A stretch of 64,000 nt of DNA from Patescibacteria group bacterium (GCA_041659045.1 JBAZZB010000002.1:21427-85426), one strand, 5' to 3'. Positions 1 through 64,000 are shown, counted from the first letter of the stretch. Numbers and translations are program-made. The notes: generated from the sequence alone by a model not told the origin.

Positions 1-918
1 CTCCGACAGCCACTTCTCGAAGAGCGCCATCAGGAACCGCTCCACCGTCTGCGGCCCGCGATTGCGGGCGATCAGGAAGAGCAAGGCGTTGCCCGTGATC
101 CGCATGCGGTGATCATCGCTCCGGATCGCCGAGAGATCGATGAGGTCGTAGGCGACACGCTCCGGCTTCAGGAACTTGGGCTGGAGCGCGGAATGGTTCT
201 TGTCGGCGCCGCAGCCGATCACGGTGAAGCGACTGTAGGTCTGCTCGACACGGGCGAGCGAATCGCGCCAATCGCGACGATCAGGACAGCCGTTGTCGCC
301 GCGCATCCCCATCCCGTGCGCGACCACGTCGGTCACGAGATAGAGCGAGCGCTGCGCCTTGGGCACGTGAGCGAAGTCGATGTCGCAGGCGCGCCAGAGC
401 GCGCACTCGATCGCTTCGGGAGCGTCGCCGCCATCGGCGCCACGCACGTGACGGAGCGTCGAGAGCATCGTCTTGTCACCCGCCTCGTTCGGCTGGATGA
501 AGTCGATCTCCTGCATGATGTCGGCGCCGTCGCTGTGGTCACTGAAGTAGACCCAGGCCGCCTCGGACGCGGCATCGATACCACGGAGCATCGGAAGCAG
601 GTAGCCGGAGCTTGCCCGCAGATGGCTCGCGATCGCCTCGTTGGACCCAGAGTTGTCGACCAGAATGATGTGGACGCTCTGCGCCGCCGTCGATGGCTTG
701 GTGATCACGTTCTTCACGGCGGCAGGATCGTAGACCTGGCGCTCGTCGCGCGCGACCGGCTTCGCGATGTGGCCGGCGCCGATGTCGCTGCGGGCGCTCG
801 CGATTCGAGCGCGGCGGGACTCCTCGGCGCGTCGACGTGCCTCGGGGTCGTCGGTCGACAGGCTTCTGAGCGCGCCACCGTACCGAGCATCGTTGTCTCT
901 ATAGCTGCTGCTACTCAA
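1..918 (-). CDS. von Willebrand factor A (vWA) domain protein, 3' part beyond window edge; TTG start
   Basis: Minus-strand frame open from TTG at 916-918 to the window start (~305 codons, no stop). A perfect RBS GAGGAGG sits 5 nt upstream. It contains the MIDAS motif HIILVDNSGSNEAIA (DxSxS) and reads protein-like throughout (…IGCGADKNHSALQPKFLKPERVAYDLIDL…). It is absent from the ORF track because it has no stop in the window. Confidence 0.7.
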   Translation of the reverse strand, partial: MSSSSYRDNDARYGGALRSLSTDDPEARRRAEESRRARIASARSDIGAGHIAKPVARDERQVYDPAAVKNVITKPSTAAQSVHIILVDNSGSNEAIASHLRASSGYLLPMLRGIDAASEAAWVYFSDHSDGADIMQEIDFIQPNEAGDKTMLSTLRHVRGADGGDAPEAIECALWRACDIDFAHVPKAQRSLYLVTDVVAHGMGMRGDNGCPDRRDWRDSLARVEQTYSRFTVIGCGADKNHSALQPKFLKPERVAYDLIDLSAIRSDDHRMRITGNALLFLIARNRGPQTVERFLMALFEKWLSE

Positions 919-1026
919 GGTAGCCTCCTCATTGGTGAGAGTCGTTCCTCTTCCAAGTTCTCGACCGACGCGGTCGAGGCCTGGGATAAAGAGCGGAACG
1001 CAGGGCGTTCCGCAACGGAGAAAGGG

Positions 1027-2265
1027 CTAGAAGCGCTGGCGATCGGTCGGGACCGGCGCGCCGTCGCGCAGGGCGCGTCCCGAGGCGGCGGTCGCGCGGA
1101 CGCCGTTGCCACTGGCGAGCTTGCTCCAGGGCAAGGTCGTGCCGAGCTGCTGCAGCGCCGTGATGTACATCGGCAGCTGCAGGGAGTCGACGTCGGGGAG
1201 CTTCATCACCGACAGCACGTACTGCGTGATGGCGCGTTCGCCACGCACGATGTCGCCGCCGACGCCGATGCGGAGCTTCCGGAGCATCTCCTCGCGCGTC
1301 CCGGCACCGACGGCCGAGACCAGCTCGGGATTCTCGAGCAGCTGCCGCAACTGGACGGCATCGGCCGCCAGCGCGCGCGCCACCGGGATACCCGGACCAG
1401 CGAAGATCTTGTTGAGCGCGTCGATGACCGAGCGGGCAGCATCGACGGTCGGCTGCGTGTCCGGAGCATCGTTGATGCCGGCGAGCGGCGTGGCCGCGTT
1501 GCCGTTCGCCATCGTCGCGAACATGCCGATCAGGAGCGCGGGGTTGTTCATCTTGGCCTGCCAGCTGGCGAACCAGCTGTCGATGCCCTGCTGGAACGCC
1601 GAGAGCGTGCCCCAGAGCCCCTTCATGCGCTCGACGAAGGCCGTCTTGCGCGTACCGCTGGCGAAGGTGCCGGGGACGCCGAGCGCCTTGAGCACCTCAC
1701 CGTGCGCCTTGCGGCCGATCTGCTTCTGGAGCGTGTAGTAGATCTCGGGGCAGGGCTCGTCGATCGACAGCGACCGCTGCTCGATCATCCCCAGGATCTC
1801 GTTGTCGATGTCGAAGACGCCGATCTCGCTGGCGAAGAGCACGCGGATCGCCGACATGACGTCCTGCGGCTCCATCTTGGCGACGCCGCCGATCTGGAGC
1901 ATCGCCAGGAAGTCGTCGTCGCTCGGAACCTGCGGCAGGAGCGAGGTGAACGAGGCGTTCGTGGCGGACGGACTGCTGCTGACCTGGGTGGCCGGCGGCG
2001 GAGCGGCCGCAGCGCGGAACTCCTTGACGGCGCGCTTGACCTTGGCCTTGGGCACATCGGAGAAAGCGGCCACGAGATCATCGTCGCTGGCGCAGTCCGG
2101 ATCGGCGAGCGTGGCGACGTTGTCGTCGCTCGGATCGCCGATGAGCGCCTTGAGCTTCTCGTTGACGACGTCGAGCGTCAGGCCGAGCGTCTTGGCGAAG
2201 GCGCCGACGCGCTCGGTCCAGAGCTTCGTCTCGGGCAGAATCGGGGTTTCCGTGGAGGTGGTCAT
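1027..2265 (-). CDS. hypothetical protein (412 aa), directly upstream of the vWA gene
   Basis: ORF 1027..2373. The internal ATG at 2263-2265 is preceded by AAAGAGG plus a 6-nt spacer. Protein starts MTTSTETPILPETKLW… and has non-shadow composition; no family recognised. Confidence 0.6.
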   Translation of the reverse strand: MTTSTETPILPETKLWTERVGAFAKTLGLTLDVVNEKLKALIGDPSDDNVATLADPDCASDDDLVAAFSDVPKAKVKRAVKEFRAAAAPPPATQVSSSPSATNASFTSLLPQVPSDDDFLAMLQIGGVAKMEPQDVMSAIRVLFASEIGVFDIDNEILGMIEQRSLSIDEPCPEIYYTLQKQIGRKAHGEVLKALGVPGTFASGTRKTAFVERMKGLWGTLSAFQQGIDSWFASWQAKMNNPALLIGMFATMANGNAATPLAGINDAPDTQPTVDAARSVIDALNKIFAGPGIPVARALAADAVQLRQLLENPELVSAVGAGTREEMLRKLRIGVGGDIVRGERAITQYVLSVMKLPDVDSLQLPMYITALQQLGTTLPWSKLASGNGVRATAASGRALRDGAPVPTDRQRF

Positions 2266-2617
2266 TCGTTGCCTCTTTGAAGGTGCGTATCGTGTGGATT
2301 GGGTGGGTGTTCGGACGGGCAAGCCACACCTTGTCCGACGCCAGAAGGTAGCAAGTTTCTGCTGGGTTGTCAATGAAAACCCCCTGCTCAGAAAGCTTGC
2401 CTGGCGTCTTTCCCCATGATAAGGTCAAAACAGCTCAACATTATCCGCCCGATCCTCTCTGAACCGGTTGAGTACGAACGTTGCGCCCCACCTATGAGAT
2501 TTTGGTCCGCCTTTCCGGTTGAAACGTCAGAACCAGCGCGCCACGCCAGGAAAGCGTAAGCTTTCCGTTTTTTCGTACACACAACACATCGGTCCAGCGA
2601 GGCTGGCTTACCTTATT

Positions 2618-4147
2618 ATGCCCGCCAACGTTGCGTTATTCGCCTTCGCCGCGCTCGCGTTCGGCCTCGGCGCCGGCTACTTCATCCAGAAGAAGCTCTC
2701 GGCCGACAAGATCGCATCCGCCAACGCCCGCGCCGAAGACACCATCAATCAAGCCAGAGCCAAAGCCCAGGAACTCGAACTCCAGGCCAAGAAGAAGTCC
2801 GTTCAGATGCTCGATGAGGCCAAGCGCGACGAAGCCGAACGCCGCCGCGAACTCACCTCGTTCCAGCAGCGCCTCGAGAAGCGCGAATCTTTGTTCGACA
2901 AACAACTCCTCGAACTCCAAGAGAAAAGCAAGAAGAGTGATGACCGCGCCAAAGAGCTCGAAGCGGCCAAGCTCGACATCGATCAGTTGAAAACTTCGAT
3001 CCGCGACCGTCTCGAGAAAGTCGCTGAACTCCCCCGCGAAGCCGCCAAGGAACAGCTCTTCAAGGCGATCGAAGAGGAAGCTCAAGACGAAATCCTCTCT
3101 CGCATCCGCAAGATTGAACGCGCCGGCACCGAAGAGTACGAAGTCAAAGCGCGCAACATTCTTTCGACCGTGATCTCGCGCGTTGCCTCTTCGCACTGCG
3201 CCGAAACGACCACGACCCAAGTCCAGCTTCCGAGCGACGACATGAAGGGTCGCATCATCGGCAAGGAAGGCCGCAACATCAAGTCGCTTGAAACTTTGAC
3301 CGGCACCGAAATCATCGTCGACGACACGCCGAACATCATCACCGTTTCCGGCTTCTCCCCCATCCGCCGCCAAGTCGCGCGCCTCGCTCTCGAGTCGCTC
3401 ATCAAGGACGGGCGCATCCAGCCGACGAAAATTGAAGAAGCGATTGAGGAAGCAAAACGCACGCTCGCGCTCGACATCAAGAAAGCCGGAGAAGACGCCA
3501 TGATCGAATGCGGCATTCCGCTCGGTTCCGTCGATCCGAAACTGATCTCGATTCTTGGTCGTTTGAAATACCGCACCTCCTACGGACAAAACGTCCTGCG
3601 CCACTCGATTGAAGTCGCCTTGATCGGCAACTACCTCGGCAAGGAACTCGGCGCCAACGCAGCCGAACTCCTGAAGGGCGGTCTCTTCCACGACATCGGC
3701 AAGGCTGTTGATCATGACGTCCCCGGTGCCCACCCTGAGATTGGCTACAACATCATGAAGAAGTTCGGCTTCCCAGAAGAAGTCGCCTATCACTCGCTCT
3801 CGCACCACGAAGACAAGCCGCGCAACGTCGAAGGCTACATCTGCAAAGCCGCTGACGCGATCTCGGGTTCTCGCCCGGGTGCCCGCAAGGACACGCTTGA
3901 GAACTACGTCCGTCGCCTCGAAGACCTCGAGAAGGTCGCAACCTCCTTCCCCGCCGTCGAGCACGCCTACGCCATTCAGGCCGGACGCGAAATGCGCGTC
4001 TTCGTCTCACCTCAGAAGATCGACGACTTGGGCGCCTGGCAGCTTGCCAAAGACATCGCCAAGAAATGCGAGCAAGAGCTCCAGTATCCTGGCGAAATCA
4101 AGATCAACGTCATCCGCGAAATGCGGGCGATTGAATACGCACGTTGA
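2618..4147 (+). CDS. rny: ribonuclease Y
   Basis: N-terminal TM (ALFAFAALAFGLGAGYFI), coiled coil, KH domain (GRIIGKEGRNIKSLETLTG) and HD domain (LFHDIGKAVDHD…HH). ATG at 2618 is in frame inside ORF 2519..4147, so an alternative upstream start at 2519 is possible. Confidence 0.9.
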   Translation: MPANVALFAFAALAFGLGAGYFIQKKLSADKIASANARAEDTINQARAKAQELELQAKKKSVQMLDEAKRDEAERRRELTSFQQRLEKRESLFDKQLLELQEKSKKSDDRAKELEAAKLDIDQLKTSIRDRLEKVAELPREAAKEQLFKAIEEEAQDEILSRIRKIERAGTEEYEVKARNILSTVISRVASSHCAETTTTQVQLPSDDMKGRIIGKEGRNIKSLETLTGTEIIVDDTPNIITVSGFSPIRRQVARLALESLIKDGRIQPTKIEEAIEEAKRTLALDIKKAGEDAMIECGIPLGSVDPKLISILGRLKYRTSYGQNVLRHSIEVALIGNYLGKELGANAAELLKGGLFHDIGKAVDHDVPGAHPEIGYNIMKKFGFPEEVAYHSLSHHEDKPRNVEGYICKAADAISGSRPGARKDTLENYVRRLEDLEKVATSFPAVEHAYAIQAGREMRVFVSPQKIDDLGAWQLAKDIAKKCEQELQYPGEIKINVIREMRAIEYAR

Positions 4148-4947
4148 TGCTCACCGTACTTATTTTCGGAGACGTCGTCGGCAAGATCGGACGCACAGCG
4201 CTTCTCAAGGCGCTTCCGGAATTGAAGGCGACGTATCATCCGGACCTCACGATCGTCAACGGCGAGAACCTGGCACACGGGAAAGGCGTCACGCATCCGA
4301 TTGTCTCGGAACTCAAAAAAGGCGGTGTCGACTTCTTCACCTCGGGCAATCACATCTTCGCCAACCCGAAAGGCGTGCATGAAATCTGGGCCGACCCCGA
4401 ACTCAAGGATCTCCTGATCCGTCCTGCCAACTTTCCGGAAGGCACGGCCGGTGAGGGAGAGAAAATTCTTGATGTTGCCGGTAAAAAAGTACTGGTGGTA
4501 AACTTGATCTGCCAGGTCTTCATGAAAGAGCCATACGGCAACGCCTTCGACGCGATGGAAGCAATTCTTGAACGGCATAAGGATAAAAAGCTCGACGCGA
4601 TTCTCGTCGACCTCCACGGGGAGGCCAGCTCGGAACGCATCGCTTTCGGCTTCCACTTCGATGGCCGCGTCTCGTCGATCACGGGAACGCACACGCACGT
4701 GCCGACAGCTGACGCCCGCATCCTCCCCAAGAAGACGGCTTATCTCACCGACATCGGCATGACCGGCGCACGACTCTCCGTTCTCGGCGTCAAACCCGAA
4801 GGTCCGATCAGTCGGTTTATCCCCGGCGAAGCGATCCCCTTCGAAATCCCTGAGACGGGCGAGGTCGACTTGAACGCCGTGCTTCTCACGATCAACGGCG
4901 ATGGCACTGCCGCGAGCATTCTACAAATTCAAAAGATCATCGAGTAA
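4144..4947 (+). CDS. ymdB: YmdB-family metallophosphoesterase (2',3'-cyclic-nucleotide phosphodiesterase)
   Basis: MMLTVLIFGDVVGKIGR…TSGNH…DLHGE…GTHTHV metallophosphoesterase motifs. Overlaps the rny stop by 4 nt, preserving the conserved rny-ymdB synteny. Confidence 0.85.
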   Translation: MMLTVLIFGDVVGKIGRTALLKALPELKATYHPDLTIVNGENLAHGKGVTHPIVSELKKGGVDFFTSGNHIFANPKGVHEIWADPELKDLLIRPANFPEGTAGEGEKILDVAGKKVLVVNLICQVFMKEPYGNAFDAMEAILERHKDKKLDAILVDLHGEASSERIAFGFHFDGRVSSITGTHTHVPTADARILPKKTAYLTDIGMTGARLSVLGVKPEGPISRFIPGEAIPFEIPETGEVDLNAVLLTINGDGTAASILQIQKIIE

Positions 4948-4953
4948 CAACAT

Positions 4954-5238
4954 ATGAACAAGGCCGAATTGGCGCTGAAGCTCACCGAGAGGATCGACTT
5001 GCCGAAAAAGCGCGCCGAAGAAATCATCGAGACGCTTGCCGACATTGTGATTCAAGAGCTGAAAAAAGGAGGAGAGGTCACGGTCGCCGGATTCGGAGCC
5101 TTCTCCGCCCGCACCCGCGCCTCACGCATGGGCGTGAATCCCCAAAAGCCGACCGAACGCATCACCATCCCAGAAGTCCGCGTGCCGAAATTCAAAGCCG
5201 GAAAGACACTGAAGGATTCGCTGAAAGGAAAAGCGTAA
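4954..5238 (+). CDS. hup: DNA-binding protein HU
   Basis: MNKAELALKL…RTRASRMGVNPQKPTERITIPEVRVPKFKAGKTLKD is a typical HU/IHF fold, 94 aa. Confidence 0.9.
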   Translation: MNKAELALKLTERIDLPKKRAEEIIETLADIVIQELKKGGEVTVAGFGAFSARTRASRMGVNPQKPTERITIPEVRVPKFKAGKTLKDSLKGKA

Positions 5239-5246
5239 AAGAAAAG

Positions 5247-5278
5247 ACCCTCCGACGAGTTCGGAGGGTTTGTCGTTT
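5247..5278. terminator. bidirectional rho-independent terminator (hup / convergent small ORF)
   Basis: Hairpin ACCCTCCGAC-GAGT-TCGGAGGGT followed by TTTGTCGTTT; the complementary strand also ends in a T-run. Confidence 0.7.
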
Positions 5279-5583
5279 CACTTGTTCTGATCTTGCTCTT
5301 GCCGAGCGCGCTGTGCCTCGACGAGCGTGCGCCAACGTTCGGTGTTGCGCTTGCGACGCGCCTGCGTCACACGCCTACGAGCCTCGCGTTCCTCGTCGGT
5401 GACGCGCGCGAGGCGATCGAGCACCTTGAGAAAACAGAACATCGTCAGACTCATCATACCGAAACAGACGGACCAGCCCTGGCTGACGTGCGTCCACATC
5501 AACTCGAAGATGATGGCGAGGGTCAGAAGAAAGAGCGCGGGACGCGCCCAACCCGTGAAAAGCCAAACGGCGAATCTCTGCAC
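5278..5583 (-). CDS. small basic membrane protein (hypothetical)
   Basis: ORF 5278..5625. A hydrophobic stretch (FAVWLFTGWARPALFLLTLAIIFELMW) precedes an R/K-rich tail. The stop sits immediately before the terminator hairpin. The start is uncertain (GTG ~5583 or ATG ~5499) and the ORF-track start overlaps the proS 3' end. Confidence 0.35.
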   Translation of the reverse strand: MQRFAVWLFTGWARPALFLLTLAIIFELMWTHVSQGWSVCFGMMSLTMFCFLKVLDRLARVTDEEREARRRVTQARRKRNTERWRTLVEAQRARQEQDQNK

Positions 5584-5609
5584 GGTAAGCCTCCTTCGAA
5601 CAGTTGGGG

Positions 5610-6878
5610 TTACGCCTTCCGCCACTCCATCACAAGAGCGGTCAAACGATCAAGAGGGACGGATTCAGCTTCCGCTTTGGAGCGCTCCTTCCACTCGACA
5701 GCGTTGGCTGCAAGCGTTTTTTCGGAAACGACAAGGCGGAGCGGGACACCGATCAAATCGGCATCGGCGAATTTTTCGCCAGCGCCCTTGTCACGATCAT
5801 CAACCAGCACTTCGACGCGCTGCGCAGAAAGTTCCCGTTCGATTGCAGAAACGGCGGCGTCGATCAGTTTTTGAGTTTCCTCGTCCTTCGACTTGAGCGC
5901 GACGACATGCACGTCGAACGGCGCGACGCTCTTGGGCCACACGATGCCTTTGGCGTCGTTGTAGGCTTCGACGATCGCGCCAACGAGACGCGAGGTGCCA
6001 ATGCCGTAGCAACCCATGAGAACGCGCTGCTGTTTACCCTCGGCGTCCATGAAATTGAAGTCGAACGCGTCGGTGTACTTGGTGCCGAGGTCGAAAATGT
6101 TGCCAACCTCGATCCCCTTCATCTTCTTCAACGTGCCGCCGCATGACGGGCAAGCATCGCCTTCTTTCAATGTGGCGATCTCGCTGTTCTGTCCGAACGA
6201 ACACTTTTCACAAGCGATGATGACGTCTTCGCCGGATTCCGTCAGTGCCTGAAACTCGTGCGAAACTTTGCTGGTAAAAATGCCGCCCGAAGCCTGCACG
6301 ACTTTGACGTCGAGGCCGCAACGCTTGAAGACTTTCACATATGCTTCGAGTGCCGTGGCATAGAACGCTTCCAAGTCTGCCTGGTTCGTATGGAAGCTGT
6401 ACATGTCCTTCATGCGGAACTCGCGACCACGGAGAACGCCCGACTTGGCGCGCAGTTCGTCACGGAACTTGGTGTTGATCTGGTAGACGGCAAACGGCAG
6501 CTCCTTGTAGGAGCGCGTGAATTTCTGTGCGAGAGGCGTCACAACTTCTTCGTGCGTGCACCCGAGTGCGTATTCCTTTTCCGTTTGTGATTTCAATTTG
6601 AAAAGCACGTCGACGCCTTCCCAGCGCTTGGTCGCCAACCAGTATTCCTTCGGCTGGAGCGACGGCATGAAAATCTCCTGAGCACCCAGGACGTTCATTT
6701 CCTCGCGCACGATCTGTTCAACCTTGCGCAGCACCGAGAGGCCGAGCGGCAGCCACGAATAGACGCCGGCCATGACGTGCTCGACGAAACCGCCCTGCTC
6801 TAGCAAGCGGGCGTTCGGGGAATCAGCGTCCGAAGGGGAATTTTTGGAGGTCTTTCCGAAGAGTTGGGAGTATCGCAT
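5610..6878 (-). CDS. proS: prolyl-tRNA synthetase, short (archaeal/eukaryotic-type) form
   Basis: MRYSQLFGKT…class II motifs (FRDELR…GREFRMKDMYSFH…GCYGIGTSR) and a C-terminal anticodon-binding domain; 422 aa. Confidence 0.9.
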   Translation of the reverse strand: MRYSQLFGKTSKNSPSDADSPNARLLEQGGFVEHVMAGVYSWLPLGLSVLRKVEQIVREEMNVLGAQEIFMPSLQPKEYWLATKRWEGVDVLFKLKSQTEKEYALGCTHEEVVTPLAQKFTRSYKELPFAVYQINTKFRDELRAKSGVLRGREFRMKDMYSFHTNQADLEAFYATALEAYVKVFKRCGLDVKVVQASGGIFTSKVSHEFQALTESGEDVIIACEKCSFGQNSEIATLKEGDACPSCGGTLKKMKGIEVGNIFDLGTKYTDAFDFNFMDAEGKQQRVLMGCYGIGTSRLVGAIVEAYNDAKGIVWPKSVAPFDVHVVALKSKDEETQKLIDAAVSAIERELSAQRVEVLVDDRDKGAGEKFADADLIGVPLRLVVSEKTLAANAVEWKERSKAEAESVPLDRLTALVMEWRKA

Positions 6879-6956
6879 ATCAGGCTCAGCTTAGCGATCG
6901 AACCGCGCGTGGTCAAGCTAAAAGAAAACGCCTCGACCGGAGTCGAGGCGCTCTCC

Positions 6957-8765
<1,809 letters not shown>

Positions 8766-8804
8766 AAAAAATAACCGACAAAGTCGGAGTTCAATCGTGG
8801 GCTG

Positions 8805-8833
8805 AGCCTACCCCTTTTTATTAGGACTGTCAA
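8805..8833 (-). promoter_or_regulatory. sigma70-like promoter upstream of typA
   Basis: On the minus strand: TTGACA, 17-nt spacer, TAGGCT, about 40 nt upstream of the typA ATG and just downstream of the dut terminator. Confidence 0.4.
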
Positions 8834-8858
8834 GAAAAAAACCCCGCATGGGCGGGGC
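8834..8858 (-). terminator. rho-independent terminator after dut
   Basis: Minus-strand hairpin CCCCGCCCATGCGGGG followed by TTTTTTT. Confidence 0.6.
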
Positions 8859-8871
8859 GGGCCAGAAAGGG

Positions 8872-9345
8872 TCACTTTCCGGTCGAGCCGTATCGGGCAG
8901 CACCACGAGCGGTCTCGGGGAGAGACTCAACTTCGAGGGTTTCCGGAACGATGAGGCGATAGAGGACAAGCTGGACCAACGACTCCCCCGCTGGAATGAT
9001 GATCTTCTTGCGACCACGGTTACGGAAACGCGGTCCAAGCGGCCCGGTGTACCCGTTATCGATCGGAGCCGAGCAAAGCTCGAGGGTCGGATACCGCTGG
9101 TAGAAACTGCTGCGCGGCTCGATACGCGCAAAGCAACCCTTCGGCAACTTTACGCGGAGACCGGTCGGCATATCGACGGGTGGACGCAGTCCTGGCAGAA
9201 CGACCGTCTCTTCGATGCTATAGAGGTTGAACCCGGCATCTCCGAGTTTCGAGGGGCGGAACTCCTCCTGGAGCTTCTTGGAGCGGGGGTCGCGTACGAT
9301 CTGGAGAACGTCCTCCAGACCCGAAAACGTCTCGGATGGGGACAT
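8872..9345 (-). CDS. dut: dUTP diphosphatase (dUTPase/dCTP-deaminase fold)
   Basis: 157 aa with GFNLYS…RIEPRSSF…IDNGYTGPLG, matching the dUTPase motif pattern. Confidence 0.75.
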   Translation of the reverse strand: MSPSETFSGLEDVLQIVRDPRSKKLQEEFRPSKLGDAGFNLYSIEETVVLPGLRPPVDMPTGLRVKLPKGCFARIEPRSSFYQRYPTLELCSAPIDNGYTGPLGPRFRNRGRKKIIIPAGESLVQLVLYRLIVPETLEVESLPETARGAARYGSTGK

Positions 9346-9408
9346 GCTCGCCTCCTATGGAATGAGCCTGATGAACGTAGCACAGATGCCAAAGAAAGTT
9401 ATTCACAC

Positions 9409-9440
9409 AACAAAAAAACTCCACATGCGTGGAGATTTTT
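9409..9440 (-). terminator. terminator downstream of tRNA-Lys
   Basis: Minus-strand hairpin CTCCACGCATGTGGAG followed by TTTTTTTG. The same hairpin family recurs at 23340..23372. Confidence 0.5.
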
Positions 9441-9516
9441 TGGTGCGTCGGCTGGGGGTCGAACCCAGGACCTTAGGCTTAAGAGGCCTCTGCTCTACCG
9501 GCTGAGCTACCGACGC
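9441..9516 (-). tRNA. tRNA-Lys (anticodon CTT), CCA encoded
   Basis: The reverse complement folds as a cloverleaf: acceptor GCGTCGG/CCGACGC, D-arm GCTCAGCCGGTAGAGC, anticodon loop CTCTTAA (U33, CTT, A37), T-arm CTGGGTTCGACCCCCAG, then ACCA. Confidence 0.8.
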
Positions 9517-9626
9517 CCGGTCTTTTCTACAGACAGGACGATACAGGAAAGCGGAAAAACTATCAAGAGCAAATCGATTGGACGAGAGGGATTCGAAACG
9601 CTTCGAACCCCTCTCGCTCCTCTTGC

Positions 9627-12600
9627 TTACGGAAGATCCGCGCTCGTGATCGGAGCGATGATCGTGTAGTCCGTGAAGAATCCAACCGGCAGGTCATCAA
9701 TCTTCGTGTTCCAGGTCGTGCCGTAGAGACTGATCGCGATGGCTTCAGTCGTCACGTGACGGAGCTGGCCGCCACGAGAAACGACGTACGTTTTCGGATC
9801 GGATTCCACCTTGATCATCCGGCTGCCCGGCTTGTAGGTGACGTTGCCGCCGATCTGGATCGAGGCCATCGTTTCGTCGCTCACGACGGTCACCGTCGAA
9901 AAGTCCGCGTACCACGAGAAGTAGATCTTCTCGTTCGGGAAGACATAGCGCTTACCGTTGGCGCCGCAGTAGTACACGGCGTTCTGGGATGCGGTGCGGA
10001 TCAAGCTCTCGTTGACGCACGGGGTCGAGGACGTCGAGGCAACGATCCCCTTGTCTTCATTGATGCTCGCGCTCGAAATGAAGATCGGAGCGGTTCCGGT
10101 ACCCGAACCGCTGCGCGGAAGGTCGCCGGCGTCAGTACCAAGCAGCATGAACGTCGCGTCGCTCACATCCGTTGCTACGGGTGAACCGAAGTACAGAAGT
10201 TGCGCGCGAAGTTTGGCCGAAAGCACCGTCTTATCCGGAATCGTCCAGAGATACGAACCTGTTCCCGGTGCCGAAGCCACGACTTCATCGCTGTACGTCA
10301 GGCCGTTGTCGGTCGACAAATCGAGACGGACGGTGTGGTTCGAATCACCCTGGTAGCTCCACAGCACGAGCTTCGTCGTTCCAACGTTCAGAACTTCGCC
10401 GCCGTTCGGCGTGCTAAGCGTAATTGCGGGCTGGGGCGCTCCACCGCCACCACCACCGCCGCCACCGCTGGCGACATCGTTGTCGGTCACGGAAGCGGAA
10501 ACGGTGCCGGAAGAAACGGCATCATACTCATCAGTGGACGACGCCGCGTTAACAGCAATCGTGATCGTGGCAGTTTGCGTGCCATCAACACCCGCGTCGT
10601 CAACGCCGGTCACCGTCACTGCTTGAGGCGTGTTCCAGTTCGCGTTCGTGAAGGTGAGCGTCGCGGGCGAAACCGTCGCTTCGGTTGTATCGCCGGAGCT
10701 CACGTTCAAGACAACGTCCGAAATCGGAGTGGCGTTCAGTACAACAGAGAAGGTATCCGTGCTACCGCTCTCGGAAACCGAAGTGGCGCCGGAAGTTTCG
10801 GAGATGCTGATACCCGCCGAGGCCAAGCTGCCTTCAACACGCGCCAGGTTGTTGCGAATGAGGCCATCGACTGACATGAAGGATCCGCCGAAGAGGACGT
10901 TCCCGTCGGTTTGAATCTTCATGGCGTATACGACGAAGTTGGCGCCGGTACCAGGATCGAATCCCGTATCAACCGAACCGTCCGCGTTCAAACGCGCCAC
11001 GGCACCGCGGGAGGTTCCGTTTACCGAGGTGAACACACCGCCAATTGAAAGTTTGTTGTCTGCGGAGGAGGCAACGGCGTACACCGATGAGCTAGCACCG
11101 GTACCGGGATCAAACGTCGTATCGAGCGTGCCGTTCGCATTCATACGAGCGACGAAGTTGCGAGAAGTGCCGTTCACGGAGGTGAAATCACCGCCCAGCA
11201 CGACCTTGCCGTCCAGCTGAAGATCAACTGCATTCACCGCACCGTTCGCGCCGGTGCCGGGGTCAAACGAGGTATCAAGCGAACCGTCCGCGTTCAAACG
11301 GGCAATGTGGTTACGCGCAACGCCGTCAGCAGTCGTAAATTCGCCACCGACGGCAATCGTACCGTCAGAGTGAACGCGCAACGCGAGAACGCGACCGTTG
11401 AAGCCAGCGCCCGGATCGAACGTCGCGTCGAGCGTGCCATCGGTATTCAAGCGCGCGATGGAGAAACGTGTAGTACCGTCAAAGACGGTGAAATCGCCGC
11501 CGATCACAAGCTTGCCGTCGGACTGAAGCGCCGAAGTATACACGCCGAGGTTCGCGCCGGTACCGGGGTCGAAATCGGTATCCAAACTTCCGTCCGCGTT
11601 CAGGCGAGCGACTTTGTTGCGGCTCACGCCGGCAACCTGGGAAAACTCACCCACGATCAACACATCACCGTTCGACAAGGCGTGTACTTTACGCACAGTG
11701 CCATTCGCTCCGACACTTGCATCAAAAGCCGCATCAAGAGTGCCGTCTGCGTTCAGACGAGCAACGCGATTGCGTGCGACACCGCTCACGGCGCGGAATT
11801 CTCCACCAATCAGCACATCGCCGTCGGCTTGCTGGTCAATGGCCCAGAGGTAGCTGTTCGGACCAGATCCGTCATAACTCGTAAAGCTGCCAGCCAACAC
11901 AATCTTGCCATCCCCTTGAACGAGAATCGCGCTGACCGTGCTGTTTGTGCCATTACCGGCATCGTACGTCGTATCAAGAGCACCCGTCGCTTCCAACCGG
12001 AAAATGTTGGCTTGCAGAGTACCAGTGACGCTGGAGAAGTTGCCGCCAACGAGAATCTTGCCATCAGCTTGCAGAGCAATAGCGTTTCCGCCGCCGTTGT
12101 TTGCCGGGGGCACAAATGTCGCGTCGACTGCTCCGGTGGTCTCAAGGCGAGCAACGCTCGGACGTGACGCACCGTTGAAGTTTATGAATGAGCCCGTGAT
12201 GACAATCTTTTGGTCGGGCTGAATGACGAGGCCGTTTACGCCTCCATTGCCTCCTGTACCGATGTCGAACGTCTCATCCAGTACGCCCGTCGTTTCAAGA
12301 CGAGCGACGCGGTTGCGTGAAACGCCGCCGACGTTCGAAAAGTCGCCGCCGATGACGATTTTGCCGTCGGTCTGAATCCCGAGCGCGTAGATGCTGTTGT
12401 TCGGACCGTCCGCCGGATCGAAGGTCTCGTCGAGCAAGCCGTTCGTTTCCAAACGAGCGACGCGATTGCGCGTCGTGTCGTTAAAGGAGGTGAAACTGCC
12501 GGCAATCACGATTTTGTTGTCGGACTGCAAAGCGATTTTGTAGACACCGCCGTTGGCGGCCGTTCCCGTTGCGTTGAACGTCGCGTCGATCGTGCCGTCG

Positions 12601-13043
12601 GCTTCGAGACGCGTGAGGCGGTTCACCGACGTGCCGTTAAACGTCGTAAACGTTCCGCCGACAACAATCTTGTCGTCCGACTGAATCGCGATTGCCATGA
12701 CAGCGCTGTCCGCGCCCGTACCAGGATCAAACGTCGCGTCGAACGAACCGTCGGCATTCAAACGGGCAATACGGTTGCGCGTCGTGCCGTTCACAGACGT
12801 GAAGTGTCCAGCAACGATCACTTTGCCGTCGGACTGGGTGCCTACAGCTACAACGTTGCTGTTTGCGCCGGTACCGGGGTTGAAGCCCGCGTCGACAGTG
12901 CCGTTCGCTTCCGTACGAACGACGCGGTTGTATGCCGTGCTCGCGTTAAAGGTAAGATCAACATCGCCAGGGGCGGCGAAAGCCGGAACTGCGGCGCTCA
13001 GCATCGAAAGGCAGAGCAAGGCCGCCAAAACGGACTTTTTCAT
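9627..13043 (-). CDS. giant secreted repeat protein: ~19 delta-60-like beta-propeller repeats, poly-Gly hinge, C-terminal conserved ~110-aa module
   Basis: Signal peptide MKKSVLAALLCLSMLSAAVPAFA. About 50-aa units (RNxxARLNADGSLDTSFDPGTGANGAVNAVxLQxDGKxVxGGxFTSVNGTSRN) repeat roughly 19 times (cf. delta-60 repeat TIGR02608). G10 run, Thr/Ser-rich segment, and the C-terminal module YYCGANGKRYVFPNEKIYFSWY…IGGNVTYKPGSRMIKVESDPKTY… shared with three other proteins in this window. Confidence 0.85.
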   Translation of the reverse strand: MKKSVLAALLCLSMLSAAVPAFAAPGDVDLTFNASTAYNRVVRTEANGTVDAGFNPGTGANSNVVAVGTQSDGKVIVAGHFTSVNGTTRNRIARLNADGSFDATFDPGTGADSAVMAIAIQSDDKIVVGGTFTTFNGTSVNRLTRLEADGTIDATFNATGTAANGGVYKIALQSDNKIVIAGSFTSFNDTTRNRVARLETNGLLDETFDPADGPNNSIYALGIQTDGKIVIGGDFSNVGGVSRNRVARLETTGVLDETFDIGTGGNGGVNGLVIQPDQKIVITGSFINFNGASRPSVARLETTGAVDATFVPPANNGGGNAIALQADGKILVGGNFSSVTGTLQANIFRLEATGALDTTYDAGNGTNSTVSAILVQGDGKIVLAGSFTSYDGSGPNSYLWAIDQQADGDVLIGGEFRAVSGVARNRVARLNADGTLDAAFDASVGANGTVRKVHALSNGDVLIVGEFSQVAGVSRNKVARLNADGSLDTDFDPGTGANLGVYTSALQSDGKLVIGGDFTVFDGTTRFSIARLNTDGTLDATFDPGAGFNGRVLALRVHSDGTIAVGGEFTTADGVARNHIARLNADGSLDTSFDPGTGANGAVNAVDLQLDGKVVLGGDFTSVNGTSRNFVARMNANGTLDTTFDPGTGASSSVYAVASSADNKLSIGGVFTSVNGTSRGAVARLNADGSVDTGFDPGTGANFVVYAMKIQTDGNVLFGGSFMSVDGLIRNNLARVEGSLASAGISISETSGATSVSESGSTDTFSVVLNATPISDVVLNVSSGDTTEATVSPATLTFTNANWNTPQAVTVTGVDDAGVDGTQTATITIAVNAASSTDEYDAVSSGTVSASVTDNDVASGGGGGGGGGAPQPAITLSTPNGGEVLNVGTTKLVLWSYQGDSNHTVRLDLSTDNGLTYSDEVVASAPGTGSYLWTIPDKTVLSAKLRAQLLYFGSPVATDVSDATFMLLGTDAGDLPRSGSGTGTAPIFISSASINEDKGIVASTSSTPCVNESLIRTASQNAVYYCGANGKRYVFPNEKIYFSWYADFSTVTVVSDETMASIQIGGNVTYKPGSRMIKVESDPKTYVVSRGGQLRHVTTEAIAISLYGTTWNTKIDDLPVGFFTDYTIIAPITSADLP

Positions 13044-13141
13044 ACGTAAAAGGAATTTTTTCCTTTAATAACTGTTGAAAAGTAGCAGAGTTCGCTCAAA
13101 ATGTCAAAGGTCAAAAAGACCCCACTTTCGTGAGGTCTTTA

Positions 13142-13216
13142 TGGTGCGGGCGAAGGGAATCGAACCCCTATCACTGGTTCCGAAGACCAGCGCTCTATCC
13201 GTTGAGCTACGCCCGC
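13142..13216 (-). tRNA. tRNA-Arg (anticodon TCG), CCA encoded
   Basis: Reverse complement: acceptor GCGGGCG/CGCCCGC, D-arm TAGCTCAACGGATAGAGC, anticodon stem CTGGT/ACCAG with loop CTTCGGA, T-arm GGGGTTCGATTCCC, then ACCA. A hairpin plus T-run terminator follows at ~13108..13140. Confidence 0.8.
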
Positions 13217-13319
13217 AGACCGTTCGAGTGTAGAAGAAAACGCCCTTTCTTTCAAGGTGGCTGCCTTGACATGACACGGCTTTGTATCGACAATACGCTC
13301 ATCGCACCTGGAGGACACG

Positions 13320-13940
13320 ATGTTCAATCCGTTGAAGTGGTTACAGAACCGCCGGTCGAAACGCTCGGGCGCCAAGGCTCCGCAGGCGCCGAAGACGCGC
13401 CTCGAGTACTTCATCAATAGGCTTCCGCCGCCGAAGTTGCTTCCATCCGATCAGTCGCTCGGGCTCGTGAGGCGAAGCGCCAGTCAATGCCAGATCTTGC
13501 CCTGCGCGCATCCCGAGATGCCTCGAGCGGTCACGTATCAGGTCTACGGCGTCGAGTTCCGCTTCCCACTCGTGGCGCGCTGCAGCGACTGCACGCAAAC
13601 GCTGTTCGAGATCCTTTTCGAACGCTGCGCGGCCTGCGGCCTCGGCATCCCGCTCACGCAACAGGTCGCGATCGCCTGGGTTGGAGCGCCGCACCCGTAC
13701 ACGCACCTTGCCTGCGCGGAAGTCTCTACACTCTTCTGCGGCCTGTGGGGCTGGGGTCAGCTCGTGCCGCTCAACGACATCGGCGATCAGTTCAACCCCG
13801 GCGTCGCAACCGTGATGCAGGATTCGCTCATCGACCAGCACCGCGAGTTCAGCGCTGATCCGAGCGCGAACGACAACGCCGACGAGACGCAGGACGATGA
13901 CACGCCTCCGGACGGCACGCCGAAGCCCGGCACCAACTAG
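13320..13940 (+). CDS. Cys-rich hypothetical protein (206 aa)
   Basis: GGAGG RBS 5 nt before the ATG. Ten Cys (CQILPC…CSDCTQ…CAACG…LACAEVSTLFCGLWGW) and an acidic C-terminal tail. The overlapping minus-strand ORF 13341..13841 is R/A-rich shadow. Confidence 0.6.
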   Translation: MFNPLKWLQNRRSKRSGAKAPQAPKTRLEYFINRLPPPKLLPSDQSLGLVRRSASQCQILPCAHPEMPRAVTYQVYGVEFRFPLVARCSDCTQTLFEILFERCAACGLGIPLTQQVAIAWVGAPHPYTHLACAEVSTLFCGLWGWGQLVPLNDIGDQFNPGVATVMQDSLIDQHREFSADPSANDNADETQDDDTPPDGTPKPGTN

Positions 13941-13953
13941 CAGCTTTTCATGA

Positions 13954-13980
13954 GCTGCTTTTTTTCATACCGAAAACCCG
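13954..13980 (+). terminator. rho-independent terminator
   Basis: AACCCGCCGAAGCGGGTTT hairpin followed by ACTTTTG. Confidence 0.5.
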
Positions 13981-13991
13981 CCGAAGCGGGT

Positions 13992-15035
13992 TTACTTTTG
14001 CGCGTCCGCTGATGAGATCAAGTAATTCTCAGCGACTTCTTCGGTGAGGAGGCCTTCTTTGACGAGGCGTTTCAAGTCTTGCGCGTAGGAGGTCATGCCG
14101 ATCGCGGCGCCTGTTTGAATGACGTTCTTGATTTGTTCCACTTTATTCTCGCGAATCAGGTTGGCGCAGGCGGGTGTATTCACCAGGATTTCGCGCGTCG
14201 CAACCAAACCGCCGCCGAGACGCGGCAAGAGCTGTTGCGAAATGACACCGCGCAGCGTCATCGCGAGCTGCAAGCGAATTTGCGTCTGCTGGTGCGGCGG
14301 GAAAACGTCGATGATACGTGAGACCGTTTGCGGCGCGTTGAAGGTGTGGAGCGTGGCGAAAACGAGGTGACCGGTTTCAGCCAAGGTCAGCGTGGTCGCG
14401 ATGGTATCGAGGTCGCGCATTTCGCCGACCATGACGACGTCCGGGTCTTGTCGCAGCACGTGCTTCAAACCTTCGGCGAACGACACCATGTCGCTCTCAA
14501 GCTGGCGCTGGCGGATGATGCTCTGCTTCGGTTCGAACAGGAATTCGACCGGATCTTCCAGCGTGATGATGTTGAGACGGCGCTTGGAATTGATGTCGTC
14601 GATCATCGCCGCGAGCGTCGTCGACTTACCGGCGCTAGTCGGTCCGGTGACGAGAATGAGTCCGTGCGTCAATTCGGTGAACCCTTGCACGACCGTCGGC
14701 AGCTCGAGCTGATCCATCGTCGGAATCACCTGCGGAATGGTACGCGCGGCCAAGCTGATGTGTCCTTTCTCCCACGAAAGGTTCACGCGGAAACGCGTGC
14801 CTTCGTTTGAAAAGGCCATGTCGAATTCCTTTTCGATGCGGAACCGCTCGAACTGTTGCGGCGTCACGATTTGGCTCAAAATCTTCTCCATCGAGGCGTC
14901 CGTTAGGACTTCCTCTTTATCGAGATCGTACAAATCACCAGAGACGCGCAAAACCGGCCGGTGACCGACGATTAAGTGCAAGTCTGACGCGTTTTTTTCA
15001 GCGGCTGTACCGAAGAGCGACTGTGCAGTGAGCAT
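13992..15035 (-). CDS. pilT: type IV pilus retraction ATPase PilT
   Basis: MLTAQSLFGTAAEKNASDLHL…Walker A GPTSAGKSTT, Asp box and His box (RQDPDVVMVGEMRD…ATLHT). The ORF-track start at 15089 (TTG) runs through the rnc terminator hairpin; the ATG at 15033-15035 is the likely start. Confidence 0.9.
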   Translation of the reverse strand: MLTAQSLFGTAAEKNASDLHLIVGHRPVLRVSGDLYDLDKEEVLTDASMEKILSQIVTPQQFERFRIEKEFDMAFSNEGTRFRVNLSWEKGHISLAARTIPQVIPTMDQLELPTVVQGFTELTHGLILVTGPTSAGKSTTLAAMIDDINSKRRLNIITLEDPVEFLFEPKQSIIRQRQLESDMVSFAEGLKHVLRQDPDVVMVGEMRDLDTIATTLTLAETGHLVFATLHTFNAPQTVSRIIDVFPPHQQTQIRLQLAMTLRGVISQQLLPRLGGGLVATREILVNTPACANLIRENKVEQIKNVIQTGAAIGMTSYAQDLKRLVKEGLLTEEVAENYLISSADAQK

Positions 15036-15061
15036 AATGCTTTCAGTATACACGAAAACGA

Positions 15062-15086
15062 AAAGAGCCGGGATGCCCGGCTCTAC
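15062..15086 (-). terminator. rnc terminator (stop codon inside the stem)
   Basis: Perfect palindrome GAGCCGGG-CAT-CCCGGCTC followed by TTTTCGTTTTCG on the minus strand; the rnc TAG lies within the stem. Confidence 0.6.
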
Positions 15087-15775
15087 CAACCCTTCGCTTC
15101 AAGCGCTTTTCTAGCGGCTTCAATTTGCGCGTCCTGCTTGGAAGAACCTTTACCCGAAGCGACGAGTTCGGAACCGAGATACACGCCGACTTCGAATTCC
15201 TTGGCGTGGTCGGGGCCGACTTCGGAGAGCACTTTGTAGTTCGGGGTGACGCCGGCGGTTTCCTGCGAGGCTTCCTGAAAACGGCTTTTCGGATCGACGT
15301 AGAGTTTGTGCTCGAGAATATGTTCGAGCTTCGAAAGCACGAAGCGCCCGATAAACTCGCTGACAACTTCCCAGCCGCGATCGAGATACATCGAACCGAT
15401 CAACGCTTCGATAGCATTGGCGAGAATGTACTGACGCGCTTTTGAACCCGCGTCTTTCGCTTCGCCGCGCGAGAGATACAGGTACTCGTCCATGCCAAGA
15501 TCATCCTGTGCAATCAGGGCGAGCGTGTTGGCGTTTACCAGCGAGGCGCGCCAGTTGGTGAGCTCCCCTTCCGGGTTCTCGTACCGCTTGTACAAATATT
15601 CCGTCACGACGAGTTCGATGACGGCGTCGCCGAGGAATTCCAAACGTTCGTTGTGGCCGAGGTGGAAATCGGGGTGCTCGTTCAGATACGAACGATGCAC
15701 AAAGGCCTGAACGAGAAGATCCTTGTTGACGAACTGCACGCCGATCTTCTCCTCGAATTTCGAGAAGTCTTTCAT
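15083..15775 (-). CDS. rnc: ribonuclease III
   Basis: RNase III signature NERLEFLGDAVIELVVTEYLY plus a C-terminal dsRBD; 230 aa. Confidence 0.9.
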   Translation of the reverse strand: MKDFSKFEEKIGVQFVNKDLLVQAFVHRSYLNEHPDFHLGHNERLEFLGDAVIELVVTEYLYKRYENPEGELTNWRASLVNANTLALIAQDDLGMDEYLYLSRGEAKDAGSKARQYILANAIEALIGSMYLDRGWEVVSEFIGRFVLSKLEHILEHKLYVDPKSRFQEASQETAGVTPNYKVLSEVGPDHAKEFEVGVYLGSELVASGKGSSKQDAQIEAARKALEAKGW

Positions 15776-15880
15776 GTTGCGCTTTTGCGCCTTTCAGTCG
15801 CGGCACATGCCGGGAGCCGGACGTCGCTTGCGAGCGACATTCCGAGCGGCAGGTATCGCGGCTGAAACGCTGATCAATGA

Positions 15881-16390
15881 TTATGTTTCTTCCGGCGGAG
15901 AAGGTTTTTCCTTCTCGTCCTCTTCACTCTCTTTCTTTTTCGGTTCCTGCTTGTCGACTTCCTTGATAGAGCCTGCCGCGATCATGTCTTTGAAGATCGC
16001 GCCGAGGACGCCGTTTACGAACTTACCGGACGACTCGCCGCCGTACGTCTTGGCGAGCTCGATGGCTTCGTTGATCGCGACCTTCGACGGAACGTTCTCC
16101 GAATGCTTGAGTTCAAAAACGCCGATCCGAAGAATATTCCGATCGACGATCGTGATCTGCGCGAGCGGCCACGCAGGAGCATACTTTGTGATGATCGCGT
16201 CGATGTCCTTTTGATGCTTGAGCACGCCGTCAACGAGTTCCTTGGAGAACCCCTTGTCGTCAAGACCGGGCGCGAACTCTTCTAAGTTGCGATCGGTCAG
16301 CGCAGTCATATCCTCGACCTTTCCATCATGAAAATCGCGTTCGTAAAGCGATTGCATGGCGACGGTTCGGGCGAGATGTCGATTCGACAT
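15881..16390 (-). CDS. nusB: transcription antitermination factor NusB
   Basis: [20 protein letters not shown]… NusB fold with a C-terminal Lys/Glu-rich tail. The ATG at 16388-16390 is chosen over the longer ORF-track start at 16516. Confidence 0.85.
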
Positions 16391-16425
16391 AAAAGGGCGG
16401 GCTAACGTTCTTCCTCCAAAGAATG

Positions 16426-16611
16426 TTATTTCGAGGCTTTGGCCTTCGTCACTTGGCGACCCTTGTAGGTGCCGCAGAATGCGCAGGCTTTGTGAGGCTG
16501 AACCGGCTTTTTGCACTTTTCGCAGACGGCAAGTTGCTTCTTGTCGAGAGCAAAATGCGAGGCGCGGCGGCGTTTATGCGAGCTAGTCCGGCGATGTCCG
16601 GGAAGACCCAT
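16426..16611 (-). CDS. rpmF: 50S ribosomal protein L32
   Basis: [54 protein letters not shown], a zinc-ribbon L32. The long N-terminal extension in the ORF track (to 17178) is R-rich junk. Confidence 0.85.
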
Positions 16612-16639
16612 ATCTAGAATATCACTTAAAGGTAGACAC

Positions 16640-16668
16640 AGTATAGCGAGAAGCGTTGTGTTTGGCAA
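16640..16668 (-). promoter_or_regulatory. sigma70-like promoter for rpmF
   Basis: Minus strand: TTGCCA, 17 nt, TATACT, about 25 nt upstream of the rpmF ATG. Confidence 0.45.
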
Positions 16669-16704
16669 GAGCGGCCGGTTGACGCGGCCTTCATTCGGCC
16701 TTTC

Positions 16705-16739
16705 CGGACAAAAAAAGACCCCCCGACGCCGTCGGAGGA
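16705..16739 (-). terminator. terminator after the lipid kinase gene
   Basis: Minus-strand CCUCCGAC-GGC-GUCGGGGG hairpin followed by a U7 run. Confidence 0.5.
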
Positions 16740-17780
16740 TCAGGATCTGATGAATTCGAGCGTCGGCCCGCGTTCGATCGTGAGCGAGGTACCGACCTTT
16801 TCGGCGGAGTACATCTCGCCGTCGATCATGAGCGCGGTCGGCTCTTTGAAGCGCAGGACAACCTTGGTGACGACCTCGCTCATGGAGTTGCCCATGATCG
16901 GGGCGCCAAGGAACATGTTGGGCGCGTTGAACAGTGTGCGCACAATGCCCATGCGCGAAAGAACGGCGTGAAAGTGATCCGGTTCTTCGAGCGCGCGGTA
17001 CGTCAGCTTGCAGCCGAGACCGATTTGCTCGACAGACGACATCACGATGCCGGCGAAGCGATCGTCGCCTTCGACGACCAGTGTGTCGTCTCTCCAGAGC
17101 TCGTAGCGCATCGGATAGCGATGCGCGAGCGAGCGGCGACGCCACGGCGGCAAGAACCGCGCGACTTCGTTCCAGCACGACCAGATCACGGTTTGTAGCG
17201 CTCGCCAGAAACCGCGCGGAGGTTCGTGCTGATAGTAGCGCTCGAGAAAGCGCACGGGCAGACCGAGTCCGACGATGAAGCCATGCTCGAGAAAACCGTG
17301 CGCGCCGCTGATCTTCAGCACGTCGCGATGGATGATATCGAGCGGGCGACCGCGGCGGATCTTCTCGAAAACCTTGTTGCGACCCTTGTCGGGATCGGAA
17401 CCGAGGAGTTCGAGTGCGCCACGGACGGCGTTCACCGTACCAGCGCCAAGAATCATGATCATCGGCACGGACGTGCCCGCGGCGACGAACTTCTTGATGA
17501 TGCGATCGATCGTCTTCTGCGCCGTGCCGTCTCCCCCGATGACGATGATCATCTTCGGAGGATTCGGCACCATCTCGTCGATCACGCGATCGAGATGCCC
17601 CAGGTCTTTCGTCTCGCGGTGGCGGACTTCGACCTCGGAACCTGACAGCAGGAAGACTTCCTCAAGCTTCGTCAGCGTATCGGCGGCGATCGTACGATTC
17701 TTGCCTTTGCCGGCATTCGGGTTCGAGAGCACATCGATGCGATCGACGGGTTTCCGCCTCAAGCGTGGGAATCTGGACAC
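16740..17780 (-). CDS. DAGK-catalytic-domain lipid kinase (YegS/DgkA-like)
   Basis: GTG start at 17778-17780 with GGAGG RBS and a 5-nt spacer. NPNAGKGK…IIVIGGDGT… are diacylglycerol-kinase catalytic motifs. The upstream part of ORF 16740..17993 is spurious. Confidence 0.75.
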   Translation of the reverse strand: MSRFPRLRRKPVDRIDVLSNPNAGKGKNRTIAADTLTKLEEVFLLSGSEVEVRHRETKDLGHLDRVIDEMVPNPPKMIIVIGGDGTAQKTIDRIIKKFVAAGTSVPMIMILGAGTVNAVRGALELLGSDPDKGRNKVFEKIRRGRPLDIIHRDVLKISGAHGFLEHGFIVGLGLPVRFLERYYQHEPPRGFWRALQTVIWSCWNEVARFLPPWRRRSLAHRYPMRYELWRDDTLVVEGDDRFAGIVMSSVEQIGLGCKLTYRALEEPDHFHAVLSRMGIVRTLFNAPNMFLGAPIMGNSMSEVVTKVVLRFKEPTALMIDGEMYSAEKVGTSLTIERGPTLEFIRS

Positions 17781-17895
17781 GGTGTCCTCCTTCTGCGGGA
17801 AGTTCCTTTGGGACGCGCTTACCCTAGAAGAAAAAAGCCCGTCTCGCAAGCCTCGTCGTTTGGAACGACTGGCTGCGTGACGGGCTCTGGCGCGC

Positions 17896-18156
17896 TCAAA
17901 CCTGACCGGCAAAGAACAGAACGCATCGCGTGCGCGATGAGGGAAGCTTTGACGGATCAGCGTCGATGCTTCCTTGCCGCAGGATACCGACAATCTTTCG
18001 CGAGAATTCTTCGATGATCAGATACGAGTCGTCGCTCTTGACCTTCGAGGCGTCGAGATGCTCGATTCCTAAGTTGTACCGGGCATCAACGGTCAGGAAC
18101 ATCGTAAGCGGGCTTCGACCAAGGCTGTAGGCCCAGTTCGAAAGCTGCTGAAACAT
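17896..18156 (-). CDS. small hypothetical protein (~86 aa)
   Basis: ORF 17896..18264 with the internal ATG at 18154-18156 just after the stop of the upstream gene. No recognisable domain; it fills a 390-nt gap. Confidence 0.3.
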   Translation of the reverse strand: MFQQLSNWAYSLGRSPLTMFLTVDARYNLGIEHLDASKVKSDDSYLIIEEFSRKIVGILRQGSIDADPSKLPSSRTRCVLFFAGQV

Positions 18157-18172
18157 CCCTTCCAAGACGCGT

Positions 18173-19030
18173 TCACTGACCGCCAGAAGAGCGGTCGACG
18201 GCTTTTTCGGCTTGTGCATCGCCTCCGCCCTTTCCCGGAGCTGGCGCGCTCCGCGTAATCGCATCGTACGCGATCCAGATCAGAATAAGCCAGTACCAGA
18301 TATTCGAGATCACGCTTAGGTTCAGTCCAGCGGCACTCAGGAGCGCGTTAAGCGCGATCGGTCCTGTCGCGGCATAGGCCGAGGCCACGAGCGCGCGTTT
18401 CCACGGCCAGGTGCGTTTACCAATCTTGAGCGCGAGCCACAAGACGAAGCCGTGAAGCGCGACGCTCAAGAGGAAGCCGATCCAGATCGCGCCGAAGACG
18501 GCGATCGACATCAAGATTGCGCCAAGGAACAGCGCGAGCGGCGTCCAGCGTGCGATCGACTCGAGCATGTTCTCGCGCGTCCATCGGAAATCCGGAGCAC
18601 TAGCGAACGACATCTTTTGTTCGCGAAGAGGATCGCGTTGCAGGACGCCGGAAGCGCTCACGATGAGGCCGCTCTCCCCTTCTTGCAAGGCAAGCGTGCT
18701 CGAAGCGTTGTTGACGATGACTTTGAATTCCTTGTCGCCGAAGACGAGCGGTTCGGAAAGCGTGTTGGAGAAGGCACCCTTCTTCATTTCGAAGATGGTG
18801 CCGGCCGGCACGTGCACGCGCAAGCCTTCCATGAGCGACTTCGTAGCACGACTCGCGTCAACGAAGAAAACGATCACGAACGGCAGCGTCCAGAGGAACA
18901 CCGACAGGAGCGCAAGGTGCGCCACAGCCTCGCCGGGCTTGCGCTCGTCGAGGCGGCGATAAAAATCCGTGCGGGTCGCGGCAGCGACAGCCGTGTTGAT
19001 CCAGTGGCGAAGCCAGGCGAAGAAACGCAT
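18173..19030 (-). CDS. multi-pass membrane protein (hypothetical)
   Basis: 285 aa with several hydrophobic helices. Its ATG overlaps the gyrA stop (TAATG), implying translational coupling. Confidence 0.6.
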   Translation of the reverse strand: MRFFAWLRHWINTAVAAATRTDFYRRLDERKPGEAVAHLALLSVFLWTLPFVIVFFVDASRATKSLMEGLRVHVPAGTIFEMKKGAFSNTLSEPLVFGDKEFKVIVNNASSTLALQEGESGLIVSASGVLQRDPLREQKMSFASAPDFRWTRENMLESIARWTPLALFLGAILMSIAVFGAIWIGFLLSVALHGFVLWLALKIGKRTWPWKRALVASAYAATGPIALNALLSAAGLNLSVISNIWYWLILIWIAYDAITRSAPAPGKGGGDAQAEKAVDRSSGGQ

Positions 19031-21501
19031 TAGACGAGGGTTACGCTCGAGACGGAATCTTTCTCCGCCTTGAAGCGCATGACGCGCACGCCCTGGGTCT
19101 GGCGACCGAGTTGCGGCACGGTCGCGAGCGAGAAGCGAATGACCTGTCCCTTTTCAGAGATGACGATCACGTCGCGATCATCCTTCGAGTTGATGAGCAT
19201 TGCTTGGACAATCGAACCGGTCTTGGCGGTGACTTCAGCCGTTTTGATGCCGGAGCCAGCGCGACCTTGCACCTTGTACTCGCTCAGGTTGGTGCGCTTG
19301 CCGTAGCCGTGCTCCATGACGACCATAAGATCGAAGGCGCCCTTGTCGACAGACTTGCCGTCGACGACGTCCATACCGACGATCGCGTCTTTCCCCTTCA
19401 TGCGCATACCCGTCACGCCAGCGGCCGAACGACCCATGGCGCGCACATCTTTTTCGTTGAAGCGGATCGACTGACCGTGCGCGGTGATGACGATAATATC
19501 GTCATTGCCGCTGGACGGTTTCACCCATTCGAGATTGTCTTCGGGACGAATCTTGATAGCAATGAGGCCTGAACGGCGCACGTCTTTAAATTCGGAAATT
19601 TCCGTCTTCTTGATGACGCCGTTGCGCGTCACCATCACAAGGAACTTCGCGTCGGCGAGCTCAGAGGCCGTCATCGAAGACGAAACCTTCTCGTTCGGCG
19701 CGAGTTGCAAGAAGTTGACGATCGCCTGGCCCTTCGAGGTGCGCGAAGCCTGCGGTACATCGTAGGCTTTGAGTTGGAAGACGCGTCCGCGCGTCGTGAA
19801 GAAGAGGAGGTCGGCGTGCGTGTTCGTGGTGAACATCTGGCTCACGATGTCTTCTTCCTTCGTAGCGATGCCGGCGACGCCTTTGCCACCGCGCGTCTGC
19901 TGCTTGAAGGTGTCGGGGTGCACGCGCTTGATGTAGCCGTCGGCCGTGAGCATGACGATCGTCGGCTCGTTGGCGACGAAATCTTCGGCGGAGAATTCCT
20001 TCACGCCATGCGCGACGATCTGCGTCTTGCGATCGGTGGAGTGCTTGTCGCGAATTGCCTGAACTTCATCCTTGATGATGCCAAGAATACGCTTCGGAGA
20101 TTCCAAAATCGCTTCGAGCTCTTTGATGAGTTCGAGTTTTTCTTTGAGTTCGTCGGTGATCTTTTTGGCTTCGAGGTTGGCGAGCTGCTGGAGGCGCATG
20201 TCGAGCACGGCCTGCGCTTGGATATCGTCCAACTTGAACTTGGATTTCAAGTTCGTTTTCGCTTCGTCCTTATCCTTCGAGGCCTTGATCGTCTTGATGA
20301 CAGCGTCGAGATTATCGAGCGCGATCTTCAAGCCCTTCAAAATGTGGGCGCGTTCTTTGGCACGCGCGAGGTCGTAGGCGGTGCGGCGGCGGACGACTTC
20401 CTGGCGATGCTTCACGTAGGCTTCGAGCACCGCTTTCAAGTTCATGATGCGCGGCTGGATACCACCATCAAGCGCCAACATGTTGACGTGGAAGGTTTCC
20501 TGCAGCTGTGTCAGGTTGAAGAGACGGTTCAAGACCTTCTTCGGATAGGCGTCGCGCTTGAGTTCGATCACGACACGCACGCCTTCCTTGTTCGATTCGT
20601 CGCGGAGGTCTTTGATGCCTTCGATTTTCTTTTCGCGCACGAGGTCGGCGATTTTCTCAAGAAGCTGTGCCTTGTTCACCTGGTACGGAACTTCGTTGAC
20701 GATGATGTTGAAACCGCCCTTGGTTTCGACGATGTCCGTTTTCGCGCGCATGACGATGCCGCCCTTGCCCGTGGCGTAGGCCTTCTTGATTTCCTTGGCG
20801 TCGTAAATGATGCCGCCGGTCGGGAAGTCGGGGCCTTTGACGAACTTGAAGAGGTCGTCGACGGAGCAATCTTTGTCTCCGATCAAATGAATGACCGCGT
20901 CGCAAATTTCGCCGACGTTGTGCGGCGGAATGTTGGTGGCCATACCGACGGCAATACCGAGCGTGCCGTTGATGAGCAGGTTCGGGAGCTTGGCGGGAAG
21001 TACCGTTGGTTCTTTGTGCGCGCCGTCGTAGTTCGGAACGAAATCGACCGTGTCGCGATCGATGTCCTGAAGCATCTCCTCGGAAATGGAGTGAAGCTTG
21101 GCTTCCGTGTAGCGCATGGCCGCGGCCGAGTCGCCGTCCATCGAGCCGAAGTTGCCTTGGCCGTGAACAAGCGGAGCGCGCATCGCGAAATCCTGCGCCA
21201 TGCGAACCATGGAGTCGTAGATGGCAGAGTCGCCGTGCGGGTGGTATTTGGCCATGACTTCACCGACCACGTTCGCCGATTTGCGGAACTTGGCGCTGGG
21301 GCGCAGGCCGATCGACCACATCGCGTACAAAATACGACGGTGCACGGGCTTGAGGCCGTCGCGCACGTCCGGCAAAGCACGGCTCACGATGACGGACATC
21401 GCGTAGTCCAAATACGAATCCTGCACCTCGTCGACAATCGAGCGAGGTTCGAGGCGGCCAACGTTGAGTTCGTCGATGGAAGTCTGTTCAGGCGGCTTCA
21501 T
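19030..21501 (-). CDS. gyrA: DNA gyrase subunit A
   Basis: [28 protein letters not shown]…[10 protein letters not shown] (QRDR region), the GyrA box and a C-terminal beta-pinwheel; 823 aa. Confidence 0.95.
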
Positions 21502-21507
21502 AGAGGT

Positions 21508-21861
21508 TCAGGGAGTTTCCGTTTCAGGAGTCGTGGTAGCGGGAGCGGTTTCACCGGAGAGAATCTTGGCTTTCAAATTTTCGACGGCTTGGCTTTGCGC
21601 ATCGTGCGCCGTAGAGACGACCGAAAGCGTATTCGCGACGTCGAGGAGTACGGCTTTGATCGGAGCGGCTCGCGTGATCACTCCGTCAGTGAGCACGGAC
21701 CAACGCGGAACGTCGTCAGGATGCGTCCCAATGTCTTGATACCGCAGCGTCAGCGCATAGAGACCCGTGATGCCGAGCATCGAAACGCCAACCAAGAATC
21801 CGAGCAGGAGTTCCTGCTGAGCTTTGGTGCGCGGGGCCTTTTTGTGCGCAATGTGCGGCAT
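21508..21861 (-). CDS. small membrane protein (hypothetical)
   Basis: MPHIAHKKAPRTKAQQELLLGFLVGVSMLGITGLYALTL… has one TM. Its start overlaps the upstream stop (TGATG coupling). Confidence 0.55.
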   Translation of the reverse strand: MPHIAHKKAPRTKAQQELLLGFLVGVSMLGITGLYALTLRYQDIGTHPDDVPRWSVLTDGVITRAAPIKAVLLDVANTLSVVSTAHDAQSQAVENLKAKILSGETAPATTTPETETP

Positions 21862-22511
21862 CAGGCTTTCGAGAGAAGAACGATGAATGTTTCGTCTTGC
21901 GGCAGGTCTTTCTTCATGACCTTCCATTTGTCGCTTTCGATCGTCTTGGCGCCGAGCTCTTTTGCGAAGGGGGCAACGTCACCGGCGGTGAGATCGATCT
22001 CCTTCATCTTATAATGCATCGGAATGACGACGCGCGGTTCCATGCGGGTCACGAGGTCAGCCGCGGCCTGAGCCGAGAGCACGTCTCCCCCGCCGACGGG
22101 GATCATGAGCACGTCGACTTCGCCGATCTGCGCGAGCTGCTCGTCAGTCAGCGGCTTGTCGAGTCCGCCGAGGTGCACGACGCGCATGTCATCGACGAGG
22201 AAATGATAGATCGTGTTGCGATGATAGTCTTTCGATTCGCCCTTCTCGTGCCCTGCGGGCGTGCCGTAGATCGGAATGCCGCGGACTTCGTATTCGCCGG
22301 GGTGCTCGACGAGAAACGCCTTCTCGCCCGCCGCTTCGATGTTGTTGTGATGCTCGTGCGTGCGGCGGCTGATGGTTAGGACATCAGCATTCAAATTGCG
22401 AGGGAGCTTGCCGATGCTCTCCGAATACGGATCGGTGACGAGACTGATTTCTTCATTGCCGATTTTGGTCGTGATCTTGAAGCAGGAAACCCCGAAAAAC
22501 TGGATGGTCAT
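21861..22511 (-). CDS. MBL-fold metal-dependent hydrolase (UPF0173-like)
   Basis: MTIQFFGVSCFKITT…LVTDPY…HEHHNN…metal-binding His motifs of the beta-lactamase fold. The internal ATG (~22509-22511 by ORF frame) is preferred over the GTG at 22673. Confidence 0.8.
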   Translation of the reverse strand: MTIQFFGVSCFKITTKIGNEEISLVTDPYSESIGKLPRNLNADVLTISRRTHEHHNNIEAAGEKAFLVEHPGEYEVRGIPIYGTPAGHEKGESKDYHRNTIYHFLVDDMRVVHLGGLDKPLTDEQLAQIGEVDVLMIPVGGGDVLSAQAAADLVTRMEPRVVIPMHYKMKEIDLTAGDVAPFAKELGAKTIESDKWKVMKKDLPQDETFIVLLSKA

Positions 22512-22609
22512 GCGCGTCTGATTTACAGCCTTTTTACGAGGGCAGTTTAGCATTCGACCACTGCCGAGGCAAGGGGGTTCTTGGAACGAAAAAGACCCCG
22601 TAGGAGGGG

Positions 22610-22909
22610 TCAGAGGCCGGATGAAACGTGCCAGAAGAGGAAGAAGGCGATCAGTGCTGCGACGCCACAGCACAGGCGCGAGAACCGCGACGCCGACTCC
22701 ATCTCAAGCATGGCATACCGGCAGGCGAAGCCAAGCGTCAGCCCAAGCATGGCGATGCTGTAGACGCTCATACGACCGCGCAGATTGAGCTGCGGATCGA
22801 TTCCTGTTCCGACGAACACGCCGCCGACAAACACTATGAAGCCGATGGCACTGACAATGAACAAGAGCAGTTGAACCACGTTCACACGAACGACTTTTTC
22901 CTGAGACAC
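22610..22909 (-). CDS. small membrane protein (99 aa), GTG start
   Basis: GGGAGG RBS plus a 5-nt spacer before GTG at 22907-22909. Two or three TM helices. The ORF-track N-terminal extension overlaps the next gene and is spurious. Confidence 0.55.
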   Translation of the reverse strand: MSQEKVVRVNVVQLLLFIVSAIGFIVFVGGVFVGTGIDPQLNLRGRMSVYSIAMLGLTLGFACRYAMLEMESASRFSRLCCGVAALIAFFLFWHVSSGL

Positions 22910-22991
22910 GAGAACCTCCCGGTTGGATGTCTGGACGATAGGTGGAAGGGCGGGCAGCGTCAAGGACTCGGCGGAACAAAAATGACGCCCT

Positions 22992-23276
22992 TTATGTAAA
23001 AGGCGTCCAAGCGATGATTGGGGCCAAGCCCGCAAGACAGACCGCGATCTGCAGGAGAGACATCGCGCAAAGCGCGAGACCCAAGAGCGCGTACTTCCGT
23101 TGCGACGGCGAGCGGAGGTAGTGGAGGAATTCAAGACCGCACAAGCCCTCGAAGATTCCAAAAGTCAGCATCGGTAGAATGAGGGTCAGCGGCACGGTCA
23201 TGATGCCGATGAGCACGAACGTTGATCGGCGCGGACGAGGGCGCGTTTGAGAAGCGACACTGCCGGTACTGCGCAT
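22992..23276 (-). CDS. small membrane protein (94 aa)
   Basis: AAAGGAGG RBS plus a 5-nt spacer before the ATG; three hydrophobic helices. Confidence 0.6.
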   Translation of the reverse strand: MRSTGSVASQTRPRPRRSTFVLIGIMTVPLTLILPMLTFGIFEGLCGLEFLHYLRSPSQRKYALLGLALCAMSLLQIAVCLAGLAPIIAWTPFT

Positions 23277-23339
23277 GTGCGCCTCCTTTCACTTCGTGGA
23301 TATACGATAGGGCCAGCGTCACGCGAAGTCAAAGAAAAA

Positions 23340-23372
23340 CTCCACATCAGATGATGTGGAGTTTTTGTCGCG
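23340..23372 (-). terminator. terminator after the cyt-b5 lipoprotein gene
   Basis: Minus strand CTCCACATCATCTGATGTGGAG followed by TTTTTC. Confidence 0.55.
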
Positions 23373-23915
23373 CTATTTTAGGACGCCGATCTTGAACGTG
23401 GCGAGACGGCTTTCTTGCGGAGCTGATCCGCCGTGCTGCTCGTTGAAATCCTTACTGCCATCGCGCCCGCAGAGCAGGCTGATAGCGACTGCGCCGCCCG
23501 GGTGCTTGCCGATCCAGGTCGTGAGGTCGTAGACCGAGCCGTTTACGACGGACCAGCAGCTCGTCGCGTTTTTGTGTACGGCGACCTCGGACATCGAGTA
23601 CGTCTTGAGACTGTCCGACGCGCCTGTTGAAGGTGTCGGCGTTGGGGCCGGCGTCACACGATCGTCATCGTCGGATTCTTTTTCATCCTCGTCCTCGCTC
23701 TCGTTCTCAACTTCACCCCTTTTCGTGTCATCACCATCTTCGAGTTTGCTGTCGTCTTCCTTCTTCACATCATCGGAAGATCCTCCGTCGCGCTGGTCGT
23801 TATCATCGGTCTCCTGGGTTTCAGAAGCCGAGCGCGTTGCGTCTTCGAGACTCTTTTCGCAGCCGGCTCCAATCAAAAGCAGCACGGAAGCGAGAATAAC
23901 AAGTGACTTCTTCAT
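23373..23915 (-). CDS. lipoprotein with cytochrome b5-like heme-binding domain
   Basis: Lipobox LLLIGAGC, a long acidic low-complexity linker, then a C-terminal cyt-b5 domain (YSMSEVAVH…CWSVVNGSVYDLTTWIGKHPGG…DFNEQH). Confidence 0.7.
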   Translation of the reverse strand: MKKSLVILASVLLLIGAGCEKSLEDATRSASETQETDDNDQRDGGSSDDVKKEDDSKLEDGDDTKRGEVENESEDEDEKESDDDDRVTPAPTPTPSTGASDSLKTYSMSEVAVHKNATSCWSVVNGSVYDLTTWIGKHPGGAVAISLLCGRDGSKDFNEQHGGSAPQESRLATFKIGVLK

Positions 23916-24001
23916 AGTAGACGAAGTATATACCCTGCAAAAAATAAAAGAAGCGTCACAGAATCATGACGCCGCTAGGGCTGAACTCTTACGCATTCCC
24001 G

Positions 24002-24430
24002 TTAGACAGTCTTTGCCTGCGGGAGAGTCTTCCCCCGATGACGCTCCAACTCGTCGCGTCCTTTCGGGGTCAGCGTGTACCGGCAGATGTCGACTCGAAG
24101 CTGTCCGCCGGAAGGATGCTGCGCATACTCCTGCCGCCAGACCTGCTCGAGGTGGCCGCTCTCGACCAGGTTCTCCAGAAAGACGTGCGGCGCAGTGAGG
24201 TGCACCACCCTGCCCAACTCTCTTCCGGACACCCCTTCCGTGCTGGTATCGAGGATCTCGAGAACCCGCACGCGACAGGTCGCTGCTCGCCACCTCCAAA
24301 GCAGGGTGACGAGACCCGCGCTCACGGCGAGGCCGACGAACAGCCCCATGAAGCCGAAGACGGCTCTGAAGACATGCATCAGAATGATGGGGGCAAGGAA
24401 CGTCACGAGCAAAACGTGTCTCTTTTTCAC
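24002..24430 (-). CDS. membrane-anchored winged-helix protein (putative regulator)
   Basis: Two N-terminal TM helices, then VLEILDTSTEGVSGRELGRVV…LENLVESGHLEQV, a wHTH-like segment (PadR/MarR-like). Confidence 0.5.
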   Translation of the reverse strand: MKKRHVLLVTFLAPIILMHVFRAVFGFMGLFVGLAVSAGLVTLLWRWRAATCRVRVLEILDTSTEGVSGRELGRVVHLTAPHVFLENLVESGHLEQVWRQEYAQHPSGGQLRVDICRYTLTPKGRDELERHRGKTLPQAKTV

Positions 24431-24477
24431 GGTTTTACCTCCTTTGGACCCTGCTTTTGTAGCTTAAATTGGGGGTC

Positions 24478-24506
24478 TTGTCAATTCTCCTCTTTTCCTC
24501 TATAGT
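24478..24506 (+). promoter_or_regulatory. sigma70-like promoter for rpsA-ftsH
   Basis: TTGTCA, 17 nt, TATAGT, about 90 nt upstream of rpsA. Confidence 0.5.
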
Positions 24507-24598
24507 CCGAGCGGACAAAACTGGGCCAACGGGCGGCCCTTCTTAATTCTTTATCCAGCCCGAATTTATTTAGGTAAAACTTTATTCTTAACGTTCCT

Positions 24599-25721
24599 AT
24601 GTCAGAAACAAAAACCACCAAGCTCGACCTTAAAGCGCTGCTCGAAGACAAGAGCTGGCTCAAGATTCCGAAGGTCGGCGACGTCGTCAAAGGCGTCATT
24701 ATCTCGCTCTCCAAGAACGAAATCCGCATCGACATCGAAGGTTATAAAACGGGCGTCGTCCGCGGCCGCGAATTGTTCGCGGAAGCCGTCGAATACGCCG
24801 ACCTCGCTGTTGCCCAGGACGTCGAAGCCACCGTCATCGATCTCGAAAACGAGATGGGTGAAGTTGAATTGTCGTTCCGCTATGCCGGTCAGCAGAAAGC
24901 CTGGGAAGTCCTCCGCAAGCTCATGGACTCGGGCGAACTCATCGACGCCAAGATCATCGAAGCCAACAAGGGCGGCCTTCTCGCCAACGTCAACCACGTG
25001 AACGGCTTCTTGCCGGTCTCGCAGCTCTCCCCCGACAACTACCCGCGCGTCTCCGGCGGCGACAAGATCAAGATTCTCGAGAAGCTCAAGAGCTTCGTCG
25101 GCACCACGATGAAAGTCAAAGTCATCGATGTGAACGAACGCGAAGAGAAGCTGATTGTCTCCGAGAAGTCCGTGTGGGAAGAAGCTCAGAAGGGCGTGCT
25201 CGATAAGTACAAGCTCGGCGATCTCGTCGAGGGTGCGATCACCGCGATTGCCGACTTCGGCGTCTTCGTGAAGTTCGACAACCTCGAAGGCCTCGTCCAC
25301 ATCTCCGAAATCGCCTGGCAGCGCATCGATCACCCGCGCGACCTCGTGAAGGTCGGTGAAGTCGTCAAAGCTGAAATCATCGGCATCGAAGGTTCCAAGA
25401 TCTTCCTCTCGATGAAGAAGCTCATCCAGGATCCGTGGAAGACGGTCAACGACAAGTACAAGATCGGCGACAAAGTCGAAGGCAAGATCTTGAAGATCAA
25501 CCCCTTTGGTTTCTTCGTTGAACTCGACCGCGACATCCACGGCCTCGCCCACATCTCCGAACTCTCGAAAAAACCGGTCAAAAACGTCACCGATATCGCG
25601 AAGATCGGCGACACGATGACCTTCAAAATCGTCTCGATCGAGCCGGAACAGCATCGCCTGGGCCTCTCGCTGAAGGCTATGGAAGAAGGCGGTTCCAGTG
25701 AGGCCGAGGCTCCCAAAGCCA

Positions 25722-25729
<8 letters not shown>
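24599..25729 (+). CDS. rpsA: 30S ribosomal protein S1 (short, 4 S1 domains)
   Basis: Four S1 domains (GDVVKGVII…, GELIDAKIIE…, GDLVEGAITA…, GDKVEGKILK…); 376 aa. Confidence 0.9.
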
Positions 25730-27539
<1,810 letters not shown>

Positions 27540-27542
27540 TAA

Positions 27543-27570
27543 AAAGAGAGCCTCACGGCTCTCTTTTTAT
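27543..27570 (+). terminator. ftsH rho-independent terminator
   Basis: GAGAGCC-TCAC-GGCTCTC followed by TTTTT. Confidence 0.7.
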
Positions 27571-27580
27571 GTCATTTCTT

Positions 27581-27610
27581 TTTTGTCATCCCGAGCGAAG
27601 TCGAGGGATC
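27581..27610. repeat. inverted repeat, left arm (TTTTGTCATCCCGAGCGAAGTCGAGGGATC)
   Basis: Exact reverse complement of 27908..27937. Confidence 0.85.
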
Positions 27611-27906
27611 TATTGGCCGGTGATCTCCGCACCCCAGTCTTCCCATTTCGGATTGAGACTTTCAATCAGTTTTAACTTTTTCCCTCGATTCCAATTCTTC
27701 AATTGTTTCTCTCTTTCCAACGCTCTGTCGATGTATTGAAATTCTTCATAGTAGACGAGTTGATGGTAACAATATTTTTTTGTGAACCCATCCACCGACG
27801 CCTCCTTGTGCTCTTGAACCCGACGTTCTAAATCACCTGTTATTCCAACGTAAAGAACGCCGCTCAAACTCGACAGGATATAGACATAATACTTCCGTGA
27901 TTCCAT
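27610..27906 (-). CDS. GIY-YIG nuclease family protein (98 aa)
   Basis: YYVYILSSLSGVLYVGITGDLERRVQEH…NRGKKLKLIE is the GIY-YIG motif; UPF0213/homing-endonuclease-like. Confidence 0.85.
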   Translation of the reverse strand: MESRKYYVYILSSLSGVLYVGITGDLERRVQEHKEASVDGFTKKYCYHQLVYYEEFQYIDRALEREKQLKNWNRGKKLKLIESLNPKWEDWGAEITGQ

Positions 27907-27907
27907 A

Positions 27908-27937
27908 GATCCCTCGACTTCGCTCGGGATGACAAAA
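27908..27937. repeat. inverted repeat, right arm
   Basis: GATCCCTCGACTTCGCTCGGGATGACAAAA, the reverse complement of 27581..27610. Confidence 0.85.
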
Positions 27938-27985
27938 ATACAGCTGCGTACTGGGTACCGAATCGTAATACTTCATGTCAACACC

Positions 27986-28030
27986 AAAAGAAAAAGAACC
28001 GGCTCCCGAACGGGGCCGATTCTGCGTTTG
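27986..28030 (-). repeat. terminator module copy 1 (hairpin plus T-run)
   Basis: AAAAGAAAAAGAACCGGCTCCCGAACGGGGCCGA…TTCTGCG is about 90% identical to 28750..28790. On the minus strand it folds as a CGGCCCCG/CGGGAGCCG stem plus a T-run. Coordinates are ±3. Confidence 0.5.
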
Positions 28031-28041
28031 AGGCATACTCG

Positions 28042-28713
28042 TTATCGCCAGCGTGTTTCCGAGGGCGGCTTCAAAATTGTCTCCCGCTTTCTCAAGTTGA
28101 GGATGCCGCGCGGAGCGACAAGTGGAGGATCGACTTCGTGAATGATCTGCACGCCGTTGCCGAAGCCGGGGGCGCGCAGAAACATTGCTGTGCCAGGTTC
28201 GGTCAGAAACGCATCGATCTCGCGAAGGCGATCGTAACGCGGCGGATTGGTCTCCGGAGCGTGAACCCGAACGTGAGCGGAGCCGAACAACGTGAACGTC
28301 ACGCTCAACGTTTGGTCGCTGACACGATCGCGATGCGGCGAGATGCGATCATGCGTGTCGCGGTAGCGCTGATAGCCGATCTCGCTCGGTTGCCAACCTT
28401 GCAACTCGGGGTACTCGTGCAACAGAGGCGTAACCAATTCCGTCAGCGCGCGGCACAGCTCGGAACCGATCGGCACGTCTTCGTGACCAAGCGGACGATA
28501 GGCACGCTCATGCAGCTGACGCACTTGGTTGGGCGAGTCCTGATTGATCGGATACCGTTCGTGATCGCCGACCTCAAGAGGCAGGCGGGACAACTCTTCC
28601 ACCAGAGCAGCTCTGAGGTCTTCGGTGATTGCCGAGGCGACGAATGCGTATCCTACGACACGCGTTCGTTCAAGCACGTCGCGCAGATCGAACGTATCGC
28701 GGAATACGAGCAT
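28042..28713 (-). CDS. hypothetical protein (223 aa)
   Basis: The internal ATG at ~28713 starts MLVFRDTFDLRDVLE…; an HxD…H segment (ISPHRD…AHVRVH) hints at a cupin/2OG-oxygenase-like fold with low certainty. The N-terminal 133 codons of ORF 28042..29112 are R-rich and overlap the next gene. Confidence 0.5.
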   Translation of the reverse strand: MLVFRDTFDLRDVLERTRVVGYAFVASAITEDLRAALVEELSRLPLEVGDHERYPINQDSPNQVRQLHERAYRPLGHEDVPIGSELCRALTELVTPLLHEYPELQGWQPSEIGYQRYRDTHDRISPHRDRVSDQTLSVTFTLFGSAHVRVHAPETNPPRYDRLREIDAFLTEPGTAMFLRAPGFGNGVQIIHEVDPPLVAPRGILNLRKRETILKPPSETRWR

Positions 28714-28749
28714 GGTTCCCTCCGGGCCTGGTTGTACCGCATCTCCAAG

Positions 28750-28790
28750 AAAAGAAAAAGAACCGGCTCCCGAAAGGGGCCAGTTCTGCG
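28750..28790 (-). repeat. terminator module copy 2
   Basis: AAAAGAAAAAGAACCGGCTCCCGAAAGGGGCCAGTTCTGCG immediately 3' of the gene at 28791. Confidence 0.5.
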
Positions 28791-29444
28791 CTAGGCGTCG
28801 TCTCCGCTCATTCGTTCCAGTCGCTCCTGGTGGCAGAAGATGATGGCAACGAGGATGCCGCCCAAGCCGCCGCTGATGCAGACCATCTCGCGCTCGCCGT
28901 CTTCTTCCAGAAGCGGGCTCGTTTCGAGATCTGCGAGACAGGCCTCGTTCAACCCATCGCTCGCGTGACCGCGAACGCTCGCGAGTTTGTGCCGAGCGGC
29001 AGCGCGCGAGGGTAGAACCCAGACGCGGTTGCCGGTCTCGTCGAACTCGGAGAGAAGGGCTTCCGTTCCGCTTCCTTCCTCCGGTACGACGAAATTGTAG
29101 CCAGACACACAATCACAGAACGTGTCGAGATCTTCTTCTGCGATGGCGCGATCTTCTCCGACGAACTGTTCCATGATGTACGCGGCGGTCCAGCCGCGCA
29201 TCACAGAGCCTTCCAGATCGGACGTTTCCGGCAGCAGGCAGCTCTCCAAGAGATCGTGCGACGTGGTACGCATGTCCTGAGACGTGCCTTCCGCGCGCCC
29301 GACGAGCGCTCGCACCTCCGCGCGAGCGTAGCACGCGTGGAGTCGATGCTCGCCGTCTGCTGCTTCGATGTAGACGAAAGCTCCGGGCGGTGAAGGAAGG
29401 TCATCGGGTGAAAAGAACAGCCAGCTTACCCGGTCGTTCGACAT
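28791..29444 (-). CDS. hypothetical acidic protein (217 aa)
   Basis: ORF with protein-like composition; no domain recognised. Confidence 0.5.
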   Translation of the reverse strand: MSNDRVSWLFFSPDDLPSPPGAFVYIEAADGEHRLHACYARAEVRALVGRAEGTSQDMRTTSHDLLESCLLPETSDLEGSVMRGWTAAYIMEQFVGEDRAIAEEDLDTFCDCVSGYNFVVPEEGSGTEALLSEFDETGNRVWVLPSRAAARHKLASVRGHASDGLNEACLADLETSPLLEEDGEREMVCISGGLGGILVAIIFCHQERLERMSGDDA

Positions 29445-29533
29445 GGGTTCTCCTGTGGTATGCCGAAAGACTAGGCGGATTTTCTTCGGTTGTCAATGCT
29501 TGACGTAACCGCATTTTCTTTTAAGATGTCGCT

Positions 29534-30058
29534 ATGAAGATTTACGTCGGATCGCTCAATCCCGCCAAAGTCGAGGCCGTGCGCGAAGCACTGTCCGACT
29601 ATCCCCTCTTCGCCAACTGCGAAGTCGTCGGCTTTGAGGCATCCTCCGGCGTGTCGGAACAACCTAAATCGCTCGATGAGACGATGCGCGGCGCGATCAC
29701 ACGAGCCAAGCATGCCTGGCAGGAAGGTGGCGTCGGTTTCGGACTCGAATCCGGACTCATGCAGGTGCCGCACACTGAAACCGGCCACATGGACGTCTGC
29801 GTCTGCGCGATCTGGGACGGCCAGAAGCACGTCACCGGCATCTCCTCGGCCTGGGAATGTCCGCCGGAAATCACGAAGATGATGATCGAGGACGGCATGG
29901 ACATGCAGGAAGCCTTCTACCGATCCGGACGCACCGACGATCCAAAGATCGGCTCCTCGATCGGCGCGATCGGCCTCTTAACCGAAGGCCGCATCGACCG
30001 CAAAGCCTACACTAAGCAAGCGATCCACATGGCGATGATCCATTTGAAGAAGCCGTAA
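29534..30058 (+). CDS. yjjX: inosine/xanthosine triphosphatase (YjjX/NTPase_I-T family)
   Basis: MKIYVGSLNPAKVEAVREAL…SSGVSEQPKSLDETMRGAITRA matches the YjjX motif pattern; 174 aa. Confidence 0.75.
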   Translation: MKIYVGSLNPAKVEAVREALSDYPLFANCEVVGFEASSGVSEQPKSLDETMRGAITRAKHAWQEGGVGFGLESGLMQVPHTETGHMDVCVCAIWDGQKHVTGISSAWECPPEITKMMIEDGMDMQEAFYRSGRTDDPKIGSSIGAIGLLTEGRIDRKAYTKQAIHMAMIHLKKP

Positions 30059-30111
30059 GGCTTCTTTTCTGTTATACTGAAAGCACTATGTTCGACTTAT
30101 TTGGAGGAGGT

Positions 30112-31110
30112 ATGACCAAAAAACCGTCCGGCACGTTTTATCGTCACATTCTCGCCGACGCTTGGCGCACCGTGCGCGCCAACAAAGCGCTCTGGCTCTT
30201 GGGTTTTTTCGTCTCATTCCTTGGAAACGGCGGCGTCTATGAGCTTCTGGTGCAAGGCACTGGGCGTCTCGGGCTGCGCGAAGATTTCGGACAGTTCGCC
30301 TCGCTCGGCCTTTTGCCCGGTTGGGGCAGACTCTCGTCGAGCTTGGAGAGCCTGAACGCCGGAAACATCGTCATCGTACTCCTCGTCGCACTGACGGCGA
30401 TCACCCTAACCGTCGTCGCCTTCTGGGTCGTCATCTCGGCGCAGGGTGGACTCATCGTCGGTGCCCGCGACGGCGGGCGTGAACGCAAAACAACTTTCGG
30501 TTCCCTCTTCGCCGCTGGCAACGAGATGTTCGCACCGCTCTTCGCCCTGAACATCCTTTCGCGCTTAGCGATCATGGCGTTTTTCTACCTCCTCTTGGCG
30601 CTGACGGTGCTCTATCTTGCCGACGCCAATATCTGGAGCGTACTCGCCTATCTCTCAGGATTCATCTTCCTGATTCCGATCACGCTCATCATCGGCTTCG
30701 TCACGATCTACGCCGCCTGCTACATCGCGCTGCAGCGCTTGTCGTTTGTCGCGGCGATCGAATCAGCCATCGCCCTCTTCCGTAAATACTGGCTGATCAG
30801 CATTGAAACGGCTTTCATCTTGTTCGGCGTGAATTTACTCGCCGCAGCCGGTATCGGTCTCGTGACTGGCGCCGCCGGTATCGCGCTCATCCCCTTCTTG
30901 ATCGGCGCTACGCTGCTCAAGAGCAGCATTGCGCTTTCGCTTGTCGCCGCATTGGCCGCGCTTGTCGGCGTCATCTTCCTGGCTTTTGTCGGGGCCTTCT
31001 TGGCCGCCTTCCAATACGCCGTCTGGGTTTCTCTCTTCACCAAGCTGCACGTACGAGGGCACGGCAGCACGTCCAAACTCGCTCGCTGGTTCCAGCACTT
31101 GCTGAAATAA
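30112..31110 (+). CDS. multi-pass membrane protein (DUF975/YciC-like)
   Basis: GGAGGAGG RBS directly before the ATG at 30112; 7-8 TM helices. The ORF-track start at 30088 would place the RBS inside the coding region. Confidence 0.6.
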   Translation: MTKKPSGTFYRHILADAWRTVRANKALWLLGFFVSFLGNGGVYELLVQGTGRLGLREDFGQFASLGLLPGWGRLSSSLESLNAGNIVIVLLVALTAITLTVVAFWVVISAQGGLIVGARDGGRERKTTFGSLFAAGNEMFAPLFALNILSRLAIMAFFYLLLALTVLYLADANIWSVLAYLSGFIFLIPITLIIGFVTIYAACYIALQRLSFVAAIESAIALFRKYWLISIETAFILFGVNLLAAAGIGLVTGAAGIALIPFLIGATLLKSSIALSLVAALAALVGVIFLAFVGAFLAAFQYAVWVSLFTKLHVRGHGSTSKLARWFQHLLK

Positions 31111-31146
31111 GGTACTGCTCGCCCCTTTGCGGGAGCGACACTTCTG

Positions 31147-32859
31147 ATGTCTGGTGCAAACGCCTCAATTGAAGACCTGTTGAAAAAAAACAGGTTACCG
31201 AGTGTCACGACTCCCGACGCTCAATCCAAGTTCGCCGCAAAAATGCGCGAGCTCGAATTGCAGGCCAAAGAACGCGAGACGGCCAAGCGCGGCGCTGTGA
31301 TCGGCGCTTCATACATCAATTTGAAAGGTTTTCCGATTTCTCCGGAAGCCCTCGTTCTTTTGTCGCAAGAGCAATCGGAAACGTTGCAAGCAGTCGTGTT
31401 TTTGCAGACGGGCGACGAAGTACGCGTCGGCGCCATTGATCCTTCACGCAAGGATGTCCAAGAAGCGATCTATCAAGTCGGCGAGCGCGCACACGCGAAT
31501 GTTGGCACCTATATCATTTCGGAAGAGAGCTTCAGGCATGCCGTGAAGCTGTACGACGCATTGCCGAAGGCTCGCAAAATCGTAAAAGGCATCGAGATTA
31601 CCGAGACGGAGCTCAAGAAACAACAGGATCGGATGCAGACGTACAAAGACCTCGACGCTTTGATGAAAGGCGCCGATGTGACGGACGCCGTGACGATCAT
31701 CATGGCTGGCGCGCTCAAAGGAGACGCCTCCGACATCCACGTCGAAGCCGAGGAAAAAGATGTTGTCGTGCGCTATCGCATCGACGGTGTACTCCAAGAC
31801 GCGGCGCGTCTTGAACGCTCGATCTGGCCGCGCATCATCTCGCGCATCAAATTGTTTTCTAGTCTCAAAATCAACGTTGCCAACATCCCGCAAGACGGTC
31901 GCTTCACCATTTTTGTCAGCGGTAAGAAAACCGAAGTCCGCGTTTCAACAGTCCCGACATCGTACGGCGAGTCGGTCGTCATGCGTCTTCTTCGTCCGTC
32001 GACGATTGGACTTGGTTTTGATCAGCTCGGCATCCGCGGCAAAGCCTTCGAGCAGCTGAAGCGCGAAATCGATCGCCCGAACGGCATGATCATTACGACC
32101 GGTCCTACCGGTTCCGGTAAAACCACCACGCTCTACGCCGTTTTGAAAAAACTGAACACGTCGGACACCAAAATCATCACCTTGGAAGATCCGGTCGAAT
32201 ACAGTCTCGAGGGCATCAACCAGTCGCCGATTGATCTTTCCAAAGACTACACATTCGCCAAGGGGCTCCGCGCAATTCTGCGCCAAGATCCGGACGTCAT
32301 CATGGTCGGCGAAATCCGCGATCTTGAAACGGCTGAAACGGCAATTCAAGCGGCGCTCACCGGACACTTGATGGTCTCGACGATTCACACCAACAGCGCG
32401 GCGGGTGCTATCCCCCGCTTCTTGTCGATGGGCGTGAAGCCGTTCCTGCTCGCTCCCGCACTGAACGCCGTCATCGGCCAACGTCTCGTGCGCCGCGTCC
32501 ACGAAGCGTGCAAAGTCCAGGCAGAACCTGATGCTGAACAGTTGAAGAAAATACAGGAGATCCTCGGCGCGCTCTCGCCTGAGAGCGGAGAAAAACCGGA
32601 TCTTGAGAAGCTTGTGTTCTGGAAAGGTAAGGGCTGCGACGTTTGCGGAGGCTCCGGCTACAAGGGCCGCGTCGGTATCTACGAAATTTTCACCATGAGT
32701 CCGGAGATCGAAAAAGTCATTCTTTCCGGCAACGTCTCGGAGTATCAGATGCAAGAGATCGCCGTGAAGCAAGGCATGATTACGATGGCGCAAGACGGTT
32801 TGCTCAAGGCGCTTGATGGCCTGACAACGTTCGAAGAAGTCCTGGCAGCAGCGGAATGA
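31147..32859 (+). CDS. pilB: type IV pilus assembly ATPase PilB (GspE family)
   Basis: N-terminal GspE_N, Walker A GPTGSGKTTT, Asp/His boxes, and a tetracysteine motif CDVCGGSGYKGR; 570 aa. Confidence 0.9.
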   Translation: MSGANASIEDLLKKNRLPSVTTPDAQSKFAAKMRELELQAKERETAKRGAVIGASYINLKGFPISPEALVLLSQEQSETLQAVVFLQTGDEVRVGAIDPSRKDVQEAIYQVGERAHANVGTYIISEESFRHAVKLYDALPKARKIVKGIEITETELKKQQDRMQTYKDLDALMKGADVTDAVTIIMAGALKGDASDIHVEAEEKDVVVRYRIDGVLQDAARLERSIWPRIISRIKLFSSLKINVANIPQDGRFTIFVSGKKTEVRVSTVPTSYGESVVMRLLRPSTIGLGFDQLGIRGKAFEQLKREIDRPNGMIITTGPTGSGKTTTLYAVLKKLNTSDTKIITLEDPVEYSLEGINQSPIDLSKDYTFAKGLRAILRQDPDVIMVGEIRDLETAETAIQAALTGHLMVSTIHTNSAAGAIPRFLSMGVKPFLLAPALNAVIGQRLVRRVHEACKVQAEPDAEQLKKIQEILGALSPESGEKPDLEKLVFWKGKGCDVCGGSGYKGRVGIYEIFTMSPEIEKVILSGNVSEYQMQEIAVKQGMITMAQDGLLKALDGLTTFEEVLAAAE

Positions 32860-32910
32860 GTAAATGAAAAAGCCTCGCGGTAGCGCGAGGCTTTGTGTTT
32901 TGGCAGCGCT

Positions 32911-33699
32911 CTAGGCGCAAGCGAGCTGCTGGTTCGCCACGTAGGCGAGAATCTGCTCACGCGCGGCGTGCGACAGGCTTTCGGGAAGCTCCTGACCGTT
33001 CGCCAGCGATTCGGCGTACAGACGGATCTGTCCCATCCGGAGCGGTCCGGGTGGCACGTAGGCGCTCTTGTTCGGAAGCAGCTTCATCGGTGAAACCGGC
33101 GTCGGCGCGGCCACTTCCGGTGGCGCTTGGCGCGGTTGAGCAAAGAGCGTCAGGACGTTGATCGGTTCGATCTCCTTCGGAGCGACCGGCTTCTCGTCGG
33201 CCCAGACCTCCTCCCACCGCGCGCGTTCCGCATCGTGAGAAGTGTCTTTCGCGTTCGTATTCTCGTTCGCGTTTGCCAGGTCGCGAAGCGCGTTCTTGAG
33301 ATCTGTGCCGTCCGTTTCGAGCACGTGGTCCATGACCTCCTCGAGAGGGCGCACGTGTCCGGATGCCCGGAATGCGGCGTGGAACAGCTTCTCGGGATAT
33401 TCGCGCTCCACCACCTGCTCGCCTCGGAAGCACAGCGTCAGTCGCACACGCGCGTGCGCTCCGCGAGAAATCGCGAGGCTGATGTCGTGGCGCCGAGTCG
33501 GCTGAAGCTTGTCGAACAGGAACTCGCCGATCGCCGAGAGCGGCACGTCGAGGTGATCCCAGTGATTGGGCCCCCCTGCCTCCTGCAGAAGCTCACGCTC
33601 GTAGGTGCTCAAGATCAGTTGCAAGCGCGGCCTCCGCGCGACTTCCCACATCAGATGAAGATCGTTCGCGAGCTCGAGGCACAACAGCTGCACACTCAT
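32911..33699 (-). CDS. hypothetical protein (262 aa), downstream partner of the HExxH protein
   Basis: GGGAG RBS plus 6 nt before the ATG at 33697-33699. The ORF-track start at 33777 is an upstream extension. No family recognised. Confidence 0.55.
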   Translation of the reverse strand: MSVQLLCLELANDLHLMWEVARRPRLQLILSTYERELLQEAGGPNHWDHLDVPLSAIGEFLFDKLQPTRRHDISLAISRGAHARVRLTLCFRGEQVVEREYPEKLFHAAFRASGHVRPLEEVMDHVLETDGTDLKNALRDLANANENTNAKDTSHDAERARWEEVWADEKPVAPKEIEPINVLTLFAQPRQAPPEVAAPTPVSPMKLLPNKSAYVPPGPLRMGQIRLYAESLANGQELPESLSHAAREQILAYVANQQLACA

Positions 33700-33814
33700 A
33701 TGAGACTCCCTTGCAAATACCAATTTGTCTCGTAACGGGTTGATTCGGAAGCTACCAGAAAAAAGGCTATACGTCAAGGTGCAGGATAAGAAAAACCCTC
33801 GCCGCGCGGCGGGG

Positions 33815-35344
33815 TTATGGAGTTGTCAGGACATCGATACTGAGCTCTTCGAGAGCCAAGTCGACGTCGCTTGGCGTATCGTCTTGAATCCCGTGCTTCT
33901 TGAGCAGTAGGAGACCTTCGTCTTGATCGGCGCATTCTTCGAACGGCTTCGAGAAGTCGGCCGCGTTCGTGCGCGCGTGGCGGTATTCGTGGTTCACGAC
34001 CACCATGAGCCAGCGCGTCGAACGATACATCTTTTTCTTGATGTAGATTCCGAGCGAGGTGCCGTCACCGGTCTTGAGCAAGAAGCCTTCGATCATGGCA
34101 AGTTCGCCAACAAGCGACTCGAACGGGTAGATAGGTAGCGACACGTCAGGATGCTCGAGCCGCATGGCGTCGAACACCAATCGCGCGCGAGCCTTCTCTG
34201 CTTCGTCGAGTTCAACGACCTTGAAGGTCGTGCCTTCGATCATCTTCGGCGCAAAGTCGTTCGCTTCCGCCACGCCGCAGCGCTTGAGAAAGCTGCGGAG
34301 CGTCGGAGAGGTCACGATGATCGGCTTCTTGCCGAGCGAGGAACGCACGTACTCGTCGCCGAAGCCGGGATTCGACATGACAGCTTCAGCGCCGTACATC
34401 GCGTGCCAAGCCGCGCGCCACGTCTCCTCGCCAATGATCTCGTCGAGATACAGGGCATAGGAAAGCGCGTGCTCTTCGAACGGCGCTTTGCCGTCCTGGA
34501 TCGCGCCGAGAATCGGCAGAAGCACGCCCTGATCGAGCTTGGAGCTGAGCATGGTGCCCATCCACTGATAGATCTCGGACATGTTGGCGAAGACGCGCTC
34601 TTCCGTCAGCAGCCCCTCGGTATCGAAGCTGTAGTCGAAATGCGAAGCGTCGGCGCCGTCCTTCGAACAGTAGGCCAGGGTGCCGTGCGCAAAGAGCCGC
34701 GTGGCTCCCTCTTCCGACTTCGGAAAGACGCGCATGACGATTCCTTGCTGACCACTGACCACGCGATGCACCGCGGGCGTACCGGAGAGCCACTTGAAGT
34801 AGCGAGCCGGGTGCCGCATGAGCACTTCGTAGTCGGCGGTCTTGCGGATGTAGACCGCATGCTGTCCTGCCGGCATCCAATACAACTTCTCGCACTCGGT
34901 CATCTCCGGACCCTTCGGGTCGTTCCCGCGGGCATTGTTCATGTACTCGCGCCAGATCGGAAACTCGGTGAGAGGATCGTCACCGATCGCGTTACTCCAG
35001 TTCTTGTAGGTCGTGTCAACGCTAAACGGCATCGGCACGTCGGTCTCAACACCATCCTTCGGATGGATCACGATCACGTACTGATTGAACCCTTCATCGA
35101 TGCTCGAGGGACGCGCTTCGTAGCGCAGGCAGTATTGACCCGCCTGGTCAGAAGAGACCACTCGTACGTCGATACCGGCCCGCAGCGCGACCAACGGCGC
35201 GATTTTTGCGCCAGACTTGAAGATGCTGTGCGGGTTCGTGCGATCGACGTCGGAACCCTCATCGGAAAGACCGAAAACAAGTAGGCGATTTCGCGGGCAG
35301 AACCCGCTGTTCGCGATGCGAATCCAGACGGTTTCCTTGCCCAT
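33815..35344 (-). CDS. large cytoplasmic protein with C-terminal HExxH motif (putative zinc metallopeptidase)
   Basis: AAGGAG RBS plus 6 nt before the ATG at 35344. 509 aa with no signal peptide; a single HEYRH within LMVVVNHEYRHARTNAADF near the C-terminus and an acidic tail. Confidence 0.55.
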   Translation of the reverse strand: MGKETVWIRIANSGFCPRNRLLVFGLSDEGSDVDRTNPHSIFKSGAKIAPLVALRAGIDVRVVSSDQAGQYCLRYEARPSSIDEGFNQYVIVIHPKDGVETDVPMPFSVDTTYKNWSNAIGDDPLTEFPIWREYMNNARGNDPKGPEMTECEKLYWMPAGQHAVYIRKTADYEVLMRHPARYFKWLSGTPAVHRVVSGQQGIVMRVFPKSEEGATRLFAHGTLAYCSKDGADASHFDYSFDTEGLLTEERVFANMSEIYQWMGTMLSSKLDQGVLLPILGAIQDGKAPFEEHALSYALYLDEIIGEETWRAAWHAMYGAEAVMSNPGFGDEYVRSSLGKKPIIVTSPTLRSFLKRCGVAEANDFAPKMIEGTTFKVVELDEAEKARARLVFDAMRLEHPDVSLPIYPFESLVGELAMIEGFLLKTGDGTSLGIYIKKKMYRSTRWLMVVVNHEYRHARTNAADFSKPFEECADQDEGLLLLKKHGIQDDTPSDVDLALEELSIDVLTTP

Positions 35345-35412
35345 GACGTACTCCTTGTGTCGTGGTGGTGGAAAGGCCTACGTATTGACGCTAGCATTCC
35401 TCCTAAAAACCA

Positions 35413-35841
35413 TCAACCAGCGACCGTAATAGCGCGTGCATCAGCACCACGGTGCGTCATGCGTACCGTAATCATCTTTTTGGGAAGCATCGTTTGAATG
35501 CGATCGGCCCACTCAACAAGTACAACCGTGTCTGGGCGACCGAGGTATTCCGTGAGACCAACAGCGCTCAGTTGCGCGACATCACCGCGATAGGCATCGA
35601 CGTGTAAAAAAGCTTTAAGTGCTCCGCGTTTCGTGAGCGGATATTCTTGCATCAAAATGAAGGTCGGGCTCTGCACCCGCTTCTTGATACCGAGTGCCTT
35701 GGCAAGCGCTTGCGCAAACGTCGTTTTGCCAGCGCCAAGGTTTCCATAGAGGGCGATCACCTCTCCCCCGCGCAGCCGGGTGGCAAGTTGCTTGGCGACC
35801 TCAGCCGTTTCTTTCGGCGACGTTGTGACAAACTTTTTCAT
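35413..35841 (-). CDS. tsaE: tRNA t6A biosynthesis ATPase TsaE
   Basis: P-loop GNLGAGKTTF and the YjeE fold; 142 aa. Confidence 0.85.
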   Translation of the reverse strand: MKKFVTTSPKETAEVAKQLATRLRGGEVIALYGNLGAGKTTFAQALAKALGIKKRVQSPTFILMQEYPLTKRGALKAFLHVDAYRGDVAQLSAVGLTEYLGRPDTVVLVEWADRIQTMLPKKMITVRMTHRGADARAITVAG

Positions 35842-35842
35842 A

Positions 35843-36865
35843 TCACTTCAAACCGAGTTCCCACACAGGGTCGGCCAACATGCCTTTCCAGGGGTCCGAC
35901 TTCTTTTTCGACAAGCGGAAATACCCGGCCATGGCAATCATCGCCGAATTATCGGTGCAGTACTCAAGGCCGGGAATGACAGCTTCTGTCTTCGGCAATT
36001 CTTTTTTAACCGCAGCTGCGAGGTGTTCGCGAAGCATCGTGTTGGCCGCGACTCCGCCCGCCAAAAAAACGGTTTTTGCTTTCTTCGCCTTGGCGGCTCG
36101 AATTGTTTTCACGACGAGCGTTTCAACGACAGCGGCTTGAAAGGACGCGCAAACGTCGTTCACATCCTGCGCAGACCACTCCTTCTTGCGTTGAAGCGTG
36201 TAGAGAACGGCGGTTTTGAGCCCCGAGAAACTAAAATCAAAATTCGCTTGGTTGAGAAGCGGGCGCGGAAACGCGAACTTCGTGGGGTCGCCGAGTTCGG
36301 CGCGTTTCGAAACGGCCGGGCCTCCTGGATAACCGAGCTCAAGCATCTTCGCGACCTTATCGAACGCCTCCCCCGCTGCGTCGTCGAGCGTCGAACCGAT
36401 GCGTTCGTATTTGCCGAATCCCTTCATCACGACGAGCTCCGTGTGACCGCCCGAAACAACCAGCACCAGTGCCGGGAACGCATACGCGGAGGTGATCTTT
36501 TTATTGATCCAGTTGGCGGCGATGTGTCCCTCGATATGATTCACTCCTACAATCGGTAATTCCCAACCATACGCCAACGCGCGTGCGAAGTCGGTACCGA
36601 CGCGCAGCGAGGTAATGAGTCCGGGTCCGCGCGTGACAGCAATGCCGTCCAAATTTTTCCGTGTCACGCCGAGTTCATCGATTAAAAGAGGTAGGGTTTC
36701 AACATGCAGACGAGCGGCAACTTCTGGCACGACACCTCCGTACTCGGCGTGCTTCAGGATTTGCGTGGCCGTCAGGTGCTTTTCAATCCGAGCAATGCCC
36801 TTGCTCACATTGAGCAGGGCAACCGAGGTTTCGTCGCAGGATGTTTCGATACCGAGGATGCGCAT
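35843..36865 (-). CDS. tsaD: tRNA N6-adenosine threonylcarbamoyltransferase TsaD
   Basis: MRILGIETSCDETSVALL… Kae1/TsaD family with HxxxH metal site; the stop is 1 nt before the tsaE start. Confidence 0.95.
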   Translation of the reverse strand: MRILGIETSCDETSVALLNVSKGIARIEKHLTATQILKHAEYGGVVPEVAARLHVETLPLLIDELGVTRKNLDGIAVTRGPGLITSLRVGTDFARALAYGWELPIVGVNHIEGHIAANWINKKITSAYAFPALVLVVSGGHTELVVMKGFGKYERIGSTLDDAAGEAFDKVAKMLELGYPGGPAVSKRAELGDPTKFAFPRPLLNQANFDFSFSGLKTAVLYTLQRKKEWSAQDVNDVCASFQAAVVETLVVKTIRAAKAKKAKTVFLAGGVAANTMLREHLAAAVKKELPKTEAVIPGLEYCTDNSAMIAMAGYFRLSKKKSDPWKGMLADPVWELGLK

Positions 36866-36967
36866 GGAGATTGATGTCTTCGATCCTTGATACTAGACCA
36901 AAATCGTAAAGCCTTCAAGGGCGGGAGCCTTAGGCGGCCAGCGTGTTTTATTGTTACACTGAGACAT

Positions 36968-37399
36968 ATGACCTCATCCTGGCTTTGGCTTCCGCTCGCA
37001 CTCTTGTCTGCTTTTTTCGCGGCGCTCATTGCGATCTTCGGCAAGATCGGCCTTTCACGCGTCGACACGACCACCGCCACGATGCTGCGCGCCATGATCA
37101 TGTTTTTGGTGCTCCTTGCCGTCGTGCTGTTCAGCGGAAAACTTTCTTCCGTGAACGCTTTTACCGGCAAGCAGTTTTTTTGGATCGTGCTGGCCGGCAT
37201 CGCCGGAGCGTTGTCGTGGCTCTTCTACTTCTGGGCGCTCAAAGTCGGTAAAGCTTCCCAAGTCGCACCCGTCGATCGCCTTTCTGCTATATTCGTCGTC
37301 ATCTTTGCAGCGCTCTTCTTAAGCGAGGCTGTCGGTTGGAAAACCGTTGTTGGCAGCGCCCTCATGGTACTTGGTGCCATCTTCGTCGCGCTTGGATAA
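36968..37399 (+). CDS. small EamA-like (DMT superfamily) membrane transporter
   Basis: MTSSWLWLPLALLSAFFAALIAIFGK… has four TM helices, one EamA half. The first 27 codons of ORF 36887.. are unlikely to be translated. Confidence 0.7.
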   Translation: MTSSWLWLPLALLSAFFAALIAIFGKIGLSRVDTTTATMLRAMIMFLVLLAVVLFSGKLSSVNAFTGKQFFWIVLAGIAGALSWLFYFWALKVGKASQVAPVDRLSAIFVVIFAALFLSEAVGWKTVVGSALMVLGAIFVALG

Positions 37400-37722
37400 A
37401 AAAGGCGTCCCGAAAGTTCGGGACGCTTGTCATTCCGTCGCATCAAGGAGACGCGGGTTGCTTTGCGCGAGCTTGTAAGCCGCACGCTTGGACGCAGGAT
37501 AGCGACGCATGATCTCTTCTGCGCCCACCACTCGCCAGACATCCTCTCACGCGTGTAGTCCCAGACCTCCTGGTTGTAGCCGCGGAGAATCTCCTCCCTT
37601 TCGAGATCGACAGTTTCGGCGTCGGGCACGAGCCCGCCGTCGGGTGAACCCGGCTGATCGTCAGCCGGAACGCACGCGAAAAGCGTGAGGAAGAAGAGAA
37701 TGAAAAGAAAACGGTACGGCAT
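37225..37722 (-). pseudogene. possible degenerate secreted/lipoprotein gene overlapping EamA 3' end antisense
   Basis: MPYRFLFILFFLTLFACVPADD… looks like a signal/lipobox, but the frame then runs 175 nt antisense through the convergent EamA gene and its terminator with shadow-like composition. It is either a short real N-terminal peptide followed by read-through, or a decayed gene. Confidence 0.25.
37403..37430 (+). terminator. rho-independent terminator
   Basis: GGCGTCCCGAAAGTTCGGGACGC hairpin followed by TTGTCATT. Confidence 0.55.
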
Positions 37723-37809
37723 CAGTGCCTCCCTGTTGGCCAAGCCAACGGTTCAGGATAGGCGTAAATAAGCGAAAAGTCAATGTAGTCCAGTCGCGAC
37801 CGACGTGGC

Positions 37810-37838
37810 TTGACGAATACCGGCTTTTCCTCTAAATT
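37810..37838 (+). promoter_or_regulatory. sigma70-like promoter for tRNA-Glu
   Basis: TTGACG, 17 nt, TAAATT, about 75 nt upstream of the tRNA 5' end. Confidence 0.45.
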
Positions 37839-37912
37839 AGCCATGTTCAATATACGAGGCCTCATCCTTCTTCGCTAAAGCTACGAAGGACACGTCGTCT
37901 CAAAAAGTACTT

Positions 37913-37987
37913 GGCCTCATCGTCTAACGGTTAGGACGGCTCCCTTTCACGGAGCAAATAGGGGTTCGATTCCCCTTGGGGCTACCA
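37913..37987 (+). tRNA. tRNA-Glu (anticodon TTC), CCA encoded
   Basis: Acceptor GGCCTCA/TGGGGCT (two G-U pairs), D-arm GTCTAACGGTTAGGAC, anticodon stem GCTCC/GGAGC with loop CTTTCAC, T-arm AGGGGTTCGATTCCCCT, then ACCA. The layout matches canonical tRNA-Glu. Confidence 0.8.
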
Positions 37988-38024
37988 TCAAAACACCCGC
38001 CGAATAGGCGGGTGTTTTGTATTC
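37980..38024 (+). repeat. direct repeat L: last 8 nt of tRNA-Glu plus its terminator hairpin (GGCTACCATCAAAACACCCGCCGAATAGGCGGGTGTTTTGTATTC)
   Basis: Exact 45-bp identity with 40612..40656. The hairpin ACACCCGCC-GAAT-AGGCGGGTGT plus T-run also serves as the tRNA terminator. Confidence 0.8.
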
Positions 38025-38130
38025 CGAAGTCTGCCTGTCCCTTTGGTACCAGGTACCGTTATCCGATAATTATGGTGCGTAAATATGTCCCATAAATTGC
38101 TATTCTGTCCCGACACCCACACGCATCATG

Positions 38131-38193
38131 CAGATATTCTGCTAGTGGGACTCGGGGGTACCATCCCAAAATCCGCCCAAATGGCGGATTTTG
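38131..38193 (+). repeat. intergenic repeat family copy A (CAGATATTCTGCTAGTGGGACTCGGGGGTACCATC plus hairpin)
   Basis: Shares CAGATATTCTGCTAATGGGACTCGGGGTCTACCAT plus a GC hairpin and T-run with copies at 39942..40007 and 41465..41534. Confidence 0.6.
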
Positions 38194-38291
38194 TGTTTCA
38201 TGGTAGCTGCGATAGTTGACGTGAATTCAGCACACCTGTAAGTTTGCGCTGGCTCAAACAAACAACCCGGGCCATGAAAAGGAAGTGGTAG

Positions 38292-39122
38292 ATGCGTTTT
38301 TCCCTACGGATTCTATTCGTCGTTCTTCTGGGAAGCGTGCCGCAGGCTTGTGTACTCGAATCAGACGATGATGCTGCCGCGAACGATGATCTCGGAAGTA
38401 CGGAGCAGGCACTGTCGAGCGATCCGCGTACACGAGTCGTTGAGGAGGCATCCTTCGCAATGACGGGCAACTACGCCGCGTACACAAGCAGTAACTGGCC
38501 GACGGCGACAACCCTCGCCGGGTACTACTACACATCGACGGACACTGGCGCGTGGAGCTCTTTGATCAACTCCTCGAGCTATTCCGCGTATGGCTACACG
38601 GGCTTCTACGTGTCGTGCATGCGGTATCGTTCTGAAGGGCACCTGCCCTCACCCTATACCAATTGCTATCTATCGACATCGAACGGGTACGGATCGTTCG
38701 AGATGCCCTATTACACCTGCCAAGGATACTGCCCGAGCACGAAGATGCGTGGCGGCCAGTGCAAGCCATTCATGAACCTCATTGCGTACCGCTCCGGCCA
38801 GTACCATGGAGCGAACTGGTCTTTCAAGGCATTGCCGTCCGATAGTGCCATTTCAAACTGGAGCACAGCAGCGGATCAGATGCCGTACGCAACGTACTCC
38901 AACATCCTTCCCGGCGATCTCCTTCGCCGCCCCTATGGCCACGCAGCCATTGTGGTACGGAAGGTCAGCAGTTCACAAATCGTCGTCTTCGACTCGAACT
39001 GGGTCGGCAACGGTGACGGCGACGAGGTTGTTGGATCGCATACACTCGGCTTCTCCGGAACCGGGAACAGCAACTTGGGTAACTATCGGGTACTCAAGTG
39101 CGTGTATAACGGCGGTTGCTAG
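38292..39122 (+). CDS. secreted CHAP-domain peptidoglycan hydrolase
   Basis: Signal peptide MRFSLRILFVVLLGSVP, a Tyr/Ser/Thr-rich middle, and a C-terminal CHAP-like Cys…His pair (GGQCKPFMNLIAYRSG … PGDLLRRPYGHAAIVV). Confidence 0.7.
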   Translation: MRFSLRILFVVLLGSVPQACVLESDDDAAANDDLGSTEQALSSDPRTRVVEEASFAMTGNYAAYTSSNWPTATTLAGYYYTSTDTGAWSSLINSSSYSAYGYTGFYVSCMRYRSEGHLPSPYTNCYLSTSNGYGSFEMPYYTCQGYCPSTKMRGGQCKPFMNLIAYRSGQYHGANWSFKALPSDSAISNWSTAADQMPYATYSNILPGDLLRRPYGHAAIVVRKVSSSQIVVFDSNWVGNGDGDEVVGSHTLGFSGTGNSNLGNYRVLKCVYNGGC

Positions 39123-39218
39123 CTGGCAGCGCTGTATGATTCTGTGGGGAGGGTCTGTGCCCTCCCCCTCTTTTTTCTCTACTGCTATACTTCTTTACGA
39201 AGAAACCTTACATATCCT

Positions 39219-39878
39219 ATGAAAAAAACGATTCCGGTAACACAAGCAGTGACTGCCCTCGCCCTACTTGGTATCGGCATTCTTGTTGGTGTGTATTTTG
39301 CATCAAAAAATTCAGTTTCGACGGGCGGCGCAGAGGCGGGCACGAACTCTTTTGAAGTCGCCAACTTGCCGAACAACAGTTTTGACGCGACGGAATCTAT
39401 CCCCGAAACCTCTGTAAAAGTTTCTTACCCAAAAAATGGCTTTTACGGACTAGGCGTAAAGACCGTGCAAGAAGGCGCGACTCCCAACGAAGCTATCCCT
39501 TTTCTCGGAGGAGTCGCTATTCTTCCGAATGTCAGTTCTTTGGAAGACCGGCCTTTCTCTTTAAGTGTCGGTGCCTATAAAAAGAGTGGCGCTGACACGT
39601 TGGAAGGATCGATCGTTAAAGGCGAGGTGAGCGGGGTTAAGATCGGTAAGCAGGAAATGAATGGAACATACCTGACCGTAAATAACCACCGGTACTTCGT
39701 TTATAAAGTTTTGGGGAGTCCGACACAGACTGCCTGGCATGCCGTATCATTCGGCAAAAAGGAGGTCATCATTGTGAGTTTCGAGTTTGTGCCCGGTAGT
39801 GATTCGGATTCTTACACCGCCTTCCGCAACAACGACCAACTTTTCTTTCAGATCCTTTCCCACATTTCCTTTGAGTAG
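39219..39878 (+). CDS. membrane-anchored hypothetical protein
   Basis: The ATG at 39219 starts MKKTIPVTQAVTALALLGIGILVGVYFA (N-terminal TM anchor), followed by an extracytoplasmic domain of unknown family. The ORF-track start at 39144 is less likely. Confidence 0.55.
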   Translation: MKKTIPVTQAVTALALLGIGILVGVYFASKNSVSTGGAEAGTNSFEVANLPNNSFDATESIPETSVKVSYPKNGFYGLGVKTVQEGATPNEAIPFLGGVAILPNVSSLEDRPFSLSVGAYKKSGADTLEGSIVKGEVSGVKIGKQEMNGTYLTVNNHRYFVYKVLGSPTQTAWHAVSFGKKEVIIVSFEFVPGSDSDSYTAFRNNDQLFFQILSHISFE

Positions 39879-39941
39879 GCAGGGTGCTGTGGGCTTGCAG
39901 CCAACAGCCAAAGCAGCTCACCTCCCCGCATCCATGCTCCG

Positions 39942-40007
39942 GAGATATTCTGCTAATGAGACCCGGGGTCTACCATCGCCGAATCCGCCCAACAGGCGGA
40001 TTTTGCG
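39942..40007 (+). repeat. intergenic repeat family copy B
   Basis: GAGATATTCTGCTAATGAGACCCGGGGTCTACCATC plus hairpin AATCCGCC-CAACA-GGCGGATT plus T-run. Extended similarity to copy C begins ~45 nt upstream (from 39897). Confidence 0.6.
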
Positions 40008-40060
40008 TTTTGTCGTTTGGTTCTATTTCATCCATACTATCTTTATAGAAACCCCTGAAC

Positions 40061-40609
40061 ATGAAAAAACCTTTTGCCATCATCGGCTGTGCCGTCGTCA
40101 TCGTTGCCACCTACTTCTTTGGCTACTTCTCCTCCAAAGAAGCATCTCGTATCGAGTTTGCCCAAATAGACTGCACCCCGGGCAGAGCCGCCACCGGCTC
40201 CTCCAAACTTTTCGGAAAAATCGTGAAGATCAACGAAAACAGTGTAGCGTTGCGCTTAGTCGAGTGGGTGGAGGGTGAAGATAATCAAGAGCAGGCTGCG
40301 CTTGAAACTGAGCGCTGCACGCTTGAGCGCATCGAAAAGGATGAGTGCGTGCCGAATAATTTCTTCTTGCGCGAAACGCAAAAAACTTTGCAGCTGCCGA
40401 TTGCTGCAAATCTGTCTGTCCAGGTTCTCTCGAATGGGGCAAATGGAGAGTTCAAGCAAGATGAGCAACAGAACACACTTCCTCGTGAGGTTAGTCTGAC
40501 TGATCTGCAGAAGATGTTGGAGATTGGCGAGTTCGCTATCTATACGCCCTTCGTCTTTACTACTACGAATGGAGCCATTACCAAGATTCAGGAGCAGTAC
40601 ATTCCGTAA
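40061..40609 (+). CDS. membrane-anchored/secreted hypothetical protein (182 aa)
   Basis: N-terminal hydrophobic anchor MKKPFAIIGCAVVIVATYFFGYF; low-GC codon usage; no domain recognised. Confidence 0.55.
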   Translation: MKKPFAIIGCAVVIVATYFFGYFSSKEASRIEFAQIDCTPGRAATGSSKLFGKIVKINENSVALRLVEWVEGEDNQEQAALETERCTLERIEKDECVPNNFFLRETQKTLQLPIAANLSVQVLSNGANGEFKQDEQQNTLPREVSLTDLQKMLEIGEFAIYTPFVFTTTNGAITKIQEQYIP

Positions 40610-40611
40610 CC

Positions 40612-40656
40612 AGGCTACCATCAAAACACCCGCCGAATAGGCGGGTGTTTTGTATT
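40612..40656 (+). repeat. direct repeat R (exact copy of the tRNA-Glu 3' end plus terminator)
   Basis: GGCTACCATCAAAACACCCGCCGAATAGGCGGGTGTTTTGTATTC is identical to 37980..38024. Confidence 0.8.
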
Positions 40657-40748
40657 CAGAATTGTTACCTGGCACTTAGGTACCAAGTGCCGTTTTTTTT
40701 GGATGATTATGCTACCATTACGGTCATAAACACTGAGAACAAGGTCAT

Positions 40749-41360
40749 ATGGCCCTCTCTGCATATCATCAGAAATACGCCTCAAAGCCGGACGAAGAAA
40801 TCGCCCGCCGCGCAAAAGCGAAGGAGGAAGAACTCCGGCGCATTTTTGATACCGCCCCGCTCCGTTCATCGGTAACGCCCATACGCGTGGCCATCATGGG
40901 ATGCGGTGAAAAACGGTTTATCCAACACCACCGCGACATCTTCCAAACACTTCTTGCTCGCCCCGTTGAAATCACGACGTTCGATCTTGTCACTGAGCAC
41001 CTTGCCGGTGAAACCCGCGTCTTTCAACACGACGTAACTCAACCGCTCCCCGATGCGCCCTACGACGTCACCTACGCGCATGTCCTTTTGAAGTTCATCC
41101 CGACGGACAAGCAGCTCGATGTGCTTCTGAACTCTTATACTGCATTGCGCGAAGGAGGCGTGGCTATCCATGTCTTTGATACCGAGGAGCTTTCAGCAAC
41201 ATCAACAACGCTTCCTGACGAGCTATACGCTGTTCCGCTCGAACGCTGGAAGAAGGAACTAGACGAACGCGGCATCAAACACGCAGAGGTTGCTTGGGAA
41301 ATCGAGGGTGTCCTACCGATGCCGCTCGAAGGCAGCGCACTGATGCTGTTGAAGGAGTGA
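40749..41360 (+). CDS. class I SAM-dependent methyltransferase (putative)
   Basis: VAIMGCGEKRF resembles the glycine-rich motif I, and the downstream acidic motif II-like FDLVTEH fits a Rossmann-fold methyltransferase; 203 aa. Confidence 0.55.
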   Translation: MALSAYHQKYASKPDEEIARRAKAKEEELRRIFDTAPLRSSVTPIRVAIMGCGEKRFIQHHRDIFQTLLARPVEITTFDLVTEHLAGETRVFQHDVTQPLPDAPYDVTYAHVLLKFIPTDKQLDVLLNSYTALREGGVAIHVFDTEELSATSTTLPDELYAVPLERWKKELDERGIKHAEVAWEIEGVLPMPLEGSALMLLKE

Positions 41361-41464
41361 ACGAATATCCATCTCATCCGACCATCTTCGTTCCCCATTG
41401 GCACCTAGGTACTAGGCACCAACACAGCAGCCAAGGCAGTCCACCTGCCCGCGTCCAAACCACG

Positions 41465-41534
41465 CAGATATTCTGCTAATGGGACTCGGGGTCTACCATA
41501 AAACGACACCGCTAAAAGGCGGTGTTTTCGTTTT
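41465..41534 (+). repeat. intergenic repeat family copy C
   Basis: CAGATATTCTGCTAATGGGACTCGGGGTCTACCAT plus hairpin AAAACGACACCGC-TAAAAG-GCGGTGTTTTCGTTTT. Confidence 0.6.
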
Positions 41535-41621
41535 GAAATGACCCCTCTGCACCTTGACATTTCTTTTTTTTCTGCCATACTGCAGATCCTCATCGCGTCC
41601 CAACATCGTACGGAGGCTGTC

Positions 41622-42611
41622 GTGGACAATAACGTCGTGGTCTTTCCAAGAGACTTCACCCCAGCGCACACCCTACTGAACCTCGATACTCGGATCATCT
41701 GCGGTGATCTGACTTCGATGGAAACCGCCGGCGACGATGTCGCTGAGGTTGCCATGGGTTCTGACCAACTGCGTCTCAGCTTGCGAGGCTTCAAGGTCAT
41801 GAACCCACCGAGGCCCGCCCGATCGAGCGGCTCCAGCGCCTTGTACCTGGCGAGCGGCAAGGAAAAGCGGGACGGACTCCTGCTGCAGTACCTGCCGCCG
41901 CACAGCACAACGTCACTGCACTACCACGCCTGTACCCTCGAGACGTTCCACTTGCTGGCAGGCCGCGCCGCCGTCAGGACACCATGGGGAACGGAAGAGC
42001 ACCTCGACGATGGTCGCAGGAGCTTCACCAATCCGATGTTCGTGCCGCACCAGGTCGTGACCGGCGAATCCGCGTCGATCATCTTGCTCGAGATGGGTCT
42101 GCCCACCGAGTCCACGGGTATGAAGGATCACTTCTACGTGGACACGGACACGGCGATCGACATCCACTCCAAGGGCGAGTATCCGTCGTCGGCGTTGAGC
42201 AACTTCGGCGCACACGCCTTCTCGCTCGACGGGATCGAGTGCGCGTCGATGGAGGGATTCCTCCAAGCACTCAAGGAGCGTGACCAGGATGTGCAGCCCG
42301 GCATCTGCGCACTCACTGGCGGCGCAGCCAAGCGACGTGGTGAGGAGCTGAGCCAAGCGCGTGGGCCTTCGGACCCGCTCTACTGGCAAGGCCAACCCAT
42401 CAATCGCCTTTCGGCGACGTACCAAGAACTCCTGGATCGAGCCTATGCGGAGCTGGCCAGGAACAGCAACTTCCAGGCGGCGCTGCGGGCCACGGGCGAC
42501 GCCTTGCTGGTCCACAGCATCGGCAAGAAGACGCCGGAAACCACCATCCTGACGGAGCTGGAACTCTGCTCACGCCTGATGCGGATCCGCCATTCCTTGC
42601 CGCAGTCATGA
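41622..42611 (+). CDS. cupin - NADAR (YbiA-like N-glycosidase/DUF1768) fusion protein
   Basis: GGAGG plus a 5-nt spacer before GTG at 41622. A TTGACA/17/ATACTG promoter lies inside the ORF-track N-terminal extension (41538..). Cupin motif SLHYHACTLETFHLL. The C-terminal NADAR signature is LSNFGAHAFSLDGIECASMEGFLQALKE. Confidence 0.65.
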   Translation: MDNNVVVFPRDFTPAHTLLNLDTRIICGDLTSMETAGDDVAEVAMGSDQLRLSLRGFKVMNPPRPARSSGSSALYLASGKEKRDGLLLQYLPPHSTTSLHYHACTLETFHLLAGRAAVRTPWGTEEHLDDGRRSFTNPMFVPHQVVTGESASIILLEMGLPTESTGMKDHFYVDTDTAIDIHSKGEYPSSALSNFGAHAFSLDGIECASMEGFLQALKERDQDVQPGICALTGGAAKRRGEELSQARGPSDPLYWQGQPINRLSATYQELLDRAYAELARNSNFQAALRATGDALLVHSIGKKTPETTILTELELCSRLMRIRHSLPQS

Positions 42612-42618
42612 ACACCTT

Positions 42619-42652
42619 GAAACCGGTCTGACTCATCAGATCGGTCTTTTAT
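42619..42652 (+). terminator. rho-independent terminator
   Basis: GACCGGTCTGA-CTCA-TCAGATCGGTC followed by TTTTATT. Confidence 0.5.
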
Positions 42653-42844
42653 TATGCGCTGCAGACGGTTGTAAAAATTCATACACGGCCCCATTGCTCC
42701 ACCTATCGTGGCCGTTGACGCTTTTCGTTGACCAATGGGCCTGCCTACTGTTGAAAGTATTGACAAAAAGGCGGAAGCGTAGTACTTTCCGCGTCTGGGT
42801 TTGGACAAACCGACCTGGTCGGAGACTTACCCATGGAGGACCTC

Positions 42845-43291
42845 ATGCGTAGCACCTTCGTTAGCGGTTCCCTTGCGTTCCTGTTCGGCCTGGCCTGCAT
42901 CCTCGGCAACGCCGGCGCAGACAGCAACCACAGCGCCCCGAGCAACCACTCGGGCACCTTCCTCGCCGATCCGGCGAGTCTGATCTACGACGGCACGTCC
43001 GTCGTCATGATCGGGATCATGAACTCGCCGAGCTGCGGCCAGTTCACGACCGAAGACCAGACCTGCAGCGGCGACGCCGTCGACTCCGACGGGGACGGCA
43101 TCTTCGATGCCAGTTCCTCGGAGCGTCGCATGGGCGAGCTCGACTGCTCGGACCCCCGGCTCACGGGTTGCGAGGAGTGCCTGGGCACGGTGCGCATCTG
43201 CTGCCCGTCGCAGGAGTGCACCGTCAGCAACTGCCCCGGCAAGAGCGGGTACTGTCCCAACGACAAGGGCGGAGGCAGTCACTGCTGCTGA
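42845..43291 (+). CDS. Cys-rich secreted small protein (148 aa, 14 Cys)
   Basis: GGAGG plus 5 nt before the ATG at 42845. Signal peptide MRSTFVSGSLAFLFGLACILGNAGA. C-terminal CxxC-rich segment (CSDPRLTGCEECLGTVRICCPSQECTVSNCPGKSGYCPNDKGGGSHCC). A TTGACA/17/TACTTT promoter lies upstream. Confidence 0.6.
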   Translation: MRSTFVSGSLAFLFGLACILGNAGADSNHSAPSNHSGTFLADPASLIYDGTSVVMIGIMNSPSCGQFTTEDQTCSGDAVDSDGDGIFDASSSERRMGELDCSDPRLTGCEECLGTVRICCPSQECTVSNCPGKSGYCPNDKGGGSHCC

Positions 43292-43414
43292 TGCGCAGGC
43301 GGCCTCATCTATACCCCTTCCACATACGCCCCAGGCGTATTTTTTTTGTCTTCCTTTCAAAGTACAGTCGTGGTGTAATTGCCACGATGACTCTATTTGG
43401 CTAACTTCTGCGAT

Positions 43415-44935
43415 ATGCAGCCTCAAACGCACGCCGAGCAAGCACCGCTTACGCATCTGGACCGCACCAAGCTTCTTTGGAGCATCGGGCTGTCGCTCTT
43501 CTGGGTGATCTTCCTTTGGGGCTTTTTTGGCCACGGACCTTACGCGCTGGGCATGAACGCATTCCTCTACCTTGCAGGAATGGTGGCGCTCTTTTTGTGG
43601 AGCATGAAGCGTGAAGGGCTTTCTCTTAGGAAAAATGCCGCCTGGATCGCACCGATCTGCCTGATCGTGCTGAGCTACGCCATCTTCGACAACCCGTTCC
43701 TCAAAATGGTGAGCATCCTCGTGCTCCCGACGACATTCGCCCTCTTCTATAACGAGGCTTTCCTCACCGTGCACGGCCGAGCGCGCTGGAACAGTAAAAT
43801 GATCGAGGCTCTTGTTTGGCGCTCTCTTTCCATCATCACGCATATCCGCAAGGCAGGCAGCCTCATCGAAAGCTTGGTGATGCGGACGAGGAAAAATCCC
43901 AGCACGGCCAAGCGCATTACCCTTGGCGTCTTTCTTTTCCTGCTCATCGCCGTCGTCATCGTAATTCCTCTCCTTTCTTCGGCGGATGCGGAGTTCGCAG
44001 CCGCGATAGGATTCGTGAACGTTTGGATCCAAAAGCTGTTTTCCACGACCCTCTTCGGAAAAATCCTTCTCTTCTTCCTGCTTTCCATCGGCACGATTTC
44101 CGCCCTGCTTGCATGGACAAGGCCCTCGGCGCACGCGGCGACCGAAACGGAAACGAAACACGTCGATCCGATCGTCGCCGGCATCGTGCTCGGTGGCGTG
44201 CTCGCCCTTTACGTGCTTTTCCTCTGGATCCAGCTCGGCCACATGTGGGTCGGAAAGCTTCCAGTCGAGTTCAGCGAGACCGAGCGTCTGGTGAAAGACG
44301 GATTCTGGCAACTCTTCTGCCTGACCATCATCAACATCCTCTTCGCCTTCACGACCTACCGGAAAACCGTGCCGGCGGTGCAACGCCTGCTGACCGTCTT
44401 CGTCGTCGCTTCTTTCCTGCTGCTTGTTTCCGCCGGTTACCGGATGGCGCTCTACGTGACGTATTACGGCTTGAGCTACGAAAAATTCTTCGCTTCGTAC
44501 ACGGTGGCGTTCTGCGCCATTCTGCTGCTCTGGCTCGTCTCTCGCCTCTTCACGCATGCCCGCGCTGATGTTGTGCGCTTCCCTGTGATGCTTTTCATCT
44601 GGATGTACGCCGTGCTGACCGTCATGCCGGTCGAGCAGATCATCCTCCGTTCCAACGTTGCCCTGTCGCAGCGAGAAGGTTCGCAGATCCGATTGTTTGA
44701 GCTCACGATGCTCTCTCCCGACGTGCTCGGCTTGGTGCAAAAATACCAGAAAGAAGGCGCGCTCGTAGAAAAAAACCCTTTCTACTCGCGCGAAATGGCC
44801 GAACTCGTACCCGAAGAGGGAGCCTATTCGAAGCCGAACTTCGACTGGAATCCATGGATCAAAGATCGTTCCGCGATTGTTTCGGAGAAAGCTTGGTATG
44901 AACTGAACCTCATGAACCTGATCACAAGACCTTGA
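43415..44935 (+). CDS. polytopic membrane protein (~10 TM, hypothetical)
   Basis: 506 aa dominated by hydrophobic helices. ATG at 43415; the ORF-track TTG at 43397 is an alternative start. The 707-aa minus-strand ORF 42827..44950 is its antisense shadow. Confidence 0.65.
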   Translation: MQPQTHAEQAPLTHLDRTKLLWSIGLSLFWVIFLWGFFGHGPYALGMNAFLYLAGMVALFLWSMKREGLSLRKNAAWIAPICLIVLSYAIFDNPFLKMVSILVLPTTFALFYNEAFLTVHGRARWNSKMIEALVWRSLSIITHIRKAGSLIESLVMRTRKNPSTAKRITLGVFLFLLIAVVIVIPLLSSADAEFAAAIGFVNVWIQKLFSTTLFGKILLFFLLSIGTISALLAWTRPSAHAATETETKHVDPIVAGIVLGGVLALYVLFLWIQLGHMWVGKLPVEFSETERLVKDGFWQLFCLTIINILFAFTTYRKTVPAVQRLLTVFVVASFLLLVSAGYRMALYVTYYGLSYEKFFASYTVAFCAILLLWLVSRLFTHARADVVRFPVMLFIWMYAVLTVMPVEQIILRSNVALSQREGSQIRLFELTMLSPDVLGLVQKYQKEGALVEKNPFYSREMAELVPEEGAYSKPNFDWNPWIKDRSAIVSEKAWYELNLMNLITRP

Positions 44936-45061
44936 CCGTTCGTCTCGCACAGCGTACGCTCCGCACGAACTTGTATCTCAGACGTTGAGCGCTGAACGGA
45001 ACGTCTTCGTTTTCGCTACCCGTCGACACTTCGATTTCAGAGGACAGGTGCAATCCCTGCC

Positions 45062-45098
45062 CGGTTCGCAAAAACACCCGCCGCAAGGCGAGTGTTTT
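45062..45098. terminator. bidirectional terminator
   Basis: AAAACACCCGCCGCAAGGCGAGTGTTTTTT, the same hairpin family as the tRNA-Glu terminator. Confidence 0.5.
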
Positions 45099-45120
45099 TT
45101 CTTGGAATTGCTCTCTCCTA

Positions 45121-45444
45121 TTACAAGGCGAGGAAATGCCAAAGGAAGTATCCCGTGAGCGCGGCGGCTCCTGCGAAGGAAGTCGCGACCAGGAGATGCA
45201 CGGAGCGCGCGGCTTGGTCGGCTCGTACAGGCGTGGCGCTTCGCGCGAAGAAGGCGAAGAGAAGCATGTAGATCAGAACCGAGGCAACGCTCTTCGTCAC
45301 CCAGTGGTGACCGGTCATCGAGGCGAGCGCGGTCTTGAGTGGAGCGGACATCTCGGCAGCAATCGTGATCGCAACGACGAAGACGATAACGAGTGTCGCG
45401 GCGCGCGCGGAGGCGCGGACGGTGTTTTCGGGAAGCATAGACAT
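45121..45444 (-). CDS. small membrane protein (107 aa)
   Basis: Three hydrophobic helices; starts 4 nt after the stop of 45449..45895 and looks operonic with it. Confidence 0.5.
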   Translation of the reverse strand: MSMLPENTVRASARAATLVIVFVVAITIAAEMSAPLKTALASMTGHHWVTKSVASVLIYMLLFAFFARSATPVRADQAARSVHLLVATSFAGAAALTGYFLWHFLAL

Positions 45445-45448
45445 GCGT

Positions 45449-45895
45449 TCAGACCGCGCCCCAGCGGGCGGCGGCGGAAATGATGTATCCCATCAAGCCG
45501 AGGAACAGGCCGAGCGCGGCAAGACTGCCGGTAAGCCACATCGTCGACTTGCGAAGCTCGGGCGAAGTCGCGCGCGCCGCCAAAATTGCGGTGAACGCCA
45601 TCGGGATCATGAAGAGGAAGATGTGCTCTTTCGCTTCCATGACGACAGCATGCGCCCATGGAGCCATGCCGGCCTTGATGATCGGCTTCACGGTCGGACC
45701 GTAGAAGACGACGTAATAATAACCACCGAGCAACCAACTGAGCGCAAAAGACACAAAACCGACAGTCGCGACAAAAGCGCGGCGACGCGCGTTTTCGACT
45801 TTCGCCGCCAACTCTCCGAGCAACCACAGGAACGCGTCGATGCCAATGATGGCAAAGGCGAGGTGTAAACCGACGAGGATGGGTTTAACAGGCAT
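45449..45895 (-). CDS. membrane protein (148 aa)
   Basis: Four hydrophobic helices (MPVKPILVGLHLAFAIIGIDAFLWLLGELAAK…); it may form a split membrane protein with the downstream ORF. Confidence 0.5.
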   Translation of the reverse strand: MPVKPILVGLHLAFAIIGIDAFLWLLGELAAKVENARRRAFVATVGFVSFALSWLLGGYYYVVFYGPTVKPIIKAGMAPWAHAVVMEAKEHIFLFMIPMAFTAILAARATSPELRKSTMWLTGSLAALGLFLGLMGYIISAAARWGAV

Positions 45896-46002
45896 ACGCC
45901 GTTACGAAATCTATAAAAACGATACTTTCATTTTACTCCCGTGCCCGCCTCCGCCGCAATCGCATTGACACGGCGTCGTTTTTCCGACACACTGGATCAA
46001 CT

Positions 46003-47238
46003 ATGCATAAGCGTCCTCTCCCCGTCATTCTCCTCACCGTCCTCGTCGACTTGATCGGCGTGGGTATTTTGATTCCGGTCATGCCGCAGCTTTTGGCGAA
46101 TCCGGATTCGTCGCACTACCTGCTCTCCGGCGTCGTCTCTGCCGGACAAGGCTTCGTGCTTCTCGGAGCGCTGACCGCCGTCTATCCTTTGATGTCTTTC
46201 CTGGCCGCGCCGATCCTGGGACAGCTCTCCGATCGCTACGGCCGCCGCAAAGTCTTGGCCGTCTGCCTAGCCGGCACGTCGATCGGTTACGGACTCTTCG
46301 CCATCGCTATTCTGCTCAAGAGCCTTCCTCTTCTCTTTTTGTCGCGCATTCTCGACGGCATCACGGGCGGCAACATTTCGGTCGCACAAGCGGCCATAGC
46401 CGACGTGACGAAGCCGGAAGATCGCGCCAAAAACTTCGGTATGATCGGCGCGGCGTTCGGCTTGGGCTTCATTCTCGGCCCCTTCATCGGCGGCAAGCTG
46501 GCCGACCCGACGTTCGTCTCCTGGTTCAACGCCACAACGCCGTTTTGGTTTGCCGCGATCTTAGCCGCGCTCAACTTCGCTTCGGTCATGATCTTCTTCC
46601 CGGAAACGCGGAAGCTTGATCCTGTCACGAAAGCATTCAACTGGATGCGCTCGCTTGGAGACATCGGTCGCGCCTGGCGCTGGAAGGAACTTCGTAGCTT
46701 GTTTATCACAGGATTCCTGTTCTACTCCGGTTTCTCTTTCTTTGTTTCCTTCTTCAACGTGTATCTGACGGATCGCTTCGGTTTCACAGAAGGACGCATT
46801 GGCGAGTACTTCGCGTACATTGGACTCTTTATCGTGCTCGCCCAGGCGCTCTTGATTCGCGTCGTCTCGAAGCGCTGGAGCGAGGCGCATATCCTGCGCG
46901 TCTCGATGCTCGGTACGGCGCTTTCGGTCTTCTCCATGCTGCTCGTGCGCGAAACGTGGCAGTTGCTCCTGATTCCGCCGTTTATGGCGGCTTCGAACGG
47001 ACTCACGGTCGCAAGCCTTTCGGCCGTCGTCAGCAAAACGGCCGGACCGGATCGTCAAGGAGAAATCCTTGGTCTGAACGCGAGTATCCAATCGCTTTCC
47101 AACGCGCTCCCTCCGCTCCTGGCCGGCCTCGTCGCCGCACGCCTTGCCCCGGAAGCCCCGATCGCAATTGGTGCTCTGATCTGCCTCTCCGCATGGATCA
47201 TGTTCGGTCTCACCACGCGCACGGCGAAACAAGCCTAA
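46003..47238 (+). CDS. MFS transporter (DHA1-like)
   Basis: 12 TM helices and the MFS motif GQLSDRYGRRKVL between TM2 and TM3; 411 aa. Confidence 0.85.
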   Translation: MHKRPLPVILLTVLVDLIGVGILIPVMPQLLANPDSSHYLLSGVVSAGQGFVLLGALTAVYPLMSFLAAPILGQLSDRYGRRKVLAVCLAGTSIGYGLFAIAILLKSLPLLFLSRILDGITGGNISVAQAAIADVTKPEDRAKNFGMIGAAFGLGFILGPFIGGKLADPTFVSWFNATTPFWFAAILAALNFASVMIFFPETRKLDPVTKAFNWMRSLGDIGRAWRWKELRSLFITGFLFYSGFSFFVSFFNVYLTDRFGFTEGRIGEYFAYIGLFIVLAQALLIRVVSKRWSEAHILRVSMLGTALSVFSMLLVRETWQLLLIPPFMAASNGLTVASLSAVVSKTAGPDRQGEILGLNASIQSLSNALPPLLAGLVAARLAPEAPIAIGALICLSAWIMFGLTTRTAKQA

Positions 47239-47240
47239 AG

Positions 47241-47275
47241 ACAAAAAACACCCCGACGTCGGGGTGTTTTTTTGT
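47241..47275. terminator. rho-independent terminator
   Basis: AAAAACACCCCGACGTCGGGGTGTTTTTTTGTT. Confidence 0.6.
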
Positions 47276-47319
47276 TACGCGACGAGGGGAGTATCGCGTA
47301 CGCTCTCGAGGAGTCTCGC

Positions 47320-48258
47320 TTACGGACAGGACTCGCTGTACGTACCTTGCGAAACCACCTCCCCTTCCTCAATCAAGGCGCAGTCGGCCAGCTGGCCTGT
47401 GCCTGTGACGTTACCTGGCGTTGCACTCATGGCGTATTCGCCGCAGGTTTCGCCCGCGACGCGGTTGCCCTTATAGAGATCATATCCTTCAACGTGTCCG
47501 TGATCTTTTACAAGCGCGTAGCCGTCGACAACGGCGCCACACTCGAGTCTCGCGTACCCGTCGACAACAGCATTCTCTCTCACGGCAGAGCCATACATGA
47601 CGACCGCGTTGCCTTTGACGACGGCGTTATCTTTCACTACTGATCCTTTTCGAATGACCGCATTTCCGAAGACGCGGGCATTGCCGAGGATCTGCACGCC
47701 TTCATCAATCACCGCGTTGCCATAGATCAACGCATCAGGACCGACGTAGGCATCGGGATTCACGAAGACTGTGTCTTCGCCGATGATGCCACAGCCGTTC
47801 AAATGACGCGTCGCGTAAATTGCCCCTTGTCCATCATCGGGGAAATCGTATTCCGCGATGTCGGGATACGCCGAGCACGGATACTCCGTAAAGGAGTCCG
47901 GCTCAAGCGTGAAGTCGAACGGGAACTTTGTTCCAGGTTCGATCCCATGTCCGCCATCGTCCTGTGTGTCAGTGCACATCAAGTCCATCAGCGAGTCGAC
48001 GTCGGGGTCTTGGTCGTCGATGCACCACGGTGATGACCAGACGAGTTCCGCTGGACCGATGCTGCCGCACATCCGCATGATTCTCGGACGGTAGCAGCCA
48101 TCGCCGTTGGAAGCGCACTCAACGGCGTATTCCATCCACGTCCGACAGCCCGGATCCTTGATACGGGCGTAAGCCGTGGCGGCTAAAAAAAGAGCGCTCA
48201 CGGATATGAGCGCGAAGACCGCGAATCGAACGATTCTGGAGGCCGCTATGGTGTACAT
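47320..48258 (-). CDS. secreted protein with hexapeptide (left-handed beta-helix) repeats
   Basis: Signal/TM MYTIAASRIVRFAVFALISVSALFLAATAYA, a Cys- and Asp-rich region, then about 10 tandem GNAVI/GNAVV/DGYA hexapeptide-like units. Confidence 0.6.
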   Translation of the reverse strand: MYTIAASRIVRFAVFALISVSALFLAATAYARIKDPGCRTWMEYAVECASNGDGCYRPRIMRMCGSIGPAELVWSSPWCIDDQDPDVDSLMDLMCTDTQDDGGHGIEPGTKFPFDFTLEPDSFTEYPCSAYPDIAEYDFPDDGQGAIYATRHLNGCGIIGEDTVFVNPDAYVGPDALIYGNAVIDEGVQILGNARVFGNAVIRKGSVVKDNAVVKGNAVVMYGSAVRENAVVDGYARLECGAVVDGYALVKDHGHVEGYDLYKGNRVAGETCGEYAMSATPGNVTGTGQLADCALIEEGEVVSQGTYSESCP

Positions 48259-48321
48259 AGGTTGCTCCTAAGAATAAACTCCCCCTCACTCATTTCAGTA
48301 TAGCGCGCTCACTTCAGTAAC

Positions 48322-48356
48322 AAAAACCCCCGACGTCACGTCGGGGGTTTTTTGCT
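48322..48356 (-). terminator. terminator of the giant secreted protein gene
   Basis: AAAAACCCCCGACGTCACGTCGGGGGTTTTTTGC palindrome plus T-run. Confidence 0.6.
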
Positions 48357-48360
48357 CTTT

Positions 48361-51300
48361 TTAGAGCGCGGTCAGGTCAACCGTGAACTCGCAGCCGGCG
48401 GGGTTCGAAAGTTCAACCCTCCAGCCGCTGTTGAAGTCCGTATCGGTCGAGCGCATCTCGACCAAGCGCGTCGTGTAACCGGCGCCGCCCTGGATTCGAA
48501 GGTTTCCGGCCCTGATGGAACCGTCGGCCTGAATCGTCGGTTGGGTCGGGACCTGCACCTGGAAGACAGCAGTGACGCCGGAGGCAACCTGGCAGGTGTC
48601 ATGCACGCGGAGCGTGTTGCCCTGGAAGCGCAGATCGCGCAGCCACGACTGAACCGCATCCGAGTTGCGCGAGTACGCCGGTGTCAGGTTCGCCTGAGCC
48701 GTCACGACATCGCCGGACTTCGCGTACGTCATTGAAGAGACGGATTCGTTCTGTTCGATGATCGAGCCGTTGCGGCTGAAGCGGACGACGTTATGTGCAC
48801 CGACCGAGAGCTGCAAGCCGCTGTGCGACCACATGTTGTTCGTCGCCGCGAGCCAACCATTGCGATAGAAGGTGAAGGCACCCTGATCGTGGTGGGCGTG
48901 CGATTCGTCATACGGACCAGCAACGAACGAGAGCCATGACGCGTTGGTGTTCCAAGAGCTGCGAGCGAAGAAGTGGCCGACGCCCGTGGCGTGGTATTCA
49001 AGCGCGGTCGGAGCCGTGGCAGCATCGGAAGTCGTCAGCAGCGACGGGCGCAGGTTAAAGCCCGTGAGCGACGTGACCGAGTTGTTGTTCAGCCACCACG
49101 TACCGCGGCGAGCCTGTTCGGTGCCTGTCACGAGAGAGACGGCTTCGCGAACGAGGTTCTCGTGGTAGTCGTAGAGTTCCGGCTGAGAAACGCGGGACTG
49201 GTCGCCGATCGGAGCGAAGCGATCCATCATCGGGACGGTCGCGTGGATCCAATAGTCGATCGTGTCTTTGGCGTGCGTGGAGAACCTCGAAAGGTCTTCA
49301 CCTGTCGACGCCTTCCACATGCGGTAGTCCTCGAAGAGGTTCTTCTGCGCGGTGCCGTAACCAGTACCTTCGCGTGAACCACCACCGTTGATGCGAGCGA
49401 AGTAGTCCACGAGCGGCGGATACTTGTTCTGCTGGAGGAAGCTCATCCACGTCGTGTTCTGCGAAGCGAGTGCCCAGAGCTGGGTCGCTTTCAAGAAGCT
49501 GAAGTGGTAGTTGTTACCCGGGTTATCAATCGACCAGCCGCTCCAAGGAGCGGAGCGCGTGCCCCAACGAGCGTTCGCGGGGTCCCAGACGTTGGCAATT
49601 GTACGATCAGCGAAGGCGGCCCAGCGTGTGCGCTGCGAGGCCGTGAGTCGGTCATATCCATGGTCGTACGTGAGTGCGACCTGTTCCATGACCCAACCCA
49701 CTTCAAGATACGAGTCGCCTGCAACCTCTGGGTTGCGACCTGCGGCGATATCCGCTTCCGCTTCAGCAACCAAGGCATCAACCCTGGCGATCGCGTGCGT
49801 GATATAGGAAGCTTGGTTCGTAAGAGCGTACATCACGACAGCGTCGCTCGGGGTATAGCCGTAGCCCGGGGAACCAGCGACTGCGGAGTCCACCCAGCTC
49901 CTAAAGCTGGCGTAGGTCGGCGCGGTTTGCTTGTAGTCTCGGAGTGAGATGAACGGACGGCTCGATGGGAAGCTATAGGTGTAGCCGGGGTAGATCGTAC
50001 TTGTTGGCGGCGGCGAGCACGTCTGTGTGGTGGCCGGGCTCGGGGTCGTAGCCGTCGAGCAATTGGTCGTCATCGTGCAGGTGCGCGTCTGGCTGCCGCT
50101 CGCGGAACAAGCGTTCCAAGCGGTACACGTCCAGGTATCGGCGGTACAAGCAGGCGGCGTTGTGGTAGTCGGAGTGCAGGACTGCGTCGTGGCCGGGCTC
50201 GGAGTCGTGACGCCGGTGCAATCCGTCGTCATGCTGCAAGAGCGCGTCTGGCCGCCACTTGCGGAACAGGCGTTCCAATCCGTGCAGGACCACGTATCGG
50301 CCGTGCAAGAAGGCGAAGTTGAAGGAGCCGTGCAAGACTGGGTCGTCGCCGGGCTCGGCGTCGTGACGCCGGCGCAGTCAGCGGTCATAAGGCAGCTGCG
50401 AGCCTGGTTTCCGCTGGTCGAGCACATGACCCAATCCGTGCAGGACCACGTATCGGCCGTGCAAGAGGTCGCTCCGCCACCTGTCGAGCTGCTGCCGGGC
50501 ACCACAACATACAGGTGCGCGTCATCAACCGTAGCGGTAATCGTTCCGCCGTCATCCAGTTTGAACTGGAAGAAGACGCGTTCAAGCTGCTGGTTATTGG
50601 TGTTGAGGTTCAAGTAGACATCGACGACCTGCGTGCTCACCGGATAGTCCTGGCAGGTCGAAATTGGATCGCTGGACGAAGACAGGTAGGCAAGCGAGCA
50701 GACCTGCAAGCGGAGACCCGCAGTGGACGCACTGTCGACGCGCACTTTCGCCTTGACCGACACGGAGCTACCAAGAGGGCCACCGTTATACGGATAGTTG
50801 TGAGCGAAGGCAACGCGACCATACGAGTTCACCGTCACACGAAGGCTGTTCGTGCCCTGGAGCGTGCTCGCGGTCGTGCGAGCGACCATGCCGTCGGCGG
50901 ATTCGTTCGGTTCGAAGCCGGCGACCGACGTTTCGAATCCGTTGTCAGTAATAAGGTCAACGAGCTGGTAACCGGAAGGTACCGTCGGCATCGTGCCGGT
51001 GCTCGGTGTCGGTGCAGGCGTCGTGGCCGGCGGAGTGCAGGTTTGCGTGGTCACCGGGCTCGGAGTCACAGTGCTTGCGCACGCATTCGTGATGATGCAA
51101 ATGCGCTGCTGGGTGCCACTCGCGGAACACGTATTCCAACCCGTGCAAGACCAAATGTCGGCCGTGCAGCTCGGAGTTGTTGGCGTCATGGTCGTTGGGG
51201 TGCAGGACTGTGTCGTGGCCGGGCTTGGAGTCGTAACACCAGCGCAGTCAGCGGTCATGGTGCAGACGCGCGTCTGGCTGCCACTCGTCGAACACGAGTT

Positions 51301-51972
51301 CCAATCGGTGCAAGACCACGTATCGGCCGTGCAGCTCGGGGTCGGTACTGGTGTCGGAGTGGGCGTCGGGGTCGGAGCCGGAGTTTCGCCTGTCGGAGGC
51401 GTCGGCAAAGGTGTCGTCGTGGCAACATCACCAAGACCCTTATCAGCGTTAATCGTGGTGGCCGAAGCGAGTTCGGCGTTGCGATCGTAGTCCGCGGCGG
51501 AAGCGATCGGCGAGCCGATCGTGTAGTTTACGAAGAAAGCGTCCGGGATATCATCAACGAGTGACGCCCAGCCCGCTCCAAAAAGCGTAGCGGCGACAGC
51601 CTCGGAGGCCACGTGACGCAAAACGCCTCCGCGGGAAATCGCGTAGACCTTAGGGTCCGTGTCGATTTTGATCATGCGGAAACCTGGGCGATACGTGACG
51701 TTGCCGCCAATGCGGCTCGCGGCCAGTTCAGCGGCGGTAACCGTCTGAACGCTGGAGAAGTCGACGTACCATGTGCGAAACACCCGTTCGTTCGGGAAGA
51801 CGTAACGCCGGCCGTTTGAACCGAAGTAGTAGACGGCGGGATTATCGGCGCGCTTGATGAGAGCACCCGGCGTCGGTGCGGCTTTTGCCGTAAGAGGCAT
51901 GCCGACGAACGACGTCGCGAGCGTAAGGAGGAGGATCAAGGCACGGAACGCGTTCGTCTTCTTCATAGGCAT
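48361..51972 (-). CDS. giant secreted protein: conserved N-terminal module, PT linker, 45-aa Cys-rich tandem repeats, CBM4/9-like domain, heparinase II/III-like (polysaccharide-lyase fold) C-terminal domain
   Basis: Signal peptide MPMKKTNAFRALILLLTLATSFVGMPLTAKA. Module YYFGSNGRRYVFPNERVFRTWY…IGGNVTYRPGFRMIKIDTDPKVY. Repeats SCTADTWSCTDWNxCSxSGxQTRxCxMTxDCAGVTTPSPATTQ in two plus four copies. CBM-like NGFETSVAGFEPNES…. C-terminal region …HHDQGAFTFYRNGWLAATN… Paralog of 57158..60580. Confidence 0.8.
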   Translation of the reverse strand: MPMKKTNAFRALILLLTLATSFVGMPLTAKAAPTPGALIKRADNPAVYYFGSNGRRYVFPNERVFRTWYVDFSSVQTVTAAELAASRIGGNVTYRPGFRMIKIDTDPKVYAISRGGVLRHVASEAVAATLFGAGWASLVDDIPDAFFVNYTIGSPIASAADYDRNAELASATTINADKGLGDVATTTPLPTPPTGETPAPTPTPTPTPVPTPSCTADTWSCTDWNSCSTSGSQTRVCTMTADCAGVTTPSPATTQSCTPTTMTPTTPSCTADIWSCTGWNTCSASGTQQRICIITNACASTVTPSPVTTQTCTPPATTPAPTPSTGTMPTVPSGYQLVDLITDNGFETSVAGFEPNESADGMVARTTASTLQGTNSLRVTVNSYGRVAFAHNYPYNGGPLGSSVSVKAKVRVDSASTAGLRLQVCSLAYLSSSSDPISTCQDYPVSTQVVDVYLNLNTNNQQLERVFFQFKLDDGGTITATVDDAHLYVVVPGSSSTGGGATSCTADTWSCTDWVMCSTSGNQARSCLMTADCAGVTTPSPATTQSCTAPSTSPSCTADTWSCTDWNACSASGGQTRSCSMTTDCTGVTTPSPATTQSCTPTTTTPPACTADTWTCTAWNACSASGSQTRTCTMTTNCSTATTPSPATTQTCSPPPTSTIYPGYTYSFPSSRPFISLRDYKQTAPTYASFRSWVDSAVAGSPGYGYTPSDAVVMYALTNQASYITHAIARVDALVAEAEADIAAGRNPEVAGDSYLEVGWVMEQVALTYDHGYDRLTASQRTRWAAFADRTIANVWDPANARWGTRSAPWSGWSIDNPGNNYHFSFLKATQLWALASQNTTWMSFLQQNKYPPLVDYFARINGGGSREGTGYGTAQKNLFEDYRMWKASTGEDLSRFSTHAKDTIDYWIHATVPMMDRFAPIGDQSRVSQPELYDYHENLVREAVSLVTGTEQARRGTWWLNNNSVTSLTGFNLRPSLLTTSDAATAPTALEYHATGVGHFFARSSWNTNASWLSFVAGPYDESHAHHDQGAFTFYRNGWLAATNNMWSHSGLQLSVGAHNVVRFSRNGSIIEQNESVSSMTYAKSGDVVTAQANLTPAYSRNSDAVQSWLRDLRFQGNTLRVHDTCQVASGVTAVFQVQVPTQPTIQADGSIRAGNLRIQGGAGYTTRLVEMRSTDTDFNSGWRVELSNPAGCEFTVDLTAL

Positions 51973-51989
51973 TTGGGTTTAAGAACTAT

Positions 51990-52018
51990 ATTGTATCAAA
52001 AAAACGTCAAGAGTTCAA
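51990..52018 (-). promoter_or_regulatory. sigma70-like promoter (TTGAAC, 17 nt, TACAAT), duplicated with 60597..60625
   Basis: Minus strand reads TTGAAC tcttgacgtttttttga TACAAT about 15 nt before the ATG. The ~50 bp upstream region is near-identical between the two paralogs. Confidence 0.45.
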
Positions 52019-52192
52019 GTCCACTTTTCCTCTTGTAGATGATTGAGCTGTTAAAGAAGTTGCCCACAGTCCCCACTTACCTGAAATTATGCTAGGATAA
52101 AAGTAATTGCTCACCTGCATGAGCGATGCCTGGTCGCTGTAATGACGCAGAACAACTAAGTTCTCGTCCATTACTGCGTCTAATAGACTGGC

Positions 52193-53998
52193 ATGAAAAA
52201 ATATGTGCGCGCGTCGAGCGGCTTTGCGGCTCTTTTTTTAGCTTTAATTCTTGCTCTACCGTTTAGTGCCAAGGCGGCAACGACGCCATCACTTGGTGCG
52301 GCGGCAGAGTATGCCATCTTGGCTAGCACCTACACCAACACGGTGGGTGGCACTACGGTCACTGGTAGTATCGGCTTCACAACACCTCCGGGTGTTGTCC
52401 CAGGTGGCGTCCACGCGAACTACGGTTCCGGCGCCCCGTATTCTACGGCCGGCACTGATCAAGGTACGGCACTTAGCGCTCTTGCGGCACAGGCCTGTAC
52501 ATTCACGTTCGCCCCAGGCGCAATTAACCTCTCAACCGACATCACGCACGGCCCGGTCGGTGTCTATACGCCTGGTGTCTATTGCAGCTCTGGAGCTATG
52601 AACGTCGGCGGTCCCCTGACCTTAAACGGCAGCGGCACCTACATCTTTAGAGCGGTCGGAGCGCTCACCTCGACGGCCGGCGCTGTCGTCACACTCTCTG
52701 GCGCTTCTGCTTGCGACGTCTTCTGGACGCCGACGCAAGCCACGACCTTGGCCGCCAACACGACATTTGCCGGTACCGTCATCGATAACGCAGGAGTGAC
52801 CGTGGGTGCCAACACCACATGGTCCGGTCGCGCTCTCGCCTTCGGAGGCACGGTTTCGACCGATACCGACACCATCAGCGTACCGACCTGCACGACGACG
52901 ACAACCACGACGTCGAGCAGCCCAAACCGCGGATCCATCGCTGTCATCAAGCGGGTTATCAACGATAACGGCGGTACCAGCACGATTGCGAACTTCCCCT
53001 TGTATGTGAACGGAACGCCGGTCGCTTCCGGTGTGAGCAATGATTTTTCGGCTCCGGCGGGCGTCTATACGGTAACGGAGAGAACGGATGAGCGTTATAC
53101 GCAAATCTTTTCCGGCGATTGCGACGCAAGCGGGCGTTTGAACCTGAACCCAGGCGATGTCCGTATCTGTATCGTCACGAACGACGACATTGGAGCGCCT
53201 GTGGCTGTTCCGCCCGTGCCGCCGCTGATCGATGTCGTGAAGGTTCCGAGTCCCCTCTCGTTGCCGAACGGCCCTGGTTTGGTGGAATACACCTACACCC
53301 TTCGCAACATCGGAACCGTTCCGGTCACGGACGTCACAATGGTCGGTGACACGTGCGTGCCGATCGTTCTCATGTCCGGCGACACGGATGCCGACTCTCG
53401 CCTTGATACGTCTGAAACGTGGGTCTATCGCTGCACGACACAGCTCAACGAAACGCATACGAATACCGTTGTCGCCACGGGTTGGGCAAACGGCATTAGC
53501 GCCGTTGATATCGCAAGCGCCTCGGTCGTCGTCGGCTTGCCGATCGTGCCGCCGCTGATTCACGTGACGAAGATTCCGAGCCCGCTCACGCTCGCCGCTG
53601 GAGGCGGAGTGGTCACCTACACCAAGAAAGTCACGAACCCAGGCATCGTAGCGCTGAGCAACGTCTACCTCACGGATGATATGTGCAGCTCTGTCGTGTA
53701 TGTGTCCGGCGATGCCAACAGCGATACGAAACTCGATACGTCGGAAACGTGGACCTATACCTGCCAAACAACGTTATTGAAAACTACGACGAATACCGTC
53801 ACGGCCAGCGGTGAAGCAAATGGTTTGACCGCAAGAGATTTCGCGGTCGCGACCGTTGTTGTCGCGGCTCTCGTGCCGAAACTGCCAAACACCGGATTCG
53901 CAAGCGCAAACATGGTCTTTGCCTGGAGCGCCTTCGCGGCAGCTCTGGTCATCAGCGCGGCACTCTGGGCAGTCCGTCGCAAAAGCCAGGTTCAATAA
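52193..53998 (+). CDS. LPXTG-anchored surface protein: DUF3494 (ice-binding-like) N-domain, prealbumin-like domain, two DUF11 repeats
   Basis: Signal peptide MKKYVRASSGFAALFLALILALPFSAKA. C-terminal sorting signal LPNTG plus hydrophobic helix plus RRKSQ. Internal modules are shared with 54743..57118. Confidence 0.8.
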   Translation: MKKYVRASSGFAALFLALILALPFSAKAATTPSLGAAAEYAILASTYTNTVGGTTVTGSIGFTTPPGVVPGGVHANYGSGAPYSTAGTDQGTALSALAAQACTFTFAPGAINLSTDITHGPVGVYTPGVYCSSGAMNVGGPLTLNGSGTYIFRAVGALTSTAGAVVTLSGASACDVFWTPTQATTLAANTTFAGTVIDNAGVTVGANTTWSGRALAFGGTVSTDTDTISVPTCTTTTTTTSSSPNRGSIAVIKRVINDNGGTSTIANFPLYVNGTPVASGVSNDFSAPAGVYTVTERTDERYTQIFSGDCDASGRLNLNPGDVRICIVTNDDIGAPVAVPPVPPLIDVVKVPSPLSLPNGPGLVEYTYTLRNIGTVPVTDVTMVGDTCVPIVLMSGDTDADSRLDTSETWVYRCTTQLNETHTNTVVATGWANGISAVDIASASVVVGLPIVPPLIHVTKIPSPLTLAAGGGVVTYTKKVTNPGIVALSNVYLTDDMCSSVVYVSGDANSDTKLDTSETWTYTCQTTLLKTTTNTVTASGEANGLTARDFAVATVVVAALVPKLPNTGFASANMVFAWSAFAAALVISAALWAVRRKSQVQ

Positions 53999-54089
53999 AC
54001 AGGAAACTCATTGCCGCGCTCATATTTTTGAGCGCGGCACCTGTTTTTTGTGGAAGATGAACATTTCTGAGAGCTGACTTGCAGAATCA

Positions 54090-54722
54090 ATGTCCCAAGT
54101 GCCACGCGAATTGAAAATCCGAGAGGAGCTAAGAACGTTTGCTGTTGTCTTGGCGGCAGGCAGCTTCTTGTTCGCGTACAACCTCTTGACGCGCGGAAGC
54201 GTCGTGCTTCCGGCGCGCGCAAGCGAGGCGGTCCAGACAGCAAACGTGTTGGCTGCCGCTGCGCCCACAAAGTACGTCGAGCAGCCGGCTCGTATCAGGA
54301 TCCCGCACATCGCGGTGAATGCGGCCATCGAACACGTCGCGCTCGCCAAAGACGGTTCTATGGACATACCGAAGCGTCCGATGAACGCCGCCTGGTACGA
54401 ACTTGGGCCGCGTCCCGGCGAGATCGGAAGCGCCGTACTCGCGGGCCACATCAATTGGTACAACGGCGCGCGAGGCGTCTTCAGGAATCTCCACAAGTTG
54501 AAACCTGGTCACACGATCCAAATCCAGGACACGAACGGAGTCGTTATGGTGTTTGTCATCAAAAACATCCAAGTCCTTCCCGCCGAGACGGATGCGACCA
54601 ACGTTTTTCATTCGGAAGACGGCAAAGCGCATCTGAATATCGTTACGTGCGGCGGCGTCTGGGACAAGCGAACGAAGCGGTATACGAAACGTCTTGTCGT
54701 GTTCGCAGATAAACAAGAATAA
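54090..54722 (+). CDS. sortase family transpeptidase
   Basis: N-terminal TM, catalytic His (AVLAGH) and the active-site Cys in LNIVTCGG; it sits directly downstream of the LPXTG substrate gene. Confidence 0.8.
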   Translation: MSQVPRELKIREELRTFAVVLAAGSFLFAYNLLTRGSVVLPARASEAVQTANVLAAAAPTKYVEQPARIRIPHIAVNAAIEHVALAKDGSMDIPKRPMNAAWYELGPRPGEIGSAVLAGHINWYNGARGVFRNLHKLKPGHTIQIQDTNGVVMVFVIKNIQVLPAETDATNVFHSEDGKAHLNIVTCGGVWDKRTKRYTKRLVVFADKQE

Positions 54723-54742
54723 CTCACGCGCACCGTCCGACT

Positions 54743-57118
54743 ATGCAAACGACTATGATACCTCGCACCAGAATCCGTGCGGTGCTGATTGGAGTCTCCG
54801 CCTTTTTCGGCCTGTTCTGTCTCGCATCGGCGACAAAAGCTGAGTCCCTGGTCCTCAACGCCGCCGCTGACTCGTACGTCCAAAGCGGGTCGCCAAACGC
54901 GAACAATGGCACCCAAAACATCATGGACCTGACCGACAATAAGCACGGTGTCATTCGTTTTGATCTCAGCGCGATTCCACCTGGGTCGACGATCACGTCG
55001 GCAATCTTGACGCTCCGAGCGACAGCCGTCGGCAATTCCGGATCGATTAAAAACTTCGGAATGCACCGAATCCTATCGGACTGGGTCGAAAACACCGTGA
55101 CATGGAACCTCCCGGGAAGCGCTGCGGGCACGCACTACGCGTCTGCGCCGATCCAGACGATCGCGGTCACAAACATCGGCCTTTATACCTGGAACGTTAC
55201 TTCCGACGTCGTGAGTTTTTCGAGCGGCTCTGAGGCGAATCGCGGCTGGCGCATTATCTGGTCGTCGAACACGAGCGGCGCAAGCAAGCAAGTCGACTTC
55301 GGATCGAAGGAAAATACCACGTCTACGAATCGTCCCAGTCTGACCGTCACCTATACACCGCCCGTTTCCGGATTGCAGCGCCAAGGAACGATCACCGTCT
55401 TGAAAGTCGTCATCAACGACAATGGCGGCCTAAAGGTTCCGGAGGATTTTCCAATTTTTGTCAATACGGAGCCGGTGACTTCCGGTATTTCGCATACCTT
55501 CCCCGCTCCGGCCGGTGTCTATGAAGTCAGTGAGCTCGGCGATCCAAACTATGTACGGTCGTTTTCGGGCGATTGCGATGCGGCCGGTCGATTAAACCTC
55601 AATCCCGGCGACGTGCGGTTTTGTATCATCAAGAACGACGATATCGGCCCACCCGTGCTGACCCCACCCCCCATCCCGCCACTGATCGGTGCCCTGCTGA
55701 CCGCGAATCCATTGGCGCTGCCGGACGGTCCCGGACGGGTTTCCTACGCGTACACGTTAAAGAATATCGGCTCAACCCCGATCACGGGAGTAACGATCGT
55801 CAGCGATACTTGTACGCCGACATTCTTGGGTTCGGGTGACACGAACAAAGACGCCAAACTTGATACAACGGAAACATGGGTCTATCAATGCGAAACGCAG
55901 ATTGAAGAAACGCGCACGAATACGACCATCACGACAGGGTGGGCCAACGGTCTGGTGACGGCCGATATTGAAGCATTGACGACCCTGGTCGGAACCTCGC
56001 TCGTAGCACCTATCATTCACGTGACGAAGGTTCCGAGTCCACTCGCCCTGAGCGCTGCCGGCGGCATCGTGACCTACACGCAGCAAATCACGAATCCCGG
56101 CACAGTCGCGCTCAGCAATGTACGCATCTCGGACGACGTTTGCGCGCCACTGCAGTACATTTCCGGCGACTCCAACGACGACGGTTTGCTCAACACGACC
56201 GAAACTTGGACGTACATCTGCCGGAAGGTGCTGACCAAGACCACGACCAACACCGTCGTCGTGAGCGGAGAAGCGAACGGTATGGTGGCAAGAGATTTTG
56301 CGCTGGCCACCGTTGTCCTGTCGGACGTGATGGATACGCACTACTACGGCGCCACAGAGGCAACAGCATCCGCGATGAGCATCAGCGCCAACAACGGTAT
56401 GCTGCTACCCCCTCTTGGCCAACCCGCATTATGTGCTGACGGCAGTCTCATGACATTGCCAGATGACGGCAATGCTTCCACACAGTCCGACTCCGCGCTC
56501 TATGTGTGTGGCATGGACGGAAAACGTTACGTCTTTCCGGATGTGGGAACGTATTACAGCTGGTACAAGGACTTTCAAGGCGTGAGCGTCGTCTCCGCAG
56601 AGTTTCTAGCGACTCTCCCGCTTGCCGGAAACGTCACCTACCGTCCAGGCCAGCGTTTATTGAAGATCGAGTCGGATCCAAAAACCTATGCTGTCGCGCA
56701 AGGTGGCGTGCTGCGCTGGGTCGTCGACGAATCGACGGCACAAGCCCTTTACGGAGCGCAGTGGAATACGTTCGTCTCAGACATTCCTGTTTCACTCTTC
56801 AGCGACTACCGCATCGGCGATCCTATTACGACGCAGGACGTGCTTCCGGATTCGATTCCTCCGCGCTCGGTTTGCATCGCGACTGCTGATTTTACCAAGT
56901 ATCTTTCGTTCGAAAGTGTGGACGCTGAGGTACGACCACTTCAGGAGCTGCTGCAGTGCCTTGGATACTTCCGAGCCGATGTGGCGCCAAACGGCTACTT
57001 CGGAGTTCAAACCAAGGTTGCCGTGGAGAAATTCCAAACCGCGCGCGGTATCGCGTCTGTCGGCTACGTTGGGCCAGCCACGCGTGCGGCTCTGAATACC
57101 TACGTCGAAGGTCGATAA
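54743..57118 (+). CDS. surface protein: DNRLRE-like N-domain, prealbumin-like plus two DUF11 repeats, conserved ~110-aa module, PG_binding_1 domain
   Basis: Signal peptide …SAFFGLFCLASATKA. DNRLRE-like segment LVLNAAADSYVQSGSPNANNG…FDLSAIPPGSTITSAILTL. Conserved module YVCGMDGKRYVFPDVGTYYSWY…AGNVTYRPGQRLLKIESDPKTY. C-terminal LQELLQCLGYFRADVAPNGYFGVQTKVAVEKFQTARG is a peptidoglycan-binding domain. Confidence 0.8.
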   Translation: MQTTMIPRTRIRAVLIGVSAFFGLFCLASATKAESLVLNAAADSYVQSGSPNANNGTQNIMDLTDNKHGVIRFDLSAIPPGSTITSAILTLRATAVGNSGSIKNFGMHRILSDWVENTVTWNLPGSAAGTHYASAPIQTIAVTNIGLYTWNVTSDVVSFSSGSEANRGWRIIWSSNTSGASKQVDFGSKENTTSTNRPSLTVTYTPPVSGLQRQGTITVLKVVINDNGGLKVPEDFPIFVNTEPVTSGISHTFPAPAGVYEVSELGDPNYVRSFSGDCDAAGRLNLNPGDVRFCIIKNDDIGPPVLTPPPIPPLIGALLTANPLALPDGPGRVSYAYTLKNIGSTPITGVTIVSDTCTPTFLGSGDTNKDAKLDTTETWVYQCETQIEETRTNTTITTGWANGLVTADIEALTTLVGTSLVAPIIHVTKVPSPLALSAAGGIVTYTQQITNPGTVALSNVRISDDVCAPLQYISGDSNDDGLLNTTETWTYICRKVLTKTTTNTVVVSGEANGMVARDFALATVVLSDVMDTHYYGATEATASAMSISANNGMLLPPLGQPALCADGSLMTLPDDGNASTQSDSALYVCGMDGKRYVFPDVGTYYSWYKDFQGVSVVSAEFLATLPLAGNVTYRPGQRLLKIESDPKTYAVAQGGVLRWVVDESTAQALYGAQWNTFVSDIPVSLFSDYRIGDPITTQDVLPDSIPPRSVCIATADFTKYLSFESVDAEVRPLQELLQCLGYFRADVAPNGYFGVQTKVAVEKFQTARGIASVGYVGPATRAALNTYVEGR

Positions 57119-57120
57119 GA

Positions 57121-57155
57121 AAAACACCCCGCATGCGCGGGGTGTTTTTTTGTCC
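57121..57155. terminator. bidirectional terminator
   Basis: AAAACACCCCGCATGCGCGGGGTGTTTTTTTG palindrome. Confidence 0.6.
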
Positions 57156-57157
57156 GA

Positions 57158-60100
57158 TTACCACATGCTCCGGCCGCCGAGCGCCCAACCAATGACGGGG
57201 GCGTTCTTGTACTGCCAGAGGAATTTGCGGGGCGGAACCGTGCGGTAGACAGCGCGGCCAGCAGCGCGCGTTGCGTCGCTGTTGCGGGTCCAATAAGCAA
57301 TGGACTCGTCGTGCGTCAGAAGCAGCTGCTTAGCAATATTCTGAAGCGAGGTGCGCTGTGTCATGTCGGTCGTGAAGTAGGCACCGAGGGCGACGACACT
57401 GCTCACGTCGAGCGAGTGTTCGAAGCCGTTGGCCGGATCCGGATCAGCATCACCCTTCGCACCGAAGCTGTAGGCGATGTAGTACGGGTAGTAGCGGCCA
57501 ACCGACATCGGTCCGTCTTCTCCGGCTTGAAGCGTCGTGATACCGCGGTTCACTTCGCACTGTGCGAGATCAACCAAGGCGGCGGGCACGGACGAGTGAC
57601 CAGTGGCTTGGTAACCGCGGAGGAAACCATAGGCCAAGAGACTCGACATCCACGGTGAGAAGGTATTGTTCTCCCCTTCCGGCGGATAGTTGAAGCAGCC
57701 GTTCGGCGCGTTGCCGTTCAAGCTCGAAGTCTGGCGTGCGCGCATCGTATTGATGGCGTTCGTGACCATCGCGCGCTGGTGGGCGCTACCCGTCAACTCG
57801 GCGTCGACAGCGTGCGCGAGCAAGGCGTAACCGCGATGGCGTTCCGTTTCACCGGTTCCCATCAAGTTGATGTGGAACTCCATGGCCCAAGAGATGTAGC
57901 CGATCTTCTTGAGGTGCGTCGTGTCACCTGTCAGGAGGTAGTTCGAGAGAAGACCTTCGCTGTACGAATACTTGAGGTCGTGGAAGGAGCCGGCGGCGTC
58001 GGGATTCTTCAGGCGGAAGCTGCCGACGCAGTACGGATAGTACGTACCTGAGCAGTTTTCCGGCCCATAGATGTTCTGCGCGTAGTGATCCGCAGCGCGC
58101 TGCGCTTCACGGAGCATGTCGGCGTTGCCGGTACGGAAGTAGCCGTTATAGAAGGTCTGCGTGCGGTCGTAGAGCCACGGTTCTGCGTCGGTGTAGAAGT
58201 CGATGAGGTCATCGGCATAGGTCACCGGCCACGACTGCTTCACCGAGTGCTGGTTGGTGAGCGAGTAGAAGAAGTCATCGGTGGCTTTGTCCGTGGCGGC
58301 GAGATACGTCTGGGTGCCGGTCGGGTTCACCATCGGGAAGATGGCCGTGCAGTCCAAGTAGCGGTTATCGATTGCGGCGAGCACGCGCGGTTCGCGAATC
58401 GTGAGGCCGCTCGTGTTTACGGACGGCGCATACGTGCCGTCATTCACGACGCGATACGTGTCGCGCACCGGGGTTTCGCTCGTAAGGTTCTGCGTGCGAG
58501 CGCGGTTCAAGCCGACCGTGACGGTCACCGGGCTGGTACTCGAGAAGTTCATGTCGAACTGGACGAGCACGCTGCGGATACCGGGGTTACCGGAAGCCGT
58601 GAGGCCGTTGCAGAGCAAACGCTGATCCGGCATCTGTTCCCAAGCGCCGAGACTGCGGACGAAAGCCGGGAGTTCCTGGCCGGCAGCGTTCGTCACGCGG
58701 ATATTATTGGTATTCACGAGCGTGCTCGGCGGGAGCGGGAAGCCGAACGAAACGCGGCGCGTCTGGCCGACGGAGTCGGCAGCCGGGATCAAGCGGACCG
58801 TGACGTCCTTCGGCGTGGTGTTGACCGCGGCGCCGTTCGAGGAGAGGTCGTTACGCAAGTCCATTTCGGCGGTCATCGAACGGAACGTGGTCGGACGGCT
58901 GTTATAGCCAGACAATTCAAGGTTGGTCGAATCCGAGGCCGGGGGCGGCACCGTGCAAGATTGCGACGTGGCCGGGCTCGGCGTGGTGACGCCAGCGCAA
59001 TCCGTCGTCATGCTGCAGGAGCGCGTCTGGCTGCCGCTGGCAGAACAGGCGTTCCAGTCAGTACATGTCCAGGTATCGGCCGTACAGCTCGGAGACGGCG
59101 TCGGCGCAGGTGCGGGCGTCGGGGTCGTGGTTGAACACGACTGTGAAGTCGCCGGGCTCGGCGTCGTGACGCCGGCGCAGTCAGACGTCATGCTGCAAAG
59201 ACGCGTCTGGTTGCCGCTTGTCGAGCACGCATTCCAATCCGTGCAGGACCACGTGTCGGCCGTACAGGTCGGAGCTGGCGTTGAAGCAGCCCTCTGCTCA
59301 ACAACATAGAGGTGCGCGTCATCAACCGTAGCCGTAATCGTGCCCGCATCGTCCAGTTTGAACTGGAAGAAGACGCGCTCGAGACGTTGGTTATTGGTGT
59401 TGAGGTTCAAGTAGACATCAGTGGACTGCGTGCTCACCGGGTAATCCTGGCAGCTCGAGATCGGCTGACCCGAAGAAGCGAGATACGCGATCGAGCAGAT
59501 CTGCATGCGCAAACCGGCTGCGGAAGCGCTGTCGACTCGGACCTTGGCTTTCACCGTCACCGAGCTCGCGAGCGGACCGCCGTTATAGGGGTAGTTGTGC
59601 GCGAAGGAGACGCGGCCATAGGAGTTCGTGGTCACGCGAAGGCTGCTCGTACCTTGAATCGGGCTTGCAGTGATACGAGAAACCGTACCATCGGACGATT
59701 CGTTCGGCTCGAAACCACCAACGGATGATTCGAAACCATTGTCCGTGATGTAGTCAGCGAGCGCGGAGCCGGAAGGAACCGTCGGCATCTGTCCGGTGGT
59801 CGGCGTCGGAGTGGGCGCGGGGGTCGTGACCGGCGGCGTGCAGGACTGTGTGGTAGCCGGGCTCGGCGTCGTGACGCCGGCGCAGTCGGTTGTCATGCTG
59901 CAAAGGCGCGTCTGGCTGCCGCTGGCAGAGCAGGCGTTCCAATCGGTGCAAGACCACACGTCAGCCGTGCAGCTCGGGGTCGGAGTGGGCGTCGGGGTAG
60001 GGGTCGGCGCCGGCGGAGGCGTCGGAGTGGCAATATTGCCAAGACCCTTATCCCCATTAATACTGGTCGCCGAAGCAAGTTCAGCCGTGCGATCGTAGTC

Positions 60101-60580
60101 GGCGGCGGAATTGATGGGCGAACCGTCGGTGTAGTTTACGAAGAAGGCGTCCGGAATATCGTCGATAAGCGACGCCCAGCCGGAGCCAAAGATGGCGGCA
60201 GCGACGGCTTCAGACGAAACAAAGCGCAAAATGCCGCCACGCGAGATCGCGTAGACGCTGGGATCGGTATCGATTTTGATCATGCGAGAACCCGGGCGAT
60301 ACGTGACGTTGCCGCCAATCGTGATCGCGGCGAGTTCATCGGCCGTGACGGTTTGAACGCTGGAAAAATCGGAGTACCAGGTTCGGAAAACGTTTTCGTT
60401 CGGGAAGACGTAACGCCGGCCGTTGGAGGCGAAGTAATAGACGGCAGGATGATCGGCGCGCTTGATGAGGGCACCCGGAGTCGGTGCGGCTTTTGCCGTA
60501 AACGGCATGCCGACGAAGGACGTCGCGAGCGTAAGGAGGAGGATCAAGGCACGGAACGCGTTCGTCTTCTTCATAGGCAT
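57158..60580 (-). CDS. giant secreted protein, paralog of 48361..51972, with a different (alpha/alpha)-toroid-like C-terminal domain
   Basis: N-terminal ~180 aa are >90% identical to the paralog, including the signal peptide and module. One plus two Cys-rich repeats and a CBM-like domain follow. The C-terminal 600 aa are distinct (…YYPYCVGSFRLKNPDAAGSFHDLKYSYSEGLLSNYLLTGD…), consistent with a glycoside hydrolase/lyase-like toroid; this call is low certainty. Confidence 0.8.
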   Translation of the reverse strand: MPMKKTNAFRALILLLTLATSFVGMPFTAKAAPTPGALIKRADHPAVYYFASNGRRYVFPNENVFRTWYSDFSSVQTVTADELAAITIGGNVTYRPGSRMIKIDTDPSVYAISRGGILRFVSSEAVAAAIFGSGWASLIDDIPDAFFVNYTDGSPINSAADYDRTAELASATSINGDKGLGNIATPTPPPAPTPTPTPTPTPSCTADVWSCTDWNACSASGSQTRLCSMTTDCAGVTTPSPATTQSCTPPVTTPAPTPTPTTGQMPTVPSGSALADYITDNGFESSVGGFEPNESSDGTVSRITASPIQGTSSLRVTTNSYGRVSFAHNYPYNGGPLASSVTVKAKVRVDSASAAGLRMQICSIAYLASSGQPISSCQDYPVSTQSTDVYLNLNTNNQRLERVFFQFKLDDAGTITATVDDAHLYVVEQRAASTPAPTCTADTWSCTDWNACSTSGNQTRLCSMTSDCAGVTTPSPATSQSCSTTTPTPAPAPTPSPSCTADTWTCTDWNACSASGSQTRSCSMTTDCAGVTTPSPATSQSCTVPPPASDSTNLELSGYNSRPTTFRSMTAEMDLRNDLSSNGAAVNTTPKDVTVRLIPAADSVGQTRRVSFGFPLPPSTLVNTNNIRVTNAAGQELPAFVRSLGAWEQMPDQRLLCNGLTASGNPGIRSVLVQFDMNFSSTSPVTVTVGLNRARTQNLTSETPVRDTYRVVNDGTYAPSVNTSGLTIREPRVLAAIDNRYLDCTAIFPMVNPTGTQTYLAATDKATDDFFYSLTNQHSVKQSWPVTYADDLIDFYTDAEPWLYDRTQTFYNGYFRTGNADMLREAQRAADHYAQNIYGPENCSGTYYPYCVGSFRLKNPDAAGSFHDLKYSYSEGLLSNYLLTGDTTHLKKIGYISWAMEFHINLMGTGETERHRGYALLAHAVDAELTGSAHQRAMVTNAINTMRARQTSSLNGNAPNGCFNYPPEGENNTFSPWMSSLLAYGFLRGYQATGHSSVPAALVDLAQCEVNRGITTLQAGEDGPMSVGRYYPYYIAYSFGAKGDADPDPANGFEHSLDVSSVVALGAYFTTDMTQRTSLQNIAKQLLLTHDESIAYWTRNSDATRAAGRAVYRTVPPRKFLWQYKNAPVIGWALGGRSMW

Positions 60581-60596
60581 TTGGGTTTAAGAACTA

Positions 60597-60625
60597 CATT
60601 GTATCAAAAAAACGTCAAGAGTTCA
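60597..60625 (-). promoter_or_regulatory. duplicated sigma70-like promoter (copy 2)
   Basis: Same TTGAAC/17/TACAAT arrangement as 51990..52018. Confidence 0.45.
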
Positions 60626-60659
60626 AGACCTCTTTGACGTTTTCCTGTAATTTTAGCGA

Positions 60660-61046
60660 TTACGCGCGCGTGGCAGTCGGTGGATGGAGCAAAATTTCTT
60701 TCACTTTCTCCACGACTTCCTTAATAGGGTGCTGGGCTTTGACGAAATAATCGGTCGCTCCAAGCTTGAGAGCGCGCTTGATGTCTTCGTCCTGACCAAG
60801 ATTTGAGAGAATGATGACCGGGACGACTTTTGTCACTTGATCGGCTTGCAGCGCTTCGAGAACTTCGAAGCCGCTCTTCTTCGGCAACATGAGGTCGAGG
60901 AGAATGAGGTCCATTTGCGCAGCCTTTGCCTTCATCAAGGCCTCTTCGCCGTCTTGAGCCGTTTCAACAAGAAAGTGATGGTGCTCGAACTCGTCGCGCA
61001 ACACCTCACGCAGCGTTTTTTCGTCTTCGGCGATGAGGATCTTCAT
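60660..61046 (-). CDS. stand-alone response regulator receiver (CheY-like)
   Basis: MKILIAEDEKTLREVL…DLILLDLMLPKKSGFEVLEAL…VPVIILS…KLGATDYFVK: phospho-acceptor Asp and the T/K signature present, no output domain. The ATG at 61046 is preferred over the ORF-track start at 61082. Confidence 0.8.
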   Translation of the reverse strand: MKILIAEDEKTLREVLRDEFEHHHFLVETAQDGEEALMKAKAAQMDLILLDLMLPKKSGFEVLEALQADQVTKVVPVIILSNLGQDEDIKRALKLGATDYFVKAQHPIKEVVEKVKEILLHPPTATRA

Positions 61047-61062
61047 ACGGTGGATGCGGTAT

Positions 61063-62760
61063 TTATTTGTTGATGTCTTCAATGCTATCCGAAATATACT
61101 TGCTGAGCTCCTTCGCTCGTTTTTTCCAACGCTCCAGAAGCGTCAGCGTTTCTTTCGTTTCCGATTCCGCGAGCGTCGCCTGCTTCCCGTACTTCTTGAG
61201 CAGATACCCGAAGTCTTTCTCCATTTGATCTCCCGCCGAGAGTAAATCGCGCTGCGCGATCACTTGGCGATTTCTCCGCTTCCGTCCGCGCACCTGGCTC
61301 ATCCTCCAACCCACGACGTACCCGCCAAGGAGCAGCGCGATGATAGAGAGGAAGAAAACCGCTTGGGAAACTTCAATGCCCGCCAAGACGAGGAAGGGGC
61401 GCGCTCGTACGGTGAACGGGGCCGTACGGACCGGAAGACTGAGAGCGCCGCGCTCGTCGCGAGCGACGGCCTCAACCATATACTGACCCTTTTGGAGCGG
61501 ATGCTCAATATGAGCGTTCCACACCCCATTTTCATCCGGAGCGATGGTCGTGGTTGCAACCGTTTCGCCATTGATCCGTCTGAGCGTCACCAAGACGCTT
61601 GCTCCCGGCATCACTGTACCAGCAATGGTCAGCTCGCCCTCGTCGACGAAAATATCCCTGGGGATCGCGCTGATCGTCGGAGACACGATCGGTACGATCG
61701 TGAGATCGACGGAAGCTTCCGTACGGTTGCCCGCCTGGTCGATCGCGAAGATCTTTACGACGTGCTCGCCAGGAGGAAGCGGCTGAAGCGCTTGCTCGCT
61801 TTCCGTTTGAATTTCCTCACCGGCGTCGATCCGCATGCGGTAGGCGCGGAGCCCGGAAAGCTGGTCGGCACTGGCGTAGGAAAGCTTCGGATTCGGCACG
61901 TCGGAGATCGCTCCTTGTGGAACAAGCACTTCAAACGGCGTCGGCGGAAGCGTGTCGATGGCGATACGGTAGTGCGTCGTTTCGCTCCAACCGACGTTGT
62001 TTCGGAAGCGCACGTGTAGATACCAGATCCCATCTTTTGTGACACGGAAGAGCTTGTTATCGAACAACCCTTCTGATTTCGACGGATTCGTTTGCGGATC
62101 CTGGTTCAATGCTGTCGCGACCGCACTTACGTCGGAAGGAAGATTCCACTTCGCGATAAACGTCGAGAGGATGTTGTACCAATCGCTCGAATTTGGATAG
62201 AGCGGAATTTCAACTTTTGGGGCGTCAGGATTTTTTTCCGCCGGAGTCGGCTCGCGCGTAATCTGCGTCGGCTTTTCCTCGAGCGGCGCAGTGTTCGCAA
62301 TACTGATGCCGTGCATGGCCGTGAGCACGTTGGTGCCGGCTCCATCGCTCGCCGCGACGGCTCCATCGACAAACTGAAAGTCTGCCGTACCGATTTTTTT
62401 GATCTTGAACGTCACGCGTACGATCGGCAGCGACTGCCCGACAAAACCGTTGGTTGAACCGCCCGTGAAGACGATGCGGCCTGTTTCATTCGAATAACTC
62501 GGGCCCTCGACCCAAAAGTTAAACACGGAGTCGTTCGTATCGACGCCAACAGCTTCGACAAGGTCGATCGGGTACTGAAGCGACGCTTCGGCAGCGTTGA
62601 TACCGGCGTTTTCCGTATTGATCGTGAGCGTGAGCGTGACGTTTTCGCCAACCTTGGCAGAACTCTTATCGAGAAGCGCATCGAGCGTGGCAGCGGAGAC
62701 ATGGCTACCGATGAGCACTCCTGCGAGCACCAACGGCGCGTACAGATATGTGAGGCGCAT
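61063..62760 (-). CDS. membrane-anchored surface protein with N-terminal cohesin-like domain
   Basis: Signal peptide MRLTYLYAPLVLAGVLIGSHVSAA. Cohesin-like beta-sandwich GENVTLTLTINTENAGINAAEASLQYPIDLVEAVGV…GRIVFTGG…FVGQSLPIVRVTFKIKKIG. Ig-like domains, C-terminal TM helix, cytoplasmic coiled-coil tail. Confidence 0.6.
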   Translation of the reverse strand: MRLTYLYAPLVLAGVLIGSHVSAATLDALLDKSSAKVGENVTLTLTINTENAGINAAEASLQYPIDLVEAVGVDTNDSVFNFWVEGPSYSNETGRIVFTGGSTNGFVGQSLPIVRVTFKIKKIGTADFQFVDGAVAASDGAGTNVLTAMHGISIANTAPLEEKPTQITREPTPAEKNPDAPKVEIPLYPNSSDWYNILSTFIAKWNLPSDVSAVATALNQDPQTNPSKSEGLFDNKLFRVTKDGIWYLHVRFRNNVGWSETTHYRIAIDTLPPTPFEVLVPQGAISDVPNPKLSYASADQLSGLRAYRMRIDAGEEIQTESEQALQPLPPGEHVVKIFAIDQAGNRTEASVDLTIVPIVSPTISAIPRDIFVDEGELTIAGTVMPGASVLVTLRRINGETVATTTIAPDENGVWNAHIEHPLQKGQYMVEAVARDERGALSLPVRTAPFTVRARPFLVLAGIEVSQAVFFLSIIALLLGGYVVGWRMSQVRGRKRRNRQVIAQRDLLSAGDQMEKDFGYLLKKYGKQATLAESETKETLTLLERWKKRAKELSKYISDSIEDINK

Positions 62761-62765
62761 ACGGC

Positions 62766-64000
62766 TTATTTACGAATCGTTCGAATAAAGATGCTGAAGT
62801 CTGACACGTCGACCTCTCCGTCACTATTCATATCAAGCAGCGCGCGTAGGCTTTCGTCGGCTGATCGCCACCGATAGAGGAAGATGCTCCAATCGGCGAT
62901 ATCGACCTTCGTATCCTCGTTGAGATCCGTCCGCGCGTTCAGGACCCTGGAGACGTTTAAGGTTTTTGGTACCGAGTCCCCGCTCTTCACGCCGTCTGCC
63001 GCAACCTGTCGCGTGCGAATGGCGTGTTTGCCGTATTCCAGCTGCAGCGTCGGCAAGAGGAGTTTGTAGGTACCGTCCTCTTCAACGATCACTTTTTGAA
63101 ACGCCTCATCATCGATGACGACTTCCACGTGATATCCAGGCGTTCCGTAGCCGAACACGAGAATTTGGTTTCCTCGCAAGATCGAGGCACGCGAGAGGTT
63201 GATCGTCGGTGCTGGGAAAATTATCCGCTCGGTAACCGCGTTCAATTCAACTTCGTCCGTGAACGGAATGGATGGACTTACTTGCCCTTGCTTGTCCGTC
63301 ACGCTGACTTCGTAGGAGGCGATCTCTTCAAACGGTCCGGCGTATTCCAGCTGGAAGCTGCCGTCTGCCGACGAGACGACGGCTTCCGACAGCACCAAAT
63401 TCGTTTTCTCGTTCTTGCCGTTGAGCGCCAAGCGCGCACCCGGATACGCCCGGCCGACGAAGCGAAGAATCGTCTGTGCCGGCAACGGCGAGGCGGAACC
63501 AGAACCGCCATAGGAAACGGACGCTTCCTCACCAACGGCTCTGAAAACCGCTTGCTGCATCGAAGACACGTTTAGTCCCGTTGATTCGACGTCTGTCAGC
63601 GTGAGCGTGACCGTTTCAGCAACAGCACTCGTGAGCGTCGCGGTGCCGACGCCGTTTACGACATCAATCACACCGTCGCCTGTCGCGGAGCCATCCGCGT
63701 TCAACCGAACATCCGTTTGATAGGACGTGTCGACGTTTCCGCTTGCGTCCTCTGCCCTGACAACAACAGTCATGTTACCGCCAACGACGACATCTTCCGG
63801 ATCAAGAATAGCGAACCGTGTCGCAACAATCGGCGCGGCACTCACAGCAACAGTATCCGCTGCGTCCGCGACGCCGGCTGCGCCATCCGGACCCGATGCG
63901 TTATCCGAAACCGTAATTATCCTGCTCCCCTCTCCTTCGTCGTAATACCAGAACGCGCCAGTGGACTGACCCGCCGCGATCACGAGCGACGTTATTTGCG
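62766..64000 (-). CDS. dockerin-containing secreted protein (5' end probably beyond window)
   Basis: C-terminal duplicated Ca-binding dockerin segments DLNEDTKVDIADWSIFLYRW … DMNSDGEVDVSDFSIFIRTI, preceded by beta-sandwich/Ig-like repeats. The frame continues to the window edge beyond the ORF-track Met at 63983. Confidence 0.6.
   Translation of the reverse strand, partial: QITSLVIAAGQSTGAFWYYDEGEGSRIITVSDNASGPDGAAGVADAADTVAVSAAPIVATRFAILDPEDVVVGGNMTVVVRAEDASGNVDTSYQTDVRLNADGSATGDGVIDVVNGVGTATLTSAVAETVTLTLTDVESTGLNVSSMQQAVFRAVGEEASVSYGGSGSASPLPAQTILRFVGRAYPGARLALNGKNEKTNLVLSEAVVSSADGSFQLEYAGPFEEIASYEVSVTDKQGQVSPSIPFTDEVELNAVTERIIFPAPTINLSRASILRGNQILVFGYGTPGYHVEVVIDDEAFQKVIVEEDGTYKLLLPTLQLEYGKHAIRTRQVAADGVKSGDSVPKTLNVSRVLNARTDLNEDTKVDIADWSIFLYRWRSADESLRALLDMNSDGEVDVSDFSIFIRTIRK

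What the first reader, a model, noticed from the sequence alone, without database searches (positions are those of the whole stretch)
61063..64000. Adjacent cohesin-like and dockerin-bearing surface proteins next to an orphan response regulator
A membrane-anchored protein with an N-terminal cohesin-like beta-sandwich (61063..62760) lies immediately downstream of a protein ending in a canonical duplicated dockerin Ca-binding segment (62766..). A cognate cohesin-dockerin pair encoded side by side implies a two-component surface scaffold rather than a cellulosome (no cellulases nearby).

Together with the lyase-like giants, the sortase locus, the delta-60 propeller protein and PilB/PilT, this window encodes a rich attachment apparatus. 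That fits an episymbiotic or host-associated lifestyle.
Basis: partly seen in the sequence, partly recalled or inferred. Interest (0 to 1): 0.65.

Follow-up and report, generated by a model that had tools for sequence, protein, structure and literature searches.

The report
Two-piece surface fibre with signalling partner
A tiny-genome (CPR/Patescibacteria) bacterium encodes a long surface fibre that most likely plugs, through a cohesin-dockerin joint, into a membrane-anchored stalk, and across this bacterial group the gene pair almost always sits next to one particular signalling protein, which makes it a good candidate for how these cells attach to and sense their hosts.

Summary
Window 61063..62760(-) encodes a signal peptide, cohesin, Ig-like stalk, TM helix and cytoplasmic tail (Pfam Cohesin 35.3 bits against a cut-off of 24.1; AF2 pLDDT 94; top 50 PDB fold matches all cohesins). 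Window 62766..64000(-) is the C-terminus of a 1356-aa non-enzymatic Ig-repeat protein ending in a canonical duplicated dockerin.

The regulator is not an orphan. The full contig shows a terminator-bounded operon: histidine kinase, dockerin fibre, cohesin anchor, receiver-only regulator.

The cassette is widespread in Patescibacteria:
- A dockerin-ended protein lies directly upstream of the anchor in 69 of 70 non-redundant loci.
- A family-specific regulator lies on the same strand in 27 of 27 loci with at least 4 kb on both flanks.
- All 5 regulator homologues chosen blind sit beside a dockerin-cohesin pair.

Dockerin proteins keep a conserved C-terminal plug but have variable passengers of 411-2136 aa with no glycoside hydrolase domains. 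This is not a cellulosome.

The most likely function is a two-piece adhesin-like fibre tied to a two-component pathway. Natural anchor-PAS fusions support the signalling link.

It is a new variant of a known kind, and I found no description of it in the searchable literature.

The parts
61063..62760 (-). Cohesin-anchor gene, 565 aa. Type-I membrane protein: signal peptide, cohesin, linker, four beta-sandwich stalk domains, TM helix, cytoplasmic tail.
   Evidence: ORF. Pfam Cohesin, Big_13 and Big_6. Full-length ~570-aa family: 120 listed relatives at E down to 0 and 3363 representatives at E<=1e-30 (this count includes Ig-repeat giants).
62692..62760 (-). Signal peptide, aa 1-23, ending in an invariant Ala-Ala (..VSA|AT..).
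   Evidence: Hydrophobic segment aa 6-26. A23 and A24 are invariant in 41 homologues.
62290..62691 (-). Cohesin module, aa 24-157.
   Evidence: Pfam 35.3 bits against a cut-off of 24.1. AF2 pLDDT 94.1. Foldseek top 50 are all cohesins. Strands 3, 5, 6 and 8 and the 8-9 loop are the most conserved.
61936..62202 (-). Most conserved segment of the anchor, aa 187-275 (YP..WYN...W.LP.DV...DGIWYLHVRF.N..GW...HYRIAIDT.PP). No family assignment.
   Evidence: Mean conservation 0.67, with 41 columns >=0.8. Invariant W205, D210, G244, Y247, H249, F252, G257, D269 and P273; W194 and W258 are >=90% conserved. No Pfam match in this stretch.
61396..61935 (-). Ig-like stalk domains, aa 276-455 (Big_3_4-like and Big_13).
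   Evidence: Pfam Big_13 aa 373-439, E 5.5e-10. A PDB profile search matches the SiiE-type adhesin 2yn3. Short family variants lack only the Big_13 unit.
61306..61377 (-). Transmembrane helix, about aa 462-485.
   Evidence: Kyte-Doolittle peak of 2.2 over aa 455-487, followed by RMSQVRGRKRRNR (positive-inside).
61066..61305 (-). Cytoplasmic tail, about 80 aa. Basic then charged, always present, weakly conserved. The R..IAQRD motif lies after the TM helix, and Y555 is nearly invariant.
   Evidence: The tail is kept in short variants. It is replaced by a PAS domain in P0075 and P0194.
62766..64000 (-). 3' part (411 codons plus stop) of the dockerin-fibre gene. The full protein is 1356 aa (L001 5925..9995): an N-terminal hydrophobic segment, a CBM-like region, about 8 Ig-like repeats, two Big_6-like domains and a dockerin.
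62769..62957 (-). Dockerin module, the last 63 aa. The two Ca-binding loops are at 62892..62927 and 62799..62834, and each is followed by a helix (D[WF]SIF[LI]).
   Evidence: Pfam Dockerin_1. D1/N3/D5/D12 are >=90% conserved in both loops, plus S, F and L in the helices. A PDB profile search puts dockerins on top at E 1e-7. AF2 shows loop-helix, short helix, loop-helix.
62958..63227 (-). Ig-like domain abutting the dockerin, with a junction of about 5 residues (X-module-like position).
   Evidence: AF2 pLDDT 89.7 with a beta-sandwich at residues 15-93. Foldseek gives Ig-like matches. This region is conserved in about 90-100% of family dockerin proteins.
60660..61046 (-). Receiver-only response regulator RR*, 128 aa. 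Carries D8, D51, S81 and K103.
   Evidence: Pfam Response_reg, E 1.8e-24. Called gene. Family alignment. NCBIfam places it nearest the PhoB/OmpR-type receivers, but it has no output domain.
60605..60647 (-). Intrinsic-terminator hairpin followed by U7. This is the end of the operon.
   Evidence: RNA fold -20.3 kcal/mol, z -6.1, with 0 of 200 shuffles as stable. Sequence.

Best explanation
The region is the 3' half of a four-gene operon that is conserved across Patescibacteria (CPR). The gene order is sensor histidine kinase, dockerin-ended fibre protein, cohesin-bearing membrane anchor, receiver-only response regulator.

Shown:
- The anchor is a type-I membrane protein. A single cohesin sits at the membrane-distal tip of a stalk of beta-sandwich domains, followed by one TM helix and a cytoplasmic tail of about 80 aa.
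- The upstream protein is a large Ig-repeat protein with no detectable enzyme domain. Its last ~250 aa (Ig-like domains plus a canonical two-loop dockerin) are conserved family-wide. Its N-terminal passenger varies in length and content.
- The pair is inseparable in evolution, and one particular subfamily of receiver-only regulators always accompanies it.

Inferred:
- The dockerin plugs into the adjacent cohesin in a Ca2+-dependent way. The cell then displays an exchangeable fibre on a conserved stalk that spans the wall. This would be a two-piece, non-covalently assembled adhesin-like appendage.
- The kinase and the receiver-only regulator form a dedicated pathway that controls this appendage post-translationally or is informed by it. 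The regulator has no DNA-binding output.
- The exact contact point is unknown. It could be the anchor tail, the kinase or a third protein.
For: Domain identity:
- Cohesin: Pfam above the gathering score, AF2 pLDDT 94, and the top 50 PDB fold matches are all cohesins.
- Dockerin: Pfam above the gathering score, and 44 of 45 family modules hit Dockerin_1. Canonical D1-N3-D5-D12 is present twice and is >=90% conserved. A PDB profile search puts dockerins on top. The AF2 topology has no entering helix before loop 1.

Pairing:
- A dockerin-ended protein lies immediately upstream in 69 of 70 non-redundant loci. The one exception has the order Doc-RR-Coh.
- The window holds exactly one dockerin and one cohesin.
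- The strands of the canonical dockerin-binding sheet (8-3-6-5) are more conserved than the other sheet (0.66 against 0.47, p=2e-4). The 8-9 loop is the most conserved part (0.86).
- In P0236 a PA14-bearing passenger is fused directly to the stalk in place of the cohesin.

Plug and passenger:
- The last ~100 aa are shared by 100% of family dockerin proteins. The first 350 aa are shared by about 10%. Complete proteins range from 411 to 2136 aa.
- The 38 complete dockerin proteins contain fn3, Big, YDG, MBG, TIG and BNR domains but no glycoside hydrolase catalytic domain.

Wall-spanning stalk:
- One subfamily has a peptidoglycan-type SH3_3 domain inserted in the stalk.

Operon:
- The intergenic gaps are 2, 5 and 16 bp. 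There is a terminator before the kinase and another after the regulator.

Signalling link:
- A regulator scoring >=150 bits to the subfamily HMM lies on the same strand in 38 of 39, 27 of 27 and 20 of 20 loci with at least 2, 4 and 6 kb on both flanks. A kinase is present in 25 of 39, 20 of 27 and 16 of 20. Gene order is shuffled, but Doc-Coh stays fixed.
- There is only one regulator in the whole 64-kb window, and it is this one.
- Nearly all regulator ORFs in these loci are receiver-sized, 121-155 aa.
- Two separate clusters (P0075 and P0194) carry a PAS domain in place of the anchor tail. P0075 occurs in two independent assemblies, and its locus has no regulator or kinase.
- Short anchor variants lose an Ig domain but keep the TM helix and tail.
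Against: - No physical or modelled evidence shows that this dockerin binds this cohesin.
- The dockerin profile also hits EF-hand proteins at only slightly weaker E-values.
- Direct sequence matches of the cohesin to solved cohesins are weak (E 0.007). Only 24 of 41 family members reach E<=0.01 against Pfam Cohesin.
- The cytoplasmic tail is the least conserved part of the anchor (0.41, with 3 columns >=0.8). That argues against a tight, conserved tail-regulator interface.
- A kinase is absent within the sequenced flanks in about a quarter to a third of loci.
- Only 24 of 43 complete dockerin proteins showed an N-terminal hydrophobic stretch by a crude test, so export of all of them is not established.
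- The rest of the genome was not available, so other cohesins or dockerins cannot be excluded.
- Adhesin function is inferred from domain types only.
Confidence: 0.7

Rival explanations
1. The cohesin-dockerin pair is a genuine surface-anchoring device. The kinase and regulator are neighbours only in a loose sense: a general envelope or phosphate-type two-component system (PhoR/WalK-like) that is co-transcribed but acts on other targets.
For: The kinase and receiver resemble the PhoR/WalK/PnpS and PhoB classes. Kinase architecture and length vary widely between loci, from 288 to 1152 aa. A kinase is missing within the flanks of roughly a quarter to a third of loci. The anchor tail is poorly conserved.
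Against: Linkage survives repeated gene-order rearrangement. It holds in both directions: 27 of 27 from the anchor side and 5 of 5 from the regulator side. The regulator has no output domain that could regulate distant genes. Anchor-PAS fusions place a sensory domain on the anchor itself.
Confidence: 0.15
2. The two proteins do not bind each other. The C-terminal segment is a structural Ca-binding EF-hand-like cap that stabilises the fibre. The cohesin-like sandwich on the anchor binds something else, such as a host surface ligand or another cell-envelope protein.
For: EF-hand families and EF-hand PDB chains match the module almost as well as dockerins do. No binding test was possible. Covariation was inconclusive.
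Against: The module has the dockerin-specific arrangement. It is duplicated, loop 1 has no entering helix, and it lies at the extreme C-terminus of a protein with an N-terminal export-type signal. Non-Ca positions in both helices (S, F, L) are >=90% conserved. Adjacency holds in 69 of 70 loci. The canonical binding sheet of the cohesin is selectively conserved. In P0236 a fibre is fused to the stalk where the cohesin normally sits.
Confidence: 0.1
3. The complex forms as proposed but is a structural element of the cell envelope, such as a spacer, an S-layer tether or a wall-organising fibre. It is not an adhesin for hosts or substrates.
For: Passengers consist mostly of generic Ig/fn3-type repeats. 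The family is near-universal in CPR regardless of habitat. An SH3_3 wall-binding insert occurs in some stalks.
Against: Passenger hypervariability next to a conserved plug is typical of surface-recognition proteins rather than structural tethers. Lectin-like or adhesin-type domains occur in some relatives: PA14 in P0236, and BNR/Sortilin, TIG and a weak CBM_11-like hit elsewhere.
Confidence: 0.15
4. A minimal cellulosome-like enzyme scaffold for polysaccharide degradation.
For: Cohesin and dockerin are the hallmark cellulosome modules. There is a weak CBM_11-like hit (E 0.017) in the fibre. A CBM96 protein lies nearby in the window.
Against: There is a single cohesin and no multi-cohesin scaffoldin. 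The 64-kb window has one dockerin. None of the 38 complete dockerin proteins has a glycoside hydrolase catalytic domain. No cellulase was found among the window ORFs scanned.
Confidence: 0.02

Closest known systems
Ruminococcus flavefaciens ScaE cohesin anchoring the XDoc of the adhesin CttA and of scaffoldin ScaB (own knowledge). Structures of this type, such as 5lxv, 5n5p and 4wi0, are among the fold matches.
   Same: A cell-bound protein carries a single cohesin. That cohesin captures the C-terminal Ig(X)-dockerin of a large, non-enzymatic, substrate-binding extracellular protein. An Ig-like domain abuts the dockerin.
   Different: ScaE is attached to the wall by sortase. Here the anchor has its own TM helix and a cytoplasmic tail. 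There is no multi-cohesin scaffoldin and no enzymes. The pair is one operon with a kinase and a receiver-only regulator. The lineage is CPR.
Clostridium thermocellum anchoring scaffoldins (SdbA, OlpB, Orf2p: type II cohesin plus SLH) binding the CipA XDoc (own knowledge; PDB 2b59, 5k39 and 3kcp appear).
   Same: Non-covalent cohesin-dockerin attachment of a large extracellular protein to the cell surface.
   Different: Those proteins anchor through SLH domains and belong to an enzymatic cellulosome. Regulation runs through RsgI anti-sigma factors, not a co-operonic two-component system.
Non-cellulosomal cohesin/dockerin proteins: Archaeoglobus fulgidus (PDB 2xdh), Clostridium perfringens glycosidase and toxin complexes (2vo8, 2jh2, 2w1n, 2jnk/2ozn), ANME archaea (PMC9012536) and the survey of Peer et al. 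2009 (cited there; not readable here).
   Same: Cohesin and dockerin modules are used outside cellulose degradation, often as single copies. Surface-assembly or cell-cell interaction roles have been proposed for them.
   Different: I am not aware of a fixed Doc-then-Coh gene pair, a TM-plus-tail anchor architecture or obligate linkage to a receiver-only regulator in those systems. That rests on my own knowledge and on PMC9012536. Here all three features are conserved across dozens of loci.
Southlakia epibionticum SEML1_0315 (Saccharibacteria), from the Cell 2023 Tn-seq study (PMC10633639).
   Same: The authors describe it as a dockerin-domain cell-envelope protein. It is essential in Tn-seq, 927 aa long, with Ig-like domains. 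It lies on the same strand just after a PAS histidine kinase (SEML1_0318), a receiver-only response regulator (SEML1_0317) and a tRNA.
   Different: No cohesin-anchor gene follows it in the gene table.
LapA/LapG/LapD adhesin retention in Pseudomonas, and integrin-type inside-out signalling. These are functional analogies only, from own knowledge.
   Same: A giant repeat adhesin is held at the surface, and its display is controlled post-translationally by a membrane-spanning signalling relay.
   Different: The proteins and chemistry are unrelated (c-di-GMP and a protease there, against a His-Asp phosphorelay here). The analogy applies only to the speculative reading.

Membership tests
Cohesin (Pfam PF00963) | Profile match above the curated gathering score | tested here: met
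   35.3 bits against a cut-off of 24.1, E 1.6e-8, aa 30-140. 24 of 41 family members reach E<=0.01.
Cohesin (Pfam PF00963) | Nine-stranded flattened beta-sandwich (jelly-roll) fold | tested here: met
   AF2 pLDDT 94.1, all-beta with 9-10 strands. The Foldseek PDB top 50 are all cohesins of types I, II and III, E 1e-8 to 2e-6, TMq 0.60-0.77.
Cohesin (Pfam PF00963) | Direct sequence similarity to experimentally characterised cohesins | tested here: inconclusive
   The family profile against PDB sequences gives a best cohesin hit of 5aoz_A at E 0.0067, over the first 65 residues only.
Cohesin (Pfam PF00963) | Binds a dockerin on the 8-3-6-5 sheet | not testable with these tools
   Indirect evidence only. 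The strands assigned as 3, 5, 6 and 8 are more conserved than the rest (0.66 against 0.47, p 2e-4). Adjacency to a dockerin gene holds in 69 of 70 loci.
Dockerin (Pfam PF00404) | Profile match above the curated gathering score | tested here: met
   27.7 and 25.7 bits against a cut-off of 22.9 on the protein. 32.1 bits on the isolated module, and 44 of 45 family modules match.
Dockerin (Pfam PF00404) | Tandem duplication of a segment of about 22 residues, each with a 12-residue Ca loop (D1, N/D3, D5, D12) followed by a helix | tested here: met
   The loops are DLNEDTKVDIAD followed by WSIFLYRW, and DMNSDGEVDVSD followed by FSIFIRTI. D13, N15, D17, D24, D44, N46, D48 and D55 are invariant or >=90% conserved in 45 modules.
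Dockerin (Pfam PF00404) | F-hand topology (loop-helix with no entering helix), which distinguishes it from a four-helix EF-hand pair | tested here: met
Dockerin (Pfam PF00404) | Conserved non-Ca residues on the helices that could contact a partner | tested here: met
   S26, F28, L29 and S57 are >=90% conserved. The consensus is D[WF]SIF[LI] in both repeats. That these residues contact the cohesin is an inference.
Dockerin (Pfam PF00404) | Ca2+-dependent binding to a cohesin | not testable with these tools
   This needs biochemistry or AF-multimer.
Cellulosome | Scaffoldin with multiple cohesins, usually with a CBM | tested here: not met
   There is one cohesin per anchor across the family. The window has one cohesin.
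Cellulosome | Dockerins carried by carbohydrate-active enzymes | tested here: not met
   None of the 38 complete dockerin proteins has a glycoside hydrolase catalytic domain. The window has one dockerin.
Two-component system | Histidine kinase with HisKA and HATPase_c | tested here: met
   L001 4138..5922: HisKA E 4.9e-19, HATPase_c E 2.3e-28, a PAS domain, and two TM segments flanking an outside loop of about 150 aa. This gene lies outside the window.
Two-component system | Receiver domain with a phospho-acceptor Asp and the acidic, S/T and K signature residues | tested here: met
   Response_reg E 1.8e-24. D8, D51, S81 and K103 are present. D8, D51 and S81 are >=90% conserved and K103 about 80% in the 43-sequence alignment.
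Two-component system | Effector (DNA-binding or enzymatic) output domain on the regulator | tested here: not met
   The regulator is 128 aa and receiver-only. Nearly all regulator ORFs in the related loci are 121-155 aa.
Type II/III X-dockerin dyad | An Ig-like X module packed against the dockerin and contributing to binding | tested here: inconclusive
   An Ig-like domain directly precedes the dockerin with a junction of about 5 residues. However, pTM is only 0.61, so the relative orientation is not reliable, and no XDoc structure appeared among the top fold matches.

The most novel reading that the evidence does not exclude
The cohesin-dockerin fibre is the sensory or effector end of a contact-signalling device that is close to universal in CPR bacteria.

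Two directions are possible:
- Outside-in: ligand binding or mechanical load on the variable fibre is relayed through the anchor (TM helix plus tail, or a PAS domain in some lineages) to the kinase and the receiver-only regulator.
- Inside-out: the phosphorylated regulator acts on the anchor to switch fibre display or clustering.

Either way this would be a prokaryotic, integrin-like adhesion-signalling unit built from cellulosome parts. It could be the host-recognition apparatus of episymbionts. The essential dockerin protein beside a kinase-regulator pair in Southlakia would then be its counterpart.
Probability: 0.25. Interest if true: 0.85.

Novelty: new variant of a known kind. Interest (0 to 1): 0.66.

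Why it matters
CPR/Patescibacteria make up a large share of bacterial diversity. The cultivated ones live attached to host cells, yet the molecules that mediate attachment and host sensing are largely unknown.

This cassette has four properties that make it a concrete candidate:
- It is widespread in the group.
- It is surface-exposed.
- It has a conserved plug-and-socket joint with a hypervariable outer part, the pattern expected for a specificity determinant.
- It is hard-wired to a signalling pair whose regulator has no transcriptional output.

The questions it raises can be tested with short recombinant modules: cohesin with X-dockerin, and regulator with anchor tail. They can also be tested in the one genetically tractable CPR system, where a dockerin-domain protein next to a kinase-regulator pair is already reported as essential (PMC10633639).

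The cassette would also extend cohesin-dockerin biology in two ways: from enzyme scaffolding to a membrane-anchored, signalling-coupled adhesin, and to a phylogenetically distant Coh-Doc pair that could serve as an orthogonal tool in protein engineering.

If the pair turns out to be a plain anchoring device, it is still a useful family-level annotation for hundreds of 'hypothetical' CPR proteins.

Tried and rejected
- **Doc-Coh covariation.** Mutual information with APC on 68 pairs gave top z of about 5 with no coherent pattern and no control. I treat it as inconclusive.
- **PDB sequence search with the fusion alignment A3.** It returned only Gly-Ser-linker artefacts. I repeated it with the dockerin-only alignment A5.
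- **Single-sequence dockerin against the PDB.** EF-hands and dockerins were indistinguishable. The profile search was needed to separate them.
- **P0236 passenger against the fibre here, by BLASTP.** No significant similarity. P0236 therefore shows only that a passenger can be fused to the stalk, not that it is the same passenger.
- **Southlakia SEML1_0315.** The gene table and structure table were read. No sequence was available, so homology is unverified, and no cohesin-like neighbour is listed.
- **Literature.** Searches for cohesin/dockerin together with CPR, Patescibacteria, Saccharibacteria or Parcubacteria found no description of this cassette. Peer et al. 2009 is not held. Only open-access text was searched.
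- **'Orphan regulator'.** Rejected.
- **Cellulosome.** Rejected.
- **A strongly conserved tail-regulator interface.** I weighed this as a firm claim and downgraded it, because the tail is the least conserved region of the anchor.

Full report
**What is in the window**

All three genes lie on the minus strand.
- 62766..64000 is the 3' end of a gene whose frame runs off the window.
- 61063..62760 encodes a 565-aa protein.
- 60660..61046 encodes a 128-aa receiver domain.

An exact-sequence look-up of the 565-aa protein recovered a second assembly of the same locus, L001. L001 is identical to the window over the 3403 shared bases. It extends the locus by 8.7 kb and shows the full arrangement:

| Gene | L001 coordinates | Size | Gap to next gene |
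|---|---|---|---|
| Histidine kinase | 4138..5922 | 594 aa | 2 bp |
| Dockerin protein | 5925..9995 | 1356 aa | 5 bp |
| Cohesin protein | 10001..11698 | 565 aa | 16 bp |
| Regulator | 11715..12101 | 128 aa | - |

- A G+C-rich terminator precedes the kinase (L001 4070..4088).
- A hairpin of -20.3 kcal/mol (z -6.1) followed by U7 comes after the regulator (window 60605..60647).
- The unit is therefore a four-gene operon, and the regulator looked 'orphan' only because the window ended.
- The identical protein is in NCBI as 'cohesin domain-containing protein [Patescibacteria group bacterium]' on a 319,851-bp contig.

**The anchor (565 aa)**

- Pfam Cohesin matches aa 30-140 at 35.3 bits (cut-off 24.1). 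Big_13 matches aa 373-439.
- An AF2 model of aa 24-167, built with 70 homologues, is an all-beta sandwich with pLDDT 94.1.
- Its 50 best PDB matches are all cohesins, of types I, II and III and including non-cellulosomal ones. E ranges from 1e-8 to 2e-6 and TM reaches 0.77.
- Sequence similarity to solved cohesins is weak (E 0.007). Fold, not sequence, carries the assignment.
- Hydropathy shows an N-terminal signal ending in an invariant Ala-Ala, a single TM segment near aa 455-487, and then RMSQVRGRKRRNR with a further ~70 charged residues. This is type-I topology, with the cohesin at the far end of the ectodomain.
- Between the cohesin and the TM helix lie a Pro/Thr-rich linker, a very conserved unassigned segment (aa 187-275, the most conserved part of the protein) and Ig-like domains.

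**The fibre (1356 aa)**

- It starts with one N-terminal hydrophobic segment and has no other TM segment.
- It has a weak CBM-like region, about eight Ig-like repeats, two Big_6-like domains and a C-terminal Dockerin_1 match above the cut-off.
- The module contains two 12-residue loops with D1-N3-D5-D12. Each loop is followed by a helix with the motif D[WF]SIF[LI].
- In 45 family modules the Ca ligands and the helix residues S, F and L are invariant or >=90% conserved. 44 of the 45 modules hit Pfam Dockerin_1.
- EF-hand families also match.
  - The family profile ranks three dockerins first in the PDB (E 1e-7 to 5e-7). The 2y3n_B and 2yik_A alignments span both repeats.
  - The AF2 model (pLDDT 89.7) has no helix entering loop 1. 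It shows the loop-helix, short helix, loop-helix layout of dockerins.
- An Ig-like domain abuts the dockerin, as the X module does in type II/III systems. The inter-domain geometry is not reliable, because pTM is 0.61.

**Comparative genomics**

The anchor belongs to a large family of fixed architecture, about 570 aa long.
- The word-indexed search listed 120 relatives.
- An exhaustive profile search found 3363 representatives at E<=1e-30, a count that includes Ig-repeat giants.
- Named members come from Saccharibacteria, Sungbacteria, Yanofskybacteria, Colwellbacteria, Uhrbacteria, Wolfebacteria, Liptonbacteria, Paceibacterota, Minisyncoccota and Pacebacteria.

I fetched 88 loci and scanned them with HMMs built from the locus itself.

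| Test | Result |
|---|---|
| Dockerin-ended protein immediately upstream of the anchor (non-redundant loci with >=300 bp upstream) | 69 of 70; the exception is Doc-RR-Coh |
| Regulator immediately downstream of the anchor | 43 of 69 |
| Regulator >=150 bits to the subfamily HMM, same strand, >=2 / 4 / 6 kb on both flanks | 38 of 39, 27 of 27, 20 of 20 |
| Kinase in the same loci | 25 of 39, 20 of 27, 16 of 20 |

- The dockerin is always at the extreme C-terminus.
- Complete dockerin proteins range from 411 to 2136 aa. The last ~100 aa align in all of them, and the first 350 aa of the protein studied here align in only about 10%.
- Fifteen different gene orders occur, but Doc-then-Coh never changes.
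- In the reverse direction, I picked five regulator homologues (55-62% identical) only for lying on long contigs. All five sit beside a Doc-Coh pair.
- The 64-kb window contains exactly one regulator, one dockerin and one cohesin.

**Natural variants that inform function**

- P0075 and P0194 replace the cytoplasmic tail with a PAS domain. P0075 occurs in two independent assemblies. Its locus has a GAF protein upstream and no regulator or kinase.
- P0236 has a PA14-containing passenger fused directly to the stalk in place of the cohesin.
- One subfamily carries a bacterial SH3_3 (wall-binding type) insert in the stalk.
- Variants of 474-486 aa lack one Ig unit but keep the TM helix and tail.
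- Across 38 complete dockerin proteins the passengers contain fn3, Big_3_5, YDG, MBG, TIG and BNR/Sortilin domains and no glycoside hydrolase catalytic domain.

**Interpretation**

- Shown: both modules are genuine. The pair is an evolutionary unit. The plug is conserved and the passenger is variable. A specific receiver-only regulator subfamily is mutually linked to the pair.
- Inferred, and the best-supported mechanism: the fibre is exported, and its dockerin docks onto the cohesin in a Ca-dependent way. The cohesin is held beyond the wall by the anchor's stalk. The result is a two-piece adhesin-like appendage.
  - Supporting this, the strands forming the canonical dockerin-binding sheet and the 8-9 loop are selectively conserved.
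- More speculative: how the two-component proteins connect to the appendage. The regulator has no output domain, so it must act through protein contacts.
  - The PAS-for-tail fusions argue that the anchor's cytoplasmic end is a signalling position.
  - The tail is nevertheless the least conserved part of the anchor, so a direct, conserved tail-regulator interface is not favoured by the data.

**Comparison with what is known**

- The closest functional analogue is the single-cohesin, cell-anchored ScaE of R. flavefaciens, which captures the XDoc of the adhesin CttA. The SLH-anchored type II cohesins of C. thermocellum are next.
- Non-cellulosomal cohesin/dockerin modules are well known in archaea, C. 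perfringens and ANME (PMC9012536).
- Three features are not part of those systems, as far as I know and as far as the searchable open-access literature shows:
  - the TM-plus-tail anchor;
  - the fixed Doc-then-Coh gene pair;
  - the obligate linkage to a receiver-only regulator, across a whole radiation.
- A possibly related case is Southlakia epibionticum. Its essential 'dockerin domain' protein SEML1_0315 lies just downstream of a PAS kinase and a receiver-only regulator (PMC10633639). Homology was not verified.

**Verdict**

- The finding is a new variant of a known kind. It is of real interest for CPR surface biology, but direct binding and the signalling mechanism remain to be tested.

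Noticed in passing
window 57158..60580 (-) and L001 2925..4055 (+): The genes flanking the operon on either side share an unassigned domain of about 150 aa (42% identity, E 2e-40). It is N-terminal in the 1140-aa protein and C-terminal in the 376-aa PKD/Big protein. The 1140-aa protein has no Pfam or NCBIfam hit. It carries three ~45-aa Cys-rich repeats of the form CTAD.W.CTDWNACS.SG.QTR.CSMT.DCAGVTTPSPAT.QSC.
   Followed up: partly
window 61936..62202 (-), anchor aa 187-275: The most conserved stretch of the anchor family has no family assignment. Mean conservation is 0.67, with W205, D210, G244, Y247, H249, F252, G257, D269 and P273 invariant and W194 and W258 >=90% conserved. Its role is unexplained.
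   Followed up: partly
P0075 (loci L089 3268..5166, L090 125..2023) and P0194: These are anchor proteins whose cytoplasmic tail is replaced by a PAS domain. P0075 was seen in two independent assemblies. Locus L089 has a GAF protein upstream and no regulator or kinase.
   Followed up: yes
P0166, P0172, P0177, P0186, P0227; P0236; P0230, P0252, P0262: Other anchor variants. The first five have an SH3_3 domain inserted in the stalk. P0236 has a PA14 passenger fused to the stalk with no cohesin. The last three are ORFs in which a short (~300 aa) cohesin-TM protein directly precedes a full anchor.
   Followed up: partly
window 41538..42611 (+): A 357-aa protein with a strong Pfam Phage_30_3 (bacteriophage GP30.3) match, E 7.8e-48, in a CPR chromosome region.
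   Followed up: no
window 9627..13043 (-): A 1138-aa protein made of 13 DUF5122 beta-propeller repeats (E 1.6e-170).
   Followed up: no
window 52193..53998 (+) and 54743..57118 (+): Two surface-type proteins. One has Ice_binding-like plus DUF7507/DUF11 domains. The other has CBM96 plus DUF7507/DUF11 plus PG_binding_1.
   Followed up: no
window 48361..51972 (-), 42827..44950 (-), 109..2280 (+): Large ORFs of 1203, 707 and 723 aa with no Pfam hit at E<=0.001. The first 2 kb of the window is unusually G+C-rich (0.67 against about 0.57 elsewhere).
   Followed up: no
   Followed up: no
P0013 and P0303 (5,662-bp contig): An anchor and its regulator are labelled 'Methylococcaceae bacterium' in NCBI. 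This is most likely a CPR contig mis-binned into a proteobacterial MAG.
   Followed up: no
related loci L012-L014, L028, L065 and others: Many loci carry a second, lower-scoring receiver-only regulator next to the kinase, in addition to the pair-linked one. Neither has an output domain, which suggests a branched or sink-type phosphorelay.
   Followed up: partly
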